Positions 1 to 60,251 of a DNA stretch of 60,251 nucleotides are shown piece after piece. Source of the stretch: a virus. Lineage: Duplodnaviria; Caudoviricetes. Both the position numbers and the translations under genes were made by a program. The notes beneath the pieces are model-generated. The model was not told the DNA's origin. It saw only the letters and a program-made list of their open reading frames with translations, and made no database searches. Each line of letters opens with the position of its first letter. The first letter of the stretch is position 1. The stretch is from IMG/VR virus record IMGVR_UViG_3300033153_001386, positions 1-60,251 of that record; one strand, written 5' to 3'.

Positions 1-13
1 TGTTTCCGTACTG

Positions 14-1981
14 ATGAGCTATTACAAGTATGCAGAACGGTCATCTGAATCTCGGGTAGACTGGAATGAGATTAGCAAGGGCATGGTCGACATGCTCAAG
101 GAGCAGACGCGCCTTCGCAACGAGAAGCTCGACGATGCGGTAAAGCTCCAAGGCGAAGTCACGACCACCCTATCCGACGCCCCTATGGGCTCTGATGTCA
201 ACGCTAACCAGCGGGTATCTGAGTTCGCGTCCGATGCTCAGGAGTACTCGCTCATGATGAATAAGCTGTGGCGTAGTGGAGAGATGAGCTACCGCGAGTA
301 TATAGCTGCCACCAACAACTTTAAAACCAACACCGAGGGCTACCTCGGTCAGGCGGAGAAGTACGCGGCCAACTACGAGAAGCATGTCAAACGCATGGAG
401 GAGCAGCTTGCCTCTGGCGTAGAGGTATCTGAGCTGGCCCGGGTAGAAGACTTCGGCAACTTCAACAAGTTCACTCCCATTATCGATGCACCTACGGGTA
501 GTATTGGCTTGGTCGGTGAGGACGGAACCAAGTATGCCAGTGTCAGTCAGTTAGGAGTAGCTGTTATGTCGCAGTACGACAGGCTCGATGTGGAGGGGCG
601 CACCACAGATGTGGCAACGCAGATGGGGAAAACCGTTAACGTCATTAAAGCCGGCGGAGTACGCACCCTTGAGAGCGCATTGCAGAACCCTGATTATGTG
701 GCTGCCGAAAACGATGCGGTCTCTGGTGTCCTTATTGGTGACAACGCCCACACTTCTGTTCTAGTGGATTTCAAGCGGGGTTTGTACAGCACTACTCATG
801 ACATCAACGACGCTATCAACGACCCCAACGCCGTGCTTATGGTTCCGAGCTCTAGGAATTCAGATAGGATGGTTGGTGCTGTCGAAGATGACGCTGCTTT
901 TGATAGGTATATCGATGAGCAAGCTACCCGCGACGGTCAGCCCTTGACCGATGGAGAAAAGGCTACGCTACGCCGTCACCGAGACGCCCAGAGAGAGCAG
1001 GCTTTCGACACCGTTCGCGACCAGCTCCGTGCCCGTCTTCCGTTTGTTGAGACTCCTACGGCAGATGCTACTTCGAGGGACAGCGACGCAGCGCGGAAGG
1101 CTCGTGAGCGTGCGGGCCGTGAAGCCCGGATGGTAACCAACTGGGACACCCTTGGTACGGGGACACCCGAGGAACAGACGGTAGCCGCAGAGGCTATAGT
1201 TGGTATGCTCAACGAGGGCAAAGAAGCCGATGAGCGTATTGTAGACCGTATCGTTCCTGATGCTGATGGGCAGCGGGTGACGTTCTTCTATCCCGACGGA
1301 ACCTCGCGTCCCGTGTCTCTCGTTGACGAGTCTGGGCAACGCTTGAGTCGGTCACAGTGGCTCAGCGAGGGCACCGAGTTCCATGGCGTAGAGGGTGACT
1401 ACGGTCGATTCTATGAGGGCGGTATTGTCCCCGCAGGCAGTACCGTTCTCGAGCGCGGTGAGCGCACCGTGGGATACGAGGAGCCAGCCGTGGACTACAA
1501 CACTGAGACTCAAGGTTTTGACCCTGCTACAGGGAAGCTTATAGAGGTTACACCAAGGTCAAGCTATGTGGCTTCAACCGAGGCAGACAAAAGCTCCCAG
1601 AGCGTAACTTCTGCGGCGCTGGGAGCATTGAATGCGATGAACTTCGACAACCCTCAAGTGTCGGTGGTTTATCTGAGCCCAGAGGGGCCATTAAATAATA
1701 CTAACGCCGTCAAATACTTTGTTCCCGGAGTCATGCCATATCAGGTATTCGTGCCAGAGGAGGGAGCCAACGCCGTTGTTGGGGTATTGAACGAACTGGT
1801 TTCCGAGGCTAGGGCGCAGGGCCGGGAGGTAACCATTGAGGAGTTGAAGGCAGCTATTGGCCCGAACAATTACGACCTTTATAACACGCAGGAGTTTAGG
1901 AACGCCAACCCTGTAGAGCAGCCCGCTATTGAGCGACCGGCTGACAACACGCAAACACCTTCAGGAGGTAAAGTACGGTAA
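14..1981 (+). CDS. Putative internal virion (ejection) protein
   Basis: 655-aa ORF, TAATG-coupled to the giant ORF; lies in the late arm after the tail genes, as podovirus core proteins do; no catalytic motif recognised. Confidence 0.55.
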   Translation: MSYYKYAERSSESRVDWNEISKGMVDMLKEQTRLRNEKLDDAVKLQGEVTTTLSDAPMGSDVNANQRVSEFASDAQEYSLMMNKLWRSGEMSYREYIAATNNFKTNTEGYLGQAEKYAANYEKHVKRMEEQLASGVEVSELARVEDFGNFNKFTPIIDAPTGSIGLVGEDGTKYASVSQLGVAVMSQYDRLDVEGRTTDVATQMGKTVNVIKAGGVRTLESALQNPDYVAAENDAVSGVLIGDNAHTSVLVDFKRGLYSTTHDINDAINDPNAVLMVPSSRNSDRMVGAVEDDAAFDRYIDEQATRDGQPLTDGEKATLRRHRDAQREQAFDTVRDQLRARLPFVETPTADATSRDSDAARKARERAGREARMVTNWDTLGTGTPEEQTVAAEAIVGMLNEGKEADERIVDRIVPDADGQRVTFFYPDGTSRPVSLVDESGQRLSRSQWLSEGTEFHGVEGDYGRFYEGGIVPAGSTVLERGERTVGYEEPAVDYNTETQGFDPATGKLIEVTPRSSYVASTEADKSSQSVTSAALGALNAMNFDNPQVSVVYLSPEGPLNNTNAVKYFVPGVMPYQVFVPEEGANAVVGVLNELVSEARAQGREVTIEELKAAIGPNNYDLYNTQEFRNANPVEQPAIERPADNTQTPSGGKVR

Positions 1982-4900
1982 TGAACGACGAGCAGGTACT
2001 CAAGGATTTTATTGCGACCGCGCAGGCCAATAATTACAACTACGATGTGGTCATGCCCAAGTTCCCCGAGCTTGAGGGCTATGACCTTCAGGTGCTCAAG
2101 GACTATATCGCTACGGCAGAGGCCAACGAGTATGACTATGGTGTGGTGAACCCCAAGTTCCCCGAGCTCTTCGGCGAAAAAAAAAAAGACGATACGGAAT
2201 CTGTATCGGAGGATGGTTCATTGGAGCCACCCGTTGTTGAAGAGGAGATTGTCGAGGAGGACGTTGTCGAGGAGGTTCAACCCCGTACCGAGTCGGATGA
2301 GTTCTTTGATATGGCTTTGGAGGGCGTTACTCCAGAGGTCATAGGGAGGACAGACGACGACGATACTGTGATGGAGATGAACAATCTCCTTGGTCAGTAT
2401 GGTTTCTCTTTTGAGACGGCGAACATCTTGGGTGATGCCATGACCGTCACCGCAAAGAATGGTGAGACACTGAGGGTAGACCTCGACCCATGGCGCAGTA
2501 AAACTGAGGTCGCTGAGGCAGAGAAGCTCAACAACTTCCTCAAACAAAACCGAAAGGAGTCAGAGAACTTGCTCAAGCAAGAGGACGACTATCAAGCGGC
2601 TAAGCTGAAGTTCGCCAACGAGAAGCAGATTGACCAGCGTGTCAACCAATTGAGTTCGGAGATGGACGGCTTCCAGCAGTTCTCTCGTGAGCTTGGCGAG
2701 ATAGAGTCCGCCTTCAATGAGAAGTATGCCGGAATAGATAAGTATACTGAAGAGTACTTGCGTGCCAACCCCGAGGAGTTTGACGAGTACAAAGCTCAGG
2801 TTGAGGCTTACAACGCTGACCTTCAGGGCATCCAAGATTTACGTGGTCAACTTCAGGGTCGGTCTCAGGAGCTGCTATACGCGAACCAAGAGATTAACCG
2901 TGCGGCAGCAGAGTTCGTAGAGGTGCAAGGTGGTATCTCCACTTTGCCCGGTCTTGTTAAGACGGCGTTGTCTCGTGGTACAGCCATTATGGCTCGGGGT
3001 ATGACGGACTTTGTTTTGGACGCAGCTTCTCCCGGCCTCTTGCTTGATATGCGCAACCACGAAAACTACGGTGCGCAGTTCCTTCAGACCTATGACGACA
3101 TGGGCGGGACTATCTCTGAGGAAGCAACAAAAGATTTCGATAGTTGGTACGAGGGTTTGCCCGACGACTTAAGACACGACGTCGACATGAAAATGTTTGA
3201 CGATATGCGCAAGGCGCAGAAGTATGGGGGTAAAGAGCTGGAAGAGAGCCTATTGATTGATGAGGCCGGAAGAGAATTTATTGGAGAAGGACTAGGGGAA
3301 GAAGTTTATAAGGGCATTATGTGGGCTACGGGTGAGGACCAAAAGATTCCCTACGCTTATGAGATGGCTCAGCAGAACTGGTGGGGCGGCTCCATCCTTG
3401 GTGCCATTGAGTCTATCCCTGCTTTCGTTGGTCTTGGAAAGAAACTATTTACGACAGGGTTTAAGGCTGCGTCTCGTACCGCCCGTATGTTTGGTCAGGT
3501 CACCGACCACGTAGACCAAGAGTTCCGTGACAACCCAGAGTTGCGTGGCGTCACTGAGCAGGACAAGCTCTTGCTGAAGGTACCTCTCGGCGCTACCGTT
3601 GCGGTGCTGGAGAACATCGGGTTTCGAAATGTGATGGCCAACAAGGGTTTTGCCAGTCACTTTTTGATGAAGGCGTTAGGCAAGTCTTCTCTCGGTGTGG
3701 GGAAAAGGTCGTTCAGAGAAACCGTTGCTCTGGAGGTGAACAACGCTATGGCCCGTGGCCTACTTACCCTTGGTAACGCTGGTGCCGCAGAGTTTGAGAC
3801 GGGTATGGCTCAGGAGATTGCCGATATCGGAGCCAAGGAAGTTTGGAACGCTGTCAGCGACAACCCTGATTTAGACACTCCGGAGCTGAACGAAATACTT
3901 GGGCAGGTCGTCAACGCCGGTGCTCAAGAGGCGGTCGGTTCTTTCGTTCTCGGTACCCCAGCAGCGGTCGGCGCGGCTTTCCAAAAGGATGACTATGCAA
4001 GCTTGAGCGACGAGCAGTTGGCTATCCTTGACTTCTTGTCCGACCCCGGCAACCGTGGCGCTACCAAGCCTATGATTGCTGCTCACCTTAAGAACCTTGT
4101 CAACCAAGGCAAGCTTACGGGTAAGCAGGCCAAGGACGCTTTGGACGGATATGAGAATACGGTTCAGGCCCTCGACGGAATACGAGATGTAGATGGCATG
4201 TCTTCTGAGCAGAAGAAGAAGGCCCTTGCCCTTGAGGTTCGTAAGCAGGAGCTGGAGCGCCGCATGAATAGCACGGCCAAGCCATTTCAGAGGAGGTTGC
4301 AAAGCCAAATCGACGACCTAGTAATCCAACAAGAAGAGATAGCCGATGCCATTCAAGAGCAAAGCACAGAGGAGGTTCCTACACGCGACGAAACCGAAGC
4401 TGGCCCAGAAGTGGGAGGCCAAGTACAAGACGAGCAAGAAGCTCCCGAAAAGAAAGGGCTAGTAGACCGCATGCGTGGCCGATTGCAACAGCGTCGCTTA
4501 CGTAAGTCTAAGGAGGAATACGACAAGGCCATGGCCCGTGTAGCCGAGCTGGAGAAGCAGGGTGCCACCCAAGAAGAGATACAGAAAGCGAAGCTCGACG
4601 CGATTAAGCCCCGCCTTAAATATGTGTCCGGCCTTATGACCGAGGAGCAGCTCGACAAGGCTTCTGATTTCAATGATGAAACGAATAGGCTGTCGGAAGC
4701 GTATCAAGCAGCTAAGGGTACGGAGCAAGAGCAGTCCGCGAAGGATGAGCTTGACAGTCATACGGCAGAAAGGGACGCATTCATTGACTCCGTAGAGCAG
4801 GGTGCTACTCAAGATACCGCGCCAGAAATCGAGACCACCGAAGACGCTGCCTCGGAAGAAATTGTGCCGGAGCAAGAGGCCGCCCCGACAGAGGAGGTGA

Positions 4901-7900
4901 CCCCTACTGAAGATGAAGTGGCAGTCGAGGAGGAGGCAGCCGAGCTCGCCGCCGCATTTGAAGCTGAGGGTACGCCCGACAGAACTGAAACCACCGATGC
5001 TGGTGTGGACGTACAAAGACAGGAGGGGTCCGACTTGACTAAGAAGCAGCAGCGCGTTGTCGACCAAGCCAACAACGTACTTACCTCACTCAAGTCTCTC
5101 ATCCCGGACATCAAGGTTATCGCCCACCAAACGCAGTTGCAATACGAGGCAGCTACAGGTATGAGGGGTAGGGGAACATACGTTTCCGATGGCAAGACTA
5201 TACACATCAACCTCAGCCGTGCCAACAGTCGTACTGCTTTCCACGAGGCGTTCCACGCCATCTTCTTGGAGCAGATTAAGAACGGCGACCCCGACGCTCA
5301 AGCTAAGGCGAAGGTGCTTCTTACCACCATTGCTAAGGCACTGCCTCCGAAGTCGGTTTTGAAGAACCGTATCGATAGTTTCCTTACTCAGTATGACCAG
5401 CAGGATATTAGTGAGGAGGCTTTGGCGGAGGTCTTCAGTTATATCGCCAGTGGATACCGTGGTCTCGGGCCGCAGGTCAAGGCAAAGATTAAGGTTGCCA
5501 TCAAGAATTTAATCGAGAGCGTCCTCGGTCGTAAGCTCGGTGCTTCTTGGTCTGAGGGCGACCAAGCTGTGCTTGACGCCATGGAGATTCTGGCTGGTAA
5601 AGTTGAGCGTGGCGAGGCCATTACGTCTGAGGACGTGGGTGGTATTGAAGTTACTGAGGAGGCTGCCGCTGAGGTCAAGGCTGAGACGGAAGTTGACGCT
5701 GCTATCGGTCGTATTCAGGAGCTTCGGCGCAAGGCTGTTGGTCAAGCCAACGACTTGTTTGGAGACTTGTTTGTTTTGCTAGAAGAATCTGGCAAGGGAG
5801 ATGGGAGTTTATTCTCTGTTGCTATGCGTCGTCTTTTCAAAGATGTTGGTGACAGCAACCTTAAAGCAATAGAGAAAAAGATTCGAGACGTCAAGAAGGC
5901 GAAGAAGCTGTCTGATTCTGACAAAGCTGAGCGGGTAGCTAAGCTAGAGCGGGAGGCGGAGAAGGAAGTTGCTCGTCTAGAGGAGGCTCGGGAGCAGGCT
6001 AAGCCCGGTATCAAAGAGGCTATGGCTAAGCTTGAGCCTTTCGCTGAAAAGAAGCGTGCGAAGGCTGCTCTAGCTGACGTAAAGAAGCGACAGGCAGAGG
6101 TGACCAAGCAACTTGATAAGGATAGGAAGGAAGCGAAGAAACAATTCGAGGGCGAGGAGCTGAAGGAGTATCTCGCTATGCTAAAAGAGGAGGCCGACAC
6201 CAAGCGTGCTGCGTTTAGACAAGAGATTGCTGAGCTGCGTGGTGAGAAGAAGAAGCCTGCGGTAGAGGAGAAGGTGACAGAGCCTGCGGTAGAGGAGAAG
6301 CCTACCGTAGAGACGGAGCAAGAAGTAACGCCGGAGGAGGAGACCAAGACGGAGGCCGAGCCCGCCGTAGAGGAGCAGCCCACCGTCGCTACCATCCGCA
6401 CAAAGGTTGGCGTCGAGGCGTTCGGGAAGTTGGAGGCTGCGGTGCGTAGCTACTTGGAGTATATGGATGCTCTAGACTTTGAGAACATCACGCGGGGTCA
6501 GAGTTCTACATCCACACGCCGAGTAAACAAGGTGGTGAATTTGTCATCCGAGCTTGGGTTAACTGATGCCGAGCAGGCGGTGATGCAGAACTCCGTGCTG
6601 GAGAAGATTGAGGCAGAGAAGCGTGCAGCCGAGGCGAAGGAGGCCGAGCAGGCTGAGCTCAAGGACGCAGCCGAGCGGGCTAAGAAGGCAGCGGAGGAGG
6701 GTGCCGTTGAGGAGACGCCCACACCAGAGGAAAAGCCCACGGTATCGGAAGCGGAGAAGCGTGCTGCCCTTGATGACATCACCGTTGAGGAGGCGGAGAG
6801 GCGGACAAAGGCTGAGTCTTTGGAAGCTGAGGGACGAGCCAAGAAAGATGAGGTTCGCAAGACCGATGCCGAGCTGGCAGAGCTGAAGGGAAAGACCGAC
6901 GCGAAGTCTAAGGCTAGACGTAAGGCTCTCAAGGAATACAGGGACAACCTCGGTACCATGTCTATCGCTGAGGCCAAGGCTAAGCGGGACAAGGCGCCTG
7001 CCGTTGTTAGTGAAAAGGTTCAGCTCCTTGAGGAGGAGTTGCGTCAAGCTCAGGAGGACCTTGACTTTTACAACCGTGACGAGCCGGACAACACCAAGTA
7101 CCCGAAGTATAAGAGTTGGAGGCAGTTGGTTGCTGCTGTCAGGGCGGGAAAAGACCCTCGGTTCTACAGTGTTGAGGTCGAGTCTGACGACAGCTTTGGC
7201 TCCGGAAAAATATACATCGCCAACACAAACCCCGGTTACGAAACGGGTTATGGCACGGTGAATTTGATGGAAGGAACCGCAGCTAACGCGGTTGCGTCTG
7301 CCAATGGAACCACTCGGGCTACCAAAAGCACGGACACCGCCGGTGTGGGCCAACAGCTTGAGAGCAGGGTCGAATCCCTAAAGAAAGAACTCGCCAAAGA
7401 GACTCAGGCGCCCACGGAATACAGGGCCGACCTCGGCACCATGTCCGTGGACGAGGCGCAGGCTAAGCGTACGGAGAGTAAGCTCAAGGCCCGTGAGCAG
7501 AAGGCTAGTGAGTTCAGTGACGACCGCATCAAAGAGCTGGGCGAGCGTGGCATAATGTCACACTTTACTCAGTCTCAAATCGAGAGATTTCGTGCGGGGT
7601 TGGGAAGGTTGCAATACTACGGTGAGGGTATCTACTTCACCAACGACAAGGAATACGCGGCTCGTTTCACGGATACAAACCTTCGCGTTTCGTTCGTTGA
7701 CACAAACGACATGACACTCCTGACCCGTCAGGAAGCTACAAGTACGTTAGTGGACCCTAACGACTATGACACCATCGTCAGAATCGTAGGCGGATTGGTG
7801 CGTAGGACGGGGTACAGAATATCACCTGACGAAATCAGGGATGAGTTGTTCCGTGGGCGCGGTGGGCGGACTGAGACCACGCTATTTGAACTGCACCGTA

Positions 7901-10900
7901 GGTTGATGCGAATCGGTGAGGACATCGAGTTGTATCGCAAACGAACCAACATCGAGGCCAATGCCGGACAGCTCGTTCGCCCGGTCTTCAATGCTGTATT
8001 GCCAAAGTATCAGGGCATAATGAGTGCGGGGCTTCGTGACGTCGTCATTTGGGATTACGATGCCATCAATGAAAATATCGTTAGTGACGTAAGTCCGGAG
8101 ATGGGGGCCGAAGTGAAGGCTCCCAAAGCCCGTGAGCAGCGGGTCTTCGTAAACGAGAGGGGGACTGAATACCGTAGGGCTGGGGAGTCTCGCATGCGCC
8201 CGATGACGCTTGAGACACTTGAGAACTTTGTCTATAGGTCTGGTAAAGTAACGGACAAGGCCGAGCCGCGAGGTATGATGGACGGCGGACGAAGCACGGG
8301 ACACTTTGGTACAGGCGCATACTTCTTTTCCGACAGGAAGAGGGCGGAAGCTTATGATGACCGCGACGTTACTGCCGTAGATATCCGCGACTACAACCTC
8401 GCTCCGGCAAGTTGGTATCTGCACAAAATGCTGAGGGCGATAAACTCTAGGGTGGAGTATAAGCAGCCACACACGTTTAATGCCAAGGAGGTAGAGGCTG
8501 TTCTGGATGCAATTCGATTCCCCGGTATACAAAGCCCGGAGATTCTGGCTCAACGCAGAGCTCAAATGCCTGAAGCCGAGAGGGCAGCGAAGGAGGCCAC
8601 CCGTCTGTACAATAAGGAGGGTAACCGCGACAGTGCGTCTACATCGGTGATGAAAGCACTCGGATATGAGGGCGTGTACGCCACCCCCCGTAGTGACATG
8701 GACAACTCCACCTACGGCACGGTCATATACGATGTGAAGACTGAACCCAAAGCCCGTGAGCAGCGGGTGGCTGATGTGGTGGAGCGGTATGACTTCAGGC
8801 CCAACGGAAGCTTGCGGGAGTCTAGCCTAGCCGCCGAGCTACGTCGCAACCTGAAGCGTTATGGCTTTGGTGTCAAGCAGTTTGGTACCCGTATGGATGA
8901 CTTCCATATTGTCAACCCCACCACGGGTCGTAAGGTAGACCCCAAGAAGCTCATCGAGAAAGACCGTGCCGACGAGCGTGCCGAGCGTGCCGATGTGGAT
9001 GCGGTAGAGCGGGAGGTGGCAGAGGAGAGAGCAATCGAAGCCGAAGCCGAAGACCTACGTAGCGAAGGTCTCAAGAGATACCAAGACGAGTACCTCGACT
9101 TCCCGGACGGGATGATTCCGCCGAGCGACCTATCTCCACGTGAGCAAAGGGACAGTCTCAACGATGAGATATCTGACGAGGACTCCACCTACTCGGCAGT
9201 TAAGTTCGCTAAGGAAAGGGGGTACTCCAACGCAGCTATCTTAAAGTTCCGTCCCGGAGCACAGCAGGCTATCGACACCTACGAAGCCAAAGAGAACCGG
9301 CTGAAGGAGCAGATTAAGGGAGTCATCGTAAAGGCTACGGAGCGCATCCGTGCTGACAAGGATATCCAAGGGTTGCCTACGGTAAAGAAGCGTGACGCTG
9401 CTGCCTTGGCTAGGCTGGAGAACGATGTCATCAGATACCTTCAGAAGAGTAGGTTCTATCAGAACGCCTCTGACGTAGGCCGTGAGGCTATGGTACGTGG
9501 GGTAAAGAAGCAGCTTGGCATCAACATGAAGTCAGCTCCGTCAGCAAACAGGTTGTTGAACGGACCGCTCGATAAGAATGGATTCTCTGAGCAGGAGAAG
9601 AAAGGGTTGCGGGACCAGATTCGTGCTATGGCACGGAGCTCTAAGACCACGGCTACTGCCATCGCTGAGGCTAGGAAACAGATTGCTAAGGACGTAGCTA
9701 AGCTGCGTAAGGATGGTGTCTTGACAACGGCTCAGGCTACGGCCCTACTGAACCGTATGGCCCGCACCAATCCTCTCAACGAGGCTTCCGTTAATTCGTT
9801 TATCGAGTATGCGAACAAGGTGTTTATGGATGCCGACTACGCCAAGAAGATGAACGACCTCAACAAGATGCGTAAGCGGGCGTTGAAGTATGCGGAGGAG
9901 AAGACGGGTATCAACACCGATGTCATCGATGTCATCAGGATTATAGCTGGCATCAATGCGGAAGCTATCCCTGAGGAGGTGCTTGAGGAATACACCGAGG
10001 TTATGACGCAGCTTTCTGAGCGCAAGGCCGTGCTCGATTTAGAGAACCGCGTATCGCTACGCAATAAGCTCGAGACTATCATTGATGCTATCGACCAAGA
10101 GCTGAACGCAAAGAACGAACTGCTGGCTGAGTTCGAGAACTTCGAGGCCAAGGTGCCCGCGAAGGAAAAGGTGAGTGTTGCCAAGACCATAAAGGCTATG
10201 ATAGAGGCAGGGGTCATCACTAAGGACGAAGCCAAGCTGCTGCGAAAGTATCAGGGTGAGCTGTCCCCCGAGCCAGAGGGTAAGGATGAGGCCGAGCTAC
10301 AGCAAGAGAGGGAGAACGAGGCAAGGTTCCTACGCGGTGTAGTCGAGGGTCTCCCTGAGCTTACCCATAAGTTCCCTACCCGGGAGGAGAATATCTTGCT
10401 CCGTCAATTCAATGAGCTTATCAAGACCAGCGGCATCGAGGGATTAGATAACGCCGAGCTAAAGAACCTACTGCGCGTAGCCAACAATATCGAGAACGGA
10501 TTCCTACCGCATATGGCGGAGGTATTGGTAGAGAAGATTGATGCGGAGAACAAGCGTGCCGAGGTGATGAAGTCGGTAGTTAACGATAAATCTGGGCTTG
10601 CTAGACTGATTGATAGGACGGGCCTTACTAGTTTGAATCGTCGCGGGCGTAAGAACCCCACCCGTTATGTCGACCAAGTATGGGGTGACTTCAAGTCTAC
10701 CCGCCTGTTCGATGCGGTGTTTAAGGATTTGGCTGTGGCATCAGCGTCATATCGCGCCGACCTACAGGTTGTCGAAGCGCGTATGGATAAGGTTCAGGAC
10801 GCACTCATCAAGGCCCTCGGTCGCAACCCCAACAAGGTTACCCGTGCTAAGTTCTTGCTCGGGGCATACCTGATGCAGAAGGAGTTTGAGGCTAACCCTA

Positions 10901-12921
10901 ACGTGAAGGGTGTCTTCTCGGCAATAGACCTTCTCGATGCTACCATCAAGCAGTCACAGAAAGTCAGCACAAGCACTCGATACAACGACGCTTCCGTAGA
11001 AGTATTGAAGTCTATCCGAGACCAAATTGAATTGCGTACAGCCGATGAGATTGAGGCCATCATAAAGAAGGAACAGGGCGGGAAACAGATGCTCGCTGTG
11101 GCTGATGAGATTCGTAAAATCAACGACGAGCTTACGCCTAAAGCTCAGTATGTAGCTGGTGTCATCCGTGGCGTTCCGTTCATGCCGTACTCCCAGTACA
11201 TGCACCGGGTGGTACTCAAGGGTGAGAACGAGTACGGAGAGGACAGCGATAAGGCTTTGTCAGATGTCATGAATAAAAACATGATGCCTTCGACAAGGGC
11301 TAAGAACCTCATCAAGCGTGAGGCGAAAGGGGCTCCCGCCGTAAACTTCGACCCGTTCGCATCAGTAAATCGTGGTGCCAAGTTTGTCCTCACCGATTAC
11401 TATATGACCAAGCCCGTTCGTACCAACAAGCGGCTAGTCAATAAGTTGGGAGACTTGGAAGACTTGAATGCAAGGCAGAGGGAGATGGTTCAGTTCCTGA
11501 TGAATGCATCGGAAACGTTGGTGAAGGATATGCTTGTACAGGCTGTCAACCAAGATAGCATGACAACTAAGGTGTTGAACTACATCAAAAGGAAGGGGTA
11601 TCAAGTTACCCTTGGTCAGGTAGAGCGGGCCGTAGCTGAGCTAGGTTCTAACGCAAGCTATGCCGCTTGGGTAGACCCCGGCGCTTTCAAGCTTGGAACA
11701 ACGTATCGAAACATATACGGTAACGACGGCACGGATATACTCAGGAACGTAGGTAGTATGCAGACCACAAGGCTTTTCCCCGGTGATGAAGGCACTCGCT
11801 TTGAAAGTTCTGGTCTAGACCAGATGCGTGCCGCCACTTCTCCGGGCCGTGCTGAGATGCGTAACGAGGCTGCAAATAAGGGGCGTCAAATTATAAACCA
11901 AAGCTTTGGTCGATTAGAGAGTTGGTCTGGAGGTATTGCCGACTACCTAATTACAAAGCCGGACCAGATGATTTCTCGTCCCCTTTGGTTCGGGTCTTTC
12001 GCTCGGGAGTTTGAGGCACGCACGGGACAGAAGCCCGACATGAAAAAGATTGCGGAGAACAATGGGGAGTATATGGATAGATACAGCCAAGCTATCGAGT
12101 CGGCTACGGCAAAGGCTGATGATACATCTATCAAGGCCGGTGCTACCGATAACGCATTCTTGGGTATGCTGAACGGAACCATCCGTCCCGACCAAGCACC
12201 TCTAAAAAATGTCGTTACGTACATAAACAGTTACATGACCCGCTTCCTCATTTTCGAATATGTCACGGCTCGTACCGCTGTACAAGCCATGGTGGGTAAC
12301 GGGATGATGCGTAAGCGAGATGGCGTAAGGCTATTGGCTGGTGTATCCAGCAGGATGTTTGCCTATCAATTCATTGCGGGAGCCTTAAGAGACACTGTCG
12401 CATCGATACTGTACGGTGATGACGACGAGGAGAAGGACCTTGTTGAACGCGCCTCTGAGTCCGTGGTCCAAGGAATGGCTTCGCTAGTATTGGGCAATAC
12501 AATGGGTCAACTTGGTAGAGGTGCTGTTGCCATTCCGGTAGAGCTTCTCAATAGAAACTTGATTGAGTCTAGTGGCGATGAGTATGGCTTTGGTAAAAGA
12601 AGGGTAATGCCGCTGATAGACATCAATGATGACAAGCAATGGGATGCTAGAGTTTTAGACGCCGGTGTAAGGACTTTCGGTCCAATGAGTTCTGCTGTAA
12701 GGGCCACTCTCCTTGGTGGTGAGCTTGCCGCAGAAGAGATAGGCATGAAAAAGAAAAGGACAGACAGGGCCCGTGCCGAGCAGGAGCAAATGCGATTTGC
12801 TATCAAGGCGTTGGGTGCTGCCGGAGTCCTTCCGTTCGCTAACGATATCAACTACCACTACCAGAGGTCCATCTACAAAGACATCGACAAGAAGAAGAGC
12901 AAAGTCATGCGGGCTAGATAA
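1981..12921 (+). CDS. Giant (3646 aa) polyvalent/internal virion protein with a zincin-like metallopeptidase motif and two ADP-ribosyltransferase-like modules
   Basis: Uninterrupted ORF; HEAFH...EEALAE (HExxH at 5242-5256); YYGEGIYFT and HFGTGAYFF motifs resembling ART-PolyVal domains; long E/K-rich coiled-coil linkers. Confidence 0.7.
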   Translation: MNDEQVLKDFIATAQANNYNYDVVMPKFPELEGYDLQVLKDYIATAEANEYDYGVVNPKFPELFGEKKKDDTESVSEDGSLEPPVVEEEIVEEDVVEEVQPRTESDEFFDMALEGVTPEVIGRTDDDDTVMEMNNLLGQYGFSFETANILGDAMTVTAKNGETLRVDLDPWRSKTEVAEAEKLNNFLKQNRKESENLLKQEDDYQAAKLKFANEKQIDQRVNQLSSEMDGFQQFSRELGEIESAFNEKYAGIDKYTEEYLRANPEEFDEYKAQVEAYNADLQGIQDLRGQLQGRSQELLYANQEINRAAAEFVEVQGGISTLPGLVKTALSRGTAIMARGMTDFVLDAASPGLLLDMRNHENYGAQFLQTYDDMGGTISEEATKDFDSWYEGLPDDLRHDVDMKMFDDMRKAQKYGGKELEESLLIDEAGREFIGEGLGEEVYKGIMWATGEDQKIPYAYEMAQQNWWGGSILGAIESIPAFVGLGKKLFTTGFKAASRTARMFGQVTDHVDQEFRDNPELRGVTEQDKLLLKVPLGATVAVLENIGFRNVMANKGFASHFLMKALGKSSLGVGKRSFRETVALEVNNAMARGLLTLGNAGAAEFETGMAQEIADIGAKEVWNAVSDNPDLDTPELNEILGQVVNAGAQEAVGSFVLGTPAAVGAAFQKDDYASLSDEQLAILDFLSDPGNRGATKPMIAAHLKNLVNQGKLTGKQAKDALDGYENTVQALDGIRDVDGMSSEQKKKALALEVRKQELERRMNSTAKPFQRRLQSQIDDLVIQQEEIADAIQEQSTEEVPTRDETEAGPEVGGQVQDEQEAPEKKGLVDRMRGRLQQRRLRKSKEEYDKAMARVAELEKQGATQEEIQKAKLDAIKPRLKYVSGLMTEEQLDKASDFNDETNRLSEAYQAAKGTEQEQSAKDELDSHTAERDAFIDSVEQGATQDTAPEIETTEDAASEEIVPEQEAAPTEEVTPTEDEVAVEEEAAELAAAFEAEGTPDRTETTDAGVDVQRQEGSDLTKKQQRVVDQANNVLTSLKSLIPDIKVIAHQTQLQYEAATGMRGRGTYVSDGKTIHINLSRANSRTAFHEAFHAIFLEQIKNGDPDAQAKAKVLLTTIAKALPPKSVLKNRIDSFLTQYDQQDISEEALAEVFSYIASGYRGLGPQVKAKIKVAIKNLIESVLGRKLGASWSEGDQAVLDAMEILAGKVERGEAITSEDVGGIEVTEEAAAEVKAETEVDAAIGRIQELRRKAVGQANDLFGDLFVLLEESGKGDGSLFSVAMRRLFKDVGDSNLKAIEKKIRDVKKAKKLSDSDKAERVAKLEREAEKEVARLEEAREQAKPGIKEAMAKLEPFAEKKRAKAALADVKKRQAEVTKQLDKDRKEAKKQFEGEELKEYLAMLKEEADTKRAAFRQEIAELRGEKKKPAVEEKVTEPAVEEKPTVETEQEVTPEEETKTEAEPAVEEQPTVATIRTKVGVEAFGKLEAAVRSYLEYMDALDFENITRGQSSTSTRRVNKVVNLSSELGLTDAEQAVMQNSVLEKIEAEKRAAEAKEAEQAELKDAAERAKKAAEEGAVEETPTPEEKPTVSEAEKRAALDDITVEEAERRTKAESLEAEGRAKKDEVRKTDAELAELKGKTDAKSKARRKALKEYRDNLGTMSIAEAKAKRDKAPAVVSEKVQLLEEELRQAQEDLDFYNRDEPDNTKYPKYKSWRQLVAAVRAGKDPRFYSVEVESDDSFGSGKIYIANTNPGYETGYGTVNLMEGTAANAVASANGTTRATKSTDTAGVGQQLESRVESLKKELAKETQAPTEYRADLGTMSVDEAQAKRTESKLKAREQKASEFSDDRIKELGERGIMSHFTQSQIERFRAGLGRLQYYGEGIYFTNDKEYAARFTDTNLRVSFVDTNDMTLLTRQEATSTLVDPNDYDTIVRIVGGLVRRTGYRISPDEIRDELFRGRGGRTETTLFELHRRLMRIGEDIELYRKRTNIEANAGQLVRPVFNAVLPKYQGIMSAGLRDVVIWDYDAINENIVSDVSPEMGAEVKAPKAREQRVFVNERGTEYRRAGESRMRPMTLETLENFVYRSGKVTDKAEPRGMMDGGRSTGHFGTGAYFFSDRKRAEAYDDRDVTAVDIRDYNLAPASWYLHKMLRAINSRVEYKQPHTFNAKEVEAVLDAIRFPGIQSPEILAQRRAQMPEAERAAKEATRLYNKEGNRDSASTSVMKALGYEGVYATPRSDMDNSTYGTVIYDVKTEPKAREQRVADVVERYDFRPNGSLRESSLAAELRRNLKRYGFGVKQFGTRMDDFHIVNPTTGRKVDPKKLIEKDRADERAERADVDAVEREVAEERAIEAEAEDLRSEGLKRYQDEYLDFPDGMIPPSDLSPREQRDSLNDEISDEDSTYSAVKFAKERGYSNAAILKFRPGAQQAIDTYEAKENRLKEQIKGVIVKATERIRADKDIQGLPTVKKRDAAALARLENDVIRYLQKSRFYQNASDVGREAMVRGVKKQLGINMKSAPSANRLLNGPLDKNGFSEQEKKGLRDQIRAMARSSKTTATAIAEARKQIAKDVAKLRKDGVLTTAQATALLNRMARTNPLNEASVNSFIEYANKVFMDADYAKKMNDLNKMRKRALKYAEEKTGINTDVIDVIRIIAGINAEAIPEEVLEEYTEVMTQLSERKAVLDLENRVSLRNKLETIIDAIDQELNAKNELLAEFENFEAKVPAKEKVSVAKTIKAMIEAGVITKDEAKLLRKYQGELSPEPEGKDEAELQQERENEARFLRGVVEGLPELTHKFPTREENILLRQFNELIKTSGIEGLDNAELKNLLRVANNIENGFLPHMAEVLVEKIDAENKRAEVMKSVVNDKSGLARLIDRTGLTSLNRRGRKNPTRYVDQVWGDFKSTRLFDAVFKDLAVASASYRADLQVVEARMDKVQDALIKALGRNPNKVTRAKFLLGAYLMQKEFEANPNVKGVFSAIDLLDATIKQSQKVSTSTRYNDASVEVLKSIRDQIELRTADEIEAIIKKEQGGKQMLAVADEIRKINDELTPKAQYVAGVIRGVPFMPYSQYMHRVVLKGENEYGEDSDKALSDVMNKNMMPSTRAKNLIKREAKGAPAVNFDPFASVNRGAKFVLTDYYMTKPVRTNKRLVNKLGDLEDLNARQREMVQFLMNASETLVKDMLVQAVNQDSMTTKVLNYIKRKGYQVTLGQVERAVAELGSNASYAAWVDPGAFKLGTTYRNIYGNDGTDILRNVGSMQTTRLFPGDEGTRFESSGLDQMRAATSPGRAEMRNEAANKGRQIINQSFGRLESWSGGIADYLITKPDQMISRPLWFGSFAREFEARTGQKPDMKKIAENNGEYMDRYSQAIESATAKADDTSIKAGATDNAFLGMLNGTIRPDQAPLKNVVTYINSYMTRFLIFEYVTARTAVQAMVGNGMMRKRDGVRLLAGVSSRMFAYQFIAGALRDTVASILYGDDDEEKDLVERASESVVQGMASLVLGNTMGQLGRGAVAIPVELLNRNLIESSGDEYGFGKRRVMPLIDINDDKQWDARVLDAGVRTFGPMSSAVRATLLGGELAAEEIGMKKKRTDRARAEQEQMRFAIKALGAAGVLPFANDINYHYQRSIYKDIDKKKSKVMRAR
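1990..2172 (+). repeat. Tandem 96-bp (32-aa) duplication at the N-terminus of the giant protein
   Basis: QVLKDFIATAQANNYNYDVVMPKFPEL / QVLKDYIATAEANEYDYGVVNPKFPEL; shared DNA cccaagttccccgagct. Confidence 0.9.
6254..6300 (+). repeat. Direct repeat encoding PAVEEK linker units
   Basis: agcctgcggtagaggagaag at 6254-6273 and 6281-6300; a degenerate copy near 6358. Confidence 0.85.
6933..7469 (+). repeat. Dispersed 54-bp repeat pair (EYRxxLGTMSxxEAxAKR)
   Basis: Copies at 6933-6986 and 7416-7469 flank a ~140-aa segment. Confidence 0.85.
7486..9150 (+). repeat. KAREQ(R)-encoding junction repeats, 4 copies
   Basis: aaggcccgtgagcag 7486-7500; identical 23-mer cccaaagcccgtgagcagcgggt at 8122-8144 and 8746-8768; ccacgtgagcaaagg 9136-9150. 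Confidence 0.85.
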
Positions 12922-13060
12922 CCCAATGCACGTCGATGGTGCGGACCTCGCAGTCCTCGTTGACGCAGCGCCAAGAGACCTTTAGGCCGGGGACACGCTC
13001 TTCATCAGAGTCGTGGTCCCCGGTCCACATCAAGTTCCTTCGGCACTCTGGACACTTCAT
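12914..13060 (-). CDS. Small Zn-ribbon protein (48 aa), missing from the ORF track
   Basis: MKCPECRRNLMWTGDHD...CVNEDC...HWVI*; ATGA overlap with the upstream gene; converges on the giant gene with an 8-nt overlap. Confidence 0.65.
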   Translation of the reverse strand: MKCPECRRNLMWTGDHDSDEERVPGLKVSWRCVNEDCEVRTIDVHWVI

Positions 13061-13563
13061 AACCCGTTGTATACCCTGTTGATTCTTTGCAATGCATCGT
13101 CCTCAAAGCCACGCTTGGTGCGCTCACGGATGACGTTGATGATGGGTTGGATGCGGCGGTCGTAATGCGCGTTGTTGCGTAGCTTCTTCAGCTCGTCCTT
13201 GGCCTCCTCTAAGTCTGCGCGTAGCTCCATATACTTCTTGCGAAGTTCGGGAGAAGAGTAGTAATACACAGGGTCGTGACCAGAGTAATCTTCACGGGCC
13301 ATAACCATGTTCTTTCGGAACGCCTTGTCGGATTGCATGAGCGCCTCACCCCTATTGAAGTAGTGGATGATGGTGCTGTGGTCACGGCCAAGGATGTTTC
13401 CAATATCGCTAGGACCTAAGCCCTGTTCCTTCAGTAGGATAGCGAAACACATGCGTGCGTCGACAACCTTTCTCTTGCGAGTGCGGGCATAGACGTCTCC
13501 GTTGAAGATGATAAAGCAGATGTCGGCAAGGCGACGGATTTGTTCGGGGTGGTGGGGAATCAT
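13057..13563 (-). CDS. DnaA C-terminal (domain IV)-like HTH protein
   Basis: RKRKVVDAR...IGNILGRDHSTIIH matches the Bac_DnaA_C signature; C-terminal coiled coil. Confidence 0.75.
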   Translation of the reverse strand: MIPHHPEQIRRLADICFIIFNGDVYARTRKRKVVDARMCFAILLKEQGLGPSDIGNILGRDHSTIIHYFNRGEALMQSDKAFRKNMVMAREDYSGHDPVYYYSSPELRKKYMELRADLEEAKDELKKLRNNAHYDRRIQPIINVIRERTKRGFEDDALQRINRVYNGL

Positions 13564-13868
13564 TGTAGTAAATTTTTGCCCTCGTTCATGTAGTCGAGGT
13601 AATCGTCAAGGTCTATGACCGAGAAGTCGAGGAGGATAACCATGTCCTCATCTTTGTAGTATTCTATTTCGTAGTACATCTCCCCGTCTAATCGACCGGA
13701 AGCAATCTGTGTATTCTCTTCATCGAATGTAAAGGAGTCTACAGCAGCGTTGAGTTGACGGACGATTCGCACCCGGTCAATGGACGGCAAGTCCATCAGG
13801 CCATCGACAAACTTCTCGTCTAGTTCGTAGGCTTGTTCAGCCTCGATATACTTCTGTTCGGACTCCAT
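13560..13868 (-). CDS. Acidic hypothetical protein
   Basis: 102-aa ORF coupled to its neighbours. Confidence 0.6.
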   Translation of the reverse strand: MESEQKYIEAEQAYELDEKFVDGLMDLPSIDRVRIVRQLNAAVDSFTFDEENTQIASGRLDGEMYYEIEYYKDEDMVILLDFSVIDLDDYLDYMNEGKNLLQ

Positions 13869-14076
13869 GTTCTTTTAACTCTTTAAGGCGGTACTCTTGC
13901 AGTCGAGAGAGCTTTCCCTCGGGTCGCTTGACCTCCGAGAAAAGAACTCCGCAGTCGGGAGGGATAGCAACAAGGTCGGGGATACCGTTCTTGTTGGTCT
14001 TGATGAGCTTGATGACATAGTAGCCCTCCTCCTCTAATTGCTTTATGCGTTGGCTCTGTATCTTCTGCTCGGTCAT
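13837..14076 (-). CDS. VRR-NUC nuclease / Holliday junction resolvase-like
   Basis: E..IQ...GIPDL...FSEVKRP.GKLS.LQ..R PD-(D/E)XK pattern. Confidence 0.8.
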   Translation of the reverse strand: MTEQKIQSQRIKQLEEEGYYVIKLIKTNKNGIPDLVAIPPDCGVLFSEVKRPEGKLSRLQEYRLKELKEHGVRTEVYRG

Positions 14077-14095
14077 CCTACCTACAAGGTAATAT

Positions 14096-14464
14096 CTAGA
14101 CCTTTGAAATGAGCTCGCATAAAGGAATCAAGACCGCAACGGAGGTGTTGTTGTCACCCATTTTCTTTATGCTGCCACGGGAGTGGTAGCCTCTTGCTAT
14201 TTTTTTCAACCTCTCCGTGTCCATTATTAGTATGACCTCCTTATTGTACTGTCCGTCAAAGACGAAGGCCCAGTAGTCAGCCTCGGTAGTAGCGATGCCG
14301 GAGGGCTTGCCTCGGCTCTCATACTCGACGGCTATGTTCTGTGTCCTAGCAATCCAACTGTCGGTCTTAACCTCTAATGTCTTGTCCTCTAGTATCTTGG
14401 CTAGGTGCTCCTCTCCAATCTTGCCTCGACTCAGGTCGAATTTGAAGTCGTTGTTGTACTCCAT
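14096..14464 (-). CDS. Putative PD-(D/E)XK nuclease-fold phage protein
   Basis: FDL..G..GE...EVKTD...NIAVEYESRGKPSGIATTEADYW motif typical of a widespread phage family. Confidence 0.6.
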   Translation of the reverse strand: MEYNNDFKFDLSRGKIGEEHLAKILEDKTLEVKTDSWIARTQNIAVEYESRGKPSGIATTEADYWAFVFDGQYNKEVILIMDTERLKKIARGYHSRGSIKKMGDNNTSVAVLIPLCELISKV

Positions 14465-15669
14465 TCCTTAAAGTGCTTTAGGGTGTAGTCCTTCTTGTTC
14501 GACACCGTGCTGTAAATCTTTGTCTCGATACCGCGCTCGGAGAACACCCAGTAGATGTCGCTCTCGGTACGTTCCTTGGTTGTCATCCTATCTCGTGATT
14601 GCCAATAGCTTGTGGCGGAGAAGTCGATGTTGTAGTACACCAATGCCGAGGCTTGGCGTAAGCTGATGCCCTCCCGACCGCTGACAATCTGTAGCGCAAT
14701 GGTCTTGTCTCCATCGTAGAATTCGTTCAGGTCGGTGGTAAGCTCGTCGCCATACACATCCTTCAACGCCTGTAGCTCAGCCTTAAACTTGTAGAAGATG
14801 GCAATCTTATCTCGGCAGAACCTGTCGTAGATGAACTGCGCTTTGCTGTGGTCGAAGACCATGTACTCTCCGCTCTCAAACTTCACCGTTCCCGAGTACA
14901 TCTGATGCAGCTTACCCATAAGCTTGACCGGGGTGTCGGCTAGGACAACCTCTTTCTTACCTTCTATAACGCGGTGCTTACGTAGCTCCGAGCACATGGC
15001 ATACGTCCGTGGCTCCATCGGTACGCGCAAGACGTGCTCGTTGAGTTGACTCTTAAAGCCTGCCTCCTTTTGGCTGAAGCTAATGGTGTATGGCTTCATT
15101 GCCTCAAGGATAGAAGGCAGTCCCTTGTTGTAGAACTTGAGCATAATGGAGTTGACCATGCGCGAGGTGACATCGACGTAGTCGTCGCAGAACCTGTAGA
15201 AGTTCTTGTATCTACGGAATGGATTGCCCGGGATGCCATACACCTGATGGTACATCTGACTGTACGACTCGGGCGTGGGGGTTCCAGACATCAAGATAAC
15301 GTAGGCGCCACGCGACAAAGCCTTGACCTGCTTAGCACGCTTGCTAGGCTTGGGGAAAGCACCGAGGCCATGCGCCTCGTCCAAGATGATGAGGTCCCAC
15401 TTCAAGTCGGGTAGCTTGTGTATGCTCTCGTAGTTCATGATGAACAGCTCGTACGAGGGGCACAGCTTCATGCTGTCTTCCTTGATGCTGCCCATGGCCT
15501 TCTTCTTTGTTAGGAACAAGACCTTGTCTACGCCCATCTCATCGGCGATGGCTAAGCTCGTTAAGGTCTTGCCTGTACGCACCTCCATAGCTAGGTACAC
15601 GAAGCGATTGACGCCAAGGATTTGCTTGGCCCGAGCCACGATGCTCTTCTGATAGTTTCTTAGCTCCAT
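14431..15669 (-). CDS. SNF2-like superfamily 2 helicase
   Basis: RTGKT (motif I), LDEAH (II), SGTP (III), QSRDR (VI). Confidence 0.85.
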   Translation of the reverse strand: MELRNYQKSIVARAKQILGVNRFVYLAMEVRTGKTLTSLAIADEMGVDKVLFLTKKKAMGSIKEDSMKLCPSYELFIMNYESIHKLPDLKWDLIILDEAHGLGAFPKPSKRAKQVKALSRGAYVILMSGTPTPESYSQMYHQVYGIPGNPFRRYKNFYRFCDDYVDVTSRMVNSIMLKFYNKGLPSILEAMKPYTISFSQKEAGFKSQLNEHVLRVPMEPRTYAMCSELRKHRVIEGKKEVVLADTPVKLMGKLHQMYSGTVKFESGEYMVFDHSKAQFIYDRFCRDKIAIFYKFKAELQALKDVYGDELTTDLNEFYDGDKTIALQIVSGREGISLRQASALVYYNIDFSATSYWQSRDRMTTKERTESDIYWVFSERGIETKIYSTVSNKKDYTLKHFKEWSTTTTSNST

Positions 15670-18074
15670 GTCATCTCGCTTTGCTGTTCTCCCTCATGCT
15701 TGTTGCGGATGCGCAACCACCGCCCCAACCTATCCCGGCCTTCCTCCGGAGCTATGCCATACTTGTGCATGCAGTATGACACGAGCCACTTGTAGAACTT
15801 AGTCCGTGATATGCTCTGCTTGGCAGTAGGTCCATAGTCAGGGTACTCTTGAATGAAGTCTAGGTACACGTCCTTCTTGTACAGCTTGATGTATGGCTCA
15901 ATGGTTTTGTTTTCCTCACCACCAACAAGGCCGCACCACTCGATGAAGTCGTGGCTTGTCTCGGCACTGAGCTGACGGATGCCTAGGTTAATGAACTTGC
16001 TTTCGACAAGGCCCGTGTTGAGGTATCCGGCCATGCACGACACCATGTAGTTGTCGAAGACAGCCCAGTCCTCCTCATCCCAGTCGGCAAAGAAGTGCTT
16101 CTTGAATTCCATCAGTGGCGTACGACCTTTGTTGTAGTACTGATGTAGCTCGAGTTCCCACTTGCGTCGGGCGAAGCTGTTGCCCGCACCCTTGATGGCG
16201 TAGTTGGTGGTGATACCAATCTTAGGTGACCGCTCGAAAGGAATCTTGATGGCGTCCTTGTTCTTCTTCTCCAGTGTCAAACCCTCTGTTACTACGCTGA
16301 ATAGGCGCTCGAAGTCAAAGTTCTTCTTCACGTCATCGAAGCAAAGTATCTGAGTGTCAGCACTTACGAGCTGATACGGGAAGCTACGCTCGAAAGCAAA
16401 CGCCTTGCCGTCTATGACCACAAGCTTCTTCATCTGACTGAGCGCGTTCATGAACAAGCCCTTGCCTGTACCACCCTCGGGATTGTCGCTGATGACCTCG
16501 TCGTTGAGGATGACGGCAGGGCAATAGCTTAGGTTCTTATAGCCGTGCATCATGTAGCCTATGGTAGACTCCATGGTCTCCCGTCTACCCTCGTCGTTGG
16601 CACAGATGTTACCGATGAATGTCTTGAAGTCGCAGTCGCTACTGTCCTGTGACGTGAACGTGCGGTCTATGATGTGGTCCTGCCACACGTATCCACCGAG
16701 GTCGAGGTAGTCGATGGTCTCCACCCCGCTTGTCGTTACCCGCACCGCGCAGTTGCGGTAGTACAGGTACGCCGTGGTCGAGGTGTCCTCCATGAAGTAC
16801 ACATCGATGGTACTGAGAAGGGTAAGGAACTCCTCGCGGAAGTAGCGCACGGCATCAGCGAAGAAGTTGTAGATGGTCTTGTCCTCAAGGTCGATGAGGT
16901 ATCCAAGGATGAAATCCTTAATCTCTTTCTCACTCGTGTGGTCGATGAGGTTGTTGGTGACCTTGACGAAGACGTAGTTCTTGCTCCCCTCGGGTGCGTA
17001 CTTGTAGAACCCGTTGTCTTCGAGGAAGGTCTTGAAGTCCAAGGGCACAAGCTTGATGACGCCCTTCTCATTCTTCATCCAAAACGTTTGCTCCTCGTTC
17101 TCTCTCTCCACACGCTCGAGGACGGCCTCTACTACATCGCTCTCAACCTCGCCCTTGAGTTGGGAGCGGACTTCTTTTTTTGATACGCCACGCTTGAGCT
17201 GACCCTTGATGTTGTTGATACGGTCGCTGTCCTCATAGTATCGAGTGCCGTGGTTGGCGGTGTTGCTATACGCTGAGTCGAGGGTGCGCTCAATCTCTGA
17301 CACCGGGAAGTCGGACTGCTCGAACTGTCGGAGGATGTGCGAAGCAAGGCTCTTGTTGATGCCGAAGTCATTGAATGCCATGGCCAGCTTGTAGATGTTG
17401 GCGTTGCGCTCGCCGTCTACCATGCCGTACTTCTTGGTCCACCACTTGACAAGGATGTCTACCACCTTGTTGTCGTCGGTGATGGGGATGGTGGGTGCGT
17501 CACGCTTGACCTCAACCTCTACATAGTCTGGGTCTTCGATGCTTGTCCAAAGCTCGCTGCCTTCGTTGACGTAGATGAGTGGGTCGTAGCTCTCGTAGCA
17601 CACGCGGCTGATGTTCTTGCAGGTCTTGTCAAAGTTCTCCGAGTTGAAGTGCTTCTCTAACGCGTTGAAGTAATTGGTATGATTGTCAGGGTCTTGAGGT
17701 ATACGCACCAATGCCTTCAGCCCGAGACCAGAGGGGGAGGTGAAGACGGAGTAGACGTACCTGTCTTTGGACAGTCGTTCTCGCTCGGCCTTCATCTCTT
17801 TCTTCGTGGCGTAGCTATCGAAGTCAAGGCAGATGAATCCGCTGTGCTCCTGTATAGCTGAGTCAGAACGCTTGTTGAATTGACCGGAGAAGCATACCGC
17901 AGGTAGCTCTTTCTTCAGCTCGTTCCTGTTGGCCTTGTCTGTCTCTTTGCGGATGCGTTGGACCAAGTCCTTGGAGGAACCATCCTTGATTCTGCCAAGC
18001 ACAAACTTGACTGAGCGATGGAAGGGAGTCGCTGTTTCCCTGATATTTTTGAAGACTGTGACGATTTGTGACAT
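15660..18074 (-). CDS. Primase-helicase (VirE-N/BT4734-like primase domain, PriCT, P-loop helicase)
   Basis: K..LPAVCFSG.F, SGFICLDFD, FTSPSG.GLKALV, DKTCKNISRVCYESYD; GERN PriCT motif; GGTGKG Walker A, CFDD Walker B. Confidence 0.85.
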   Translation of the reverse strand: MSQIVTVFKNIRETATPFHRSVKFVLGRIKDGSSKDLVQRIRKETDKANRNELKKELPAVCFSGQFNKRSDSAIQEHSGFICLDFDSYATKKEMKAERERLSKDRYVYSVFTSPSGLGLKALVRIPQDPDNHTNYFNALEKHFNSENFDKTCKNISRVCYESYDPLIYVNEGSELWTSIEDPDYVEVEVKRDAPTIPITDDNKVVDILVKWWTKKYGMVDGERNANIYKLAMAFNDFGINKSLASHILRQFEQSDFPVSEIERTLDSAYSNTANHGTRYYEDSDRINNIKGQLKRGVSKKEVRSQLKGEVESDVVEAVLERVERENEEQTFWMKNEKGVIKLVPLDFKTFLEDNGFYKYAPEGSKNYVFVKVTNNLIDHTSEKEIKDFILGYLIDLEDKTIYNFFADAVRYFREEFLTLLSTIDVYFMEDTSTTAYLYYRNCAVRVTTSGVETIDYLDLGGYVWQDHIIDRTFTSQDSSDCDFKTFIGNICANDEGRRETMESTIGYMMHGYKNLSYCPAVILNDEVISDNPEGGTGKGLFMNALSQMKKLVVIDGKAFAFERSFPYQLVSADTQILCFDDVKKNFDFERLFSVVTEGLTLEKKNKDAIKIPFERSPKIGITTNYAIKGAGNSFARRKWELELHQYYNKGRTPLMEFKKHFFADWDEEDWAVFDNYMVSCMAGYLNTGLVESKFINLGIRQLSAETSHDFIEWCGLVGGEENKTIEPYIKLYKKDVYLDFIQEYPDYGPTAKQSISRTKFYKWLVSYCMHKYGIAPEEGRDRLGRWLRIRNKHEGEQQSEMTWS

Positions 18075-18235
18075 GTCTGTGACGATTTAGGTGTCGATAT
18101 TTTAATGCTATTGTATTGATAGTCAGGGGGTGTGACACGAATGTCGATTCTTCCTCTCGTATATGTAGGAAGAAGGGAAAGATAGAGTACTCTCTCTCTC
18201 TCTAAAGAGAAAAGAAAAATCTGTCACCGCGTCAC
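18056..18235. repeat. Origin-like element A: GTGAC iterons, (CT)7, CTGTCACCGCGTCAC
   Basis: ctgtgacgattt x2 (18056, 18077), tgtgacacga 18131, CT tract 18190-18203, 15-mer 18221-18235 shared with element B. Confidence 0.6.
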
Positions 18236-18265
18236 AAAAAAAAGAGGGGGGCCGTTGCCCCCCTC
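18236..18265 (-). terminator. Intrinsic terminator after the SSB-like gene
   Basis: gaggggggc-cgtt-gcccccctc stem with an adjacent A8 (U-tract on the minus strand). Confidence 0.75.
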
Positions 18266-18293
18266 CCGCTCCGTTCATCAGAGTAAGGGGTAA

Positions 18294-18542
18294 TTAGAAC
18301 GGAGACTCTTCTTCATCTTGTTGCTTGGGCTCCCACTGGTCAAGCTCCCAGTAGTACTTGCCCTCCTTGCTTTCCTTCATCTCGAAGTTTATCCAACCCG
18401 AGGGCTTGACGTTGGCTTTCAAGAACTCGACGAACTCTTCGACGACGATGCCGACTTTGCCCTTGACAAAATCCGGTGCTCCATCACGTGGGGCTGACCA
18501 ATTCATGGCGGGTGGGTACACCCTGTCTTTCTCTTCACTCAT
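18294..18542 (-). CDS. Small ssDNA-binding-like protein
   Basis: APDFVKG...W.N......GKYY.ELD; acidic C-tail ending EEESPF; next to recombination genes. Confidence 0.6.
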   Translation of the reverse strand: MSEEKDRVYPPAMNWSAPRDGAPDFVKGKVGIVVEEFVEFLKANVKPSGWINFEMKESKEGKYYWELDQWEPKQQDEEESPF

Positions 18543-19270
18543 AGTGTTTGGGTTATATAAAAGGTTTCAATGTTGTGTGTGGCATTAGCTCCGAAGAACT
18601 TGTCGTGGACCTCAAGGGCCCGTTCGACTTTGTCCCTGCCACGGAGGACGAAGTCTTCACTCGGTTCGTACATGCCCATCCTACCCGTCTTCTTATCGAT
18701 GGCGAAGAACACCAGCGGTACGCCGAATAGGCTTTGGTAGATGTAGCATTGGCTGTCGTAACCATACTTGCGTGCCGACCACTTGAAGTCGTCGATGTTA
18801 CCGGTCGTCTTCAGGTCAATGATTCGGTCAGGACAGAGGATGTCTGCCTTGGCCTTGAACTGTCGACCCATGATGGTTCCCACGATAGGCTCCTCATACT
18901 TGTTCTCCTCAGCACGAATGGCCTCGAAGAAGTCGTAGTTGCCGAGCATCTTATTCGCCCAACCATGGATGTCCTCCACCTCCTTGGTCAGGAGCATGAA
19001 CTCTGCGTCACGCTCAGCACAAGTGTCTTTATACACCTTGCTGTTGCGGCTTGCAGTGTTGACACTCTCGACCTTGGCTGCCTTCTCCGGCTCGAGGATG
19101 AGCTGATGGAAGAGACGGCCCTTGGCAAAGGCGGGGTTGTCAGGGGTGGGGACACCGAACATGGAAGGGTTGTCAAGCAGCACCTTGATGTCCGAGTTGG
19201 ACATGTACTGCCGACCGACCTTGCCATAGTACTTGGCATCGTCACGTAACTCCTCTATGATGTCGCTCAT
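18539..19270 (-). CDS. RecE/exonuclease VIII-like PD-(D/E)XK exonuclease (DUF3799-like)
   Basis: YY....SNSDIK, G..FH..ILEP, KAKAD...IIDLKTT, YGYD.Q..IY. Confidence 0.85.
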   Translation of the reverse strand: MSDIIEELRDDAKYYGKVGRQYMSNSDIKVLLDNPSMFGVPTPDNPAFAKGRLFHQLILEPEKAAKVESVNTASRNSKVYKDTCAERDAEFMLLTKEVEDIHGWANKMLGNYDFFEAIRAEENKYEEPIVGTIMGRQFKAKADILCPDRIIDLKTTGNIDDFKWSARKYGYDSQCYIYQSLFGVPLVFFAIDKKTGRMGMYEPSEDFVLRGRDKVERALEVHDKFFGANATHNIETFYITQTL

Positions 19271-19866
19271 AGGTTATCCTTGAGAGCTTTCTGAACGGGA
19301 GTGCTGACCTTGTACTTGGTGCGCAGTTGCTTGAGCAGGTTGTCGAAGCCCTTGTCTTTGTTCTCGACCACGTACTTGAGAACCTTACTCCAATTGTCAT
19401 CGTCGACCTCAAGAGATATCCGCGTTGGCTCGCTCGATGATTTAGAGGGGGCGTCCTTGGATTCGGTTGGTTGAGACGGAACGTCCTCACCTGTCCATAG
19501 AGAAAGTCCAAGGCCGTGCATCGCAATGGCCTTAGCGGTGGCACGTTGGATAGTCTTGTTGACCTCGAAGCTGCAAACCTTTTCGATAGGGATGGACTTG
19601 TTGCGATGGTCCATGACGCAAAGCATATCGATGTGCTCCAAGTCGTTGACTACAATGCCCACCTTAACGTAGGCTGTCCTGCCGTCGGTGAAGTAGTTGA
19701 GTCCAGTCTCGGGTTGCTCATAGATGATGCGCTGTGCTTGAGGGTAGTTGCTCTTCATCATGTCCCAAGCGTGAGCCCATGATAGGTAGTCGGCACGTCC
19801 CTTCTTCTCTGCCTTGGGCCGGACGTCGATGGCCTTGAGGTTGTTGTATACTGATTCCATTTTCAT
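19267..19866 (-). CDS. Sak3/DUF1071 single-strand annealing protein
   Basis: EKKG..DYLSWAHAW...VMDHRNK...NKTIQR...KAIAMHGLGL signature. Confidence 0.85.
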   Translation of the reverse strand: MKMESVYNNLKAIDVRPKAEKKGRADYLSWAHAWDMMKSNYPQAQRIIYEQPETGLNYFTDGRTAYVKVGIVVNDLEHIDMLCVMDHRNKSIPIEKVCSFEVNKTIQRATAKAIAMHGLGLSLWTGEDVPSQPTESKDAPSKSSSEPTRISLEVDDDNWSKVLKYVVENKDKGFDNLLKQLRTKYKVSTPVQKALKDNL

Positions 19867-20150
19867 TTCAATTCATTGATTAGAGTTACGTAGTCGGGGT
19901 CTGTTGTCATCACGCTCTCTACCTTTTTGATTCCGTGACCGATAGAGGGAAGGTCAATTTTGTATCCGTTCTGACCCATGTAGTGCCTGATGTATGAACT
20001 TTTGATGGGCCGTTGGTGACACAGGTAGTACAGACAATGCCTTGCGTCGGATAGGTGGCGCGACTTGTCCTTGGTAAAGAGCTGCTCACGGCTGATGCCG
20101 AAGCGGTCGGTTACACGTTCGACGTATTGTTCAAAGATGTCTTGTTTCAT
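19863..20150 (-). CDS. Second DnaA domain IV-like HTH protein
   Basis: V...FGIS.EQLF.K.K.R.L.DARH.LYYLC....SI.HGIKKV pattern. Confidence 0.65.
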   Translation of the reverse strand: MKQDIFEQYVERVTDRFGISREQLFTKDKSRHLSDARHCLYYLCHQRPIKSSYIRHYMGQNGYKIDLPSIGHGIKKVESVMTTDPDYVTLINELK

Positions 20151-20362
20151 TCGTTTTCAATTAAAATTTCTTGGATGTACAGTCGCCCGTGCCTCAGCAT
20201 CACCATGTCTTGGTCGCCGGACTTGAAGTCATTGCCTTGGGTCAACTCTTCGCCCAATGCCTTGTTCAATCCCTTTCGTGCTGATAGCTGACCGCGAAAC
20301 GCCTTAGACCACACGATGCCGATGCCGTCAGTCTCGTAATGGAGGAGATAAATATATTCCAT
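20147..20362 (-). CDS. Hypothetical protein
   Basis: Likely start MEYIYLL at 20362, just after the ParB-like stop. Confidence 0.5.
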   Translation of the reverse strand: MEYIYLLHYETDGIGIVWSKAFRGQLSARKGLNKALGEELTQGNDFKSGDQDMVMLRHGRLYIQEILIENE

Positions 20363-20364
20363 AA

Positions 20365-21105
20365 TCAGAAGAATCTCGTGTGAGTTTTGCGACGAAAATT
20401 GTACACGTTCTCCCATACACGAAGCATCTCCTCAGCAGTGGCGGCGTACACAAACAGGTGTGGGTTGGCCTCGGCACGCTTGAGCAACTCCGATGGATTG
20501 AAACCATCCATGGTACGTACACAGCGCAGGAACGCAGTGACGAAAGACATACGAAGGTAGAAGTCCCAACGCTTGAACTGACCCAAAGAGTACAGTCTCT
20601 TGAGTGCTACGTCATAGTCCTCCCGGAACTCCCAAGTACCCTTGCTGATGTTCATCTTGCCGGTCTTGTTGCTGGCGTTGGAGGCACTGCCCTGAGCAAT
20701 CATGGCCGCGATGCGTACACTGATGCGCTTGTCCATGTCTACGCAATCCTTGTGGAAGTTGACGAGCTTGATGTAGTGCTCGTTGCCTTGGGCCGCATAG
20801 CTATGTACCTTGTCCGGGATGGTCCATGGCTTGGATGCGTTGTTGAGTTCCACAACTTCGCTCATACGCAAGGCGTCAGAGACGATGTACTTGACCGGGA
20901 TGCCAAGCTCACGGCAGGCGTGGAAGCGGTGCTGTCCGTCGATGATGTATCCGTCAGGCGTAACACTGATGGGTTGCATTAACCCCTGTCTCTTGATGAG
21001 CTTCTTGAGCTTGCGAACGTGAGCGGCATCGACACTGCGATTGTATTCTGTGAATTCGAACTGACTGTAGTCAGACGTGGTTGTTATTGTGTCTGTTAAT
21101 GACAT
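20365..21105 (-). CDS. ParB/Srx N-terminal domain protein
   Basis: NR.V...HV.KL...I...GLMQPISV....IIDGQHRF.AC..LG.PV. Confidence 0.85.
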   Translation of the reverse strand: MSLTDTITTTSDYSQFEFTEYNRSVDAAHVRKLKKLIKRQGLMQPISVTPDGYIIDGQHRFHACRELGIPVKYIVSDALRMSEVVELNNASKPWTIPDKVHSYAAQGNEHYIKLVNFHKDCVDMDKRISVRIAAMIAQGSASNASNKTGKMNISKGTWEFREDYDVALKRLYSLGQFKRWDFYLRMSFVTAFLRCVRTMDGFNPSELLKRAEANPHLFVYAATAEEMLRVWENVYNFRRKTHTRFF

Positions 21106-21218
21106 TGTCTATTGTATTTAGGGTTTCTTTTAGTTGTCTGAGGATAGCGTCCTCGTGATAGCGAATGCTGTATCCGTCACACAACTCTTGTATGACGATA
21201 CGCATTGCAGATAAGTCT

Positions 21219-21647
21219 TCATGTTCCGACATAGATGGGGGAGTCAAACCTTTCGATGTTGTACACAGCGTCTACAACAATATCGCTTTCGAACGACTCA
21301 AGTTCTGAGCTCTCCAATGCCCTGCCCTCAACGTATGTGTGTCGCACAACCTTCATGAAGACGAGGTTGCCTGTGCGCAGAATCATAACACCATAGGTAC
21401 ATGGGTCGTGGCCTCGAGCCGAAGCCATGTCTTCAGCGTGACGCATGGTCTCTATCCAACAATCGAATTGGTATCCACTGAATGCGTCTTCGATACTGGA
21501 CTGAGATTCACATGGGTCGTTAGTACCATGAACGAACCCTGAGTTGACAGGGCTTTGGAAGATGTCACACGTGGTGACAGCATGACCGAAGGCCATGGCT
21601 TGGCCCATCGCCTCGGCGAATGGACGGGTCTTGATTGAGTTCTTCAT
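21219..21647 (-). CDS. Hypothetical protein
   Basis: 142-aa ORF, ATGA-coupled to the upstream gene. Confidence 0.55.
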   Translation of the reverse strand: MKNSIKTRPFAEAMGQAMAFGHAVTTCDIFQSPVNSGFVHGTNDPCESQSSIEDAFSGYQFDCWIETMRHAEDMASARGHDPCTYGVMILRTGNLVFMKVVRHTYVEGRALESSELESFESDIVVDAVYNIERFDSPIYVGT

Positions 21648-21844
21648 ACTAGCATACCGCCGTCACCGACGTCGTTGAGGTTGAGGTATTCGCGAACGGC
21701 ATCAGGTCCGTAATCATGGTAGATGGCGGCCAATTCGTACATCTTGTCAGTAGATACTGAATCGGGTTCAACGCCGCACCCTCTTAGGAATGCAACACAG
21801 GATATTGCAGCGTCCTGTATTCGCTTCTTGTATTCTTCACTCAT
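21644..21844 (-). CDS. Hypothetical protein
   Basis: 66 aa; ATG 4 nt after a palindrome copy. Confidence 0.55.
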   Translation of the reverse strand: MSEEYKKRIQDAAISCVAFLRGCGVEPDSVSTDKMYELAAIYHDYGPDAVREYLNLNDVGDGGMLV

Positions 21845-21859
21845 TGTAATTAATCCGGA

Positions 21860-22567
21860 TTAATGGATGTTGATTGTAATGTTCTTGCGGCCCTTGCCCT
21901 TGACTCCACTGCACAGGCCACACTTGGCGCAGTTGGATACGTAACCCATCTCCTTGCTTGCCGGGCACTGAACACCGTCGGCAGTGTCACCCTTAGATAG
22001 AGAGACGAAGTGCCGCCATGACGGAAGCTTGTCGGCCCCCTCTTGGTCGTGCGATGACGCCATGAAGAAGTCCTTGTAGTCGTCAGCCCAATCCTTGCCG
22101 GCTTGGTGCGTGTACCCAGTGTGGGTAGCAGAGGCGTCAGCCATGTCAGAGACAAGGTCGATAGGCAGAAGGCTTGGTTCACCATAGCTACCGAAGCGGG
22201 TGAGCTGTGACTCAGCACACCAGTCCTTGATGGGAGCAAGGTCGGTGCGCTCACGGGAATGGATGTCCTCGGTGCTGAGCGAACGTAGCATAGAAATGAA
22301 CCCGGAGTACTGCATGTACTTGTGGGTATAGCAACCCTTGAGACTAGCAAGGGGGCAGTCCAAGCAGTTGGCTCCGTCCATGCGGAAGAAGTTGCCACGG
22401 TCTACCTTCTTGGATTGTGCCGAGCGAACCATGGCCGCTTGACGTAAGTCAAACGTGTAGGTCTGTACGACACTGGCTTTCTCAGGTGCAATCTTCTTGT
22501 TAGTGGTGCGCCCCTTGCGCACCACGAATAAGTTGTCGCCCTCGGTCCAAGCGATACGGCCCTTCAT
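21860..22567 (-). CDS. Cys-rich Gp88-like / degenerate radical-SAM-like phage protein
   Basis: CLDCPL...CY, RFGSYGEP, TGYTHQ, FMASS, CPAS...CAKCGLC. Confidence 0.6.
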   Translation of the reverse strand: MKGRIAWTEGDNLFVVRKGRTTNKKIAPEKASVVQTYTFDLRQAAMVRSAQSKKVDRGNFFRMDGANCLDCPLASLKGCYTHKYMQYSGFISMLRSLSTEDIHSRERTDLAPIKDWCAESQLTRFGSYGEPSLLPIDLVSDMADASATHTGYTHQAGKDWADDYKDFFMASSHDQEGADKLPSWRHFVSLSKGDTADGVQCPASKEMGYVSNCAKCGLCSGVKGKGRKNITINIH

Positions 22568-22965
22568 GACTTGAGAATCCCTTCGAGCTGCTCGTCAGTC
22601 ATGCCGTGGTCGTTGAAGGTGACCGCCTCCTTGATGGTGTCCTCATCGATAGTGACCTCGCCGCTAAAGCTGAAGCCACCCTCTTCCATATCGACATGCA
22701 CCTCGACGCCGTCACTCCATCCCTTTATCCGCACTGCCATACTTTCCTCGCGGGCCTCACCACCGAGGGAGTATGCATCAAGCAACATCTTGATGACCTG
22801 CTCCTTGGTATAGGTGGTCTCGGGCTTGAGCAAGGGGCCGTCGATGGCAAGGCTTGCCTTCATGTCCATGAGATTGGAACGCGCTCCGTCGATAAGGAAG
22901 TTGAGCTGTTCGAGCAATGTGTCACGAGTCTGCGGCGTGACGTCCGGGGTAGTTGGGTTGTCCAT
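22564..22965 (-). CDS. Hypothetical protein
   Basis: 133-aa ORF immediately downstream of a consensus promoter. Confidence 0.6.
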   Translation of the reverse strand: MDNPTTPDVTPQTRDTLLEQLNFLIDGARSNLMDMKASLAIDGPLLKPETTYTKEQVIKMLLDAYSLGGEAREESMAVRIKGWSDGVEVHVDMEEGGFSFSGEVTIDEDTIKEAVTFNDHGMTDEQLEGILKS

Positions 22966-22987
22966 AGTGTATTGAATTATTGATATG

Positions 22988-23018
22988 CAAATATAAGGTA
23001 TTTATTACTACTGTGCAA
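22988..23018 (-). promoter_or_regulatory. Bacteroidota housekeeping-type promoter (-33 TTG / -7 TAnnTTTG)
   Basis: Minus strand TTG-N20-TATATTTG in an AT-rich intergenic gap. Confidence 0.75.
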
Positions 23019-23041
23019 GTTTTTCCACAGTTAATGTCTCT

Positions 23042-23269
23042 TCATCTGTTGTCGTGTTTCTCGTCAGGGTCTCGGTCCATGCACTCGCATGGTCGGGTCG
23101 TAGCATACGGGTCAGCGTAGTGGGTTGAGTAAACAAACCCCTCGCCGCCGCACTGCGGACACTCCTCTTCCTCTTCCTGAAGGCTCAATACATACCGAGC
23201 CATCTGTTGGAACGAGCCGAACCCCTTGAGATGCGCGACCATGTTGTCAATCAACTTTTCCTGTGTCAT
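23042..23269 (-). CDS. Small Zn-finger protein
   Basis: CPQCGGEG...CEC. Confidence 0.6.
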   Translation of the reverse strand: MTQEKLIDNMVAHLKGFGSFQQMARYVLSLQEEEEECPQCGGEGFVYSTHYADPYATTRPCECMDRDPDEKHDNR

Positions 23270-23451
23270 TCGTTTATCTCTTTGATGATGTAGATGCGGC
23301 GATACTCCTCTCCATCATTGAAGTCCTCGACGTTGCGGTACTCCGTACCCATGTCGTTGTTGAAGTCCTCGAGGTAGTAGTCAAGGCTCTTGAAGGCGAA
23401 GCCCTCGTCTCGTGGGTCGTCGGTCTCGACGACTAAGTAGAATGGTTTCAT
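23266..23451 (-). CDS. Hypothetical protein
   Basis: Likely start MKPFYLV at 23451 (ATGA coupling). Confidence 0.55.
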   Translation of the reverse strand: MKPFYLVVETDDPRDEGFAFKSLDYYLEDFNNDMGTEYRNVEDFNDGEEYRRIYIIKEINE

Positions 23452-23783
23452 AGCTTTCCTGATTCGAGGTCGAATTCTGTGTTGATTTCCCCGTTCTTGA
23501 CGGGGTACATTTTGAACTGCCACCCTTCTGCATAGAAGACATTGATGTCGAGTTGCATGCTGTAGCTGAACCACATGTCGTCGTCGCCGTTGCTCATCTT
23601 GGTGATGACGTCATGCGGGATGGTGATTTCTCCGAACAGCTTGCTCGGAACGATGCACTTGCCGCCTTGCAAGGCGGCCATGGCTTCGACCTCAATATCT
23701 GCGAGCAGATTGAGCGTGACTTCGGCGTCCTTGCCCATGGCGTTGCGGGCATTGCGAAGGATGCTGAGGATATGGTCTCTCAT
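23448..23783 (-). CDS. Hypothetical protein
   Basis: 111 aa, ATGA-coupled on both sides. Confidence 0.6.
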   Translation of the reverse strand: MRDHILSILRNARNAMGKDAEVTLNLLADIEVEAMAALQGGKCIVPSKLFGEITIPHDVITKMSNGDDDMWFSYSMQLDINVFYAEGWQFKMYPVKNGEINTEFDLESGKL

Positions 23784-24241
23784 GACTCTTGCATTGAATT
23801 TAACTTGGCGCGGTTGGCGTCGCGGTCAAGGTTGAGGGAGTGGATGTACTCGCGGGCATCGTTCCAAACGTCGAACGCCTTGCCGTCGATGCGGTACTTG
23901 AAAGTCTTGTAATCGTTGGGCTGTCCGTCGTTGTCGTACACCTCCGTCACGTCGATGCTGAACTCGTTGGTCAGGATGTCCATCACCACAGTGGGCAACG
24001 ACCCGACACCATCGTAGTCAACGAGCTTGCCGCCGTCAATCTCAAGGCCACCCTCGGCGTAGTACTTCTCGCCGTGCCACTTGGTGTCGTGGAACTCGAA
24101 CCACGCATGGCCCGAAGCCTTAGTGCCTACATGAACAATGACCTCGACGTTCTCGTCTCGGTGAATATCCTGACCCGTACTGAGTACGGTGTGACCAAGG
24201 GTAGGATAGATGACCTTGGCGTTGATGAGTTGGTCTTTCAT
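23780..24241 (-). CDS. Hypothetical protein
   Basis: 153 aa; ATG 1 nt after a palindrome copy. Confidence 0.6.
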   Translation of the reverse strand: MKDQLINAKVIYPTLGHTVLSTGQDIHRDENVEVIVHVGTKASGHAWFEFHDTKWHGEKYYAEGGLEIDGGKLVDYDGVGSLPTVVMDILTNEFSIDVTEVYDNDGQPNDYKTFKYRIDGKAFDVWNDAREYIHSLNLDRDANRAKLNSMQES

Positions 24242-24274
24242 AATTAATCCGGATTAATTGTATTTGTGGCTCGC

Positions 24275-24466
24275 TCAACGAGCCGGGTCTAGTTCGAGGA
24301 TGCGCTCTGCACACTCGTGGATGTTTGCGATGAGACACCCAACGTCAGCACCACCAAGTGGAGTGTCCAACTCAAGAACCATGGGAGGTATAGACTTGAG
24401 TAGTCGGTCGATGTCTTCGTGAATGGCGCGGCAAGCCTCGCCTGTTGTCATGGTTTCAATGGCCAT
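24275..24466 (-). CDS. Hypothetical protein (ORF also extends upstream to 24673)
   Basis: MAIETMTT start preceded by AAATACA and a promoter; upstream in-frame MYDYIS segment. Confidence 0.5.
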   Translation of the reverse strand: MAIETMTTGEACRAIHEDIDRLLKSIPPMVLELDTPLGGADVGCLIANIHECAERILELDPAR

Positions 24467-24483
24467 TGTATTTGTTCTTAATT

Positions 24484-24537
24484 GATAGTGCAATATAAGG
24501 AATATATTCCATGTATACAAGTAATTACTAAGAAATC
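24484..24537 (-). promoter_or_regulatory. Early promoter, copy 1 of a 54-bp conserved element
   Basis: TTG-N20-TATATTGC; aligns without gaps to 26392-26445 (shared gatag.gcaatata, tatacaag, actaagaaatc). Confidence 0.7.
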
Positions 24538-24697
24538 TTCTGTGATGGACTTGAGTCACCACGTTCATCCATCCGTCACTCTCGTCGAAAACCTCGTATT
24601 CTGTGTGGGATTTGAGCGCGTTCTCTGCAAGCCATTCTTCAAAGGCTCTGTCTTCTGATATATAATCGTACATGGATATGGGTGTTTGAATGCTCGC

Positions 24698-24958
24698 TCA
24701 ACGAGCCGGGTATTTCTTGTAAGACTTCTCCTCGTCAGTCTCAGGGTCGGAGACGATGTACTCCACCCTCTGCCCGAAGCACGAGGCGATGGTCACGCCG
24801 TTCTCAAGGGCGATGTATACGTTGCCGGTGTATTCGTTGAAGCCGCAACACATGATGTCTACAGGCTCAGGAACCTCAGATAAGGCAGTGACGACAAGGG
24901 CCGCAGACACAAGGTCGGAGCCGTAAAGGGGTGGGAATTCAATGTTCATCATGTCCAT
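24698..24958 (-). CDS. Hypothetical protein
   Basis: 86 aa, GFNEYTGNVYIALENG motif. Confidence 0.55.
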   Translation of the reverse strand: MDMMNIEFPPLYGSDLVSAALVVTALSEVPEPVDIMCCGFNEYTGNVYIALENGVTIASCFGQRVEYIVSDPETDEEKSYKKYPAR

Positions 24959-25149
24959 GGTTTGCCGCTCATCACGTCCGTGTAGAACAAGATGAACAGA
25001 GGTTTGTGAATGCGGTTGACACCGCTGTACTCCTTGACGAAACCCCGCATCTGCTCACGGGTATAGTCAACGCCGTTGGGAGCCGTGGCACTGCCGTCAA
25101 CATGCACGATGCCGTGCTTGGTCTTGCCTTTAATCTTCATGGCTTCCAT
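24949..25149 (-). CDS. Hypothetical protein
   Basis: Short coupled ORF (start may be 25140). Confidence 0.5.
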   Translation of the reverse strand: MEAMKIKGKTKHGIVHVDGSATAPNGVDYTREQMRGFVKEYSGVNRIHKPLFILFYTDVMSGKPWT

Positions 25150-25493
25150 AATGATTTTATTTCATTGCGGCGGGCAGCGACCAACTCTTCACGCTCCACA
25201 CTGCGCTCAGAAAACCAATTGGCACACAACACCTCGTTGTCTACGCTCATGATGCCCCATGTCTGAACGACCTCGCCGCCAAGGATTACAGTGACGTCGG
25301 TCTTCCATCGCGGAGCCATGCATGATTTGGTGTCGGGGTCCCACGGGATGTGTCGGGCCGTAACCCTCCTGATGATAATCGGCTCGCCCTTCCACTCCCC
25401 CTCGATAGAGTCGCGGTTGTAGTTGTCAGCAGTGCTGATGTCAAGGTGGTTGTCTATATGTTCAAGTAGACCAGAGAATGTTCTATAGCTCAT
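25137..25493 (-). CDS. Hypothetical protein
   Basis: Likely start MSYRTF at 25493 (ATGA coupling); the upstream extension in the ORF track overlaps real genes. Confidence 0.55.
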   Translation of the reverse strand: MSYRTFSGLLEHIDNHLDISTADNYNRDSIEGEWKGEPIIIRRVTARHIPWDPDTKSCMAPRWKTDVTVILGGEVVQTWGIMSVDNEVLCANWFSERSVEREELVAARRNEIKSLWKP

Positions 25494-25633
25494 CTGTATA
25501 GTATTAGTGAAAGTGTAAACGTGGGTGCTGTCACAAAGAGGATGATGTATGGTGCGATACCCTCCGTGACAAGAGAGAGTAGGCACGCCAACAGAAAGCT
25601 GAAGGCAGAGAAGTCCATAAGCCGCTCGCTCAT
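25490..25633 (-). CDS. Small membrane protein
   Basis: MSERLMDFSAFSFLLACLLSLV...IILFVTAPTFTLSLILYR: two hydrophobic stretches; TAATG coupling. Confidence 0.5.
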   Translation of the reverse strand: MSERLMDFSAFSFLLACLLSLVTEGIAPYIILFVTAPTFTLSLILYR

Positions 25634-26148
25634 TAGAACTCTCCTTGCTCTCGTGGTACAACTTGGATGCAGTCGATGCCATTGGACCGCCACATGTCGA
25701 CAACCTGATTGCGGTCGTCATACACCCGCTCGATGAGGTCGTCACCGTTCTTGCGGATGTTGTCCAACAACTCTTGCTTGAACACATTGTCGGGCCGATA
25801 GTCCCCGTCCTTGCGCATATACAAGGCGTCGTAGTGGATGCCGTAATTGGCAAGCCATTCCTCCGTGACCGCACGGTTCTTGTCGTTTCGGGCCGATACA
25901 ATGGTGATGACCTTGCCCCGCTCTCTCCAGTCTCTGAGGACGCTGACCACAATCTCGTTGGGTACGTCGAGCCTGAGTATGTGGAACGGCTCTTGCCACG
26001 CTTTCCACCACTCCTTCCGGGTCAGAGGAAACAACTTGCTGTCATCCATAGAGATGTTGGCGTTGTGGAACTCGTCTGCCGCTTGGTCTGCCGCTTTGCG
26101 TCGGGCATCGACGTTGGCAATCGTGCCGTCTAAATCGAATAGTATCAT
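25633..26148 (-). CDS. HAD-family phosphatase resembling the 3'-phosphatase domain of T4 polynucleotide kinase (PseT)
   Basis: ILFDLDGTIA, VSAR, LYMR..GDYRPD...K, YDDRNQVVDMWR..GI.C.QV. Confidence 0.85.
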   Translation of the reverse strand: MILFDLDGTIANVDARRKAADQAADEFHNANISMDDSKLFPLTRKEWWKAWQEPFHILRLDVPNEIVVSVLRDWRERGKVITIVSARNDKNRAVTEEWLANYGIHYDALYMRKDGDYRPDNVFKQELLDNIRKNGDDLIERVYDDRNQVVDMWRSNGIDCIQVVPREQGEF

Positions 26149-26150
26149 GA

Positions 26151-26342
26151 TTAATCCGGATTAATTACCTCAATCTCTTTTGTCCACTCACCCACCGTAA
26201 ATCGGATGAGTCCCTGACGCACGAAGCAAGTCACGCCGCGCTGTTGAATCTGTTCGACCAAACCCTTGAACGATGGCGCCCACTGAAAAGATGGCTCGCT
26301 GTGTCGTCCCTGACTGTCGATGGTGGTTACTCTGATGTCCAT
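26151..26342 (-). CDS. Hypothetical protein flanked by two palindrome copies
   Basis: 63 aa; its C-terminal INPD* is encoded by the palindrome. Confidence 0.55.
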   Translation of the reverse strand: MDIRVTTIDSQGRHSEPSFQWAPSFKGLVEQIQQRGVTCFVRQGLIRFTVGEWTKEIEVINPD

Positions 26343-26391
26343 TAGAATTAATCCGGATTAATTGGCCCGGGCGCCTTGTTGTTGTTTTAAT

Positions 26392-26445
26392 GATAGCGCA
26401 ATATACGTAGAATGTTTCGATTATACAAGAAATCACTAAGAAATC
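26392..26445 (-). promoter_or_regulatory. Early promoter, copy 2 of the 54-bp element
   Basis: TTG-N20-TATATTGC. Confidence 0.7.
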
Positions 26446-26472
26446 CGCATTGCGTAGGTGCAACTTTTTTCG

Positions 26473-26543
26473 CGTCCCTGACTCGACGTCCCTGACTCGC
26501 ACTCGCAGAGCGAGCGCCGTCCCTGACCCACCGTCCCTGACTC
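26473..26543. repeat. CGTCCCTGAC(T/C)C direct repeats x4
   Basis: 26473, 26487, 26518, 26532; further GTCCCTGAC at 26210 and 26306. Confidence 0.85.
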
Positions 26544-26612
26544 ACCGTGGAGGAACGATGGTGGCGCGGTGGCCCGGATTAATCCGGATTAATTCCAGAA
26601 AGAAGAGGGCAT

Positions 26613-26645
26613 AAAAAAACCCCCACCCGGTGAGGGATGGGGGTT
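26613..26645 (-). terminator. Intrinsic terminator after the 201-aa early gene
   Basis: aacccccaccc-ggtga-gggatgggggtt stem with A7 on its left side. Confidence 0.7.
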
Positions 26646-26651
26646 ATGGGG

Positions 26652-27257
26652 TTACGCGTTCACCTTTGCAAGCTCAGGGAACAAGCTTTCGAGGGTGATG
26701 TCGGACGCTTTGCAGTGCGCTTCGATAGCCTCCCGAAGGTTCGCTTTTGCTGTGGCCGTCATGACCAAAGGGGCGGACAAGGTGCAACGTGTCGCCGCAT
26801 CTTTGCCTTTCGTGTGGGTGTCGTGGGTGCGCGTCTTGGTGGGCGCATCCTCGACCTTAGCGGGGGCCGCTTTCGTAGCAGGGGCCAACTTTTGGCCCGC
26901 CAACGACTTCGCGAAATTTTCAACGCCTGTTTTCACGTTGTCCTTTTTCGCTTTGCGGTTGAACGTTTCGAGACCTTTAAAAGTCGCTTTGCCCTCGACC
27001 AACCTTTTTCCCTGTGAACAATACACCGGGATGGTGGACGCGCTCAAACCTGTAGACTTCGCAAGCTTGGGGGCCATGGCCTTAATTTTCAGCTTCTTTG
27101 ATTCGCAGTAGATAGCGAACACGCCGAGTTGAAAACGTAGGTTGAACATAGCCGCCTCAGTTTTGCCGTGTGCCTCCTTAATGGATGCAACGGTTACAGG
27201 GGCTGTTTTGCCGTTAATGGTGGCACTTCCGAATTGGGTTGAGTTATTAAAGCTCAT
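26652..27257 (-). CDS. Basic K/A/T-rich first early protein (possible DNA-binding or host-takeover factor)
   Basis: 201 aa, own promoter and terminator, CAATACAATACAATG start context. Confidence 0.65.
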   Translation of the reverse strand: MSFNNSTQFGSATINGKTAPVTVASIKEAHGKTEAAMFNLRFQLGVFAIYCESKKLKIKAMAPKLAKSTGLSASTIPVYCSQGKRLVEGKATFKGLETFNRKAKKDNVKTGVENFAKSLAGQKLAPATKAAPAKVEDAPTKTRTHDTHTKGKDAATRCTLSAPLVMTATAKANLREAIEAHCKASDITLESLFPELAKVNA

Positions 27258-27417
27258 TGTATTGTATTGTGTGGCCTTTTGGCCGTTGGTGGCCCCCGCT
27301 TGAACCGGAGGGGGGCCGGATTAATCCGGATTAATTATGAGCATCATTTCAAAGAACTTACACCCTTCACGCGGTCTCCATGTGTTAGGCTCCTATGCCC
27401 CCCGTTGGGGACGACTG

Positions 27418-27448
27418 CAATGATAGGAACAAACTTCTAATACGCAAA
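27418..27448 (-). promoter_or_regulatory. Probable first early promoter
   Basis: Minus strand TTTG-N19-TATCATTG (one mismatch to TAnnTTTG), bracketed by palindromes at 27320 and 27472. Confidence 0.55.
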
Positions 27449-27870
27449 GAAAACAGGGGTGTATTTGCTTGATTAATCCGGATTAATTCGGGGCGCGTCC
27501 GTAGCCCTACTGGGGCGCGGCTTTGCGGGGTGCGGTATTCGGGCGATACGTTAAACGAGACCGGGGGCGGGGGCTGTGTCACCCCCGGGGGGCGGGCGTG
27601 TGCCGGGGGCGGAGCAAAACGGCAAAAAATCCGGACGGGGACGGGAAAAGACGACCCCCCCTGCTCGAATGCATTTCGTTTCTCTTGGGGGTCCATGACC
27701 GTGGGGGGTGGGGTTACCCAAACAGTACAGACGTCTCCCAAATCGACACAGGTTCATGTCGTGCTACCAGTTTATGCGTCACGCCTTACCTTTGTTGAGG
27801 CCCGTCAAGGGGGCCATGGCAGTTTATTGGTTAAGGTGAAGGGGTGGTCAAACGTGGCTACCCCTTTTAC

Positions 27871-28038
<168 letters not shown>

Positions 28039-28040
28039 GG

Positions 28041-28048
28041 TATGTTTG
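28041..28048 (+). promoter_or_regulatory. -7 element TATGTTTG upstream of groEL
   Basis: Exact TAnnTTTG ending 7 nt before the ATG. Confidence 0.6.
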
Positions 28049-28055
28049 CAGGACT

Positions 28056-29591
28056 ATGAATGAAATACCTAAAGACCTTCACTTCGAGGGCACCAAGCTT
28101 ATCTCCGGAATCGAGAAGCTATCCAAAGCTGTCAAGAGTACTCTAGGTCCTAGCGGGCAGACTGTTCTCATCGAGAGTCCTCATCACACTCACGGCATTA
28201 CTGTAACCAAGGACGGTGTTACTGTGGCCAAGGCTGTCGACTTGATTGACCCTGTCGAGAACTTGGCGGTACGCATGATGAAGGAGGCTGCTGACAAGAC
28301 GGCTAGTGAGGCTGGCGACGGTACTACTACGAGCATTGTTTTGGCTGAGGCATTGGTCAAGGGCGGGGTTGGTTCTTTAGATGCCAACAAGACGGACGTG
28401 CTTCGGGACTTGGTGTCTTTAACTGAGGAGGTTGTTGAGGAGTTGACCAGTCGTAGCCGTCGTTTAACTAAGAAGCACTTGCGTAGTGTAGCTACCATCA
28501 GTGCTAACAACGACCGTTCGATTGGGAAAATCATTGCTGACGTTTACGATAAGGTGGGCAAGGACGGCGTTGTTACAGTTGAGAAGAGTATGACTAGCGA
28601 CACTGGGTTTAGCGTCACTCACGGCTTTAAGTTGGACCGGGGTTATTCTACTGAGTTGTTCATCAACGACCAGAGTCGTGACGAGTGTGTATTGGAGGGT
28701 TGTCACGTTATGGTATGCGACGGAGAGATTAGCAACGTATTGGCTATCGAGAAGGTCTTGGGTCCGATTATCCGTGACGGCAAGAAGCTATTGATTGTTG
28801 CTCCATGCAGCACTCATGTGGTGAACACATTGGCTGCGAACGTGATGAAGAAGGGTTTGAAGTTGTGCGTTGTTCCTCCCCCGAACTTTGGATATAAGCA
28901 GCACGAGCTTATGCAGGACTTAGCTGTGAGTGTTGGTGCCACGTACTTCAGTGAGAAGACTGGCGACGACTTGAGCTTGATGGAGTTTTCGGACTTGGGT
29001 TATGCGGACCGTGTTGTTGTTGGTCGCGGCGACACTGTTATTGTCAAGGGTGACAAGGAGGATGGTGTCGATGAGCGCATTGCCGAGTTGCAATCTGCTT
29101 TGGAGCTTGCCAAGCGAAAGGTTGACAAGGACTTCATCCGTCAGCGCATTGCCGGTTTGGTTGGAGGTATAGGAGTGATTGAGGTTGGGGGGCGTACTGA
29201 CTTGGAGCAGAAGGAGTTATACGACCGTGTCGACGACGCGGTATGTGCTGTTCGTGCTGCTATGCAGGACGGCATTGTTGCTGGCGGCGGGGTCACTCTA
29301 TACAACATAAGTCGCTGGTTATCAGACCGTGACGGTGTTGCTGCTAAAGTATTGCGTGAAGCTTTGCGTGCTCCCTTGAATCAAATCATGGAGAACTGCG
29401 GCGAGGGTTTCGATTACAGCATGTCACCTGACGGCGAGGGATACAACCTGAAGACTGGCGCGTACGGTGATATGATTGATATGGGCGTCATCGACCCTAC
29501 TCGGGTTACGAAGTCTGCGTTGCAGAACGCGGTCAGCGTTGCGGTCACCATCTTGAGCACTCAGGCCATCATCACACTTGCACGAGCATGA
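28056..29591 (+). CDS. groEL: Phage chaperonin GroEL (Cpn60)
   Basis: AVKSTLGP, TKDGVTVAK, AGDGTTT, DRGY, RVDDAVCA, GIVAGGG, GVIDP; lacks the GGM tail. Confidence 0.95.
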   Translation: MNEIPKDLHFEGTKLISGIEKLSKAVKSTLGPSGQTVLIESPHHTHGITVTKDGVTVAKAVDLIDPVENLAVRMMKEAADKTASEAGDGTTTSIVLAEALVKGGVGSLDANKTDVLRDLVSLTEEVVEELTSRSRRLTKKHLRSVATISANNDRSIGKIIADVYDKVGKDGVVTVEKSMTSDTGFSVTHGFKLDRGYSTELFINDQSRDECVLEGCHVMVCDGEISNVLAIEKVLGPIIRDGKKLLIVAPCSTHVVNTLAANVMKKGLKLCVVPPPNFGYKQHELMQDLAVSVGATYFSEKTGDDLSLMEFSDLGYADRVVVGRGDTVIVKGDKEDGVDERIAELQSALELAKRKVDKDFIRQRIAGLVGGIGVIEVGGRTDLEQKELYDRVDDAVCAVRAAMQDGIVAGGGVTLYNISRWLSDRDGVAAKVLREALRAPLNQIMENCGEGFDYSMSPDGEGYNLKTGAYGDMIDMGVIDPTRVTKSALQNAVSVAVTILSTQAIITLARA

Positions 29592-29845
29592 GGGAGGAGA
29601 TTACTGATTGGCTTGAGGCTGTTGAGGCCGGGGCTATGTTCGCCGACGGATTTGACGATGCCATCATGGGCATCACTGAGGTTCCGGACGGGTATCGGGT
29701 ATGCTATGATATTGGCCGCATCTTAGAGCTCCTTATCACCGACCACGGCATGGACGAGGTTGGGGCGATAGAGTATTTCGATTTTAATATTGCGGGCGCC
29801 TATGTGGGTCCGCTTACACCAATTTTTGTGCAATGCGTCCTATAG
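29588..29845 (+). CDS. Conserved acidic phage protein
   Basis: ADGFDDAI.G...YD...AIEYFDFNIAGAYVG..TP motif; ATGA-coupled. Confidence 0.7.
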   Translation: MREEITDWLEAVEAGAMFADGFDDAIMGITEVPDGYRVCYDIGRILELLITDHGMDEVGAIEYFDFNIAGAYVGPLTPIFVQCVL

Positions 29846-30093
29846 GAAAATATATTGTTTTAGACCAAGTCAAGGAGGAGACCACTACTGACAGCGGTTT
29901 GCTTTTGAGCGGTGAAGACACCGACAAGTTGCGCTACGGTCGTGGCGTTGTTGTGGCATCGGGTACCGACGTTGAGGTCATCTCCTCTGGCGAGGAGCTA
30001 TACTACGACAAGCGGGCGAGCTACACCATGTTGATTGACGGCATCGCTCGCACCATCATTTCTGAGCGCGATGTTGTCGTTGTACTTCATTGA
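29833..30093 (+). CDS. groES: Co-chaperonin GroES (Cpn10)
   Basis: MRPIG..IV...EETTTDSGLLL (mobile loop)...GVVVASG...ISERDVV. Confidence 0.85.
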   Translation: MRPIGKYIVLDQVKEETTTDSGLLLSGEDTDKLRYGRGVVVASGTDVEVISSGEELYYDKRASYTMLIDGIARTIISERDVVVVLH

Positions 30094-30478
30094 TTTCCAT
30101 CATCACGTTCCGGTACATCTTATCGGTAAATGACACGTCGCGTTTGAATACGGGATTGTTCTGGTCGTCTGTCGGGAACTCCTTGCCTTCTATCAGTGCG
30201 TATGCGTACCCTACTACTCTCTTGGCTTTGTAGGTCAGGTTGTATACGCCTAGGCGCGACTTTGATTGTACGGACACTTTCTCTACCCACCCGTTTTTCA
30301 CTAGGCGGTTGAAGCGGTCTTTGTCCCACGAGAAGACTTTATCGAACTCTTTGAACTTAGCCCGAGTGAAGTAGGGCTCATCATATAGGAAGATGAGCAT
30401 TTCTAGGTCGGGTTGGGTGATGCCGTATTTGGCGTTGATGAAGTAGCGCACTACGCGCCAGTACTTTAAATAGTTCAT
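30056..30478 (-). CDS. Putative winged-helix DNA-binding protein
   Basis: Likely start MNYLKYWR at 30478; DLEMLIFL...RL.KNGW..K...YNLT.K resembles a MarR-type wHTH. Confidence 0.6.
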   Translation of the reverse strand: MNYLKYWRVVRYFINAKYGITQPDLEMLIFLYDEPYFTRAKFKEFDKVFSWDKDRFNRLVKNGWVEKVSVQSKSRLGVYNLTYKAKRVVGYAYALIEGKEFPTDDQNNPVFKRDVSFTDKMYRNVMMEINEVQRQHRAQK

Positions 30479-30506
30479 TGTAATTTGCTGCCACAAGATA
30501 TTCGAT

Positions 30507-31064
30507 ATGGCAGTCAAAGCAGTCAAACGCACAGTCACGAAGTCCAAGAAGGACGGCGTCAAAAAGAAAACGGTCACCTATAAGTCCAAGGCGGGCACGG
30601 CGACTCGGACCAAAAACAAGAGCAAGTCCGGTAAAGACAAGACCACCACGGTGTCCAATAAGAAGGGCAAGATGGTTGGTACGGCCAGCAAGGCTAAGGC
30701 AAAGCCAAACGGAATAGTCCGGAAAGACACCAAGGCAACTGCTAAAAGCAAAACGGTTGCTCTGGGCAAAGGCCGGACTGCAAGCACCAAAGGAACAAAG
30801 GGTCGAGCCTTCGTTGGAAAAGCCAAAGAGCGCACCGTCACTAGCGGTGGTTCGGGAGACACTTACTCCCGCACGGACAAGATTAAGTTTGGTCAAGGCG
30901 GCCTTCAAGGCAAGCGTAAGGACACTACACGCGGCACGACCAAACAAGTTGTTAGCCGTGGCAGCATGAAGAGCGGTATGGCCAAGGCTACCGGCGGAAC
31001 TAAAGTTGCCGGAATGCGGACGGGGACCAAGAAGGGTCGCGGCCCGATTAAACGCCGCAAGTGA
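30507..31064 (+). CDS. Highly basic K/T/G-rich protein (histone-like; possible DNA condensation)
   Basis: 185 aa with very many K/R and few acidic residues. Confidence 0.65.
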   Translation: MAVKAVKRTVTKSKKDGVKKKTVTYKSKAGTATRTKNKSKSGKDKTTTVSNKKGKMVGTASKAKAKPNGIVRKDTKATAKSKTVALGKGRTASTKGTKGRAFVGKAKERTVTSGGSGDTYSRTDKIKFGQGGLQGKRKDTTRGTTKQVVSRGSMKSGMAKATGGTKVAGMRTGTKKGRGPIKRRK

Positions 31065-31145
31065 CCCGCGAAGAGTTTTCATATCGGATGGTGTGCCTCG
31101 GCCTTGTCGGGGCCACCATCTGTATGATTATCCATAAGTTTACTA

Positions 31146-31292
31146 ATGGCTAAGAGCGGACGCACTAAGAAGAGCAACAAGATTTGCCCGGCGGGAATCG
31201 CTTGGGCGAAGAGAACGTTTGATGTTTACCCCAGCGCGTATGCCAACATGGCTGCGAGCAAGTACTGTAAAGACCCCAATTATGGCAAGTAA
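31146..31292 (+). CDS. Small basic protein (48 aa), missing from the ORF track
   Basis: MAKSGRTKKSNKICPAGIAWAKRTFDVYPSAYANMAASKYCKDPNYGK*. Confidence 0.7.
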   Translation: MAKSGRTKKSNKICPAGIAWAKRTFDVYPSAYANMAASKYCKDPNYGK

Positions 31293-31368
31293 AGGATATG
31301 GCAAGCCGTGTACGGTTAAGGTGAAGGCTAAGACTATGAAGCCCAAGCGTCCCAAGACTAAGAAGTAA
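31282..31368 (+). CDS. Very small basic peptide (28 aa)
   Basis: MASKGYGKPCTVKVKAKTMKPKRPKTKK*, TAATG-coupled to the next gene. Confidence 0.4.
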   Translation: MASKGYGKPCTVKVKAKTMKPKRPKTKK

Positions 31369-31601
31369 TGGGCGAGCTCAAGAAGTGGCGCGACGAGAAA
31401 TGGGTGCGCATCGGTTTAGATGGCAGCATCAAGGGCGAGTGCGGCACGAGCAAGAACAAGAAGAACCCGGACCGGTGTTTGCCTTTATCTAAGGCCAAGT
31501 CTTTGACTAAGGCTCAGCGTGCTGCTACGGCGCGGAAGAAGAAGCGTGGCAAAGGTCAGTTCGTTCCTAACACTCCTGCCGCAAGGGTTAGTCGTAAATA
31601 A
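31368..31601 (+). CDS. Small basic conserved phage protein
   Basis: LKKWRDEKWV...CG...RCLP..KA..L....RA.TARKK. Confidence 0.7.
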   Translation: MGELKKWRDEKWVRIGLDGSIKGECGTSKNKKNPDRCLPLSKAKSLTKAQRAATARKKKRGKGQFVPNTPAARVSRK

Positions 31602-31613
31602 TTATCTTTGAGA

Positions 31614-31730
31614 ATGAATTTTCAAGAAAGAACCCAGTATCATAGGGAGCTACGAAAGTGGCGCCGGGATAGAATTAAGGCTAAAAAGAAGGGTGAGTCT
31701 ATTCCTACCAAGCCTGTTCGGCCTGAATGA
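31614..31730 (+). CDS. Small basic peptide (38 aa)
   Basis: MNFQERTQYHRELRKWRR...; preceded by exact TATCTTTG. Confidence 0.4.
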   Translation: MNFQERTQYHRELRKWRRDRIKAKKKGESIPTKPVRPE

Positions 31731-31817
31731 AACCCCTCCTTCAGTTTTTGAGTCGCAAGGGGGTTAAGCGTATTGCTCGTTGGGTCATTCCGTATCTTGT
31801 AAAAAAAATCAAGCGTA

Positions 31818-32447
31818 ATGCCTATACCCGCAGGAACAAAATTTCACGGCGTCGCCCCAAGCGTTGACACTGTCGACAGGGGCGGTGCTACCGTGCAGCC
31901 TTTGCGCGATGTGTATACTATCGAAGAGATTAGTTCTGCGGGGACTTCTGATGTGTACACTCTGGGCTCGAGTACTGACGGCGACAACGTAGACTTGAAC
32001 TTGAATGCTGTCAGCGGTGTAGACTCTACGGTCCAGCTAACGGCTGGTTCTGGCATTGGCCTTTCTCAGTCTGGAGGCAACAACGTCACCATTGACAATA
32101 CGCTAAACAACGTTGGCGGCGTAGCCATTCTAGAGCCGGAGTTTATGACTGTCGGTCCCGGCGGGTCATCTACTATTACTACGAGCAAGAACCTTGTGGA
32201 CTTGAATTGGGTTGGTGGTTCTGGCACCCACGACCTTACGTTACCTTCTGCTGCTGCCATCCCGTATCGTGTTTTGCGTATCGTCAACAACGGTACCGTT
32301 ACGGCACAGGACAAGGTCGACGTCTACGCTCCGGGTTCTGAGACCATTGACGGTCAGGCATCGTATAGGATTAACAAGGTGTACAATGGTATTGCTGTCT
32401 GGTCTGACGGCAACAACTGGATTGTCATCCAAGCAAAGAGCACGTAA
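31818..32447 (+). CDS. Virion fibre/decoration-like protein
   Basis: G/S/T-rich, LTLPSA...GSETIDG...SDGNNW C-terminal module; N-terminus shared with the 35656 gene. Confidence 0.6.
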   Translation: MPIPAGTKFHGVAPSVDTVDRGGATVQPLRDVYTIEEISSAGTSDVYTLGSSTDGDNVDLNLNAVSGVDSTVQLTAGSGIGLSQSGGNNVTIDNTLNNVGGVAILEPEFMTVGPGGSSTITTSKNLVDLNWVGGSGTHDLTLPSAAAIPYRVLRIVNNGTVTAQDKVDVYAPGSETIDGQASYRINKVYNGIAVWSDGNNWIVIQAKST

Positions 32448-32731
32448 TGAAGAAAGACATGCCCTGTAACAAGCCTCGCCGGTCTACGAGCAAGGGCAAG
32501 AAGAAGATGGTTAAGGCGTGCGCCAATGGCAAGGAAAAGATTATTCACTTTGGTGCAAAGGGTTACGGTCACAACTACAGTCCTGCGGCGCGTAAGAGTT
32601 TCAAGGCACGGCACAAGTGTGATACGGCCAACGACAAGTTGACGGCACGGTATTGGTCGTGCAAGAAGTTGTGGGCAGGCAAGGGGGGAAGTAAGAAGGC
32701 AAGCCCTAGCGGACGAAAGGGAAAGTATTAA
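32447..32731 (+). CDS. Small basic conserved phage protein
   Basis: KKKMV.AC..G.EK.IHFGA.GY...ARKSFKARHKC....KLTARYWSCK.LW. Confidence 0.75.
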   Translation: MKKDMPCNKPRRSTSKGKKKMVKACANGKEKIIHFGAKGYGHNYSPAARKSFKARHKCDTANDKLTARYWSCKKLWAGKGGSKKASPSGRKGKY

Positions 32732-32741
32732 CTTAGTCGTC

Positions 32742-32888
32742 ATGAAAGGTTTAGGCGACAGCATCGAGAAGGTCACCAAAGCCACCGGCATTAAGAAGGT
32801 GGTTGATTCTGTGGCCAAGGCAACGGGTAAGGATTGCGGCTGCAACAAGCGTCGTGACACATTAAACCGAATGTTCCCATACGAATAA
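32742..32888 (+). CDS. Small conserved phage protein (48 aa), missing from the ORF track
   Basis: MKGLGDSIEKVTKATGIKKVV...DCGCNKRRDTLNRMFPYE*; TAATG-coupled. Confidence 0.75.
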   Translation: MKGLGDSIEKVTKATGIKKVVDSVAKATGKDCGCNKRRDTLNRMFPYE

Positions 32889-33355
32889 TGGCATATCAGA
32901 AACTACAAGTCGAACGGGCCCTTGCGGTCATCGCCAGCGACACCATCAACATCCCTAACGTTGCAGGCGCCAGCACTAGCGGAACTACTGACGGGGCGGC
33001 GGCCAACAAGCTTATTGACAGTGATGCTGATTTCACTAGCAACCTACTCAACTACATCGTGTACAACACTACTGACGGTAGTGTGGCTAAGGTTACGGCG
33101 GTTGACGATGATAATACCCTTACCCTCAGCGCCAACATTATGGCCTCGGCAGAGGATTACGTCATCTACGAGGACAACAATACGGGTTGCGTTCTGTACA
33201 ATGGTACAGGCGGTCCGGCTGACATTGAGGTAATGACTTCTGGTGGCGATGTAGTTACGTTTAGCGCGGTTGGTTCTGGGGCATTTATTCCTGTACAGGT
33301 CATTCGTTTGTTTGAGTCCGGCACGAGCGCAACCAACGTAATTGCTATGTGGTAA
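32888..33355 (+). CDS. Putative structural protein
   Basis: 155 aa, beta-rich, GAFIPVQV..L...GT.ATNVIA.W C-terminus. Confidence 0.6.
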   Translation: MAYQKLQVERALAVIASDTINIPNVAGASTSGTTDGAAANKLIDSDADFTSNLLNYIVYNTTDGSVAKVTAVDDDNTLTLSANIMASAEDYVIYEDNNTGCVLYNGTGGPADIEVMTSGGDVVTFSAVGSGAFIPVQVIRLFESGTSATNVIAMW

Positions 33356-33356
33356 T

Positions 33357-33506
33357 ATGCCCATTCAGATAGCGATAAACAATGTTGTTAAAGGAGAAGA
33401 CGGTTCTTCTGGTTCAATTCCTCGTCCCAGCAATTTTTTGCTACAAGAGAACGGAGGTAGAATCCTTCTTCAAAACGGAATTGATTTCCTCCTAACAGAA
33501 GCATAG
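33357..33506 (+). CDS. Small protein with LLQENG-type repeats (49 aa)
   Basis: ...FLLQENGGRILLQNGIDFLLTEA*; fills the gap between neighbours with 1-nt spacers. Confidence 0.6.
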   Translation: MPIQIAINNVVKGEDGSSGSIPRPSNFLLQENGGRILLQNGIDFLLTEA

Positions 33507-33507
33507 T

Positions 33508-34170
33508 ATGGCAAACCAAAAAATTACAGAGTTAACCGCTCTTAGTTCCCCGTCTGCTACGGACGTATTAGCCATTGTTGACCTTGGCACAAACACCACC
33601 AAAAAAATCGAGGTTCAAAATCTCGTTAGCGGTGTAAGTGTTGCAAGCCAAGCTAACAACCGGCTTATTACAGCAACGTCTGTAAACGATGCTCTTGAGG
33701 GCGAGGCTCAGCTAACTTTTGATGGGACGTCTTTGATTTGCGGTGGCAATATCGAAGCCGATTCAATTACAGAAACCACTACAGGAACAGGTTCTGATGG
33801 GGGTTTTGGGCAAGGTGCTACACTAATTGAGTTGAGTGGAAGCGTAGTAATTGCTGGGTATTTGTATGCTAACACATCCACTGGTTGGTCTGGCACATCA
33901 GCCACTAGTCTTGGTCAAGTCAGCACTGGTTTGATTGCGATGGCTACTACGAGTGCTTCTGGAGACGGAATGGTTACTCGAGGCATTGTCAGCCTTGCTG
34001 TTGACCCGGGAGGAAGCATTGGAGATGTTGTCTATTTAGACACCACCTCCGGTCGGGCAACCACAACACCTGTATCGGCTTCGGGTAATGTGTCGCGGGT
34101 AATCGGCTACAAGGTTGCTCCCAAAATTATTTATTTGAACCCTTCTCAAGATTGGATTGAAATTAGTTAA
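33508..34170 (+). CDS. Fibre/adaptor-like structural protein
   Basis: N-terminal KITELTAL...D.LAIVD...TKKI; C-terminal GDVVYL...RVIGY...YLNPSQDWIEI. Confidence 0.6.
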   Translation: MANQKITELTALSSPSATDVLAIVDLGTNTTKKIEVQNLVSGVSVASQANNRLITATSVNDALEGEAQLTFDGTSLICGGNIEADSITETTTGTGSDGGFGQGATLIELSGSVVIAGYLYANTSTGWSGTSATSLGQVSTGLIAMATTSASGDGMVTRGIVSLAVDPGGSIGDVVYLDTTSGRATTTPVSASGNVSRVIGYKVAPKIIYLNPSQDWIEIS

Positions 34171-34173
34171 GGC

Positions 34174-35376
34174 ATGGCAAGCATATCCGGACAGAACACA
34201 AGCAGCATTGACCAAGTAGACGGGTTCTTTACTACTCAGGGTGGTGGAGCAACGGCTGCCCCTGTGGTAACTAATGGAACCCAATTAGGACAGGTGGGCG
34301 TATCGTGGTTTAATGCCGCTGTTACTCCTGATTTTTTTAGGTCGCCAACTACAACACACAAGTTTGTCAAGTTGGCTTCTGTCCATGACTACGGACAGTA
34401 TATCGGAATCAAGGCTAATGGCGAGCTGTGGTATTACGCCAACGTAAATACCTACGGTCAGGGGATGTTTACGACTTTGAATGCGTGGACTCAATACGGA
34501 ACCGACACTGATTGGACAGACGTGACAGGCGGTCAGATTACTTGGGGCTTCATTAAAGGTGGCGACTTTTACTTCATGGGCTACGGAGGGTGGAGGATGA
34601 GAGGCGATGGAGGCTCCGCTAGTCCAAACTCGCCTGAACTTATTAGTAGCGCGGAGACATGGGAGGCGGTATCTATGTCTAATCAGACTACTTGTATTAG
34701 GAACACTTCAGGAGAGATGTTCTTTGCTGGATACAATTACGATTACGGCACAGGTCAAGGAACTACATCAGGTCAAACGGCTACGTTCACCCAAGAGCAG
34801 AACGGACTTACGGGCGTGACCCATCACACGGCGGGATACCGTAGGTGCATTATGGTAAAAGGGGGTTCAATCTATACCACAGGCAACAATCAAAACAAGA
34901 TGGCCGGGCCGTTAGTTTCGACTAACGCTGACATTAACGGGCCAATCATTACATACTCTGGAACTGACATCACTCAGGTGGCCGCCTTTGGAGATGACGC
35001 GACCTTGGCAATCACCACGGGCAGCCAAATCAGATTCGCGGGTGCGGGCGGGCAATCCCCAAGACCTGACAACAGTACTGCTAATCAACAAGGAACCACT
35101 GGCCAATCAAACGAAGCGTTCTCAATCCTATCAGGTGCAGGAACGGGGTGGACTTTTATCGGTGGAGGCAAGACGTCTTCAGGTACTAATTATGGATTTG
35201 GCATACAAAACGGTCAAGCGAAAATTGGTGGCACATACTCCAATGGGCTCGGCGTTGTTATGGGCGAGGCTCAAACGAATCAATGGAAAACAATAGGGAG
35301 CACATCAAACTTTGTTGCGCTTAACATATCAGGTGCCAGCACTGATGAGATGCACTGCGCATTTAGCACATCATGA
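34174..35376 (+). CDS. RCC1/BLIP-II-like beta-propeller, putative receptor-binding protein
   Basis: Repeats GIK.NGELW, QYGTDTDWTDV.GG, G..F.GYN..YG.GQG. Confidence 0.6.
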   Translation: MASISGQNTSSIDQVDGFFTTQGGGATAAPVVTNGTQLGQVGVSWFNAAVTPDFFRSPTTTHKFVKLASVHDYGQYIGIKANGELWYYANVNTYGQGMFTTLNAWTQYGTDTDWTDVTGGQITWGFIKGGDFYFMGYGGWRMRGDGGSASPNSPELISSAETWEAVSMSNQTTCIRNTSGEMFFAGYNYDYGTGQGTTSGQTATFTQEQNGLTGVTHHTAGYRRCIMVKGGSIYTTGNNQNKMAGPLVSTNADINGPIITYSGTDITQVAAFGDDATLAITTGSQIRFAGAGGQSPRPDNSTANQQGTTGQSNEAFSILSGAGTGWTFIGGGKTSSGTNYGFGIQNGQAKIGGTYSNGLGVVMGEAQTNQWKTIGSTSNFVALNISGASTDEMHCAFSTS

Positions 35377-35618
35377 GAGTAGAGGTATTTACAGACACAG
35401 ATTTCGAGCAGGGGTGGACAGACGCCGCCGTTCCTAACATGTCATTTAACTATGACCAACCATCTATAGAAGAGTGCGAATACAGTGATGGCGCTTATTG
35501 GGCTACTTACGAGCCCATGGTTCTTACTGAAAGCCACACCTTTACATACTTAACACCTACAGGCAGGGAAACTGTATCCGTACCACCGGGTACTTATGGA
35601 CTTAAGCCTAATGCCTGA
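35373..35618 (+). CDS. Hypothetical protein (possible fibre chaperone)
   Basis: 81 aa, ATGA-coupled to the propeller gene. Confidence 0.55.
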   Translation: MRVEVFTDTDFEQGWTDAAVPNMSFNYDQPSIEECEYSDGAYWATYEPMVLTESHTFTYLTPTGRETVSVPPGTYGLKPNA

Positions 35619-35655
35619 GATAGCTAAGTTTAGAAACGAATCAGAAGAATAAGAC

Positions 35656-36948
35656 ATGCCTATACCTCCCGGAACAAAATTTCACGGCGTCGCTCCCGAT
35701 GTCGAGACAGAAAACAAGGGGTCTGCGAGCCGCAATGCTAACCGTGACGTCTACACCATTGAGGAGTTTGGCGGCGGCGGCGGCGGCGGAATCTTTGAGA
35801 CAGACATTCTCTACAACCTTACCAACGGACACACGTTTGGCCGCCTATCTGGCAACGGCACGTACGCTGTTGGAGATAGCGGGGTCACTGTCGTTGATTT
35901 CATTCGTGACGTTCTCATTATGCAGAGCGCTACGTTCAGCGCGACCCCAATCCCTGCGTGGCAGTATAACCTTACGAGTGTTGACATCAACGTTCAGTGG
36001 CAATATACCGGCGGTGACAATGCGACATTGGTTCGGCGCGTCAACGGAGGTGCTATCGAAGAGTTGCAGACAGGCATCGCTCCCGGCAGTGGGACGTTTT
36101 TGGATGAGACGCTTCCTACGTTCCCTGAGTTCGCTATCAACTACGTCTACTACTACCTCAACATCTTTGATGCCGAGGGCAATCAGCTCCTTCAGGACGT
36201 AGCTATTGCTACTCAGCAAGCGTATATGGTTCCTGCTGTCACGACAAGTGTTGAAGCCGACAACGACGGTCGCTCTCCTGACGAGACTGGACTTATCCGA
36301 GAGTGGGGTAATGACGCTAGTAGTATCGAAGGTGTAGCCACGAAGATGTCTACCTACGTTCCTATGACGGAGGTTCGCATGTATCGCGGTGCTACTGAGC
36401 TTGCTTCAGTGACTGTTGTTGGTGACCCTGCCAGCGAAACTCTAAACGTTAATGGAGACACTCCTGCTAGTCCTACTACTGACTTTACGTATACGACGCA
36501 GGTTTCGGATACGCAGAGCGACAACGATGGCGACATCTATGCCAACATCAGTTCTGACCAGACGGTAAGCATGCGTCCTCCAATGATGTTTATCGCAAGC
36601 TCTCTGGATGGTTCTGGCGCTACTCCCGGTCAGGCTTTGTACGACTCTTACGCTTCTGCTTCGGACGGTTACTTCCGTCTTTTCTCTGGTGAGTTTGCCG
36701 ACACGTTCTCTACTGTAGCCACTATGGCTGACGTAGCTAACTACGCTTGGATTATTTACGATGACTCCCTTGGGGCTCCCGAGCTTCGTCAGGGCGGCCC
36801 TACAGGTCCTATCGTCAACTTTGACGACTATGGTACCGAGACTATCACTAACGACTTTGGCGTAAGCGTAACTGTTCGCTTGCTCCGCTCACCCTTCACT
36901 GGTCCTTTCTCTACAGGCACCAACTTCTACATTTCATCTAATGGCTGA
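35656..36948 (+). CDS. Virion fibre/decoration-like protein
   Basis: N-terminus MPIPPGTKFHGVAP shared with the 31818 gene; G7 linker; beta-rich acidic body. Confidence 0.6.
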   Translation: MPIPPGTKFHGVAPDVETENKGSASRNANRDVYTIEEFGGGGGGGIFETDILYNLTNGHTFGRLSGNGTYAVGDSGVTVVDFIRDVLIMQSATFSATPIPAWQYNLTSVDINVQWQYTGGDNATLVRRVNGGAIEELQTGIAPGSGTFLDETLPTFPEFAINYVYYYLNIFDAEGNQLLQDVAIATQQAYMVPAVTTSVEADNDGRSPDETGLIREWGNDASSIEGVATKMSTYVPMTEVRMYRGATELASVTVVGDPASETLNVNGDTPASPTTDFTYTTQVSDTQSDNDGDIYANISSDQTVSMRPPMMFIASSLDGSGATPGQALYDSYASASDGYFRLFSGEFADTFSTVATMADVANYAWIIYDDSLGAPELRQGGPTGPIVNFDDYGTETITNDFGVSVTVRLLRSPFTGPFSTGTNFYISSNG

Positions 36949-37756
36949 ATTTCCCGACCTACTAATCAACCCGAACCCTGACGCCCCTACTCTGGACGCT
37001 TCGGGAAACCAAGTCCGTGGAATCAACATCTTTGAGACTACGGCAGAGCGGGACGTACTGAACGCTACGGTTCGTATCCCGGGGGCCTTGGCTATCATCA
37101 AGGGTTCTGACGAGCTGTACCAGTATACTGCCGACACCGTTGACGATACTGCTTGGCAAGACGCAGGCAACTGGTTGGGCGTTGGTTCTGCTGGCGGTTC
37201 TGGTGTACAGAATCTAAACAACCTAAACGGCAATGTCACTCTCATTGCGGGAGATGGCATTGAGATTGATGTGATTACCGGGAACAACGAGATTGAGATT
37301 ACCTCCACTGGAGGAGGGGGAGGGAGCACTGATGGAGAAGACATTTCTTTTATCGTTCGCGACGCTCCATACACGAGTGACTATGACCACGAGGGCACTG
37401 TATTCAACTTTGGTCTCATTGGCACCCTAAGCTTTCGTGTTTATCGGTGGAGTGGAGCTTCATGGATTGCAGCGGACAACACGGGAGTTTCTAATGCTAC
37501 TGGTTTATTGGCACTTGGATTGAATAGTGACGCCTTCGTTTTAGAAAAAGGGATAGTGTCTTTGACTTTTGCTCCTCCTTTTACTGCGGGTGATGTTTTG
37601 TATCTCGGCAGCGGAGGCGCCCCATCCATCACTAATGACATCAGCACATTGACTTCGGGTGAAATCGTTCGGGTTGTTGGTGTCTATCTAGGTCAGTCTG
37701 GTAGCGTTTACAAAACCTACTTCAACCCAAGTCCGGATTGGATTGAGATTGCATAA
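36941..37756 (+). CDS. Fibre/adaptor-like structural protein
   Basis: V..LN.L.G.VTL fibre motif; C-terminal GDVLYL...VRVVG...YFNPSPDWIEI like the 33508 gene. Confidence 0.6.
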   Translation: MAEFPDLLINPNPDAPTLDASGNQVRGINIFETTAERDVLNATVRIPGALAIIKGSDELYQYTADTVDDTAWQDAGNWLGVGSAGGSGVQNLNNLNGNVTLIAGDGIEIDVITGNNEIEITSTGGGGGSTDGEDISFIVRDAPYTSDYDHEGTVFNFGLIGTLSFRVYRWSGASWIAADNTGVSNATGLLALGLNSDAFVLEKGIVSLTFAPPFTAGDVLYLGSGGAPSITNDISTLTSGEIVRVVGVYLGQSGSVYKTYFNPSPDWIEIA

Positions 37757-38745
37757 TGGAGATAGGTAAAATATCTGGAGCCCCTGCATCGGGAGTTAGT
37801 GTTTCCGGCGTAAGCGATTGGGCTGCGATTGGCGGATATTACAACACCCCTCCTATGGAGCTTAAGTTTAATACCGCTCTTGGTGATGGATTGCCTCAGC
37901 TTTCGATTGGGTTGAGCGGTCTTGCCGGCAGTCCGATATGGCCCAATTTTGTTGATTGGGGTGACGGAACTTTAGAGGAGCTCGTCAGTAATCCGCAGAC
38001 ACACACGTATTCAACGGGTGGTGTGTATGATGTTAAGTTTTTCGGATATGGGGTTTTTTCCGCTCAAAACGATTTACAAACCAAGCTTGTTGAAATCAAT
38101 AAATGGGTAGACACTATTGAGCTTCTATCACTTAATAGTTGCTTGCAGCTAACCGCAATAAACGACTCCAATCCGGCTGTTATTACTAGCGGTGCTGGAG
38201 TATTGTTGTTGAGCAACTGCCCGCTTCTTTCCGTTACATCTGGTATAAACAACTGGGATGTCAGCTCTCTTACCACTTTAAATAGCGCCTTTTTAAATTC
38301 TTTGCTTTTTGACGGAGACGTCAGTGGTTGGGACGTTAGTGGGGTTTCTCAGTTTGGTTTTTTGTTTAATGGCGCCAGTTCATTTAACCAAGATGTCAGT
38401 GGTTGGGACGTAAGCAGCGGCTCATTTTTTGGCAGCATTTTTAATAATGCCACTTCCTTTGACCAAAATGTAGGGGCATGGCAGTTTGGAAATAATGCGT
38501 TATGTGATTTCTTTTTTGCTAATTCCGGTATTAGCGATGCTAACGTAGCGTTGTGTCTAGAGGATTGGGATAGCGTTGGTCAAGGCACGGGAGTCGTTAT
38601 GACCAATATGTTTGGGACGACAGCTAGTGGTGGCGGCCCAAGGACATTAAGTGAGTCTACTTATCCGAACGCGAAGACTGCTTACGATAACCTCATTGCA
38701 AACAACAGTTGGAATTTTACCGGTTCATTTAACTGGGTTGCATGA
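37756..38745 (+). CDS. DUF285/BspA-like leucine-rich repeat protein with a PKD-like N-domain
   Basis: VDWGDGT...THTY..GG.Y.V; ~25-aa repeats WDVS...F..A.SFNQDVSGWDVS. Confidence 0.75.
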   Translation: MEIGKISGAPASGVSVSGVSDWAAIGGYYNTPPMELKFNTALGDGLPQLSIGLSGLAGSPIWPNFVDWGDGTLEELVSNPQTHTYSTGGVYDVKFFGYGVFSAQNDLQTKLVEINKWVDTIELLSLNSCLQLTAINDSNPAVITSGAGVLLLSNCPLLSVTSGINNWDVSSLTTLNSAFLNSLLFDGDVSGWDVSGVSQFGFLFNGASSFNQDVSGWDVSSGSFFGSIFNNATSFDQNVGAWQFGNNALCDFFFANSGISDANVALCLEDWDSVGQGTGVVMTNMFGTTASGGGPRTLSESTYPNAKTAYDNLIANNSWNFTGSFNWVA

Positions 38746-38815
38746 ATTATATTTACGGGAAGAATGACCACGACCAGTATTGGATTTATTGGGAGGGCAC
38801 ATCATACGAGGCGAC

Positions 38816-39025
38816 ATGTCCAGCACCATTACCTTATTCGAAATCCTTACCCTCGCGGGGGCGCTTATTGGAGTATACTTCAAGCTTCAAACCGAAATCG
38901 GAAAGCTAAAGGGACGCATCGCTATGTTGGAAAAGCAGGAGTTGCAGGTCATGAGTATGCTAGAGAAGCTCATGAATTCTGTTGACGAGCTCAAGCTTCT
39001 CCTCGCTCAAAAGGGAATGAAATGA
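38816..39025 (+). CDS. Small membrane/coiled-coil protein of the lysis cluster
   Basis: N-terminal hydrophobic helix followed by a coiled coil; ATGA-coupled to the endolysin; start uncertain. Confidence 0.5.
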   Translation: MSSTITLFEILTLAGALIGVYFKLQTEIGKLKGRIAMLEKQELQVMSMLEKLMNSVDELKLLLAQKGMK

Positions 39026-39375
39026 AGTACTTCACCTACTCTGAGTTTGACAGTCCTGACCTCCCCGGCTCTGGCCATGAGATGGAGGATATCTTCCTAG
39101 AGAAGCTGGATTTGGCTCGTGAGCAGTCTGGAGTTCCTTACGTTATCAACTCTGGCTTTCGGACGCCTGAGCATAATGCTGAGGTGGGGGGAGTCCCGGG
39201 AAGCTCACACCTTACGGGTTGGGCTGCTGACATCCGTGCCGATAGTTCCAACCGACGGTTCCTTATTCTTCGCGGCCTCCTTGCCGCTGGATTCAATCGT
39301 GTGGGTATAGGCCAGAACTTCATCCATGTGGACTGTGACCCGAGCAAATCGGGCAACGTTTCTTGGTTGTATTGA
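39022..39375 (+). CDS. Peptidase M15A-type endolysin
   Basis: INSGFRT..HN..VGG...SSH..G.AADI...FIHVD Zn-peptidase motifs. Confidence 0.85.
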   Translation: MKYFTYSEFDSPDLPGSGHEMEDIFLEKLDLAREQSGVPYVINSGFRTPEHNAEVGGVPGSSHLTGWAADIRADSSNRRFLILRGLLAAGFNRVGIGQNFIHVDCDPSKSGNVSWLY

Positions 39376-39393
39376 ATTGCGTACCTTGGTTCT

Positions 39394-39558
39394 ATGATTG
39401 ATTTTATCGTAGAGAACTGGATTCCATTGACTGTTGCGGCCATGGCGCTTTTGAAAGTCATCGTGAATCTAACCCCTTCTGAATCTGACAATGCCGTATT
39501 TGGTTATCTCGATATCCTTATTACTGCTATTACTGGCGACCGCCGTAAGAAGAAGTAA
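39394..39558 (+). CDS. Holin-like small membrane protein (54 aa), missing from the ORF track
   Basis: MIDFIVENWIPLTVAAMALLKVIVNLTPSESDN...RRKKK*; follows the endolysin. Confidence 0.6.
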   Translation: MIDFIVENWIPLTVAAMALLKVIVNLTPSESDNAVFGYLDILITAITGDRRKKK

Positions 39559-39559
39559 G

Positions 39560-40798
39560 ATGGCTAAGATTAATAACGGAAATAGCTATCCGGTTAAACC
39601 CGCTCCTCTGAGTGGGGCGGATACGGCTATTGGTACTGATTCTGAAACGACAGACAAAGAGACCAAGCAGCTTAGTGTTCAAGCTATTGCTGACTTTACT
39701 CTGGACCAGAGTAACGTAGTCAACTCCGTTACTGGTTCTGACCCAATTAAAGTAACCCCTACTTCGGGAGACGTTGTCGTTAGTCATGATACAAGTGGCG
39801 TAACGGCCACTTCATATCAGTACGCAAACATTGTTGTAGATGAGTACGGCCATGTTACTGCCGCCTACGACGGTACTCCTGTCACTTCGGTAAATGGTGT
39901 TGACGGAGCTGTTACTCTTAGTGCTGGAACAGGAGCTAGTGTTGTGACGGACCCGAGTAACCCTCAGAACATCATCATCTCCGCTCCGGGTGGCGGAGGA
40001 GGTTCGGGTAGCGTTACTGAAGTTAATACAGGAATTGGACTGTCAGGCGGTCCAATTACTACCACGGGCACCATTGACCTAGATAATACGGGAGTCGCTG
40101 CGGGAACATACGACCTTGCTACCGTTACTGTCGACCTTCAGGGTCGTATTACGTCTGCTTCTAACGGGCCAAATATTGACCTTCAGTACGTACTTGATAA
40201 CGGAGGTGTAGCGAATTCAGGCAGCATCACTCTTACGGGTGGAGGTGTCATTGCTCCCACTGCCGTTGTTGGGACTATTAGTTCTTCAGCCGCTACTATT
40301 CAGGACTTGACCCTTACAGAGTCTTTGATTGATGGCAACTCCTCGACAGGTACTTTGGGTCAGGTGTTGGTTTCAGACCCGACTCTTAATGGTGGAGCTG
40401 GAGGTGTAGTGTGGAGCGATGTTACTACCCGAGTTGCTAAGGCTACGGTTAGTTCTGCTGCTTTGAACGCAGCTACCCCAGTTACTGTGGTGGCGGCACC
40501 CGGAGCGGGGAAGTACATTCAGGTAATTTCGGCGGCGGCGAAGTACAACTACGGGACTTCTAACTATAGTTTTTCATCTCCTTTGAAGTTGTATAGCAAT
40601 TTAAATTCTGCTCAATTTGAGCTCAACGAAGCATTTCTTCTTCTTCCAGCCTCTCAGATTAGAGCTATGTCGTTGACCGATAGTGGTGCGTTAGACGAAA
40701 ACACAGCCGTGTTCTTTTCTCCGACAACTATTCCTTCAGGTCCTGCTGGAGACGGGGATATTGAGCTTAACATAGAGTATCGGATTGTAGAATTTTAA
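39560..40798 (+). CDS. Tail fibre-like protein
   Basis: Likely start MAKINN at 39560; repeated GV.A..Y....VD..G.VT.A, VTSVNG..GAVTL, GLSGGPITTTGTI motifs. Confidence 0.7.
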   Translation: MAKINNGNSYPVKPAPLSGADTAIGTDSETTDKETKQLSVQAIADFTLDQSNVVNSVTGSDPIKVTPTSGDVVVSHDTSGVTATSYQYANIVVDEYGHVTAAYDGTPVTSVNGVDGAVTLSAGTGASVVTDPSNPQNIIISAPGGGGGSGSVTEVNTGIGLSGGPITTTGTIDLDNTGVAAGTYDLATVTVDLQGRITSASNGPNIDLQYVLDNGGVANSGSITLTGGGVIAPTAVVGTISSSAATIQDLTLTESLIDGNSSTGTLGQVLVSDPTLNGGAGGVVWSDVTTRVAKATVSSAALNAATPVTVVAAPGAGKYIQVISAAAKYNYGTSNYSFSSPLKLYSNLNSAQFELNEAFLLLPASQIRAMSLTDSGALDENTAVFFSPTTIPSGPAGDGDIELNIEYRIVEF

Positions 40799-41022
40799 TG
40801 CGTGACATACGCAAGGTTTGTATCGGTCCTGACTATAAGGACTCTATGTGCTACGTGGTGGGACAGTCCGTACTGGGCGGCTCCCACCGTGTGCATTTAA
40901 TTAAATACAGTGATGAGACCGGGGGTATCCTTATCTACATCCAGAAGGGGGACATCGTGGTGCTTTGGAAAGAGTTCAACGGAACCATGCCCATTTCAAT
41001 AGAATACAATATCAACTTTTGA
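40798..41022 (+). CDS. Conserved small phage protein
   Basis: IRK.CIGPDYK..M.Y.VGQ...WKEFN..MPISIEYNINF; TAATG-coupled. Confidence 0.7.
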   Translation: MRDIRKVCIGPDYKDSMCYVVGQSVLGGSHRVHLIKYSDETGGILIYIQKGDIVVLWKEFNGTMPISIEYNINF

Positions 41023-41573
41023 GAGCAGTCAATCAGTTTATCGTAAAGGGAAAGAGATACAACAACACCAAGGGCGACCTCATCGTAAGCACGAGTGAGG
41101 AAGACCACCTCTTCTCAAACCGAGAGGGGGAGGTCGTAGCCCTTCCGTTGGGGTATGAGGGTCCTATTGCCATTGGGGATACCCTACTGGTGCATCACAA
41201 CGTCTTTAAGTTCTACAACGACATAAAGGGTCGTCAGCAGAGCGGGCGCAGTTTCTTTCGTGAAGACCAGTTCTTTGTTGACTTCGACCAGTTCTATATG
41301 TATCGGACTCCCGGTGGTGGGTGGATTCCCCAAGGAAGGTATTGTTTTGTACAGCCCGTACCCCCAGAAGATTCAACCATCTTCAAGCCAATAACTGAAG
41401 AACCACTGGTTGGTATAATGCGTTACCCGAATGATTATCTTACGGGTCAAGGAATTGAGTCTGGTGATGCAGTGACTTTCTGTCCGGAGAGTGAGTATGA
41501 GTTTACAGTGGACGGTGAGAAGTTGTACCGGATGTTCGACCATCAAATAACATGCAAGATTCAAAGAAGCTAA
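41019..41573 (+). CDS. Second GroES-like protein, apparently two tandem Cpn10-like barrels
   Basis: Probable TTG start overlapping the upstream TGA; GEVVALP...IAIGDTLLVHHN and FVQP...G...GD.V.F...SEYEF.VDGEKLYRM. Confidence 0.55.
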   Translation: MRAVNQFIVKGKRYNNTKGDLIVSTSEEDHLFSNREGEVVALPLGYEGPIAIGDTLLVHHNVFKFYNDIKGRQQSGRSFFREDQFFVDFDQFYMYRTPGGGWIPQGRYCFVQPVPPEDSTIFKPITEEPLVGIMRYPNDYLTGQGIESGDAVTFCPESEYEFTVDGEKLYRMFDHQITCKIQRS

Positions 41574-41833
41574 AGCAGAGCATCATCGCAGCGGGGCGGG
41601 TAGCTGTTGAGCAACTAATTAAGGTGGCTCAAGAGGATATCCTAAAGCCTAGCGAAGACGATGAGCTTGCGGCGGATAGGTTGAAGAATGCGGCGGCTAC
41701 CAAGAAGCTCGCCATCTTCGACGCCTTTGAAATTTTGAACCGCATCGACTCGGAAGAGGAGGAGCTGGAGTTGGCGTCGGGCACCACCAAGACGGAAAGC
41801 AAGGTGGGTTTTGCAGAGCGAAGGTCAAGATAA
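41552..41833 (+). CDS. Putative terminase small subunit
   Basis: Helical 93-aa protein directly before TerL. Confidence 0.5.
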   Translation: MQDSKKLKQSIIAAGRVAVEQLIKVAQEDILKPSEDDELAADRLKNAAATKKLAIFDAFEILNRIDSEEEELELASGTTKTESKVGFAERRSR

Positions 41834-44042
41834 TCTGTACCGCCCCGTAGTGGGTTTGGTTACAAAGTCCGTTGTGTCTAACAAGAACCGCGCTAAGACG
41901 TGGGTCTATGGATACAATGAGAAGTACGATATGGTGGTCATCTCCAAGTCTGGAAAGATTGGTGACATCATTAACATCAACGGCGTTAACATAGCGTTGC
42001 CACCCTCGCCAAAGGACTTGGATAGGGGCGAAGATAGGTGGGTTCGTAAAGAGTTCCCTCGTGCCCTAAGCCGCGTTCAGAACATCTTCCAGTGGAACGA
42101 TATGCCTAAAGGCTTTAAGGCCGATTGGGTGGACTATATCGAGAGCGAGTTCGACCGTCGGGAGGAAGGCCATTGGTTCTACAACAACGGTAAGCCTACG
42201 TACGTCACTGGCGCCCACTATATGTATTTGCAATGGACAAGTATCGACGTGGGTTATCCTGATTTCCGTGAGGCCAATCGAATATTTTTTATCTTCTGGG
42301 AAGCGTGCAAAGCTGACAACCGATGCTTTGGAATGATGTACCTCAAGATTCGTCGTTCCGGATTTTCTTTCATGGGCTCTTCGGAGTGTGTCAACACTGG
42401 TACTCTAGCCAAAGACTCACGAGTAGGGATACTATCTAAGACCGGTTCTGATGCGAAGAAAATGTTTACGGATAAAGTGGTACCCATTGCCAACCGACTT
42501 CCGTTTTTCTTCAAGCCGATACAGGACGGCATGGATAAGCCGAAAACGGAATTGGCTTTTCGCATACCTGCTTCGAAGATTACAAAGAAGAATATGTACG
42601 ATGTGGAGGACGAAGAGATTTTCGGACTGGACACCACCATCGACTGGAAGAACACTGACGACAACTCTTACGACGGAGAGAAGTTAATCCTACTGGTACA
42701 CGACGAGAGCGGGAAGTGGGTCAAGCCCAACAACATCCTAAACAACTGGAGGGTAACCAAGACGTGCCTACGTTTGGGAAGTAAGATTATTGGAAAGTGC
42801 TTGATGGGCTCGACGTCGAACGCTTTGGCTAAGGGCGGTTCAAACTTTAAGAAGTTGTACGAGGACTCGGACCCTACGTCACGAAATGCCAACGGTCAGA
42901 CTAAGAGTGGGATGTACTCTTTGTTCATCCCTATGGAGTACAATATGGAGGGGTTCATAGACCAGTATGGACACCCCGTATTCAACGCTCAGGACAAGCC
43001 CGTGCGCGGCGTTGATGGGGAGATGATTCGCGGTGGCGCCATAGACTATTGGGACGCGGAGGTAGAGAGCATGAAGGGAGACCCTGACGCGCTCAATGAA
43101 TTCTACCGTCAGTTCCCTCGAACTGAGTCACACGCGTTCCGTGACGAGAGTAAGCAGAGCTTGTTCAACCTGACTAAAATCTATCAGCAGATAGACTATG
43201 CAGATAGCCTTGTTAAGGAACACTATCTAACCCGTGGGTCCTTCAGTTGGGAGAACGGCATTAAAGATAGCCGCGTGATATTTAGGCCCGATAAGAGAGG
43301 CAGGTTTAATGTTTCGTGGACCCCGAACAAGGGGCAGCAAAATAGGTGGATAGAAAAGAGAGGAATCAAATATGCTGGCAACGAACACCTTGGTTCATTT
43401 GGATGTGACTCTTACGACATTAGTGGCACTGTGGGTGGCGGTGGTTCTAACGGTGCTCTTCATGGAATGACCAAGTTCCATATGGACGACGCCCCTACCA
43501 ACGAGTTCTTCTTGGAGTATGTGGCTCGACCGCAGACGGCAGAGATATTCTTTGAGGAGGTGTTGATGGCGTGCGTATTCTATGGCATGCCCATCCTTAT
43601 CGAGAACAATAAGCCGAGGTTGCTTTACCACTTCAAGAACCGGGGTTACCGTGGGTTCTGCATGAACCGTCCGGACAAGAACTTCAACAAGCTAAGTAAA
43701 ACGGAGAGGGAACTGGGAGGTATCCCAAACAGTTCTGAAGATGTTAAGCAGGCTCACGCCGCTGCTATCGAAAGCTACATCGAGAAGCACCTTGGTGTAG
43801 ACATGGACGGAACGTACCGTGATGTAGGAGAGATGGGCAGTATGCCTTTTGTACGTACTCTCGAGGATTGGGCTCGTTTTGACATCAGTAATAGGACTGC
43901 TTTCGACGCTACTATCAGCAGTGGTTTGGCCGTTATGGCCAACCAAAAGCACCTCTATATGCCTGAGCAGAAGAAGAGTTCTATAAGCATTAACTTGCCG
44001 AGATACAACAACCGTGGTTTTCGTAGTGAGAGATTGGACTAA
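41811..44042 (+). CDS. terL: Terminase large subunit
   Basis: LKIRRSGFS Walker A, LLVHDESGK Walker B, GSTSN motif III, GCDSYD and ENN in the RNase-H nuclease domain. Confidence 0.9.
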   Translation: MQSEGQDNLYRPVVGLVTKSVVSNKNRAKTWVYGYNEKYDMVVISKSGKIGDIININGVNIALPPSPKDLDRGEDRWVRKEFPRALSRVQNIFQWNDMPKGFKADWVDYIESEFDRREEGHWFYNNGKPTYVTGAHYMYLQWTSIDVGYPDFREANRIFFIFWEACKADNRCFGMMYLKIRRSGFSFMGSSECVNTGTLAKDSRVGILSKTGSDAKKMFTDKVVPIANRLPFFFKPIQDGMDKPKTELAFRIPASKITKKNMYDVEDEEIFGLDTTIDWKNTDDNSYDGEKLILLVHDESGKWVKPNNILNNWRVTKTCLRLGSKIIGKCLMGSTSNALAKGGSNFKKLYEDSDPTSRNANGQTKSGMYSLFIPMEYNMEGFIDQYGHPVFNAQDKPVRGVDGEMIRGGAIDYWDAEVESMKGDPDALNEFYRQFPRTESHAFRDESKQSLFNLTKIYQQIDYADSLVKEHYLTRGSFSWENGIKDSRVIFRPDKRGRFNVSWTPNKGQQNRWIEKRGIKYAGNEHLGSFGCDSYDISGTVGGGGSNGALHGMTKFHMDDAPTNEFFLEYVARPQTAEIFFEEVLMACVFYGMPILIENNKPRLLYHFKNRGYRGFCMNRPDKNFNKLSKTERELGGIPNSSEDVKQAHAAAIESYIEKHLGVDMDGTYRDVGEMGSMPFVRTLEDWARFDISNRTAFDATISSGLAVMANQKHLYMPEQKKSSISINLPRYNNRGFRSERLD

Positions 44043-46478
44043 ATGAAAGACGTCAAGATAAATATCTCCAGTGCTGGGTTTCCTAATCAGTTCGTTTCTG
44101 ACGCGGAGAAAGCTAGTGATGAGTATGGCTTGATGGTCGGTCAGGCCATTCAGTATGAGTGGTTTAAGAAGGATGGTAGCCAGTGCCGGTTTTACAACCA
44201 GTGGCGGGAGTTCAATCGCCTGCGTCTTTACGCTCGTGGTGAGCAGAGTATTGCTAAGTACAAGAACGAGCTTGCCGTCGACGGCGACCTTTCGTATTTG
44301 AATTTGGACTGGACCCCGGTTCCCATCTTGCCGAAGTTTATTGACATCGTAGTCAACGGTATGTCTGAGCGCGTCTTCAAGGTAAAGGCTTACGCGCAAG
44401 ACGCGTTGTCTCAGGCCAAGCGAAGCAAGTATCAGGATATGATTGAGGGTCAGATGGTAGCCAAGCCTGTCTTGGAAATCATCCAGCAAAAGACTGGTGT
44501 CGACCCATTTACCATGAACCCCGACGACTTGCCTAGCAGCGACGAGGAACTCAAGGTATACATGCAGCTTAACTACAAGCCTGCCATTGAGATTGCTGAA
44601 GAGGAGGCCATCAATACCATCCTCGAAGAAAACCACTACACCGACACGCGCAAAAGGTTGGACTACGACCTCGCTGTTTTGGGACTTAGTGTGGCTAAGC
44701 ACGAGTTCTTGCTTGGTTCTGGCGTTCAGGTATCTTATGTAGACCCGGCTAACGTAGTGTATAGCTATACCGAAGACCCGTACTTCAAGGACTGTTTCTA
44801 TTGGGGAGAGATTAAGACTTTGCCGATTACGGAGCTCATGAAGATTGACCCCAGCCTCACCAACGAGGACTTGGAGGAAATCAGTAAGTACAGTCAAAGC
44901 TGGTACGACTACTACAACACAGCTCAGTATTACGAGAACGATATGTTCCATCGTGATACAGCCACGTTGATGTACTTCAATTACAAGACGACCAAGAAGG
45001 TGGTCTATAAGCGTAAGAAGCTTGAGGGCGACGGCGCTCGCGTTATTGAAAAGGACGACCAGTTCAACCCTCCCGAGGAGATGATGGAGGAGGGTTCATA
45101 CGAGAAGGTTGAGAAGACCATTGACGTATGGTACGACGGCGTTATGGTTATGGGGACCAACATCCTATTGAAGTGGGAAGTGGCACAGAACATGGTGCGC
45201 CCTAAGTCTGCGTCTCAGCATGCCTTGCCAAACTATGTGGCTACAGCACCACGGATGTATAAGGGCGTTATCGAGTCGCTTACGCGGCGTATGATTCCTT
45301 TCGCGGACCTCATTCAAATTACGCACCTCAAGCTACAGCAGGTTATCTCTCGCACCGTTCCTGACGGAGTGTATATCGATGCTGATGGATTGAGTGAGGT
45401 AGACCTTGGTACGGGCAATGCCTATAGTCCAGAGGATGCTTTGCGCTTGTACTTCCAAACTGGTAGTGTAGTGGGGCGCTCATACACCCAAGACGGAGAG
45501 TACAATCAGGGAAAGGTTCCTATCCAAGAGCTGAATAGCAACAGCGGTGCCGCCAAGACGCAGATGCTGATTGGTAATATGAATCATTATTTGCAGATGA
45601 TTCGTGACGTAACGGGACTCAACGAGGCCCGCGACGGAAGTACTCCTGACCCCAACAGTCTTGTTGGATTGCAGAAGCTGGCTGCTGCCAATAGCAATAC
45701 GGCTACCCGACACATCTTGGATGGTAGCCTGTATATGTTCCGCTCTCTGGCTGAGGCACTTACATATCGTGTTAGCGATATTCTGGAGTACGCTGACTTC
45801 AAGGATGAGTTCGTTAATCAGATTGGTAAATACAACGTCAGTATCCTCCGTGAGATTAGTGAGCTGTACATCTATGACTTCGGTGTATTTATTGAGATTA
45901 GCCCCGACGAGGAGCAGCGTGCTCAGCTTGAGGCGAATATCCAAATGGCTTTGAGCAAGGGTGGTATCGACCTTGAGGACGCCATAGATATCCGAGAGAT
46001 TAAAAACATTAAGCTCGCCAACCAACTTCTCAAGATTAAGCGTGTTGCGAAGCAGGAGGAGGAGCGTCAGTTCCAGCTCCAGCAGCAGCAGATGCAGGCG
46101 CAGAACAACATGCAGTCACAGCAGATGGCGGCGCAGACCGCTATGCAAAAGATTCAGGCTGAGGCCCAGAGTAAGATGCAGGTCAAGCAGGCGGAGATTG
46201 CTTTCGAGATTGAGAAGATGCAAGCTGAGGCTCAGGCTAAGGCTCAGCTTATGGACCTTGAGTTCAAGTATAACCAACAGCTTCATGGCATGCAGGAGCA
46301 GCAGTTGCAGGTTCGGGAGGATAAGCGTGAAGACGCTAAGTCAAGCAGAATCAGTCAACAAAATACTGAGCAGAGCAAGCTTATTGACCAGCGGAAGAAT
46401 AACTTGCCGCCTATGAATTTCGAGTCGAACGAGGACAGCCTCGATGGTTTCGACTTGGCCGAGTTTAGTCCACGATAA
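44043..46478 (+). CDS. Portal protein
   Basis: 811 aa directly after TerL; PKFIDIVVNG, IRDVTGLNEARDG; Q-rich C-terminal barrel typical of podovirus portals. Confidence 0.85.
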   Translation: MKDVKINISSAGFPNQFVSDAEKASDEYGLMVGQAIQYEWFKKDGSQCRFYNQWREFNRLRLYARGEQSIAKYKNELAVDGDLSYLNLDWTPVPILPKFIDIVVNGMSERVFKVKAYAQDALSQAKRSKYQDMIEGQMVAKPVLEIIQQKTGVDPFTMNPDDLPSSDEELKVYMQLNYKPAIEIAEEEAINTILEENHYTDTRKRLDYDLAVLGLSVAKHEFLLGSGVQVSYVDPANVVYSYTEDPYFKDCFYWGEIKTLPITELMKIDPSLTNEDLEEISKYSQSWYDYYNTAQYYENDMFHRDTATLMYFNYKTTKKVVYKRKKLEGDGARVIEKDDQFNPPEEMMEEGSYEKVEKTIDVWYDGVMVMGTNILLKWEVAQNMVRPKSASQHALPNYVATAPRMYKGVIESLTRRMIPFADLIQITHLKLQQVISRTVPDGVYIDADGLSEVDLGTGNAYSPEDALRLYFQTGSVVGRSYTQDGEYNQGKVPIQELNSNSGAAKTQMLIGNMNHYLQMIRDVTGLNEARDGSTPDPNSLVGLQKLAAANSNTATRHILDGSLYMFRSLAEALTYRVSDILEYADFKDEFVNQIGKYNVSILREISELYIYDFGVFIEISPDEEQRAQLEANIQMALSKGGIDLEDAIDIREIKNIKLANQLLKIKRVAKQEEERQFQLQQQQMQAQNNMQSQQMAAQTAMQKIQAEAQSKMQVKQAEIAFEIEKMQAEAQAKAQLMDLEFKYNQQLHGMQEQQLQVREDKREDAKSSRISQQNTEQSKLIDQRKNNLPPMNFESNEDSLDGFDLAEFSPR

Positions 46479-46489
46479 AATATATATAA

Positions 46490-47557
46490 ATGGAAATTAA
46501 AGTAAGAGAGGTAACTGAGGTGGAGTCTAAGTCTACACAGCAGGTAGAGCAGGAACTGCTCGATAAGCACGCGGCGAAACAAGAGGGTAACGTTACTCCC
46601 GAGTCCGAGCCCGAGCCCGAGGCTCCCTCGTTGTCTGAGGACGAGGTACGGTCGTTCTTGAGTACGCGATACGGGCGTGAGATTGGCTCGTTGGACGAGC
46701 TAAACGAGGTGCGTGAAACGCAGGTGGAGTTGCCAGAGGATGTGGCGGCGTACTACAAGTACAAGCAAGAGACCGGTCGCGGTCTGCAAGATTTTATGAA
46801 AGTCAACCAAAACCTTGCCGAAGCAGACGGGGATGGGTTACTAAAAGAATACCTCCTACAAACTGAAGACGGCCTCGATGCAGAGGACGTAGAGATGATG
46901 ATGGAGGACTATAAGTTTGATGAAGACCTCGATGACGAGGCCGACATTAAAAAGGCTAAATTAGCCAAGAAGAAAGCTGTTGCTAAAGCACGGAAATACT
47001 TCGAAGAAGAGAAGGAGAAATACCAAGCACCTCTTGAGTCAAGGGGCGCAGGTTCTCTGGAGCAATCTGAGGAGTACAAAGAGTACAAGCAATATGTTGA
47101 GCAGGCGAAGACTTACCAAGAGGAGCAAAAGCGCAGGAAGGATTGGTTTGACGAAAAGACAGGAGAGGTGTTCAGTGAACAGTTCAAAGGTTTTGAGTTC
47201 AATCTAAACGACAAGTCCTACGTGTATTCTCCCGGTGACCGTGGTGAATTGAAGAAGTTGCAGCAAACTCCCGAGGCTTGGTTAAACAAGTATCTGGATG
47301 AGCAGGGCTTAGTCAAGGACGCTAAGGGGTACCACAAGTCATTAGCCGTCGCGATGAACCCCGAGAAGTTTGCCGAGTTCTTTTACGAGCAAGGCAAAGC
47401 GGCTGCGGTGGATGACGTGATGCGAAAGACTAAAAACATTAACATGTCCGAGCGTCCCGTTCCTCAAGCTGTTTCTAAGGGGGAATTCAAAGTTCGAGCC
47501 GTAACACCTAATTCGGGTAACGGCTTGAAAATTCGTAGTCCAAGAAACAAATCATAA
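46490..47557 (+). CDS. Capsid scaffolding protein
   Basis: Acidic, coiled-coil 355 aa between portal and MCP. Confidence 0.7.
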   Translation: MEIKVREVTEVESKSTQQVEQELLDKHAAKQEGNVTPESEPEPEAPSLSEDEVRSFLSTRYGREIGSLDELNEVRETQVELPEDVAAYYKYKQETGRGLQDFMKVNQNLAEADGDGLLKEYLLQTEDGLDAEDVEMMMEDYKFDEDLDDEADIKKAKLAKKKAVAKARKYFEEEKEKYQAPLESRGAGSLEQSEEYKEYKQYVEQAKTYQEEQKRRKDWFDEKTGEVFSEQFKGFEFNLNDKSYVYSPGDRGELKKLQQTPEAWLNKYLDEQGLVKDAKGYHKSLAVAMNPEKFAEFFYEQGKAAAVDDVMRKTKNINMSERPVPQAVSKGEFKVRAVTPNSGNGLKIRSPRNKS

Positions 47558-47563
47558 GAAAAC

Positions 47564-49003
47564 ATGGCAGGTTCAGTAAACACAACCCCGGGGTTCCAAC
47601 TCCAGCCGAGCGCAGACCAAGTCCCGCTCTCGACAAACTACATCACCAACTTCAACTTTCTCAACCAGTATCTCCCTGATACTTACGAGAAGGAGTTCGA
47701 GCGTTATGGAAATCGCACAGTAGCATCGTTCCTCCGTATGGTTGGCGCGGAGTTGCCATCCAATTCAGACCTCATCAAGTGGGCTGAGCAGGGTCGTCTC
47801 CACACCAAGTATGTCGAGTGTGGCACGACAGCCGCTGCTGCTGCTAATGTCGCAACATTTCAAGTCAATGACGTCTTGAACGCTAACGGATTTGTTGGTG
47901 GCCATACAGCTAACAACATCGCTATCCGTGTCGGTCAAACTGTAATGCTTGACCAGAACAATGGCACCGGAAGTAACAAGGCTATCGTGACCGACGTTGA
48001 CCTTACGCTCAATCAGTTTGACGTTGCGTTCTATGACGCTGGTGGATACGCTGGTGTTGCTGGAGCCCTTACGGACACTAATGTAACTGTGTTCATTTAC
48101 GGTTCTGAGTTCGAGAAAGGAACTTTAGGAATGGATGGTTCACTCGAAGCTGAGGACGAAATCTTTGAGTGCAGCCCTATCATTCTGAAGGACAAGTATG
48201 CGGTCAATGGTTCTGACATGGCTCAGATTGGATGGATTGAAGTGACCACCGAGAACGGTGCGAATGGATACCTCTGGTACATGAAGTCTGAGCACGAGAC
48301 CCGTCTCCGATTCGACGACTACCTCGAGACATCTATGCTGGAAGCAGTTCCTGCTGACGTAGGTGGTGCTGGTTCAGGTGCAGCGTCTGCTGGTTACAAG
48401 GGTACCGACGGTATCTTCTATACCCTCGAGACTCGTGGTAACGTTTGGTCTGGCGGTATCCCCGCCGCTTTGGCTGACTTCGATGCAATCATCTCTCGCT
48501 TGGATAAGCAGGGTGCCATCGAGGAGAACGTCATCTTCGTTAACCGTGACTTCGGGTTTGCCATCGACGATATGTTGGCTGCTCAGAATAGCTACGGTGC
48601 TGGCGGAACTAGCTACGGCTTGTTCGACAACGACGAGCAGATGGCTCTCAACCTTGGCTTCACAGGCTTCCGCCGTGGTTACGACTTCTACAAGTCTGAC
48701 TGGAAGTACTTGAACGACCCAACTATGCGTGGTGGTCTCGCTTCTGGCGGAATCAACGGCATGATGGTTCCTGCCGGTAGCACTACCGTGTACGACCAAG
48801 TGTTGGGTAAGAACGCCAAGCGTCCGTTCCTCCACGTCCGCTACCGTGCCTCTGAGACTGAGGACCGCCGGTACAAGACTTGGATTACAGGTTCTGCTGG
48901 CGGAGCTATGACTAGCGACCGTGACGCGATGGAAGTAAACTACCTCTCTGAGCGTGCAGTATGCACCATGGGAGCGAACAACTTCTTCCTGTTTAACGAC
49001 TGA
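47564..49003 (+). CDS. Major capsid protein
   Basis: 479 aa after the scaffold; strongly biased codon use; WAEQGRLH motif recalled from Bacteroidota podovirus capsids. Confidence 0.8.
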   Translation: MAGSVNTTPGFQLQPSADQVPLSTNYITNFNFLNQYLPDTYEKEFERYGNRTVASFLRMVGAELPSNSDLIKWAEQGRLHTKYVECGTTAAAAANVATFQVNDVLNANGFVGGHTANNIAIRVGQTVMLDQNNGTGSNKAIVTDVDLTLNQFDVAFYDAGGYAGVAGALTDTNVTVFIYGSEFEKGTLGMDGSLEAEDEIFECSPIILKDKYAVNGSDMAQIGWIEVTTENGANGYLWYMKSEHETRLRFDDYLETSMLEAVPADVGGAGSGAASAGYKGTDGIFYTLETRGNVWSGGIPAALADFDAIISRLDKQGAIEENVIFVNRDFGFAIDDMLAAQNSYGAGGTSYGLFDNDEQMALNLGFTGFRRGYDFYKSDWKYLNDPTMRGGLASGGINGMMVPAGSTTVYDQVLGKNAKRPFLHVRYRASETEDRRYKTWITGSAGGAMTSDRDAMEVNYLSERAVCTMGANNFFLFND

Positions 49004-49017
49004 TTCTAACCGGGTAT

Positions 49018-49040
49018 TGGGGGCGCAATCGGCGCCCCCA
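49018..49040 (+). terminator. GC-rich hairpin after the MCP gene (weak terminator or mRNA stabiliser)
   Basis: tgggggcgc-aatcg-gcgccccca; no clear U-tract. Confidence 0.5.
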
Positions 49041-49066
49041 CTATCCATCCCTTTAAATAAATTATT

Positions 49067-49798
49067 ATGAAAAACAAAGTATACCGCTTGAAGCGGAAGA
49101 ACACCCCTATCGCATTTATGATTCCCGGTCGCGGAAACGGCTCTAACCCCCTTCTGTATTGGGATGAGGACCGAGGAGAGAACCGCCCCTTGCGCTACGC
49201 GCGGAATCAGAAGAGCCCTTTCGAGGATGAGCAGGACGGCAACGCCATTGTTGAGCCCATCGTATTTGAAGACGGGTTCTTGAGTGTCCCAAAAAACAAC
49301 CCTGTCTTGCAGGAGTTTCTCCATTACCATCCTATGAATGGTATTAAGTATGAGGAGGTCAACGAAGAGCGTGACGCAGGCGCTGAAGTTGAGCAGCTTA
49401 ACCTCGAGGTGGACGCCTTGGTTGAGTGCAAGAACATGAGTATCGAGGCTTTGGAGCACGTCTCACGGGTCTTGTTGGGCATTGACCCCACTCGCATTAC
49501 TACGTCGGAGTTGCGCCGCGATATGCTCATCTATGTGCGTCGCGACCCAGAGACGTTCCTGCGCGTAGTGAACGACCCAGACTTGAAGTTGCAGTCTAAG
49601 ATTCAGAGATTCTTTGACGACAACCTGTTGTCTTTCCGACGCAACAAGACGGAAATTTGGTTCAACGGACCGACGAATAAAAAGAAGCTTGTCACCATTC
49701 CATTCGGCGAAGACCCTGTGGCTTTGGCTACGGCCTACTTGCTTAGTGATGAGGGCCTCGACCACCTTCGCTCTCTCGATGCTTTAATTTCAGAGTAG
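49067..49798 (+). CDS. Conserved protein following the MCP
   Basis: 243 aa, LRYARNQKSPFEDEQ...FEDGFL.VP. Confidence 0.7.
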   Translation: MKNKVYRLKRKNTPIAFMIPGRGNGSNPLLYWDEDRGENRPLRYARNQKSPFEDEQDGNAIVEPIVFEDGFLSVPKNNPVLQEFLHYHPMNGIKYEEVNEERDAGAEVEQLNLEVDALVECKNMSIEALEHVSRVLLGIDPTRITTSELRRDMLIYVRRDPETFLRVVNDPDLKLQSKIQRFFDDNLLSFRRNKTEIWFNGPTNKKKLVTIPFGEDPVALATAYLLSDEGLDHLRSLDALISE

Positions 49799-49810
49799 TA
49801 CATTTGAGTC

Positions 49811-50122
49811 ATGGACAGGTATATTTCAATCCCCATTAAGCCAGCGTCGGGCTCTCCGTACGAGAAATTGGTTAACGTCAGTTCAGTTACCATTAAGGAC
49901 GACGAAGGCCAAGGCACTCTTCTAGTTGCGCAAAACATGTACGACCCACGAGTGTGGAGTTTTGATGCAAGGCAGACCACGGGGGGGCCGGCCACTGATG
50001 ATGATGTTTGCGGATGGATGAGTCGCGCCATTGTGGCTTTTAACGGAGTATCTGGCCCTGTTCAAAAGGCTCTAGATAGTCCTAAGTTTTACTTCAGAAG
50101 CTTTTCTTACGTATCATCATGA
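49811..50122 (+). CDS. Hypothetical protein
   Basis: Preceded by TACATTTG; 103 aa. Confidence 0.6.
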   Translation: MDRYISIPIKPASGSPYEKLVNVSSVTIKDDEGQGTLLVAQNMYDPRVWSFDARQTTGGPATDDDVCGWMSRAIVAFNGVSGPVQKALDSPKFYFRSFSYVSS

Positions 50123-50505
50123 GCACTAAATTTTTAGGTCCGTTCATCACTTCTTTTTCTGGACCGCGTTCAAGTTCGTCTACGCGTAGCTACGCTAACT
50201 TCTCTAACATCATGGCCATCGATTCCCTTTCCGGTGGTAACGAAAACGATGACCAGTACGCAGCGATTAAGACTATTCCTGCGGGATATGATTCAGGTTC
50301 AGATAGCATGTCGTTGATTGGGTTTGATTTTGTCAATGCAGACGGAACTGCTCCAGTTCCCGATGTGGACCGTGGGTATTTAAAGTTTCTCAACAGAAAC
50401 CTCATCAACGTTCTTACGTCTAGACCTGACGATGTAGTTGTCCCTGTTGATTACACTGTCGGTCTTCAGACCAGACACATTAACGTATACACAGATTACA
50501 CCTGA
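50119..50505 (+). CDS. Hypothetical protein
   Basis: 128 aa, coupled on both sides. Confidence 0.6.
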   Translation: MSTKFLGPFITSFSGPRSSSSTRSYANFSNIMAIDSLSGGNENDDQYAAIKTIPAGYDSGSDSMSLIGFDFVNADGTAPVPDVDRGYLKFLNRNLINVLTSRPDDVVVPVDYTVGLQTRHINVYTDYT

Positions 50506-51275
50506 TGAAAACTATTTCAACTCCGCTCCGTCGGATTCTTGAAGATGTGGTCGACAACTCACTCACCAGTCTGGGAGAGTTCGATTCATTTGACGCGAAT
50601 ACCTATGTCTTGGTCGACGCTAGTGCAAACTTCCCTACTACGGGTGGCGTTGGCGACATCGTATTTAATCCAGATGACTCTCGTCGATGGGCAACTATTG
50701 TTAGTGTAGATAGTACCACTCAGATTACTCTTGATGGCCCTATTGGCGCTCCGTCATATACATACTATTCCGTCTCACCTGCCGCTACCGCCTTCCAAGT
50801 TGTCACAGATAGTAATTCCGTCGCTCAGAAATGGATTAGCACCTATAGCGTAGGCGATAAAGTTACTTGTCTAGGGGGTCAAGAAATTACCTATTTCAAC
50901 TTGGGAGTAGCTACAATCTTGTCTATCGACTATGATGCGACTGTGGGTTCAGAAACCGCTACGCTGACGTTGGATTTACCAATGTATACTTCCGATAATG
51001 TTTACGGATATGTGAAAGGGGAAATACAAACTATTCCAGTTAATGAGGTGCAGCTGGTAAACTTCATTCTCGAAGAAGATTCGTTCTACGCCGAGATTAC
51101 TTTTAATGGAGATTCGGCTGCGCAACTGTATACGGGAATTGCTTCAGGTGATGAAGCGAGTTATCTTGAATTTGAGAAGAATTTTATGGATGCCGTTCAA
51201 AAGGTACTTCGCAGTCCTTGGCCTACAGCCAACGCTATGATTAAAGACTCTTACGGAATGTACTTTGAGTATTAA
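50505..51275 (+). CDS. Hypothetical beta-rich structural protein
   Basis: LVDASANF...GDIVFN....ATIVSVDSTTQITL resembles the module in the 32888 gene. Confidence 0.55.
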   Translation: MKTISTPLRRILEDVVDNSLTSLGEFDSFDANTYVLVDASANFPTTGGVGDIVFNPDDSRRWATIVSVDSTTQITLDGPIGAPSYTYYSVSPAATAFQVVTDSNSVAQKWISTYSVGDKVTCLGGQEITYFNLGVATILSIDYDATVGSETATLTLDLPMYTSDNVYGYVKGEIQTIPVNEVQLVNFILEEDSFYAEITFNGDSAAQLYTGIASGDEASYLEFEKNFMDAVQKVLRSPWPTANAMIKDSYGMYFEY

Positions 51276-51302
51276 TATAGTTACTCTTTCAGAATTCAAA
51301 AG

Positions 51303-51328
51303 AGCCACCTTCGGGTGGCTTTTTTTTT
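51303..51328 (+). terminator. Intrinsic terminator
   Basis: agccacc-ttcg-ggtggct followed by T8. Confidence 0.9.
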
Positions 51329-51341
51329 AGACCTTCGTTTC

Positions 51342-52565
51342 ATGAAGCGTTGGCTCCTACTACTCTACTTCCCTTTATCTTCTTACGCCCAGTGCGACCT
51401 TGAGCTCCTTGACTTTAACTCCGTGAATGGGTTGGTTACGGTGGCGTTTCACAATACCAATGGTTGCGGTGGTACGGGCGGTCCCGATGGGGTGTCCGAA
51501 ATTCAATTCGGATTCCAAGCTGTAGACGAGGACTGTAATGCCATGAATATCGGGTGGGACTTCCCGTTTGAATTTTCTATCTCGGGCACAAACAACCATC
51601 CCGGATGGATATTCTCTTCTACTACTACTGAGCTCGGAGGGAATTGGACGAACCTGTATGACGACTCTCTAGACCCCCCGTACTATACGGGGGATACGGT
51701 CTCGTTCCCTGTATTCAATTCATATCAGAACGATTGTGTGGACGGTGAGTTCTCCGGCTTTGCTAGTTGTGAGCTTTCTAACGTCATCGACTACTGGGCT
51801 AGTGAGGGGTACAGCATTCAGGTTGTGATATGGCAGATTAGCTATGGGCCTACTATGTATGCGGCTGACGGAGGTTGGGCTGAGGTTGGTGTTAATGGTG
51901 ACGGTACTTCGTGGGGAAGCGGATTATATGAAGATGCCAACTTCATAGACAATTGGATTGTGGTGGGCCCATGCGGTGAGCCGCTACCTGAGGTTGTCGT
52001 GGACACGGTGTATATCGAGCTGCCAGCGGATACCGTTGTGATAGTAGAGTACGACACGCTATACATTGAGTTGCCGCCCGATACGATTCTTTTGGTAGAG
52101 TACGACACTACGTTTGTGGAGCTCCCTACCGATACGATTCTTTTAGTAGAGTACGATACCACCTATATCGAGTTGCCACCTATTTCCGTGGTGGTTTGGG
52201 ACACGGTCTATATTACGCTTTTAGACACCATAATCGTAGAGGTAGACTGTCAGACTGGGCAGGAGTGCTTAGAGGTTATCGAGTGCCCCATATATGCTCC
52301 TAACGCCTTTACACCGGACAACGACGGGGTCAACGACACTTGGTTTATTGAGGCTCCCAACGACTGCTGGGACAACGTGTACATCAGGGTGTATTCTAGG
52401 TGGGGAGATTTGGTATGGGTTTCGAAAGACTTCAGCGAGAGATGGGACGGTGGTTTCGACAAGGCTTATGTTCGTGACGACGTGTATGTCTATCACTTTG
52501 TGGCTAGAAATATCTATAGCAATCAGTGGGTTGAGCGTACTGGTCACGTGCTAGTATTGAGATGA
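51342..52565 (+). CDS. Secreted protein with a Sec signal peptide, a D-T-x repeat stalk and a T9SS type-B (CHU_C / gliding-motility-associated) C-terminal domain
   Basis: MKRWLLLLYFPLSSYA|Q; C-terminal YAPNAFTPDNDGVNDTW...VYSRWG.LV...WDG...VYVY...GHV.VLR. Confidence 0.85.
   Translation: MKRWLLLLYFPLSSYAQCDLELLDFNSVNGLVTVAFHNTNGCGGTGGPDGVSEIQFGFQAVDEDCNAMNIGWDFPFEFSISGTNNHPGWIFSSTTTELGGNWTNLYDDSLDPPYYTGDTVSFPVFNSYQNDCVDGEFSGFASCELSNVIDYWASEGYSIQVVIWQISYGPTMYAADGGWAEVGVNGDGTSWGSGLYEDANFIDNWIVVGPCGEPLPEVVVDTVYIELPADTVVIVEYDTLYIELPPDTILLVEYDTTFVELPTDTILLVEYDTTYIELPPISVVVWDTVYITLLDTIIVEVDCQTGQECLEVIECPIYAPNAFTPDNDGVNDTWFIEAPNDCWDNVYIRVYSRWGDLVWVSKDFSERWDGGFDKAYVRDDVYVYHFVARNIYSNQWVERTGHVLVLR
52002..52232 (+). 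repeat. 51-bp (17-aa) tandem repeats DTxYIELPxDTIxxVEY
   Basis: gtagagtacga x3, gatacgattct x2. Confidence 0.9.
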
Positions 52566-52578
52566 TTATCTTTAGAGA

Positions 52579-53295
52579 ATGATTGATTCAGTCCGTCAAA
52601 CCGTGCTATCCATTCTTAATAAGAACAATTACGGTTACGTATCTCCATCCGACTTCAATCTCTTTGCCAAGCAGGCGCAGCTAGAGATTTTTGAGAACTA
52701 CTTTACTGGCCTCAACCAAGCCATCAACGCGGAGAACGCGCGTATGTCTGGTACGGACTACGCCAATATGACCAAGGGCATCAACGAGGACATCGACATC
52801 TTCTCGGTGTCTAAGGATTTGACACAGAATACAAACAACCTGTTCTTTACACCAAGTGTCACAACCACCAGTGACGACTACTACTTGCTGAACAAGGTAT
52901 TGGTCAACGGAGCTGAAGCCGAGCCTGTTACGCATAGCCGCATCACCATGTTGGCCAACTCGAACTTGACGGCTCCGTCGGAACAGTATCCTGCTTACAC
53001 CATCGACAATCCCGCCGCTGGTCAGGTGGTCACAGTATATCCTACAGGCACTACGTACGCACAGGGCGATGTGGTGTGCCAATACGTGCGGTATCCCTTC
53101 GACCCGAAGTGGACGTATGTCACGCTTGCCAACGGAGAGCCTGTATTCAATCAGTCCTCTACGGACTACCAAGACTTTGAGCTGCCTATCGATGATGAAC
53201 CTAGGCTTGTGTATGGCATCTTACAGATGGCTGGCATGAGCATCCGAGAGGGCGACGTCTATCAGTACGCTAACGCAGAAGAGAAAGAGCAGTAA
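52579..53295 (+). CDS. Head-tail adaptor/ring-like protein
   Basis: LNKNNYGY.SP.DFNL.A..AQ; Y.RYP..PKW; position before the tail genes. Confidence 0.6.
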   Translation: MIDSVRQTVLSILNKNNYGYVSPSDFNLFAKQAQLEIFENYFTGLNQAINAENARMSGTDYANMTKGINEDIDIFSVSKDLTQNTNNLFFTPSVTTTSDDYYLLNKVLVNGAEAEPVTHSRITMLANSNLTAPSEQYPAYTIDNPAAGQVVTVYPTGTTYAQGDVVCQYVRYPFDPKWTYVTLANGEPVFNQSSTDYQDFELPIDDEPRLVYGILQMAGMSIREGDVYQYANAEEKEQ

Positions 53296-54218
53296 TGGCA
53301 TACATCACAGACTACCAGTATTACGAGAACGGGGGCAATACTCCTGAAGACGCGAACTGGGGAAGCTACCAATACGTTTCGTTGCAGGATATCGTCAACA
53401 ACTTCCTGTTGATGTACAACGGCAACCACTCTCTTGTTAATAACGAGGAGCGGTACAAGATTTTGTTTCATGCCAAGCGGGCCATTCAAGAGTTGAACTA
53501 CGACTCCTTGAAAGAGATTAAGGTTCTTGAGCTCAGTGTCTGTGATAGCTTACGGTTTGTCCTACCTCCCGACTACGTCAATTGGGTGCGTATCTCTCTT
53601 TATAAGGACGGAATCCTGCGACCGTTAACGGAGAATATCCAGACAAATTGGAGTTCGGCGTATCTGCAAGACAACAACTGCCGTATTCTTTTTGACGAGA
53701 CGGGGGCTACGCTACGCCCTCAAGATTCTACCATCGACTTCGACCGTATTACTGGAACCAAGCCTAGTATCTACCTCAACGGAAACAATCAGTTCGACGG
53801 TCAGCTCGGGTATTGCTGCGATGGTTCTTGGTATTTCGACTACAACATAGGCGCCCGCTATGGCTTGAACACGGAGACTGCTAACGCAAATCCCACGTTT
53901 AGCATCAACAAGAAGGGGGGTGTCATCAACTTCAGCAGTCACATGGCTGACGAGCTGTGCGTCATCGAGTACGTTAGCGACGGCATGGAGGGCGGTAACA
54001 ACGCTGAGATTAGCGTGAACAAGATGTTCGAGGAATATGTGTACGCATACATCCAGTACGCCATCCTTGACGCTAAGTTGGGTGTACAGGAATACATCGT
54101 GGGTCGGGCGAGGAAGAAAAAGAACGCGCTTCTTCGCAACGCGAAGCTTCGTGTCAGTAACATCCACCCCGGGCGTTTGCTGATGAATATGCGTGGTCGC
54201 GACAAGTGGATTAAGTAA
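53295..54218 (+). CDS. Second tail ring/adaptor-like structural protein
   Basis: 307 aa, FHAKRAIQEL.YD, LPPDYVNWVR; TAATG-coupled. Confidence 0.6.
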   Translation: MAYITDYQYYENGGNTPEDANWGSYQYVSLQDIVNNFLLMYNGNHSLVNNEERYKILFHAKRAIQELNYDSLKEIKVLELSVCDSLRFVLPPDYVNWVRISLYKDGILRPLTENIQTNWSSAYLQDNNCRILFDETGATLRPQDSTIDFDRITGTKPSIYLNGNNQFDGQLGYCCDGSWYFDYNIGARYGLNTETANANPTFSINKKGGVINFSSHMADELCVIEYVSDGMEGGNNAEISVNKMFEEYVYAYIQYAILDAKLGVQEYIVGRARKKKNALLRNAKLRVSNIHPGRLLMNMRGRDKWIK

Positions 54219-56910
54219 TGGCGAATCTGGTAAGGAACTTCATCAAGGGGCGTATGAACAAGAGCGTCGACGAGCGCCTTGTCCCCAACGGAGAGTATAT
54301 CGATGCCCGTAATATTCGGATGGGTTCCACCGAGGACTCTGAGATTGGAGCGGTAGAGAACACCAAGGGTAATACACGCCTTACCAATTTGGTATACCCA
54401 CCTACGGGTACTGCCATCAGTAACAAATCAACTTGCCTTGGGGCATATAGCGATGGTGCCAACGAGACCATGTACTGGTTCGTTCACGACCCTGCGTTTA
54501 CTGAAGGTGGTACGGGAAAGCTCGACCTCATCGTTTCGTACAATATGCGTAGCGACCTACTGACGTACCATGTGGTCAGTATCGAGGACGCTTCCGACCC
54601 TACGAATAGCAATACCACGCTGAACTTCGACCCGCAGTATCTAATTACGGGTATCGACTTGGTTGACGACCTGTTGTTCTTTACCGACGACTTCAACCCT
54701 CCGCGCCGAATCAATGTAGGCACGGCCTATCCTGAGCCTGTGGCTTTTGAGGATAGTGGCGTTTTAGGAAACGACATTCTCGTTATCAAGCGCCCGCCTT
54801 TAGAAGCCCCTGTGGTAGCACCTGTTGCGGTGGTCTCTAGGGAAGACTATATGGAGGACAGGCTGTTGTGCTTTGGTTACCGGTGGGAGTATGCCAACAA
54901 CGAGTACTCAGCAACGTCTATGTTCAGTGCTCCTGTATTTGAGAGCGAACCGTTTGCCTTTACCACTGAGTCGTACCTCAACGAGGGTATGGTCAACTCC
55001 GTGCAGGTGTGCGACGTTACGGTGCGTACTGGGGACTCTTTGGTGAAGGGTATCGACATCTTGTTCAAGGAGATGGATGACAATATCATCCGTGTCATTG
55101 AGAAGGTAGACAAGGCAGACTCCGCTTTGACGGACAACTCTGACTACACCATCCAGTTCAGCAAGCAAAAGATTTTCACCATCCTTCCGGAGAGTGAGAT
55201 ACTGCGACTGTATGACAACGTCCCTCGGTTGGCTAAGGCCCAGACCTTGATGGGCAATAGGATTGTCTATGGCAACTACCTCGAGGGGTACGACATGGTC
55301 AATATGAACGGCCTGCCCAATAAGCTTGGATACAACGTGTCACTGGTTCAGACACCTTTGGATGCCGAAGCGGCAAGCACTCAACCTACGTTCTCTGCCC
55401 CTAGCCTACACAGCAACCGTGTGTATGAGATTGGAATCGTATACATGGATGAGTTCGGACGGTCTAGTACTGCCCTTGTTGCGCCTAATAATAAGGTTGA
55501 ACTTGAGTGTGGGGACTCTATTTTTCAAAACCAGATTCGTGCGACCATCCCTTCGTTGATGTTACCCCCCTCGTGGGCTAGTAGATACAAGTTTGTCATC
55601 AAGCCCGACAGTGAGAATTACGAGACCATCTACACCAACCAGAACTTTGTGTGGCCTGCGCTGCCCGACCCGGATGACCCTCAGCCTGATGTAATTGATG
55701 TTTATTTCCTGCTCGAAGGAGAGAACGCGGCCAAGGTAGAGAAGGGGGACAGATACGTTGTGAAGAGCGACACCTCTGGTGCGGTTACGTCATGTACTTA
55801 CGCTGAGGTTCTAGAGAAGAAGGCATACGGTGTGGGTGAGCTGGATAACAGCGACCCTCTCGAGCCTATTCCAGCTATTGCGGGTACGTATATGAAGATG
55901 AACCCGGACTTCTCTTACTCGGCTCCTCCGGAGGCAAACACCGCCCCCGGAGAGCAGTCGGCAGGAACAAACGGTGGCGCAGACCAAAGGACGGAGAACG
56001 GACCGGGCGACTCCGGCGATTACCCTGTACTCGTATACAAGTTCAATGACAAGGACGGTGGTGTTTTGCGTGAGGTCCCCGCAGGGAGCCGCATCCGTCT
56101 TACGTTCAGCCTTACCCGTCAGGGCCGAGGCGACGGAACGGGCTCGTGCGAAAAGCGTACCCTTGACTTCGACCATACGTGGGAGGTGGAGCAGGACTAC
56201 GCCTCTATTATCGAGTGGTTCTACGACACTGGAAACGGCGTGATTGCCACTATCGAGGCAGCGGAAGGATTTACCGGAGACCCCAACGGAACTCCGCCGG
56301 ACATAACGGTCTTATCCGAGTACACCGGAACCAACACGGATAACTTTGGCGTGGCTTCCGGCACAGGTGAGGTCATGCTATGGACCGACCAAGGTGGCGC
56401 CGGAGGCCCATGGCTCATTATCTATGGCTCTGAAAAATGCGGTGGTGTAACTGGTGGCAGCAGTCCTAATCGCAGGTCTAGGGTTAAAGCAAGCCTTGCC
56501 ATCACACGGGCTACTGATGTTGTCGTTTTCGAAACCGAGCCGCAGCCAGCTTTGCCCGACCTGTGGTATGAGTCGAGCGCGTCGTTTTTTATTGACCAGC
56601 AGAATGGTCGGCACTACGGCAATGTACAAGACCAGACGGGGGCTCAACCGGCCATCATCGACACGGCGTTCTTCAACTGCATAAGCTACGGCAATGGTGT
56701 CGAGAGCTATAAGATTCGTGATTCGATTAGCGGCAAGCCCATTACCTTGGGCAACCGCGTTACTACGACCAGCGACGAGCGGTTCTCTCAGGTGCGACGC
56801 TTTGCTGACCTGACGTATAGCGGTGTCATTAACGATGAGACCAACATCAACAAGCTCAATGAGTTCAACCTTGGGTTGCTCAACTTCAAGCCGCTAGAGG
56901 ACAGCTATGG
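54218..56910 (+). CDS. Tail nozzle/stabilisation protein, N-terminal part (frame breaks near 56910)
   Basis: F..GRMNK..DERLVP.GEY.DA.N start, NPPRRIN, YDNVP..AKAQ; protein-like sequence stops after KPLEDSYG. Confidence 0.7.
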
Positions 56911-58053
56911 GAGGATAAGATTAGCTATGTCTTGGCAGGCAAGAACCTCCTTACCGACGCTACTGGTGAGAGCGTGGTTACGTCTGTGCCGGAAGTATTG
57001 GGTAATCAGGTGGCCCGCGTTGAGGACTTTGGTATCAGCAACAACCCCGAGAGCTTTGCTGAGTGGGGCCCGCACAAGTTCTTTACCGACGCCAAGCGTG
57101 GCTCTGTCATCCACCTCTATGGCGATGGGCAGAACGAGCAGCTCACGGTCATCAGTGAGAACGGTATGCGGAGCTGGTTCCGCGATGAGTTTATCGAAAG
57201 CTTCAACACGCAGAAGCTTGGGGGGTACGACCCGTATATGAACGAGTACGTGTTAGCAAGTAACGATGTCTTCCTACCCGGTCAGGAGGATTGCATCGAG
57301 TGCAATACGGTGCAGACGTTCCTGCTTACTCCGGCTCAACAGAGTTTCTGCGTCAACCTCGGCAATATCACTGGCGACGTTTCCATTAGCTACAACGTAA
57401 TTGAGGCGTCTCTACCGGACTCGGCTACTATTACCACTACGTATGGTGGTTCGAGCGTTACCACTGGCCCGATTACTTATGGTGCTCAACCCCCTGTACC
57501 AGATGTAAATAAAAATTCTATTACGGACAACACCGTAAAGATTGACCTTAACTACTCAGGTTCAAGACGTTTCGTGTTGCAGGTTCAGGTCAAGTGTCCT
57601 GACGAAGTGGACTTGAAGTTGAGATTGATTACGGTTAACCGCCCCAATGAAGCACGGCAATCCATCCATAGCGAATTCTTTTGGCAAGATGGTGTGTTCG
57701 TATCTCCTTTGAGCAGTACCGCCGTTACGTTTGACTACGCCGCGTTAGGTCCTGTCATCTCAGACTGGCAGGAGTTTACTGTAGCTCAGGGTAGCAACCT
57801 TGGTCCAACCAATGGTAGCACTATTACCATGGCGTACAATAGGATTGGCACGGACAACTATACGTTGCGCCCCTCCGACACGTTCAAGTGGTTGCGTACT
57901 AATGTTGAGTATCTGAAAGGGGACATTGTGACGCTCTTGGGTGCGGCTAACACTGAGACACCTGTAGGCGCACAACCCGAGTACACTGCCGACTTCCTTA
58001 TGCCACCGGGCACCGATGAGTACCTCTACCTAATCTGGGATTATTCGAACTAA
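56911..58053 (+). CDS. Tail nozzle/stabilisation protein, C-terminal part in a shifted frame
   Basis: EDKISYVLAGKNLL...GISNNPESFA...FFTDAKRG...GMRSWFRD...LGGYDPY. Confidence 0.7.
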   Translation, partial: EDKISYVLAGKNLLTDATGESVVTSVPEVLGNQVARVEDFGISNNPESFAEWGPHKFFTDAKRGSVIHLYGDGQNEQLTVISENGMRSWFRDEFIESFNTQKLGGYDPYMNEYVLASNDVFLPGQEDCIECNTVQTFLLTPAQQSFCVNLGNITGDVSISYNVIEASLPDSATITTTYGGSSVTTGPITYGAQPPVPDVNKNSITDNTVKIDLNYSGSRRFVLQVQVKCPDEVDLKLRLITVNRPNEARQSIHSEFFWQDGVFVSPLSSTAVTFDYAALGPVISDWQEFTVAQGSNLGPTNGSTITMAYNRIGTDNYTLRPSDTFKWLRTNVEYLKGDIVTLLGAANTETPVGAQPEYTADFLMPPGTDEYLYLIWDYSN

Positions 58054-58821
58054 TGCCAAGCTACACACTCACATATAGCCCGCCTGCTGAGGGTTGGCCT
58101 TCGTTCTACTCGTTTGAGCCTGAGTGGATTCAGGGAATGAATCAGTTCCTCTATACGTTCAGTGGCGGCAACATCTTCCGCCACAATACCAACAAGGAGC
58201 GCAATACATTCTACGACAGCTACGACCCTGCGGTAGACTCGAGTACCATTACGAGCGTATTCAACGATGAGCCCATCGTCAACAAGATTTTCAAGACGAT
58301 GGCCATCGAGGGCAACCGACCTTGGTCGGCTACGCTTATCTCCGACCAGCAGGACGGGAGGTTCATGGACGTGGACTTCTTTGAGAAGAAGGAGGGTGAC
58401 TACTTCGCGTTTGTACGCACGGTCAATAACAACCCCGCTGAGCCTGACGACTATGCCTTGCGTTCACTCAACGGCATTGGTATAAGCCAAACGGTAGTGG
58501 GCAACGTGGTCAACTTCCCTCTGACCCTAGACATCGGCAGTATCCTCAGTGCGGGTGACCCTCTTGTTGCGGGTAGCGGCGACGCGTTCTACTTTGCCCT
58601 CCCACCTGACTACAACGCTATCACTTTTGCTGGGTATGTCCAAAGTATCGAGGTCGATATCCCCAACGGAATCAACCGAGTTACCCATGACGGTAGCGGT
58701 ACTTCACCCGGCATCAACGACCCGCTCTGGCTGGGCATCAAGAACCAGCAGGCTGAGTCCAACGGCCTGCTCGGGCACTACGGAGTATTCAAACTAACCA
58801 ACGAGGATACATCCCGGCTAA
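58053..58821 (+). CDS. Tail-associated protein; true C-terminus probably disrupted near 58810
   Basis: TLTYS....GWPSFYSF.PE, KIFKT..IEG, FEKKEG.YFA; the tracked ORF runs on to 58898, into the next gene. Confidence 0.6.
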
Positions 58822-58839
58822 TCCTTACTTTTATAGTTG

Positions 58840-59319
58840 ATGGAAGAGATTCTGTATCATGTACACAAGGAGCGAGGCTTGCTCTGGGAATCCATTGAGG
58901 ATTTGCGGAATCAGCTTGCCCCTTTAGACAATACGGTATCTCACCACACGGAGGATATGCAGGACTTGATGCCTGTCACCCACAAGCTTGAGAACGGACT
59001 GTATACTCGTGAGGTATTTATGCCTGCGGGTCAGCTCGTCGTCAGCTTCATCCACAAGCAAAACCACCCGTCTTTCTTTATGGAGGGTGAGATGTCTCTG
59101 CTGATGGATAGCGGCGAGGTCAAGCGCGTCAAGGCCCCTATGGTGGTACATACTGAGGCGGGTACGCAGCGTGTTGCCGTCATCCATGAGGACACGCGGT
59201 GGGCGTGCGTATATCGCACCGATGCCAAGACCATTGAAGAGGCGGAGAAAGAGGTGTACACTATGGACTTCCGGGAATTGCCGGAGGCCGTAATACAAAA
59301 GAAACTATGTCAGGAGTAA
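58840..59319 (+). CDS. Cupin-fold phage protein
   Basis: H....GLYTRE..MPAG..V...IHK..H...G...AP......GT.R....HEDT.W. Confidence 0.7.
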   Translation: MEEILYHVHKERGLLWESIEDLRNQLAPLDNTVSHHTEDMQDLMPVTHKLENGLYTREVFMPAGQLVVSFIHKQNHPSFFMEGEMSLLMDSGEVKRVKAPMVVHTEAGTQRVAVIHEDTRWACVYRTDAKTIEEAEKEVYTMDFRELPEAVIQKKLCQE

Positions 59320-60251
59320 TTCTAGCTACAGCTATCGGAAGCGGTGTCACCGCTGCGGGTGGTATTGGAGCCGTCGCTGCCGCCGGTATCGGCGCGGGCA
59401 CAACCCTGTACGGGGGAGCCAAGTCTTTCAGCGATGCCAACAAGGCACGTAAGCGTGGTGATGCCGCGCAGCGTGCTGCGGACAAAGCGATTGAAGAGGC
59501 CAAGAGGCGTGTCGACGTCAACGTCTACGAGCAGTTGTCCATTGCGAAAGAGCCGTACGAGCTTATGCGTGAGGCGCAACTCGTTCAAGGGGCTACTGGT
59601 ATGCAAGCCGGCGTCGAGGGTGATACGCGCGGCGCAGCAGCTACGGCAGGCCGCATCCAAATGGCTCAGGGTCAGCAACAGGCTGCCATCCGTGCTCAGC
59701 AGTCCCAACAGATGGATGAGATTAACAAGCTCGTAGCTAAGGAGGACGCACGTCGGCAGCAACAGCTCGCGGGCATCGCCATGGACGAGGCAGCGGGAGC
59801 GCAGCTCGCTATCCGCGACGCCGAGGAGGACCGGGCAAACTACATCGCTCAGGGTGTGGGCACACTGGGTAGTATCGCTGAAGGCTTGAGCAGTTCGTAT
59901 GCCGAGGGGAACTTTGGTCAGGGTAACACCCGTCGTCAGCAACGCCTTGCCGAGGAGGCTCGGTTGAATGAGATTACACAGGGTGCCGTGGGTGCTGCAC
60001 AGCGTAACGCCGCCCTTCGGCCCGTGACCATGGATGGTGTTGACGCCGAGGGTTATGAGATTCCTTTGGATGAGCCCCTGACTCCGTTTCCTGTTTCTAA
60101 CCAACCCATGGCTCCGCGTCAGGCATCGGCTTTTGCACCGCAGACTCCGGTTCCAACCTTGCAGCCCTTAATGGGACCTCCGGTTATTCAGCAGCCACCA
60201 TACGTTGCTCCGCCACCGTCGGGGCCGTATGACGCGTTTGGCTTGCCACGA
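59307..60251 (+). CDS. Putative ejection/pilot protein, open at the window end
   Basis: ATG 59307; G/A-rich hydrophobic N-terminus, A/Q-rich coiled coil, P-rich tail; no stop before 60251, so absent from the ORF track. Confidence 0.7.
   Translation, partial: MSGVILATAIGSGVTAAGGIGAVAAAGIGAGTTLYGGAKSFSDANKARKRGDAAQRAADKAIEEAKRRVDVNVYEQLSIAKEPYELMREAQLVQGATGMQAGVEGDTRGAAATAGRIQMAQGQQQAAIRAQQSQQMDEINKLVAKEDARRQQQLAGIAMDEAAGAQLAIRDAEEDRANYIAQGVGTLGSIAEGLSSSYAEGNFGQGNTRRQQRLAEEARLNEITQGAVGAAQRNAALRPVTMDGVDAEGYEIPLDEPLTPFPVSNQPMAPRQASAFAPQTPVPTLQPLMGPPVIQQPPYVAPPPSGPYDAFGLPR

Follow-up and report, generated by a model that had tools for sequence, protein, structure and literature searches.

The window analysed here is the whole 60,251-nucleotide stretch of virus DNA, a complete 60-kb podovirus genome (a CheckV-100% virus record). 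The gene of interest lies at 51342-52565 on the plus strand, with its ATG at 51342, a stop codon ending at 52565 and an intact reading frame coding for a product of 407 aa. The product, here called the cargo protein, consists of four parts: a signal peptide, a 200-aa beta-sandwich N-terminal domain (N-domain) which belongs to no known family, a stalk of 17-aa repeats and a type-B sorting domain for type IX secretion systems (T9SS) at the C-terminus (CTD). The features of the locus are collected in Table 1. The initial annotation had left room for a fragment of a chimeric host contig; the CheckV-100% record, and the terminase, portal, capsid and tail genes which the window annotation places on either side of the cargo gene, show the locus to be phage and not a chimera.

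Table 1. Features of the cargo gene and its surroundings (window positions)
Feature	Position	Strand	Basis or remark
Three variably present accessory genes (103, 128 and 256 aa)	49811..51275	+	same slot of structural module
Hairpin AGCCACC-TTCG-GGTGGCT followed by T9, intrinsic-terminator-like	51303..51328 (hairpin 51303-51320, T9 to 51328)	+	direct reading
Predicted Sec/SPase I signal peptide, residues 1-16, cleavage between YA and Q	51342..51389	+	sequence features, alignment
N-terminal passenger domain (conserved, an elaborated beta-sandwich), residues 17-216	51390..51989	+	alignments, AF2
Stalk, residues 217-301, 17-aa DTxYxELPxDTxxxxEY repeats	51990..52244	+	repeat analysis, TRF, motif count
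Cys-rich linker, residues 302-318, DCxTGxxC...C	52245..52295	+	alignment
Type-B T9SS CTD, residues 319-407, and stop codon	52296..52565	+	CHU_C, TIGR04131
Virion structural gene phrog_14543, downstream	52579..53295	+	starts 14 nt past cargo stop

The gene was initially given the span 51330..52565. The gene itself is real, but position 51330 falls within the T-run of the upstream hairpin. The hairpin and its T9 end 13 nt ahead of the ATG; a hairpin scan reports the 51303-51320 hairpin on the minus strand only, and the T9 was read directly from the sequence. The gene was also described as self-contained and as followed by a promoter box. A terminator-like hairpin does precede it, but it is not a self-contained cassette, because it abuts the next structural gene with a 14-nt gap and because in another phage group there is overlap between the cargo ATG and the stop codon of the ORF upstream of it. 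No promoter-like site adjoins the gene: a sigma-70-type scan, by which Bacteroidota promoters are not modelled, gives 2 sites in 49000-53500, neither of them adjacent.

Related genes lie between phage genes in 35 IMG/VR loci, among them two other CheckV-100% genomes, and occur in at least three contexts: 20 loci have the gene in the structural module, between head and tail genes (group A), 9 have it just upstream of a terminase which is 48% identical to that of the window, and 3 have it among QueC/QueE/thymidylate-synthase genes. The phrog_14543 gene follows directly 3' of the cargo gene in all 20 group-A loci. Of the group-A loci examined, 14 of 14 keep the hairpin and its spacing to the ATG, whichever gene is upstream; none of 9 group-B loci has it. 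The three accessory genes, for which no Pfam or PHROG match was found, vary between group-A loci, some of which have them, some lack them and some have versions of no more than 27-63% identity. They are absent from MW202828, the closest complete relative, which has the same structural module without the cargo gene. The identity of the cargo is 64-95%, with flanking proteins at about 90%.

The first reading of the protein described a Sec signal peptide with Ala before a Gln, an acidic, Cys-containing N-domain, a 17-aa-repeat stalk whose nine DT motifs were taken as Bacteroidota O-glycosylation sequons, and a type-B T9SS CTD, and this architecture is borne out in each of its parts. The predicted signal peptide and cleavage, MKRWLLLLYFPLSSYA followed by QC, combines a basic n-region with a hydrophobic core. 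In front of Gln17, which is invariant, the 61 aligned relatives have A (37), G (15) or S (9). The sequence of the signal peptide is divergent among these relatives, yet A/G/S at -1 and Gln at +1 are kept in 61 of 61, in agreement with the Bacteroidetes Q-rule of a Gln directly after the signal-peptidase cut, as described in PMC5837995. Free divergence while the SPase I and Q-rule features are kept is the pattern expected of a working export signal.

The N-domain (28 D+E, no K+R, 6 Cys) has about 50 invariant columns in the alignments A1/A2 and is better conserved in the family than any other part, with a median identity to the window protein of 68.5% compared to 46.5% for linker plus CTD. The AF2 model (pLDDT 75, pTM 0.77) gave no Foldseek match in the PDB at E<=1e-3. 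VIA scores reach Z 5.9 at best, which is background, so the fold reveals no function. The weak matches are to Ig/FN3/CBM-like beta-sandwiches and include a porphyran-binding CBM (8wae, Z 5.1). The domain is rare, with only 22 representatives among 1.84 billion. A BFVD fold search returned 2 viral proteins only, one of them 52% identical, the other (21% identity) a 'Gliding motility-associated C-terminal domain-containing protein' of Virus NIOZ-UU157. The N-domain is most likely the conserved working part of the protein, a binding module. A disulfide signature in the loop 124-152 was considered and rejected; the loop has 2 Cys in 26 relatives and none in 24, but 1 or 3 in 11. The total Cys counts of the relatives are often odd.

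The stalk contains three in-register copies of a 51-nt (17-aa) unit at 52002-52154, 71-73% alike, and TRF reports a period of 51 with 2.3 copies. Its length varies from 78 to 211 aa across the 61 relatives. AF2 does not model it as a monomer (pLDDT about 26). All nine DT motifs are D-T-[VLIT], exactly as first listed, and thus fit the Bacteroidota O-glycosylation sequon D-(S/T)-(A/I/L/V/M/T) given in PMC8550257 and PMC8729774. Across the relatives 677 of 693 DT motifs in the stalk are followed by A/I/L/V/M/T, compared to 24% after a T which is not preceded by D. The array is unusually dense, with 9 sequons per 91 aa against 7 in the best stretch found among 51 cellular type-B cargo proteins. 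The sequons lie in a part that would be exposed to the periplasm, given the transit predicted from the signal peptide, and O-glycosylation of the stalk is plausible on these grounds. The sequon motif is of low specificity, and since all nine sequons arose from about 4.5 homologous repeats they are not independent. The stalk is V/I/Y/L-rich and beta-prone, unlike mucin-type spacers, and the strict choice of V/I/T/L behind DT could have a structural cause instead of one related to glycosylation. In P. gingivalis, according to PMC8729774, abundant surface cargo is biased against O-glycosylation and often unglycosylated.

In the linker C303 and C309 are invariant and C315 nearly so, and 58 of the 61 relatives have three Cys. 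The CTD follows at the extreme C-terminus (319-403 of 407), as in the relatives. The Pfam family CHU_C (PF13585) matches residues 319-388 (E 1.1e-14, 54.7 bits with a cut-off of 27) and TIGR04131, 'T9SS type B sorting domain', matches residues 319-403 (E 4.9e-11, 42.6 bits with a cut-off of 35; profile positions 3-81 of 85), so both lie above their curated cut-offs. The AF2 model of the CTD (pLDDT 85-93) superposes on solved CTDs of T9SS substrates, with Z 9.1 for 8glk_D (rmsd 2.0, 73 aligned), 8.6 for PorZ and 8.0 for PorU, values near the caution zone of the tool which a common beta-sandwich may explain. For the matches (PorZ, PorU, RgpB and F. johnsoniae substrates) the type is not stated, and a solved type-B CTD was not identified among them. 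The residues N321, P325, G329, N331, D332, R353, G355, W368, G370, Y382 and G401 are invariant in the family; five conserved motifs, A-E, of the type-B CTD are needed for secretion according to Paillat et al. (2025, PMC12618676). PF13585 is present in 120 of the 120 homologues listed, out of at least 284. A scan of 11 more proteins found it in 8, among which are all four of the tested N-domain relatives whose identity is only 37-43%; it is missing from a protein truncated at its C-terminus, from a fragment of 202 aa and from an HMG-box protein that is unrelated. As judged from this distribution the CTD is kept under selection. With CHU_C, TIGR04131, the CTD fold and the predicted signal peptide the protein has all the sequence features of a type-B T9SS cargo.

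The composition of the passenger is unusual. It has no K/R in 302 residues, and the passengers of the 61 relatives together have 6 K/R in 19,973 residues compared to 6.2% in their CTDs. The same is seen in 20 loci of a Flavobacteriales MAG, in which the median K+R is 0.55% in the 500 aa before the CTD and 6.7% in the CTDs. The structural proteins of the phage have 5-14% K+R. A literature search for Lys/Arg-poor T9SS passengers found no matching title or abstract; the observation may still be in print. The near-lack of Lys/Arg in viral and cellular type-B passengers hints at an unrecognised constraint, set by the secretion route or by the cell surface.

The family has at least 284 members, and the 120 listed have E <= 1e-113 at a query coverage of 51-100%. 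Among 185,579 species genomes 1 locus of the family was found, a truncated copy at the end of a bacterial MAG contig. The nearest ESM Atlas clusters are 96-100% viral. A tblastn search of INPHARED (50,697 records) with a single sequence, an insensitive probe and no survey, gave no match in a cultured phage; the matches are to two huge uncultured phages only and over the CTD alone. On this distribution the family is found almost only in phages, and it is mobile. The window stretch occurs in runs from marine sediment, vents and seawater, and DNA contigs of an independent run cover the cargo gene. RNA-library contigs from two studies cover 51407-52516 with 0-4 mismatches, which is a weak hint of transcription, as such contigs may contain DNA and give neither strand nor level. 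The same contigs do not cover 49167-51337, a gap from which we conclude nothing.

The two ends of the protein have separate histories. The identities of N-domain and CTD in 1830 pairs are correlated by 0.23, and the extreme pairs are 97% identical in the N-domain and 37% in the CTD, or 66% and 95%. The CTDs of group A are 64-100% identical to that of the window in 15 of 15 loci, and those of group B 38-51% in 9 of 9 loci with a similar N-domain identity. Judged from these identities N-domain and CTD have been recombined between phages, and the class of the CTD follows the phage backbone. Such backbone-linked classes fit the strong CTD-shuttle specificity reported for F. johnsoniae in PMC12618676.

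Cellular type-B cargo is described as anchored by binding to a PorP-like protein (PMC9143113). No PorP/SprF shuttle (PF11751) was matched among the 40 phage ORFs scanned with Pfam, and a six-frame search of the genome found no PF11751 and no type-A PF18962, the control genomes being equally silent. Since type-B secretion is shuttle-specific, and without a shuttle in the phage, secretion would depend on a host partner. Adjacency of a shuttle gene is not obligatory, as three orphan type-B cargo proteins of F. johnsoniae are reported to be served by an unlinked shuttle (PMC12618676). The host is probably a marine member of the Bacteroidota, from the uncultured Flavobacteriales. The weak pointers to Flavobacteriales are the names of two MAG proteins, a MAG which carries one of the loci (L038) and the hosts of distant cultured relatives. 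A tRNA search of the phage genome found none, and thus tRNAs give no hint of the host.

From the sequence features, the family distribution, the modular shuffling and the composition we infer a course of export, glycosylation and display. The main reading is that the gene codes for a genuine type-B cargo which is expressed late and reaches display on the infected cell by way of a host shuttle, and we give it a probability of about 55%. The source phage would be a lytic podovirus in which transcription of the late structural genes includes the cargo gene, downstream of a terminator that is leaky. The protein would be exported by Sec, and signal peptidase I would cut before Gln17, which would then cyclise. 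The D-T-(V/I/L/T) sites of the stalk would likely be O-glycosylated in the periplasm, after which the type-B CTD may take the protein through the SprA translocon onto a PorP/SprF-like shuttle of the host. As the phage is without a shuttle of its own the protein would be an 'orphan' cargo that mimics a host CTD. The Lys/Arg-free beta-sandwich would be kept clear of the outer membrane by a glycosylated spacer whose length varies, and the CTD would be the host-matching part, swapped between phages. The favoured role, which is the least certain step, is that the surface of the infected or lysing cell is remodelled so that phages no longer adsorb productively. This might serve superinfection exclusion or protect the progeny from debris, and occupation of the host adhesin shuttle could contribute.

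In group A the gene directly follows a terminator within the module of late structural genes, a position equally suitable for a virion protein, and an exclusion role is poorly served by late expression. If the product were a decoration protein or a fibre of head or tail, the CHU_C-like sandwich and the repeat shaft would be structural elements, and the hydrophobic N-terminus would not be for export. In agreement with this, all 20 group-A genes lie between genes for head and tail, with a 'virion structural protein' gene immediately downstream of them, and AF2 fails to model the stalk as a monomer. The 17-aa repeat, beta-prone and with a conserved Pro, may also resemble the shaft of a fibre. We nevertheless hold a virion protein to be improbable: the structural module does not contain the gene in 12 of the 35 loci, where it lies upstream of terminase (9 loci) or in the company of nucleotide-metabolism genes (3 loci), MW202828 does without it in the same module, none of the PHROG families matches the protein, and the K/R-free passenger is like that of cellular type-B cargo and not like structural proteins with their 5-14% K+R. 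The freely diverging signal peptide with its SPase I and Q-rule features kept in 61 of 61 is likewise difficult to explain in a virion protein. Misassembled host DNA, or a decaying captured host gene, can practically be dismissed. The sole related item is the truncated copy at the end of the MAG contig, which lends no support, and it stands against an intact frame, at least 284 homologues, DNA contigs from one independent run and the same gene between phage genes in 35 independent loci, two other CheckV-100% genomes among them.

If the protein is exported its benefit may be another one. The CTD could be the working part of a jammer of T9SS and gliding, with the late protein saturating the host PorP/SprF-like shuttle or the SprA translocon, so that delivery of host adhesins (possible phage receptors) and gliding stop and N-domain and stalk are a bulky plug or incidental. 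Any secretion must indeed compete with host cargo when the phage has no shuttle, the class of the CTD tracks the phage backbone, and type-B cargo and shuttles are reported to pair specifically, with some CTDs directing cargo to the gliding machinery (PMC12618676). A plug does not need a sequon-dense stalk of variable length, however, and the N-domain as the most conserved part (68.5% compared to 46.5%, about 50 invariant columns) argues for a specific function of its own, for which reasons we find jamming unlikely. A secreted or displayed binding protein might also give an ecological benefit, by attachment to particles, algae or polysaccharide, with no effect on phage adsorption. The Ig/FN3/CBM-like N-domain with its weak match to the porphyran-binding CBM, the mostly adhesin-like cellular type-B cargo (Pfam lists) and the marine sediment, vent and seawater runs would be in line with such a binder. 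We judge it a poor candidate, on a level with the virion protein, because none of its fold matches rises above background (best Z 5.9) and because an N-domain essentially absent from cellular genomes is odd for a general adhesin and points to a phage-specific task.

The main reading, display of a late type-B cargo on the infected cell, can be extended into a more general proposal which we put forward tentatively, the odds being somewhat against it. It states that marine Bacteroidota phages share an exchangeable type-B 'cargo cassette' with a conserved, near-phage-only binding head, an amine-free, heavily O-glycosylated and length-tunable spacer and a swappable adhesin-mimic CTD, and that the viral protein is carried by a given host PorP/SprF shuttle and perhaps by the gliding track as well. 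If this is true, no other virus would have been shown before to bring a protein of its own into the type-B branch of T9SS, the CTD classes would be a readable marker of host range, and the cassette would be a natural surface-display tool for Bacteroidota; signal peptide, spacer and CTD together could be put to use for displaying proteins on the surface of marine Flavobacteriia. In Bacteroidota, a phylum dominant in ocean and gut, T9SS makes the coat of the cell surface, the adhesins and the gliding machinery, and a widespread, near-phage-only family of type-B cargo would show that viruses use it to rebuild the host surface during infection. The natural domain swaps, the same passenger with different CTDs and the reverse, offer a handle on the matching of type-B CTDs and shuttles.

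The closest known likeness is cellular type-B cargo. SprB, the orphan cargo proteins Fjoh_1123/1720/4934 of F. johnsoniae and PG1035 of P. gingivalis have the same order of Sec signal peptide, passenger and C-terminal TIGR04131/CHU_C, and the F. johnsoniae orphans, for which Fjoh_1677 is the unlinked shuttle, likewise have no adjacent shuttle gene, as reported in PMC12618676. The almost Lys/Arg-free passenger is shared with the cellular cargo of a Flavobacteriales MAG. The phage protein differs in being encoded by a lytic phage, in its size of about 400 aa compared to 750-2400, in an N-domain practically absent from cells and in its DT-repeat stalk, which is not shared: cellular matches to a stalk plus CTD query cover the CTD half only, and the sequon density exceeds that of any of the 51 cellular proteins. 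The T5 lipoprotein Llp, an early-gene product of a lytic phage at the host outer membrane, prevents superinfection and loss of progeny on debris. The analogy with Llp is functional only, since Llp takes the Lol lipoprotein route and not T9SS, is from an early gene and has no relation in sequence or fold.

The initial annotation knew of no characterised phage system of this kind, which is a fair statement, but uncharacterised T9SS sorting domains in phage contigs had already been reported from sequence in 2019 and 2020 (PMC6949934, PMC7468147). The 'Cryophage' cargo from cryoconite, as presented by Bellas et al. (2020, PMC7468147), also has phage-encoded T9SS sorting domains with a proposed hijack of host secretion, and its cargo genes vary strongly between otherwise similar variants, as in the present family. 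There the domains are type-A on recognisable enzymes (endoglucanase, GH39, PA14), whereas the present cargo is type-B, would need a specific PorP/SprF shuttle, has a near-phage-only passenger and belongs to a large marine family. In the contigs with BACON repeats described by de Jonge et al. (2019, PMC6949934) ORFs with T9SS sorting domains likewise adjoin the head module of Bacteroidota phages; these are gut phages with BACON passengers, and the account of them gives no family analysis and does not state the type of the sorting domain. The signal-peptide proteins of P. gingivalis prophages (Matrishin et al., 2023, PMC10367356) likewise follow the Q-rule, are adapted to Sec/SPase I and are proposed to modify the envelope; they come from temperate phages, and the main text of that paper does not use 'T9SS' or 'type IX'. 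What is new compared to these systems is a near-phage-only family of at least 284 proteins without a phage shuttle, found in at least three contexts, with a Lys/Arg-free passenger and with recombination between N-domain and CTD.

We read the cargo protein as genuine late-expressed type-B T9SS cargo which is displayed via a host shuttle, and give this reading a probability of roughly 0.55. Its ORF is intact and occupies 407 codons at 51342-52565 (+). The initial annotation had the right gene with a wrong start, since position 51330 falls within the T-run of an upstream hairpin and the ATG is at 51342. The parts it described, i.e., signal peptide, acidic Cys-containing N-domain, 17-aa stalk and type-B CTD, were all found again. 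The HMM comparison it had proposed gave scores above cut-off with both Pfam CHU_C (E 1.1e-14, 54.7 bits, cut-off 27) and NCBIfam TIGR04131 'T9SS type B sorting domain' (E 4.9e-11, 42.6 bits, cut-off 35). The stalk DNA contains three 51-nt copies in register (52002-52154, 71-73% alike) flanked by degenerate copies, and TRF reports a period of 51. The signal peptides of 61 relatives diverge freely with the hydrophobic core kept in all; at position -1, 37 have A, 15 G and 9 S (61/61), and the mature N-terminus QCDL is invariant. An N-terminal Gln after the signal peptidase I cut is known as the 'Bacteroidetes Q-rule' (PMC5837995, PMC10653852), and Q-rule prophage proteins have already been noted in P. 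gingivalis (PMC10367356).

Parts of the cargo protein (residues) and features of the window (nucleotide positions)
Feature	Position	Remarks
Signal peptide	residues 1-16	MKRWLLLLYFPLSSYA, then QC
N-domain	residues 17-216	acidic, six Cys
Stalk	residues 217-301	17-aa unit DTxYIELPxDTxxxVEY
Linker	residues 302-318	DCQTGQEC...C
CTD	residues 319-407	CHU_C and TIGR04131 matches
Giant ORF	1981-12921	3646 aa; 80-nt direct repeat near start; no match in a Pfam scan of its two halves
GroEL	28056-29591	full-length; phrog_5725, E 1e-127
Small protein with hydrophobic segment	38780-39025	candidate lysis gene
Endolysin	39022-39375	candidate lysis gene
435-aa protein	39491-40798	N-terminal membrane anchor MPYLVISISLLLLLLATAV; without family match
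GroES-like protein	40965-41573	phrog_13932
Large terminase	41811-44042	PHROGs
Portal	44043-46478	PHROGs
Capsid-type virion protein	47564-49003	PHROGs
GC-rich hairpin, TTCG loop	51303-51320	then nine T's to 51328; ends 13 nt 5' of cargo ATG
Virion structural gene	52579-53295	phrog_14543

AlphaFold2 on the whole protein with a 61-sequence alignment gave a mean pLDDT of 66, with 85-93 in the CTD blocks and below 50 in the stalk region (217-312). The CTD model superimposes on the CTDs of substrates that were caught in the F. johnsoniae translocon (8glk_D, Z 9.1, rmsd 2.0, 73 aligned; 8gl8 and 8glj, Z 7.8; 8gl6, Z 7.5) and on PorZ (Z 8.6), PorU (Z 8.0) and RgpB (Z 7.5). An unrelated Fn-like domain (5xyr, Z 10.2) outscores all of these, and the superpositions indicate agreement in fold and nothing beyond. 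Modelled alone, the N-domain is an elaborated beta-sandwich (pLDDT 75, pTM 0.77) whose structural neighbours stay at background level (top Z 5.9) and comprise FN3, Ig and CBM-like domains; no structural match reached a Z of 8, and Foldseek against PDB returned nothing at E<=1e-3. From this model we infer a binding module of a new family rather than an enzyme.

A word-indexed search with the cargo protein gave 284 matches at E<=1e-3. PF13585 is present in every one of the 120 homologues listed of these 284, each at E<=1e-113, and several of those listed sit on 56-63 kb contigs. An exhaustive HMMER search with the N-domain alone against 1.84 billion proteins gave 22 representatives, 16 of them at E<=1e-10. 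Pfam scans of 11 further proteins found CHU_C in 8, including four with an N-domain merely 37-43% identical; the three negative ones are a 202-aa fragment, a C-terminally truncated protein and an unrelated HMG-box protein. Divergent members retain the DT stalk. Two N-domain signature peptides scanned against 185,579 bacterial and archaeal species, one genome each, led to a single confirmed locus at the contig end of a Flavobacteriales MAG. The closest ESM Atlas clusters are 96-100% viral, and BFVD holds two viral N-domain relatives, one annotated 'Gliding motility-associated C-terminal domain-containing protein [Virus NIOZ-UU157]'. The family thus sampled is large and almost confined to phages. 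In five longer homologues (P0123, P0125, P0134, P0136, P0138) a short Cys module without Pfam match, GCTDxxAxNYDxxAxxDDGSCxY, occurs at least once between N-domain and stalk, and P0125 has the N-domain twice.

That the locus might be a chimeric host fragment was a concern which can be dismissed: the window is an entire IMG/VR virus record (60,251 bases, CheckV 100% complete) with terminase, portal, capsid and downstream virion genes. PHROGs, searched with 36 ORFs of the window, identified additional virion proteins 3' of the cargo gene and, elsewhere, endolysin, GroEL, GroES-like protein, helicase, primase, exonuclease and a Sak-like annealase. Its tail genes have matches to crAss 'muzzle' domains, and the distant relatives known from culture are podoviruses infecting Flavobacterium, Cellulophaga and Maribacter. 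The nearest record, MW202828 (60,850 bp, circular, same head-tail module), is without the four genes of window 49811-52565, and a CHU_C search there gave no match. The muzzle-like tail protein is a single 1551-aa ORF in MW202828; in the window (54218-58053) it extends over two overlapping frames, 54218-57241 and 56932-58053, the homology changing frame near 56925-56932. This layout is also found in group-A relatives (those sharing the window's own context) and could reflect two genes or a conserved frameshift. A 46-nt element (CT-repeat, then ...CTGTCACCGCGTCAC) occurs at 18190-18235 and 27993-28038 with 80% identity, marking both ends of the leftward early/replication gene block, and may be a regulatory or promoter element. 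The stretch 38780-40798 is likely a lysis cassette. ORFs at 1-1981 and 59307-60251 run past the record ends and no terminal repeat was found in the record; the genome may be circularly permuted with one gene cut at the linearisation point.

The IMG/VR scan gave 35 loci, which were sorted by tblastn with the proteins neighbouring the cargo gene in the window. In the 20 loci of group A the gene is directly 5' of a homologue of the virion gene at 52579-53295 (w52579), and the three small upstream genes are present, absent or highly divergent. In the nine of group B it is directly 5' of a terminase 48% identical to that of the window (portal about 32%). The three of group C are on 100-110 kb contigs, among QueC-like, QueE-like, thymidylate synthase and GTP cyclohydrolase genes, and three loci have other contexts. 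Six-frame searches of four locus records gave one CHU_C match apiece. Within group A, the cargo of L017, L019, L021 and L022 is 64-65% identical while two flanking virion proteins are 89-92% identical, and in L003 the cargo is 95% identical while one flank is at 89%; this is the mosaic pattern usual for genes dealing with the host. Three genes without family match fill 49811-51275, between a head gene (49067-49798) and the cargo gene; in relatives they are missing or merely 27-63% identical, and the slot is a hypervariable island within the structural module.

The hairpin and T-run lie at equal distance from the ATG in 14/14 group-A loci examined, regardless of the upstream gene. They are missing in 9/9 group-B loci, where the cargo ATG overlaps the stop codon of a small basic ORF. 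The gene had been taken as self-contained, which does not hold because the phrog_14543 virion gene begins 14 nt after its stop codon; it is the first gene behind a terminator, probably a leaky one, within the late operon. A scan found no promoter-like site adjoining it, Bacteroidota promoters being outside the scan's model. The main rival able to change the picture is that the product is a virion protein instead of T9SS cargo; we consider this improbable. Runs of 13 studies, on marine sediment, vents and seawater, contain the stretch. Contigs covering 51407-52516 with 0-4 mismatches come from two oligo-dT RNA libraries of one study and from a third library of a second study whose RNA label is only guessed; for the genes 3' of the cargo gene, the covering contigs are about 90% alike. 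Such presence in RNA libraries is a weak hint of transcription, uninformative on strand or level.

Compared with the window's protein, the N-domain has a median identity of 68.5%, the stalk of 57%, and linker and CTD together of 46.5%. Of 1830 pairs, 1636 are more alike in the N-domain than in the CTD, the correlation between the two identities is 0.23, and 343 pairs combine N-domains >=70% identical with CTDs <50%; the extremes are P0109/P0120 (N 97%, CTD 37%) and P0035/P0096 (N 66%, CTD 95%). The window's CTD class is present in 15/15 group-A genes (64-100% identical) and other classes in 9/9 group-B genes (38-51% to the window's), while N-domain identity to the window's is 68-77% in group B and likewise 62-76% in many group-A genes. 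Payload and label are shuffled, with the CTD class following the phage backbone. In F. johnsoniae, it is reported that type-B CTDs pair specifically with PorP/SprF-like shuttles, that three orphan cargo proteins have an unlinked shuttle in common, and that the CTD sets the final destination (PMC12618676); anchoring is described as binding of the cargo to its PorP-like protein (PMC9143113). Because of the identity patterns, the tie between CTD and backbone and this shuttle specificity combined, the simplest reading is that the CTD would be the host-matched part and the N-domain would do a conserved job. PorP/SprF had no match among 40 ORFs of the phage, nor in six frames, where control genomes were silent too; the cargo must therefore use and compete for a host shuttle. 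A six-frame search for a type-A sorting domain was also negative, with control genomes equally silent.

The stalk has exactly the nine DT motifs listed initially, each with V, L, I or T next. The stalks of the 61 relatives (78-211 residues) have 693 DT motifs, and in 677 of these (97.7%) the next residue is one of A/I/L/V/M/T (V 264, I 159, T 131, L 113). These residues make up 51% of the stalk and only 24% of positions after a T without preceding D; Tyr is 12.5% of the stalk, yet never follows DT. In Bacteroidota, the motif for O-glycosylation reads D(S/T)(A/I/L/V/M/T) (PMC8550257, PMC8729774). The stalk has 9 sequons per 91 aa, the cargo gene ranking highest among 65 phage ORFs; 51 cellular type-B cargo proteins have a median of 0.95 per 100 aa, and in their best 91-aa window the number is 3 at the median and 7 at most. 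The motif counts are non-independent because the repeats are homologous, and the preference after DT could be structural since the stalk is hydrophobic and beta-prone. Abundant surface cargo of P. gingivalis is reported to avoid O-glycosylation (PMC8729774). Judged from the motifs, O-glycosylation of the stalk is plausible.

K and R are absent from residues 17-318, which include 50 D+E, and number nine in the CTD. Residues matching 17-318 have no K/R in 55 of the 61 relatives and one in 6, amounting to 6/19,973 passenger residues vs 335/5,395 (6.2%) in the CTDs; in the phage's other structural proteins, K+R is 5-14%. In 51 longer cellular CTD-matching proteins (P0141-P0191) the passenger median is 1.4%, a figure which shared-word selection may bias. 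G005, the Flavobacteriales MAG with locus L038, has 36 CHU_C matches above cut-off. For 20 of its 30 best loci (L039-L068; a motif filter missed 10 of the 30) median K+R is 0.55% (0-2.8%) over the roughly 500 residues that precede the CTD, against 6.7% for the CTDs and 8.5% for the remaining open frames of these loci. In one 1470-aa cellular type-B cargo, K/R are altogether absent from the passenger. A Lys/Arg-poor passenger is common to phage and cellular type-B cargo, and may be a general, undescribed trait of type-B cargo in marine Flavobacteriales; nothing on it was found in the literature, judged by titles and abstracts. A K/R-free passenger with a cyclised N-terminal Gln would have zero primary amines. 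As to the reason we can only guess: the passenger may have to resist proteases, or the secretion route or the cell surface may impose a constraint.

The interpretation proposed initially stands in part, namely for the phage locus and the type-B cargo features (CHU_C, TIGR04131, Q-rule), and fails for the self-contained gene. Candidate roles would be adsorption blocking, shuttle jamming or adhesion. A literature search found no report of type-B CTDs in phages, and the T9SS review PMC11205867 brings up phages solely for other reasons. T9SS sorting-domain ORFs beside head genes were described in gut phage contigs by de Jonge et al. 2019 (PMC6949934); this and the phage T9SS report of Bellas et al. 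(PMC7468147) are both sequence observations. New here are the type-B route, the conserved, almost phage-only passenger and the sequon stalk, as well as the passenger/CTD shuffling and a Lys/Arg-free composition that host cargo has too.
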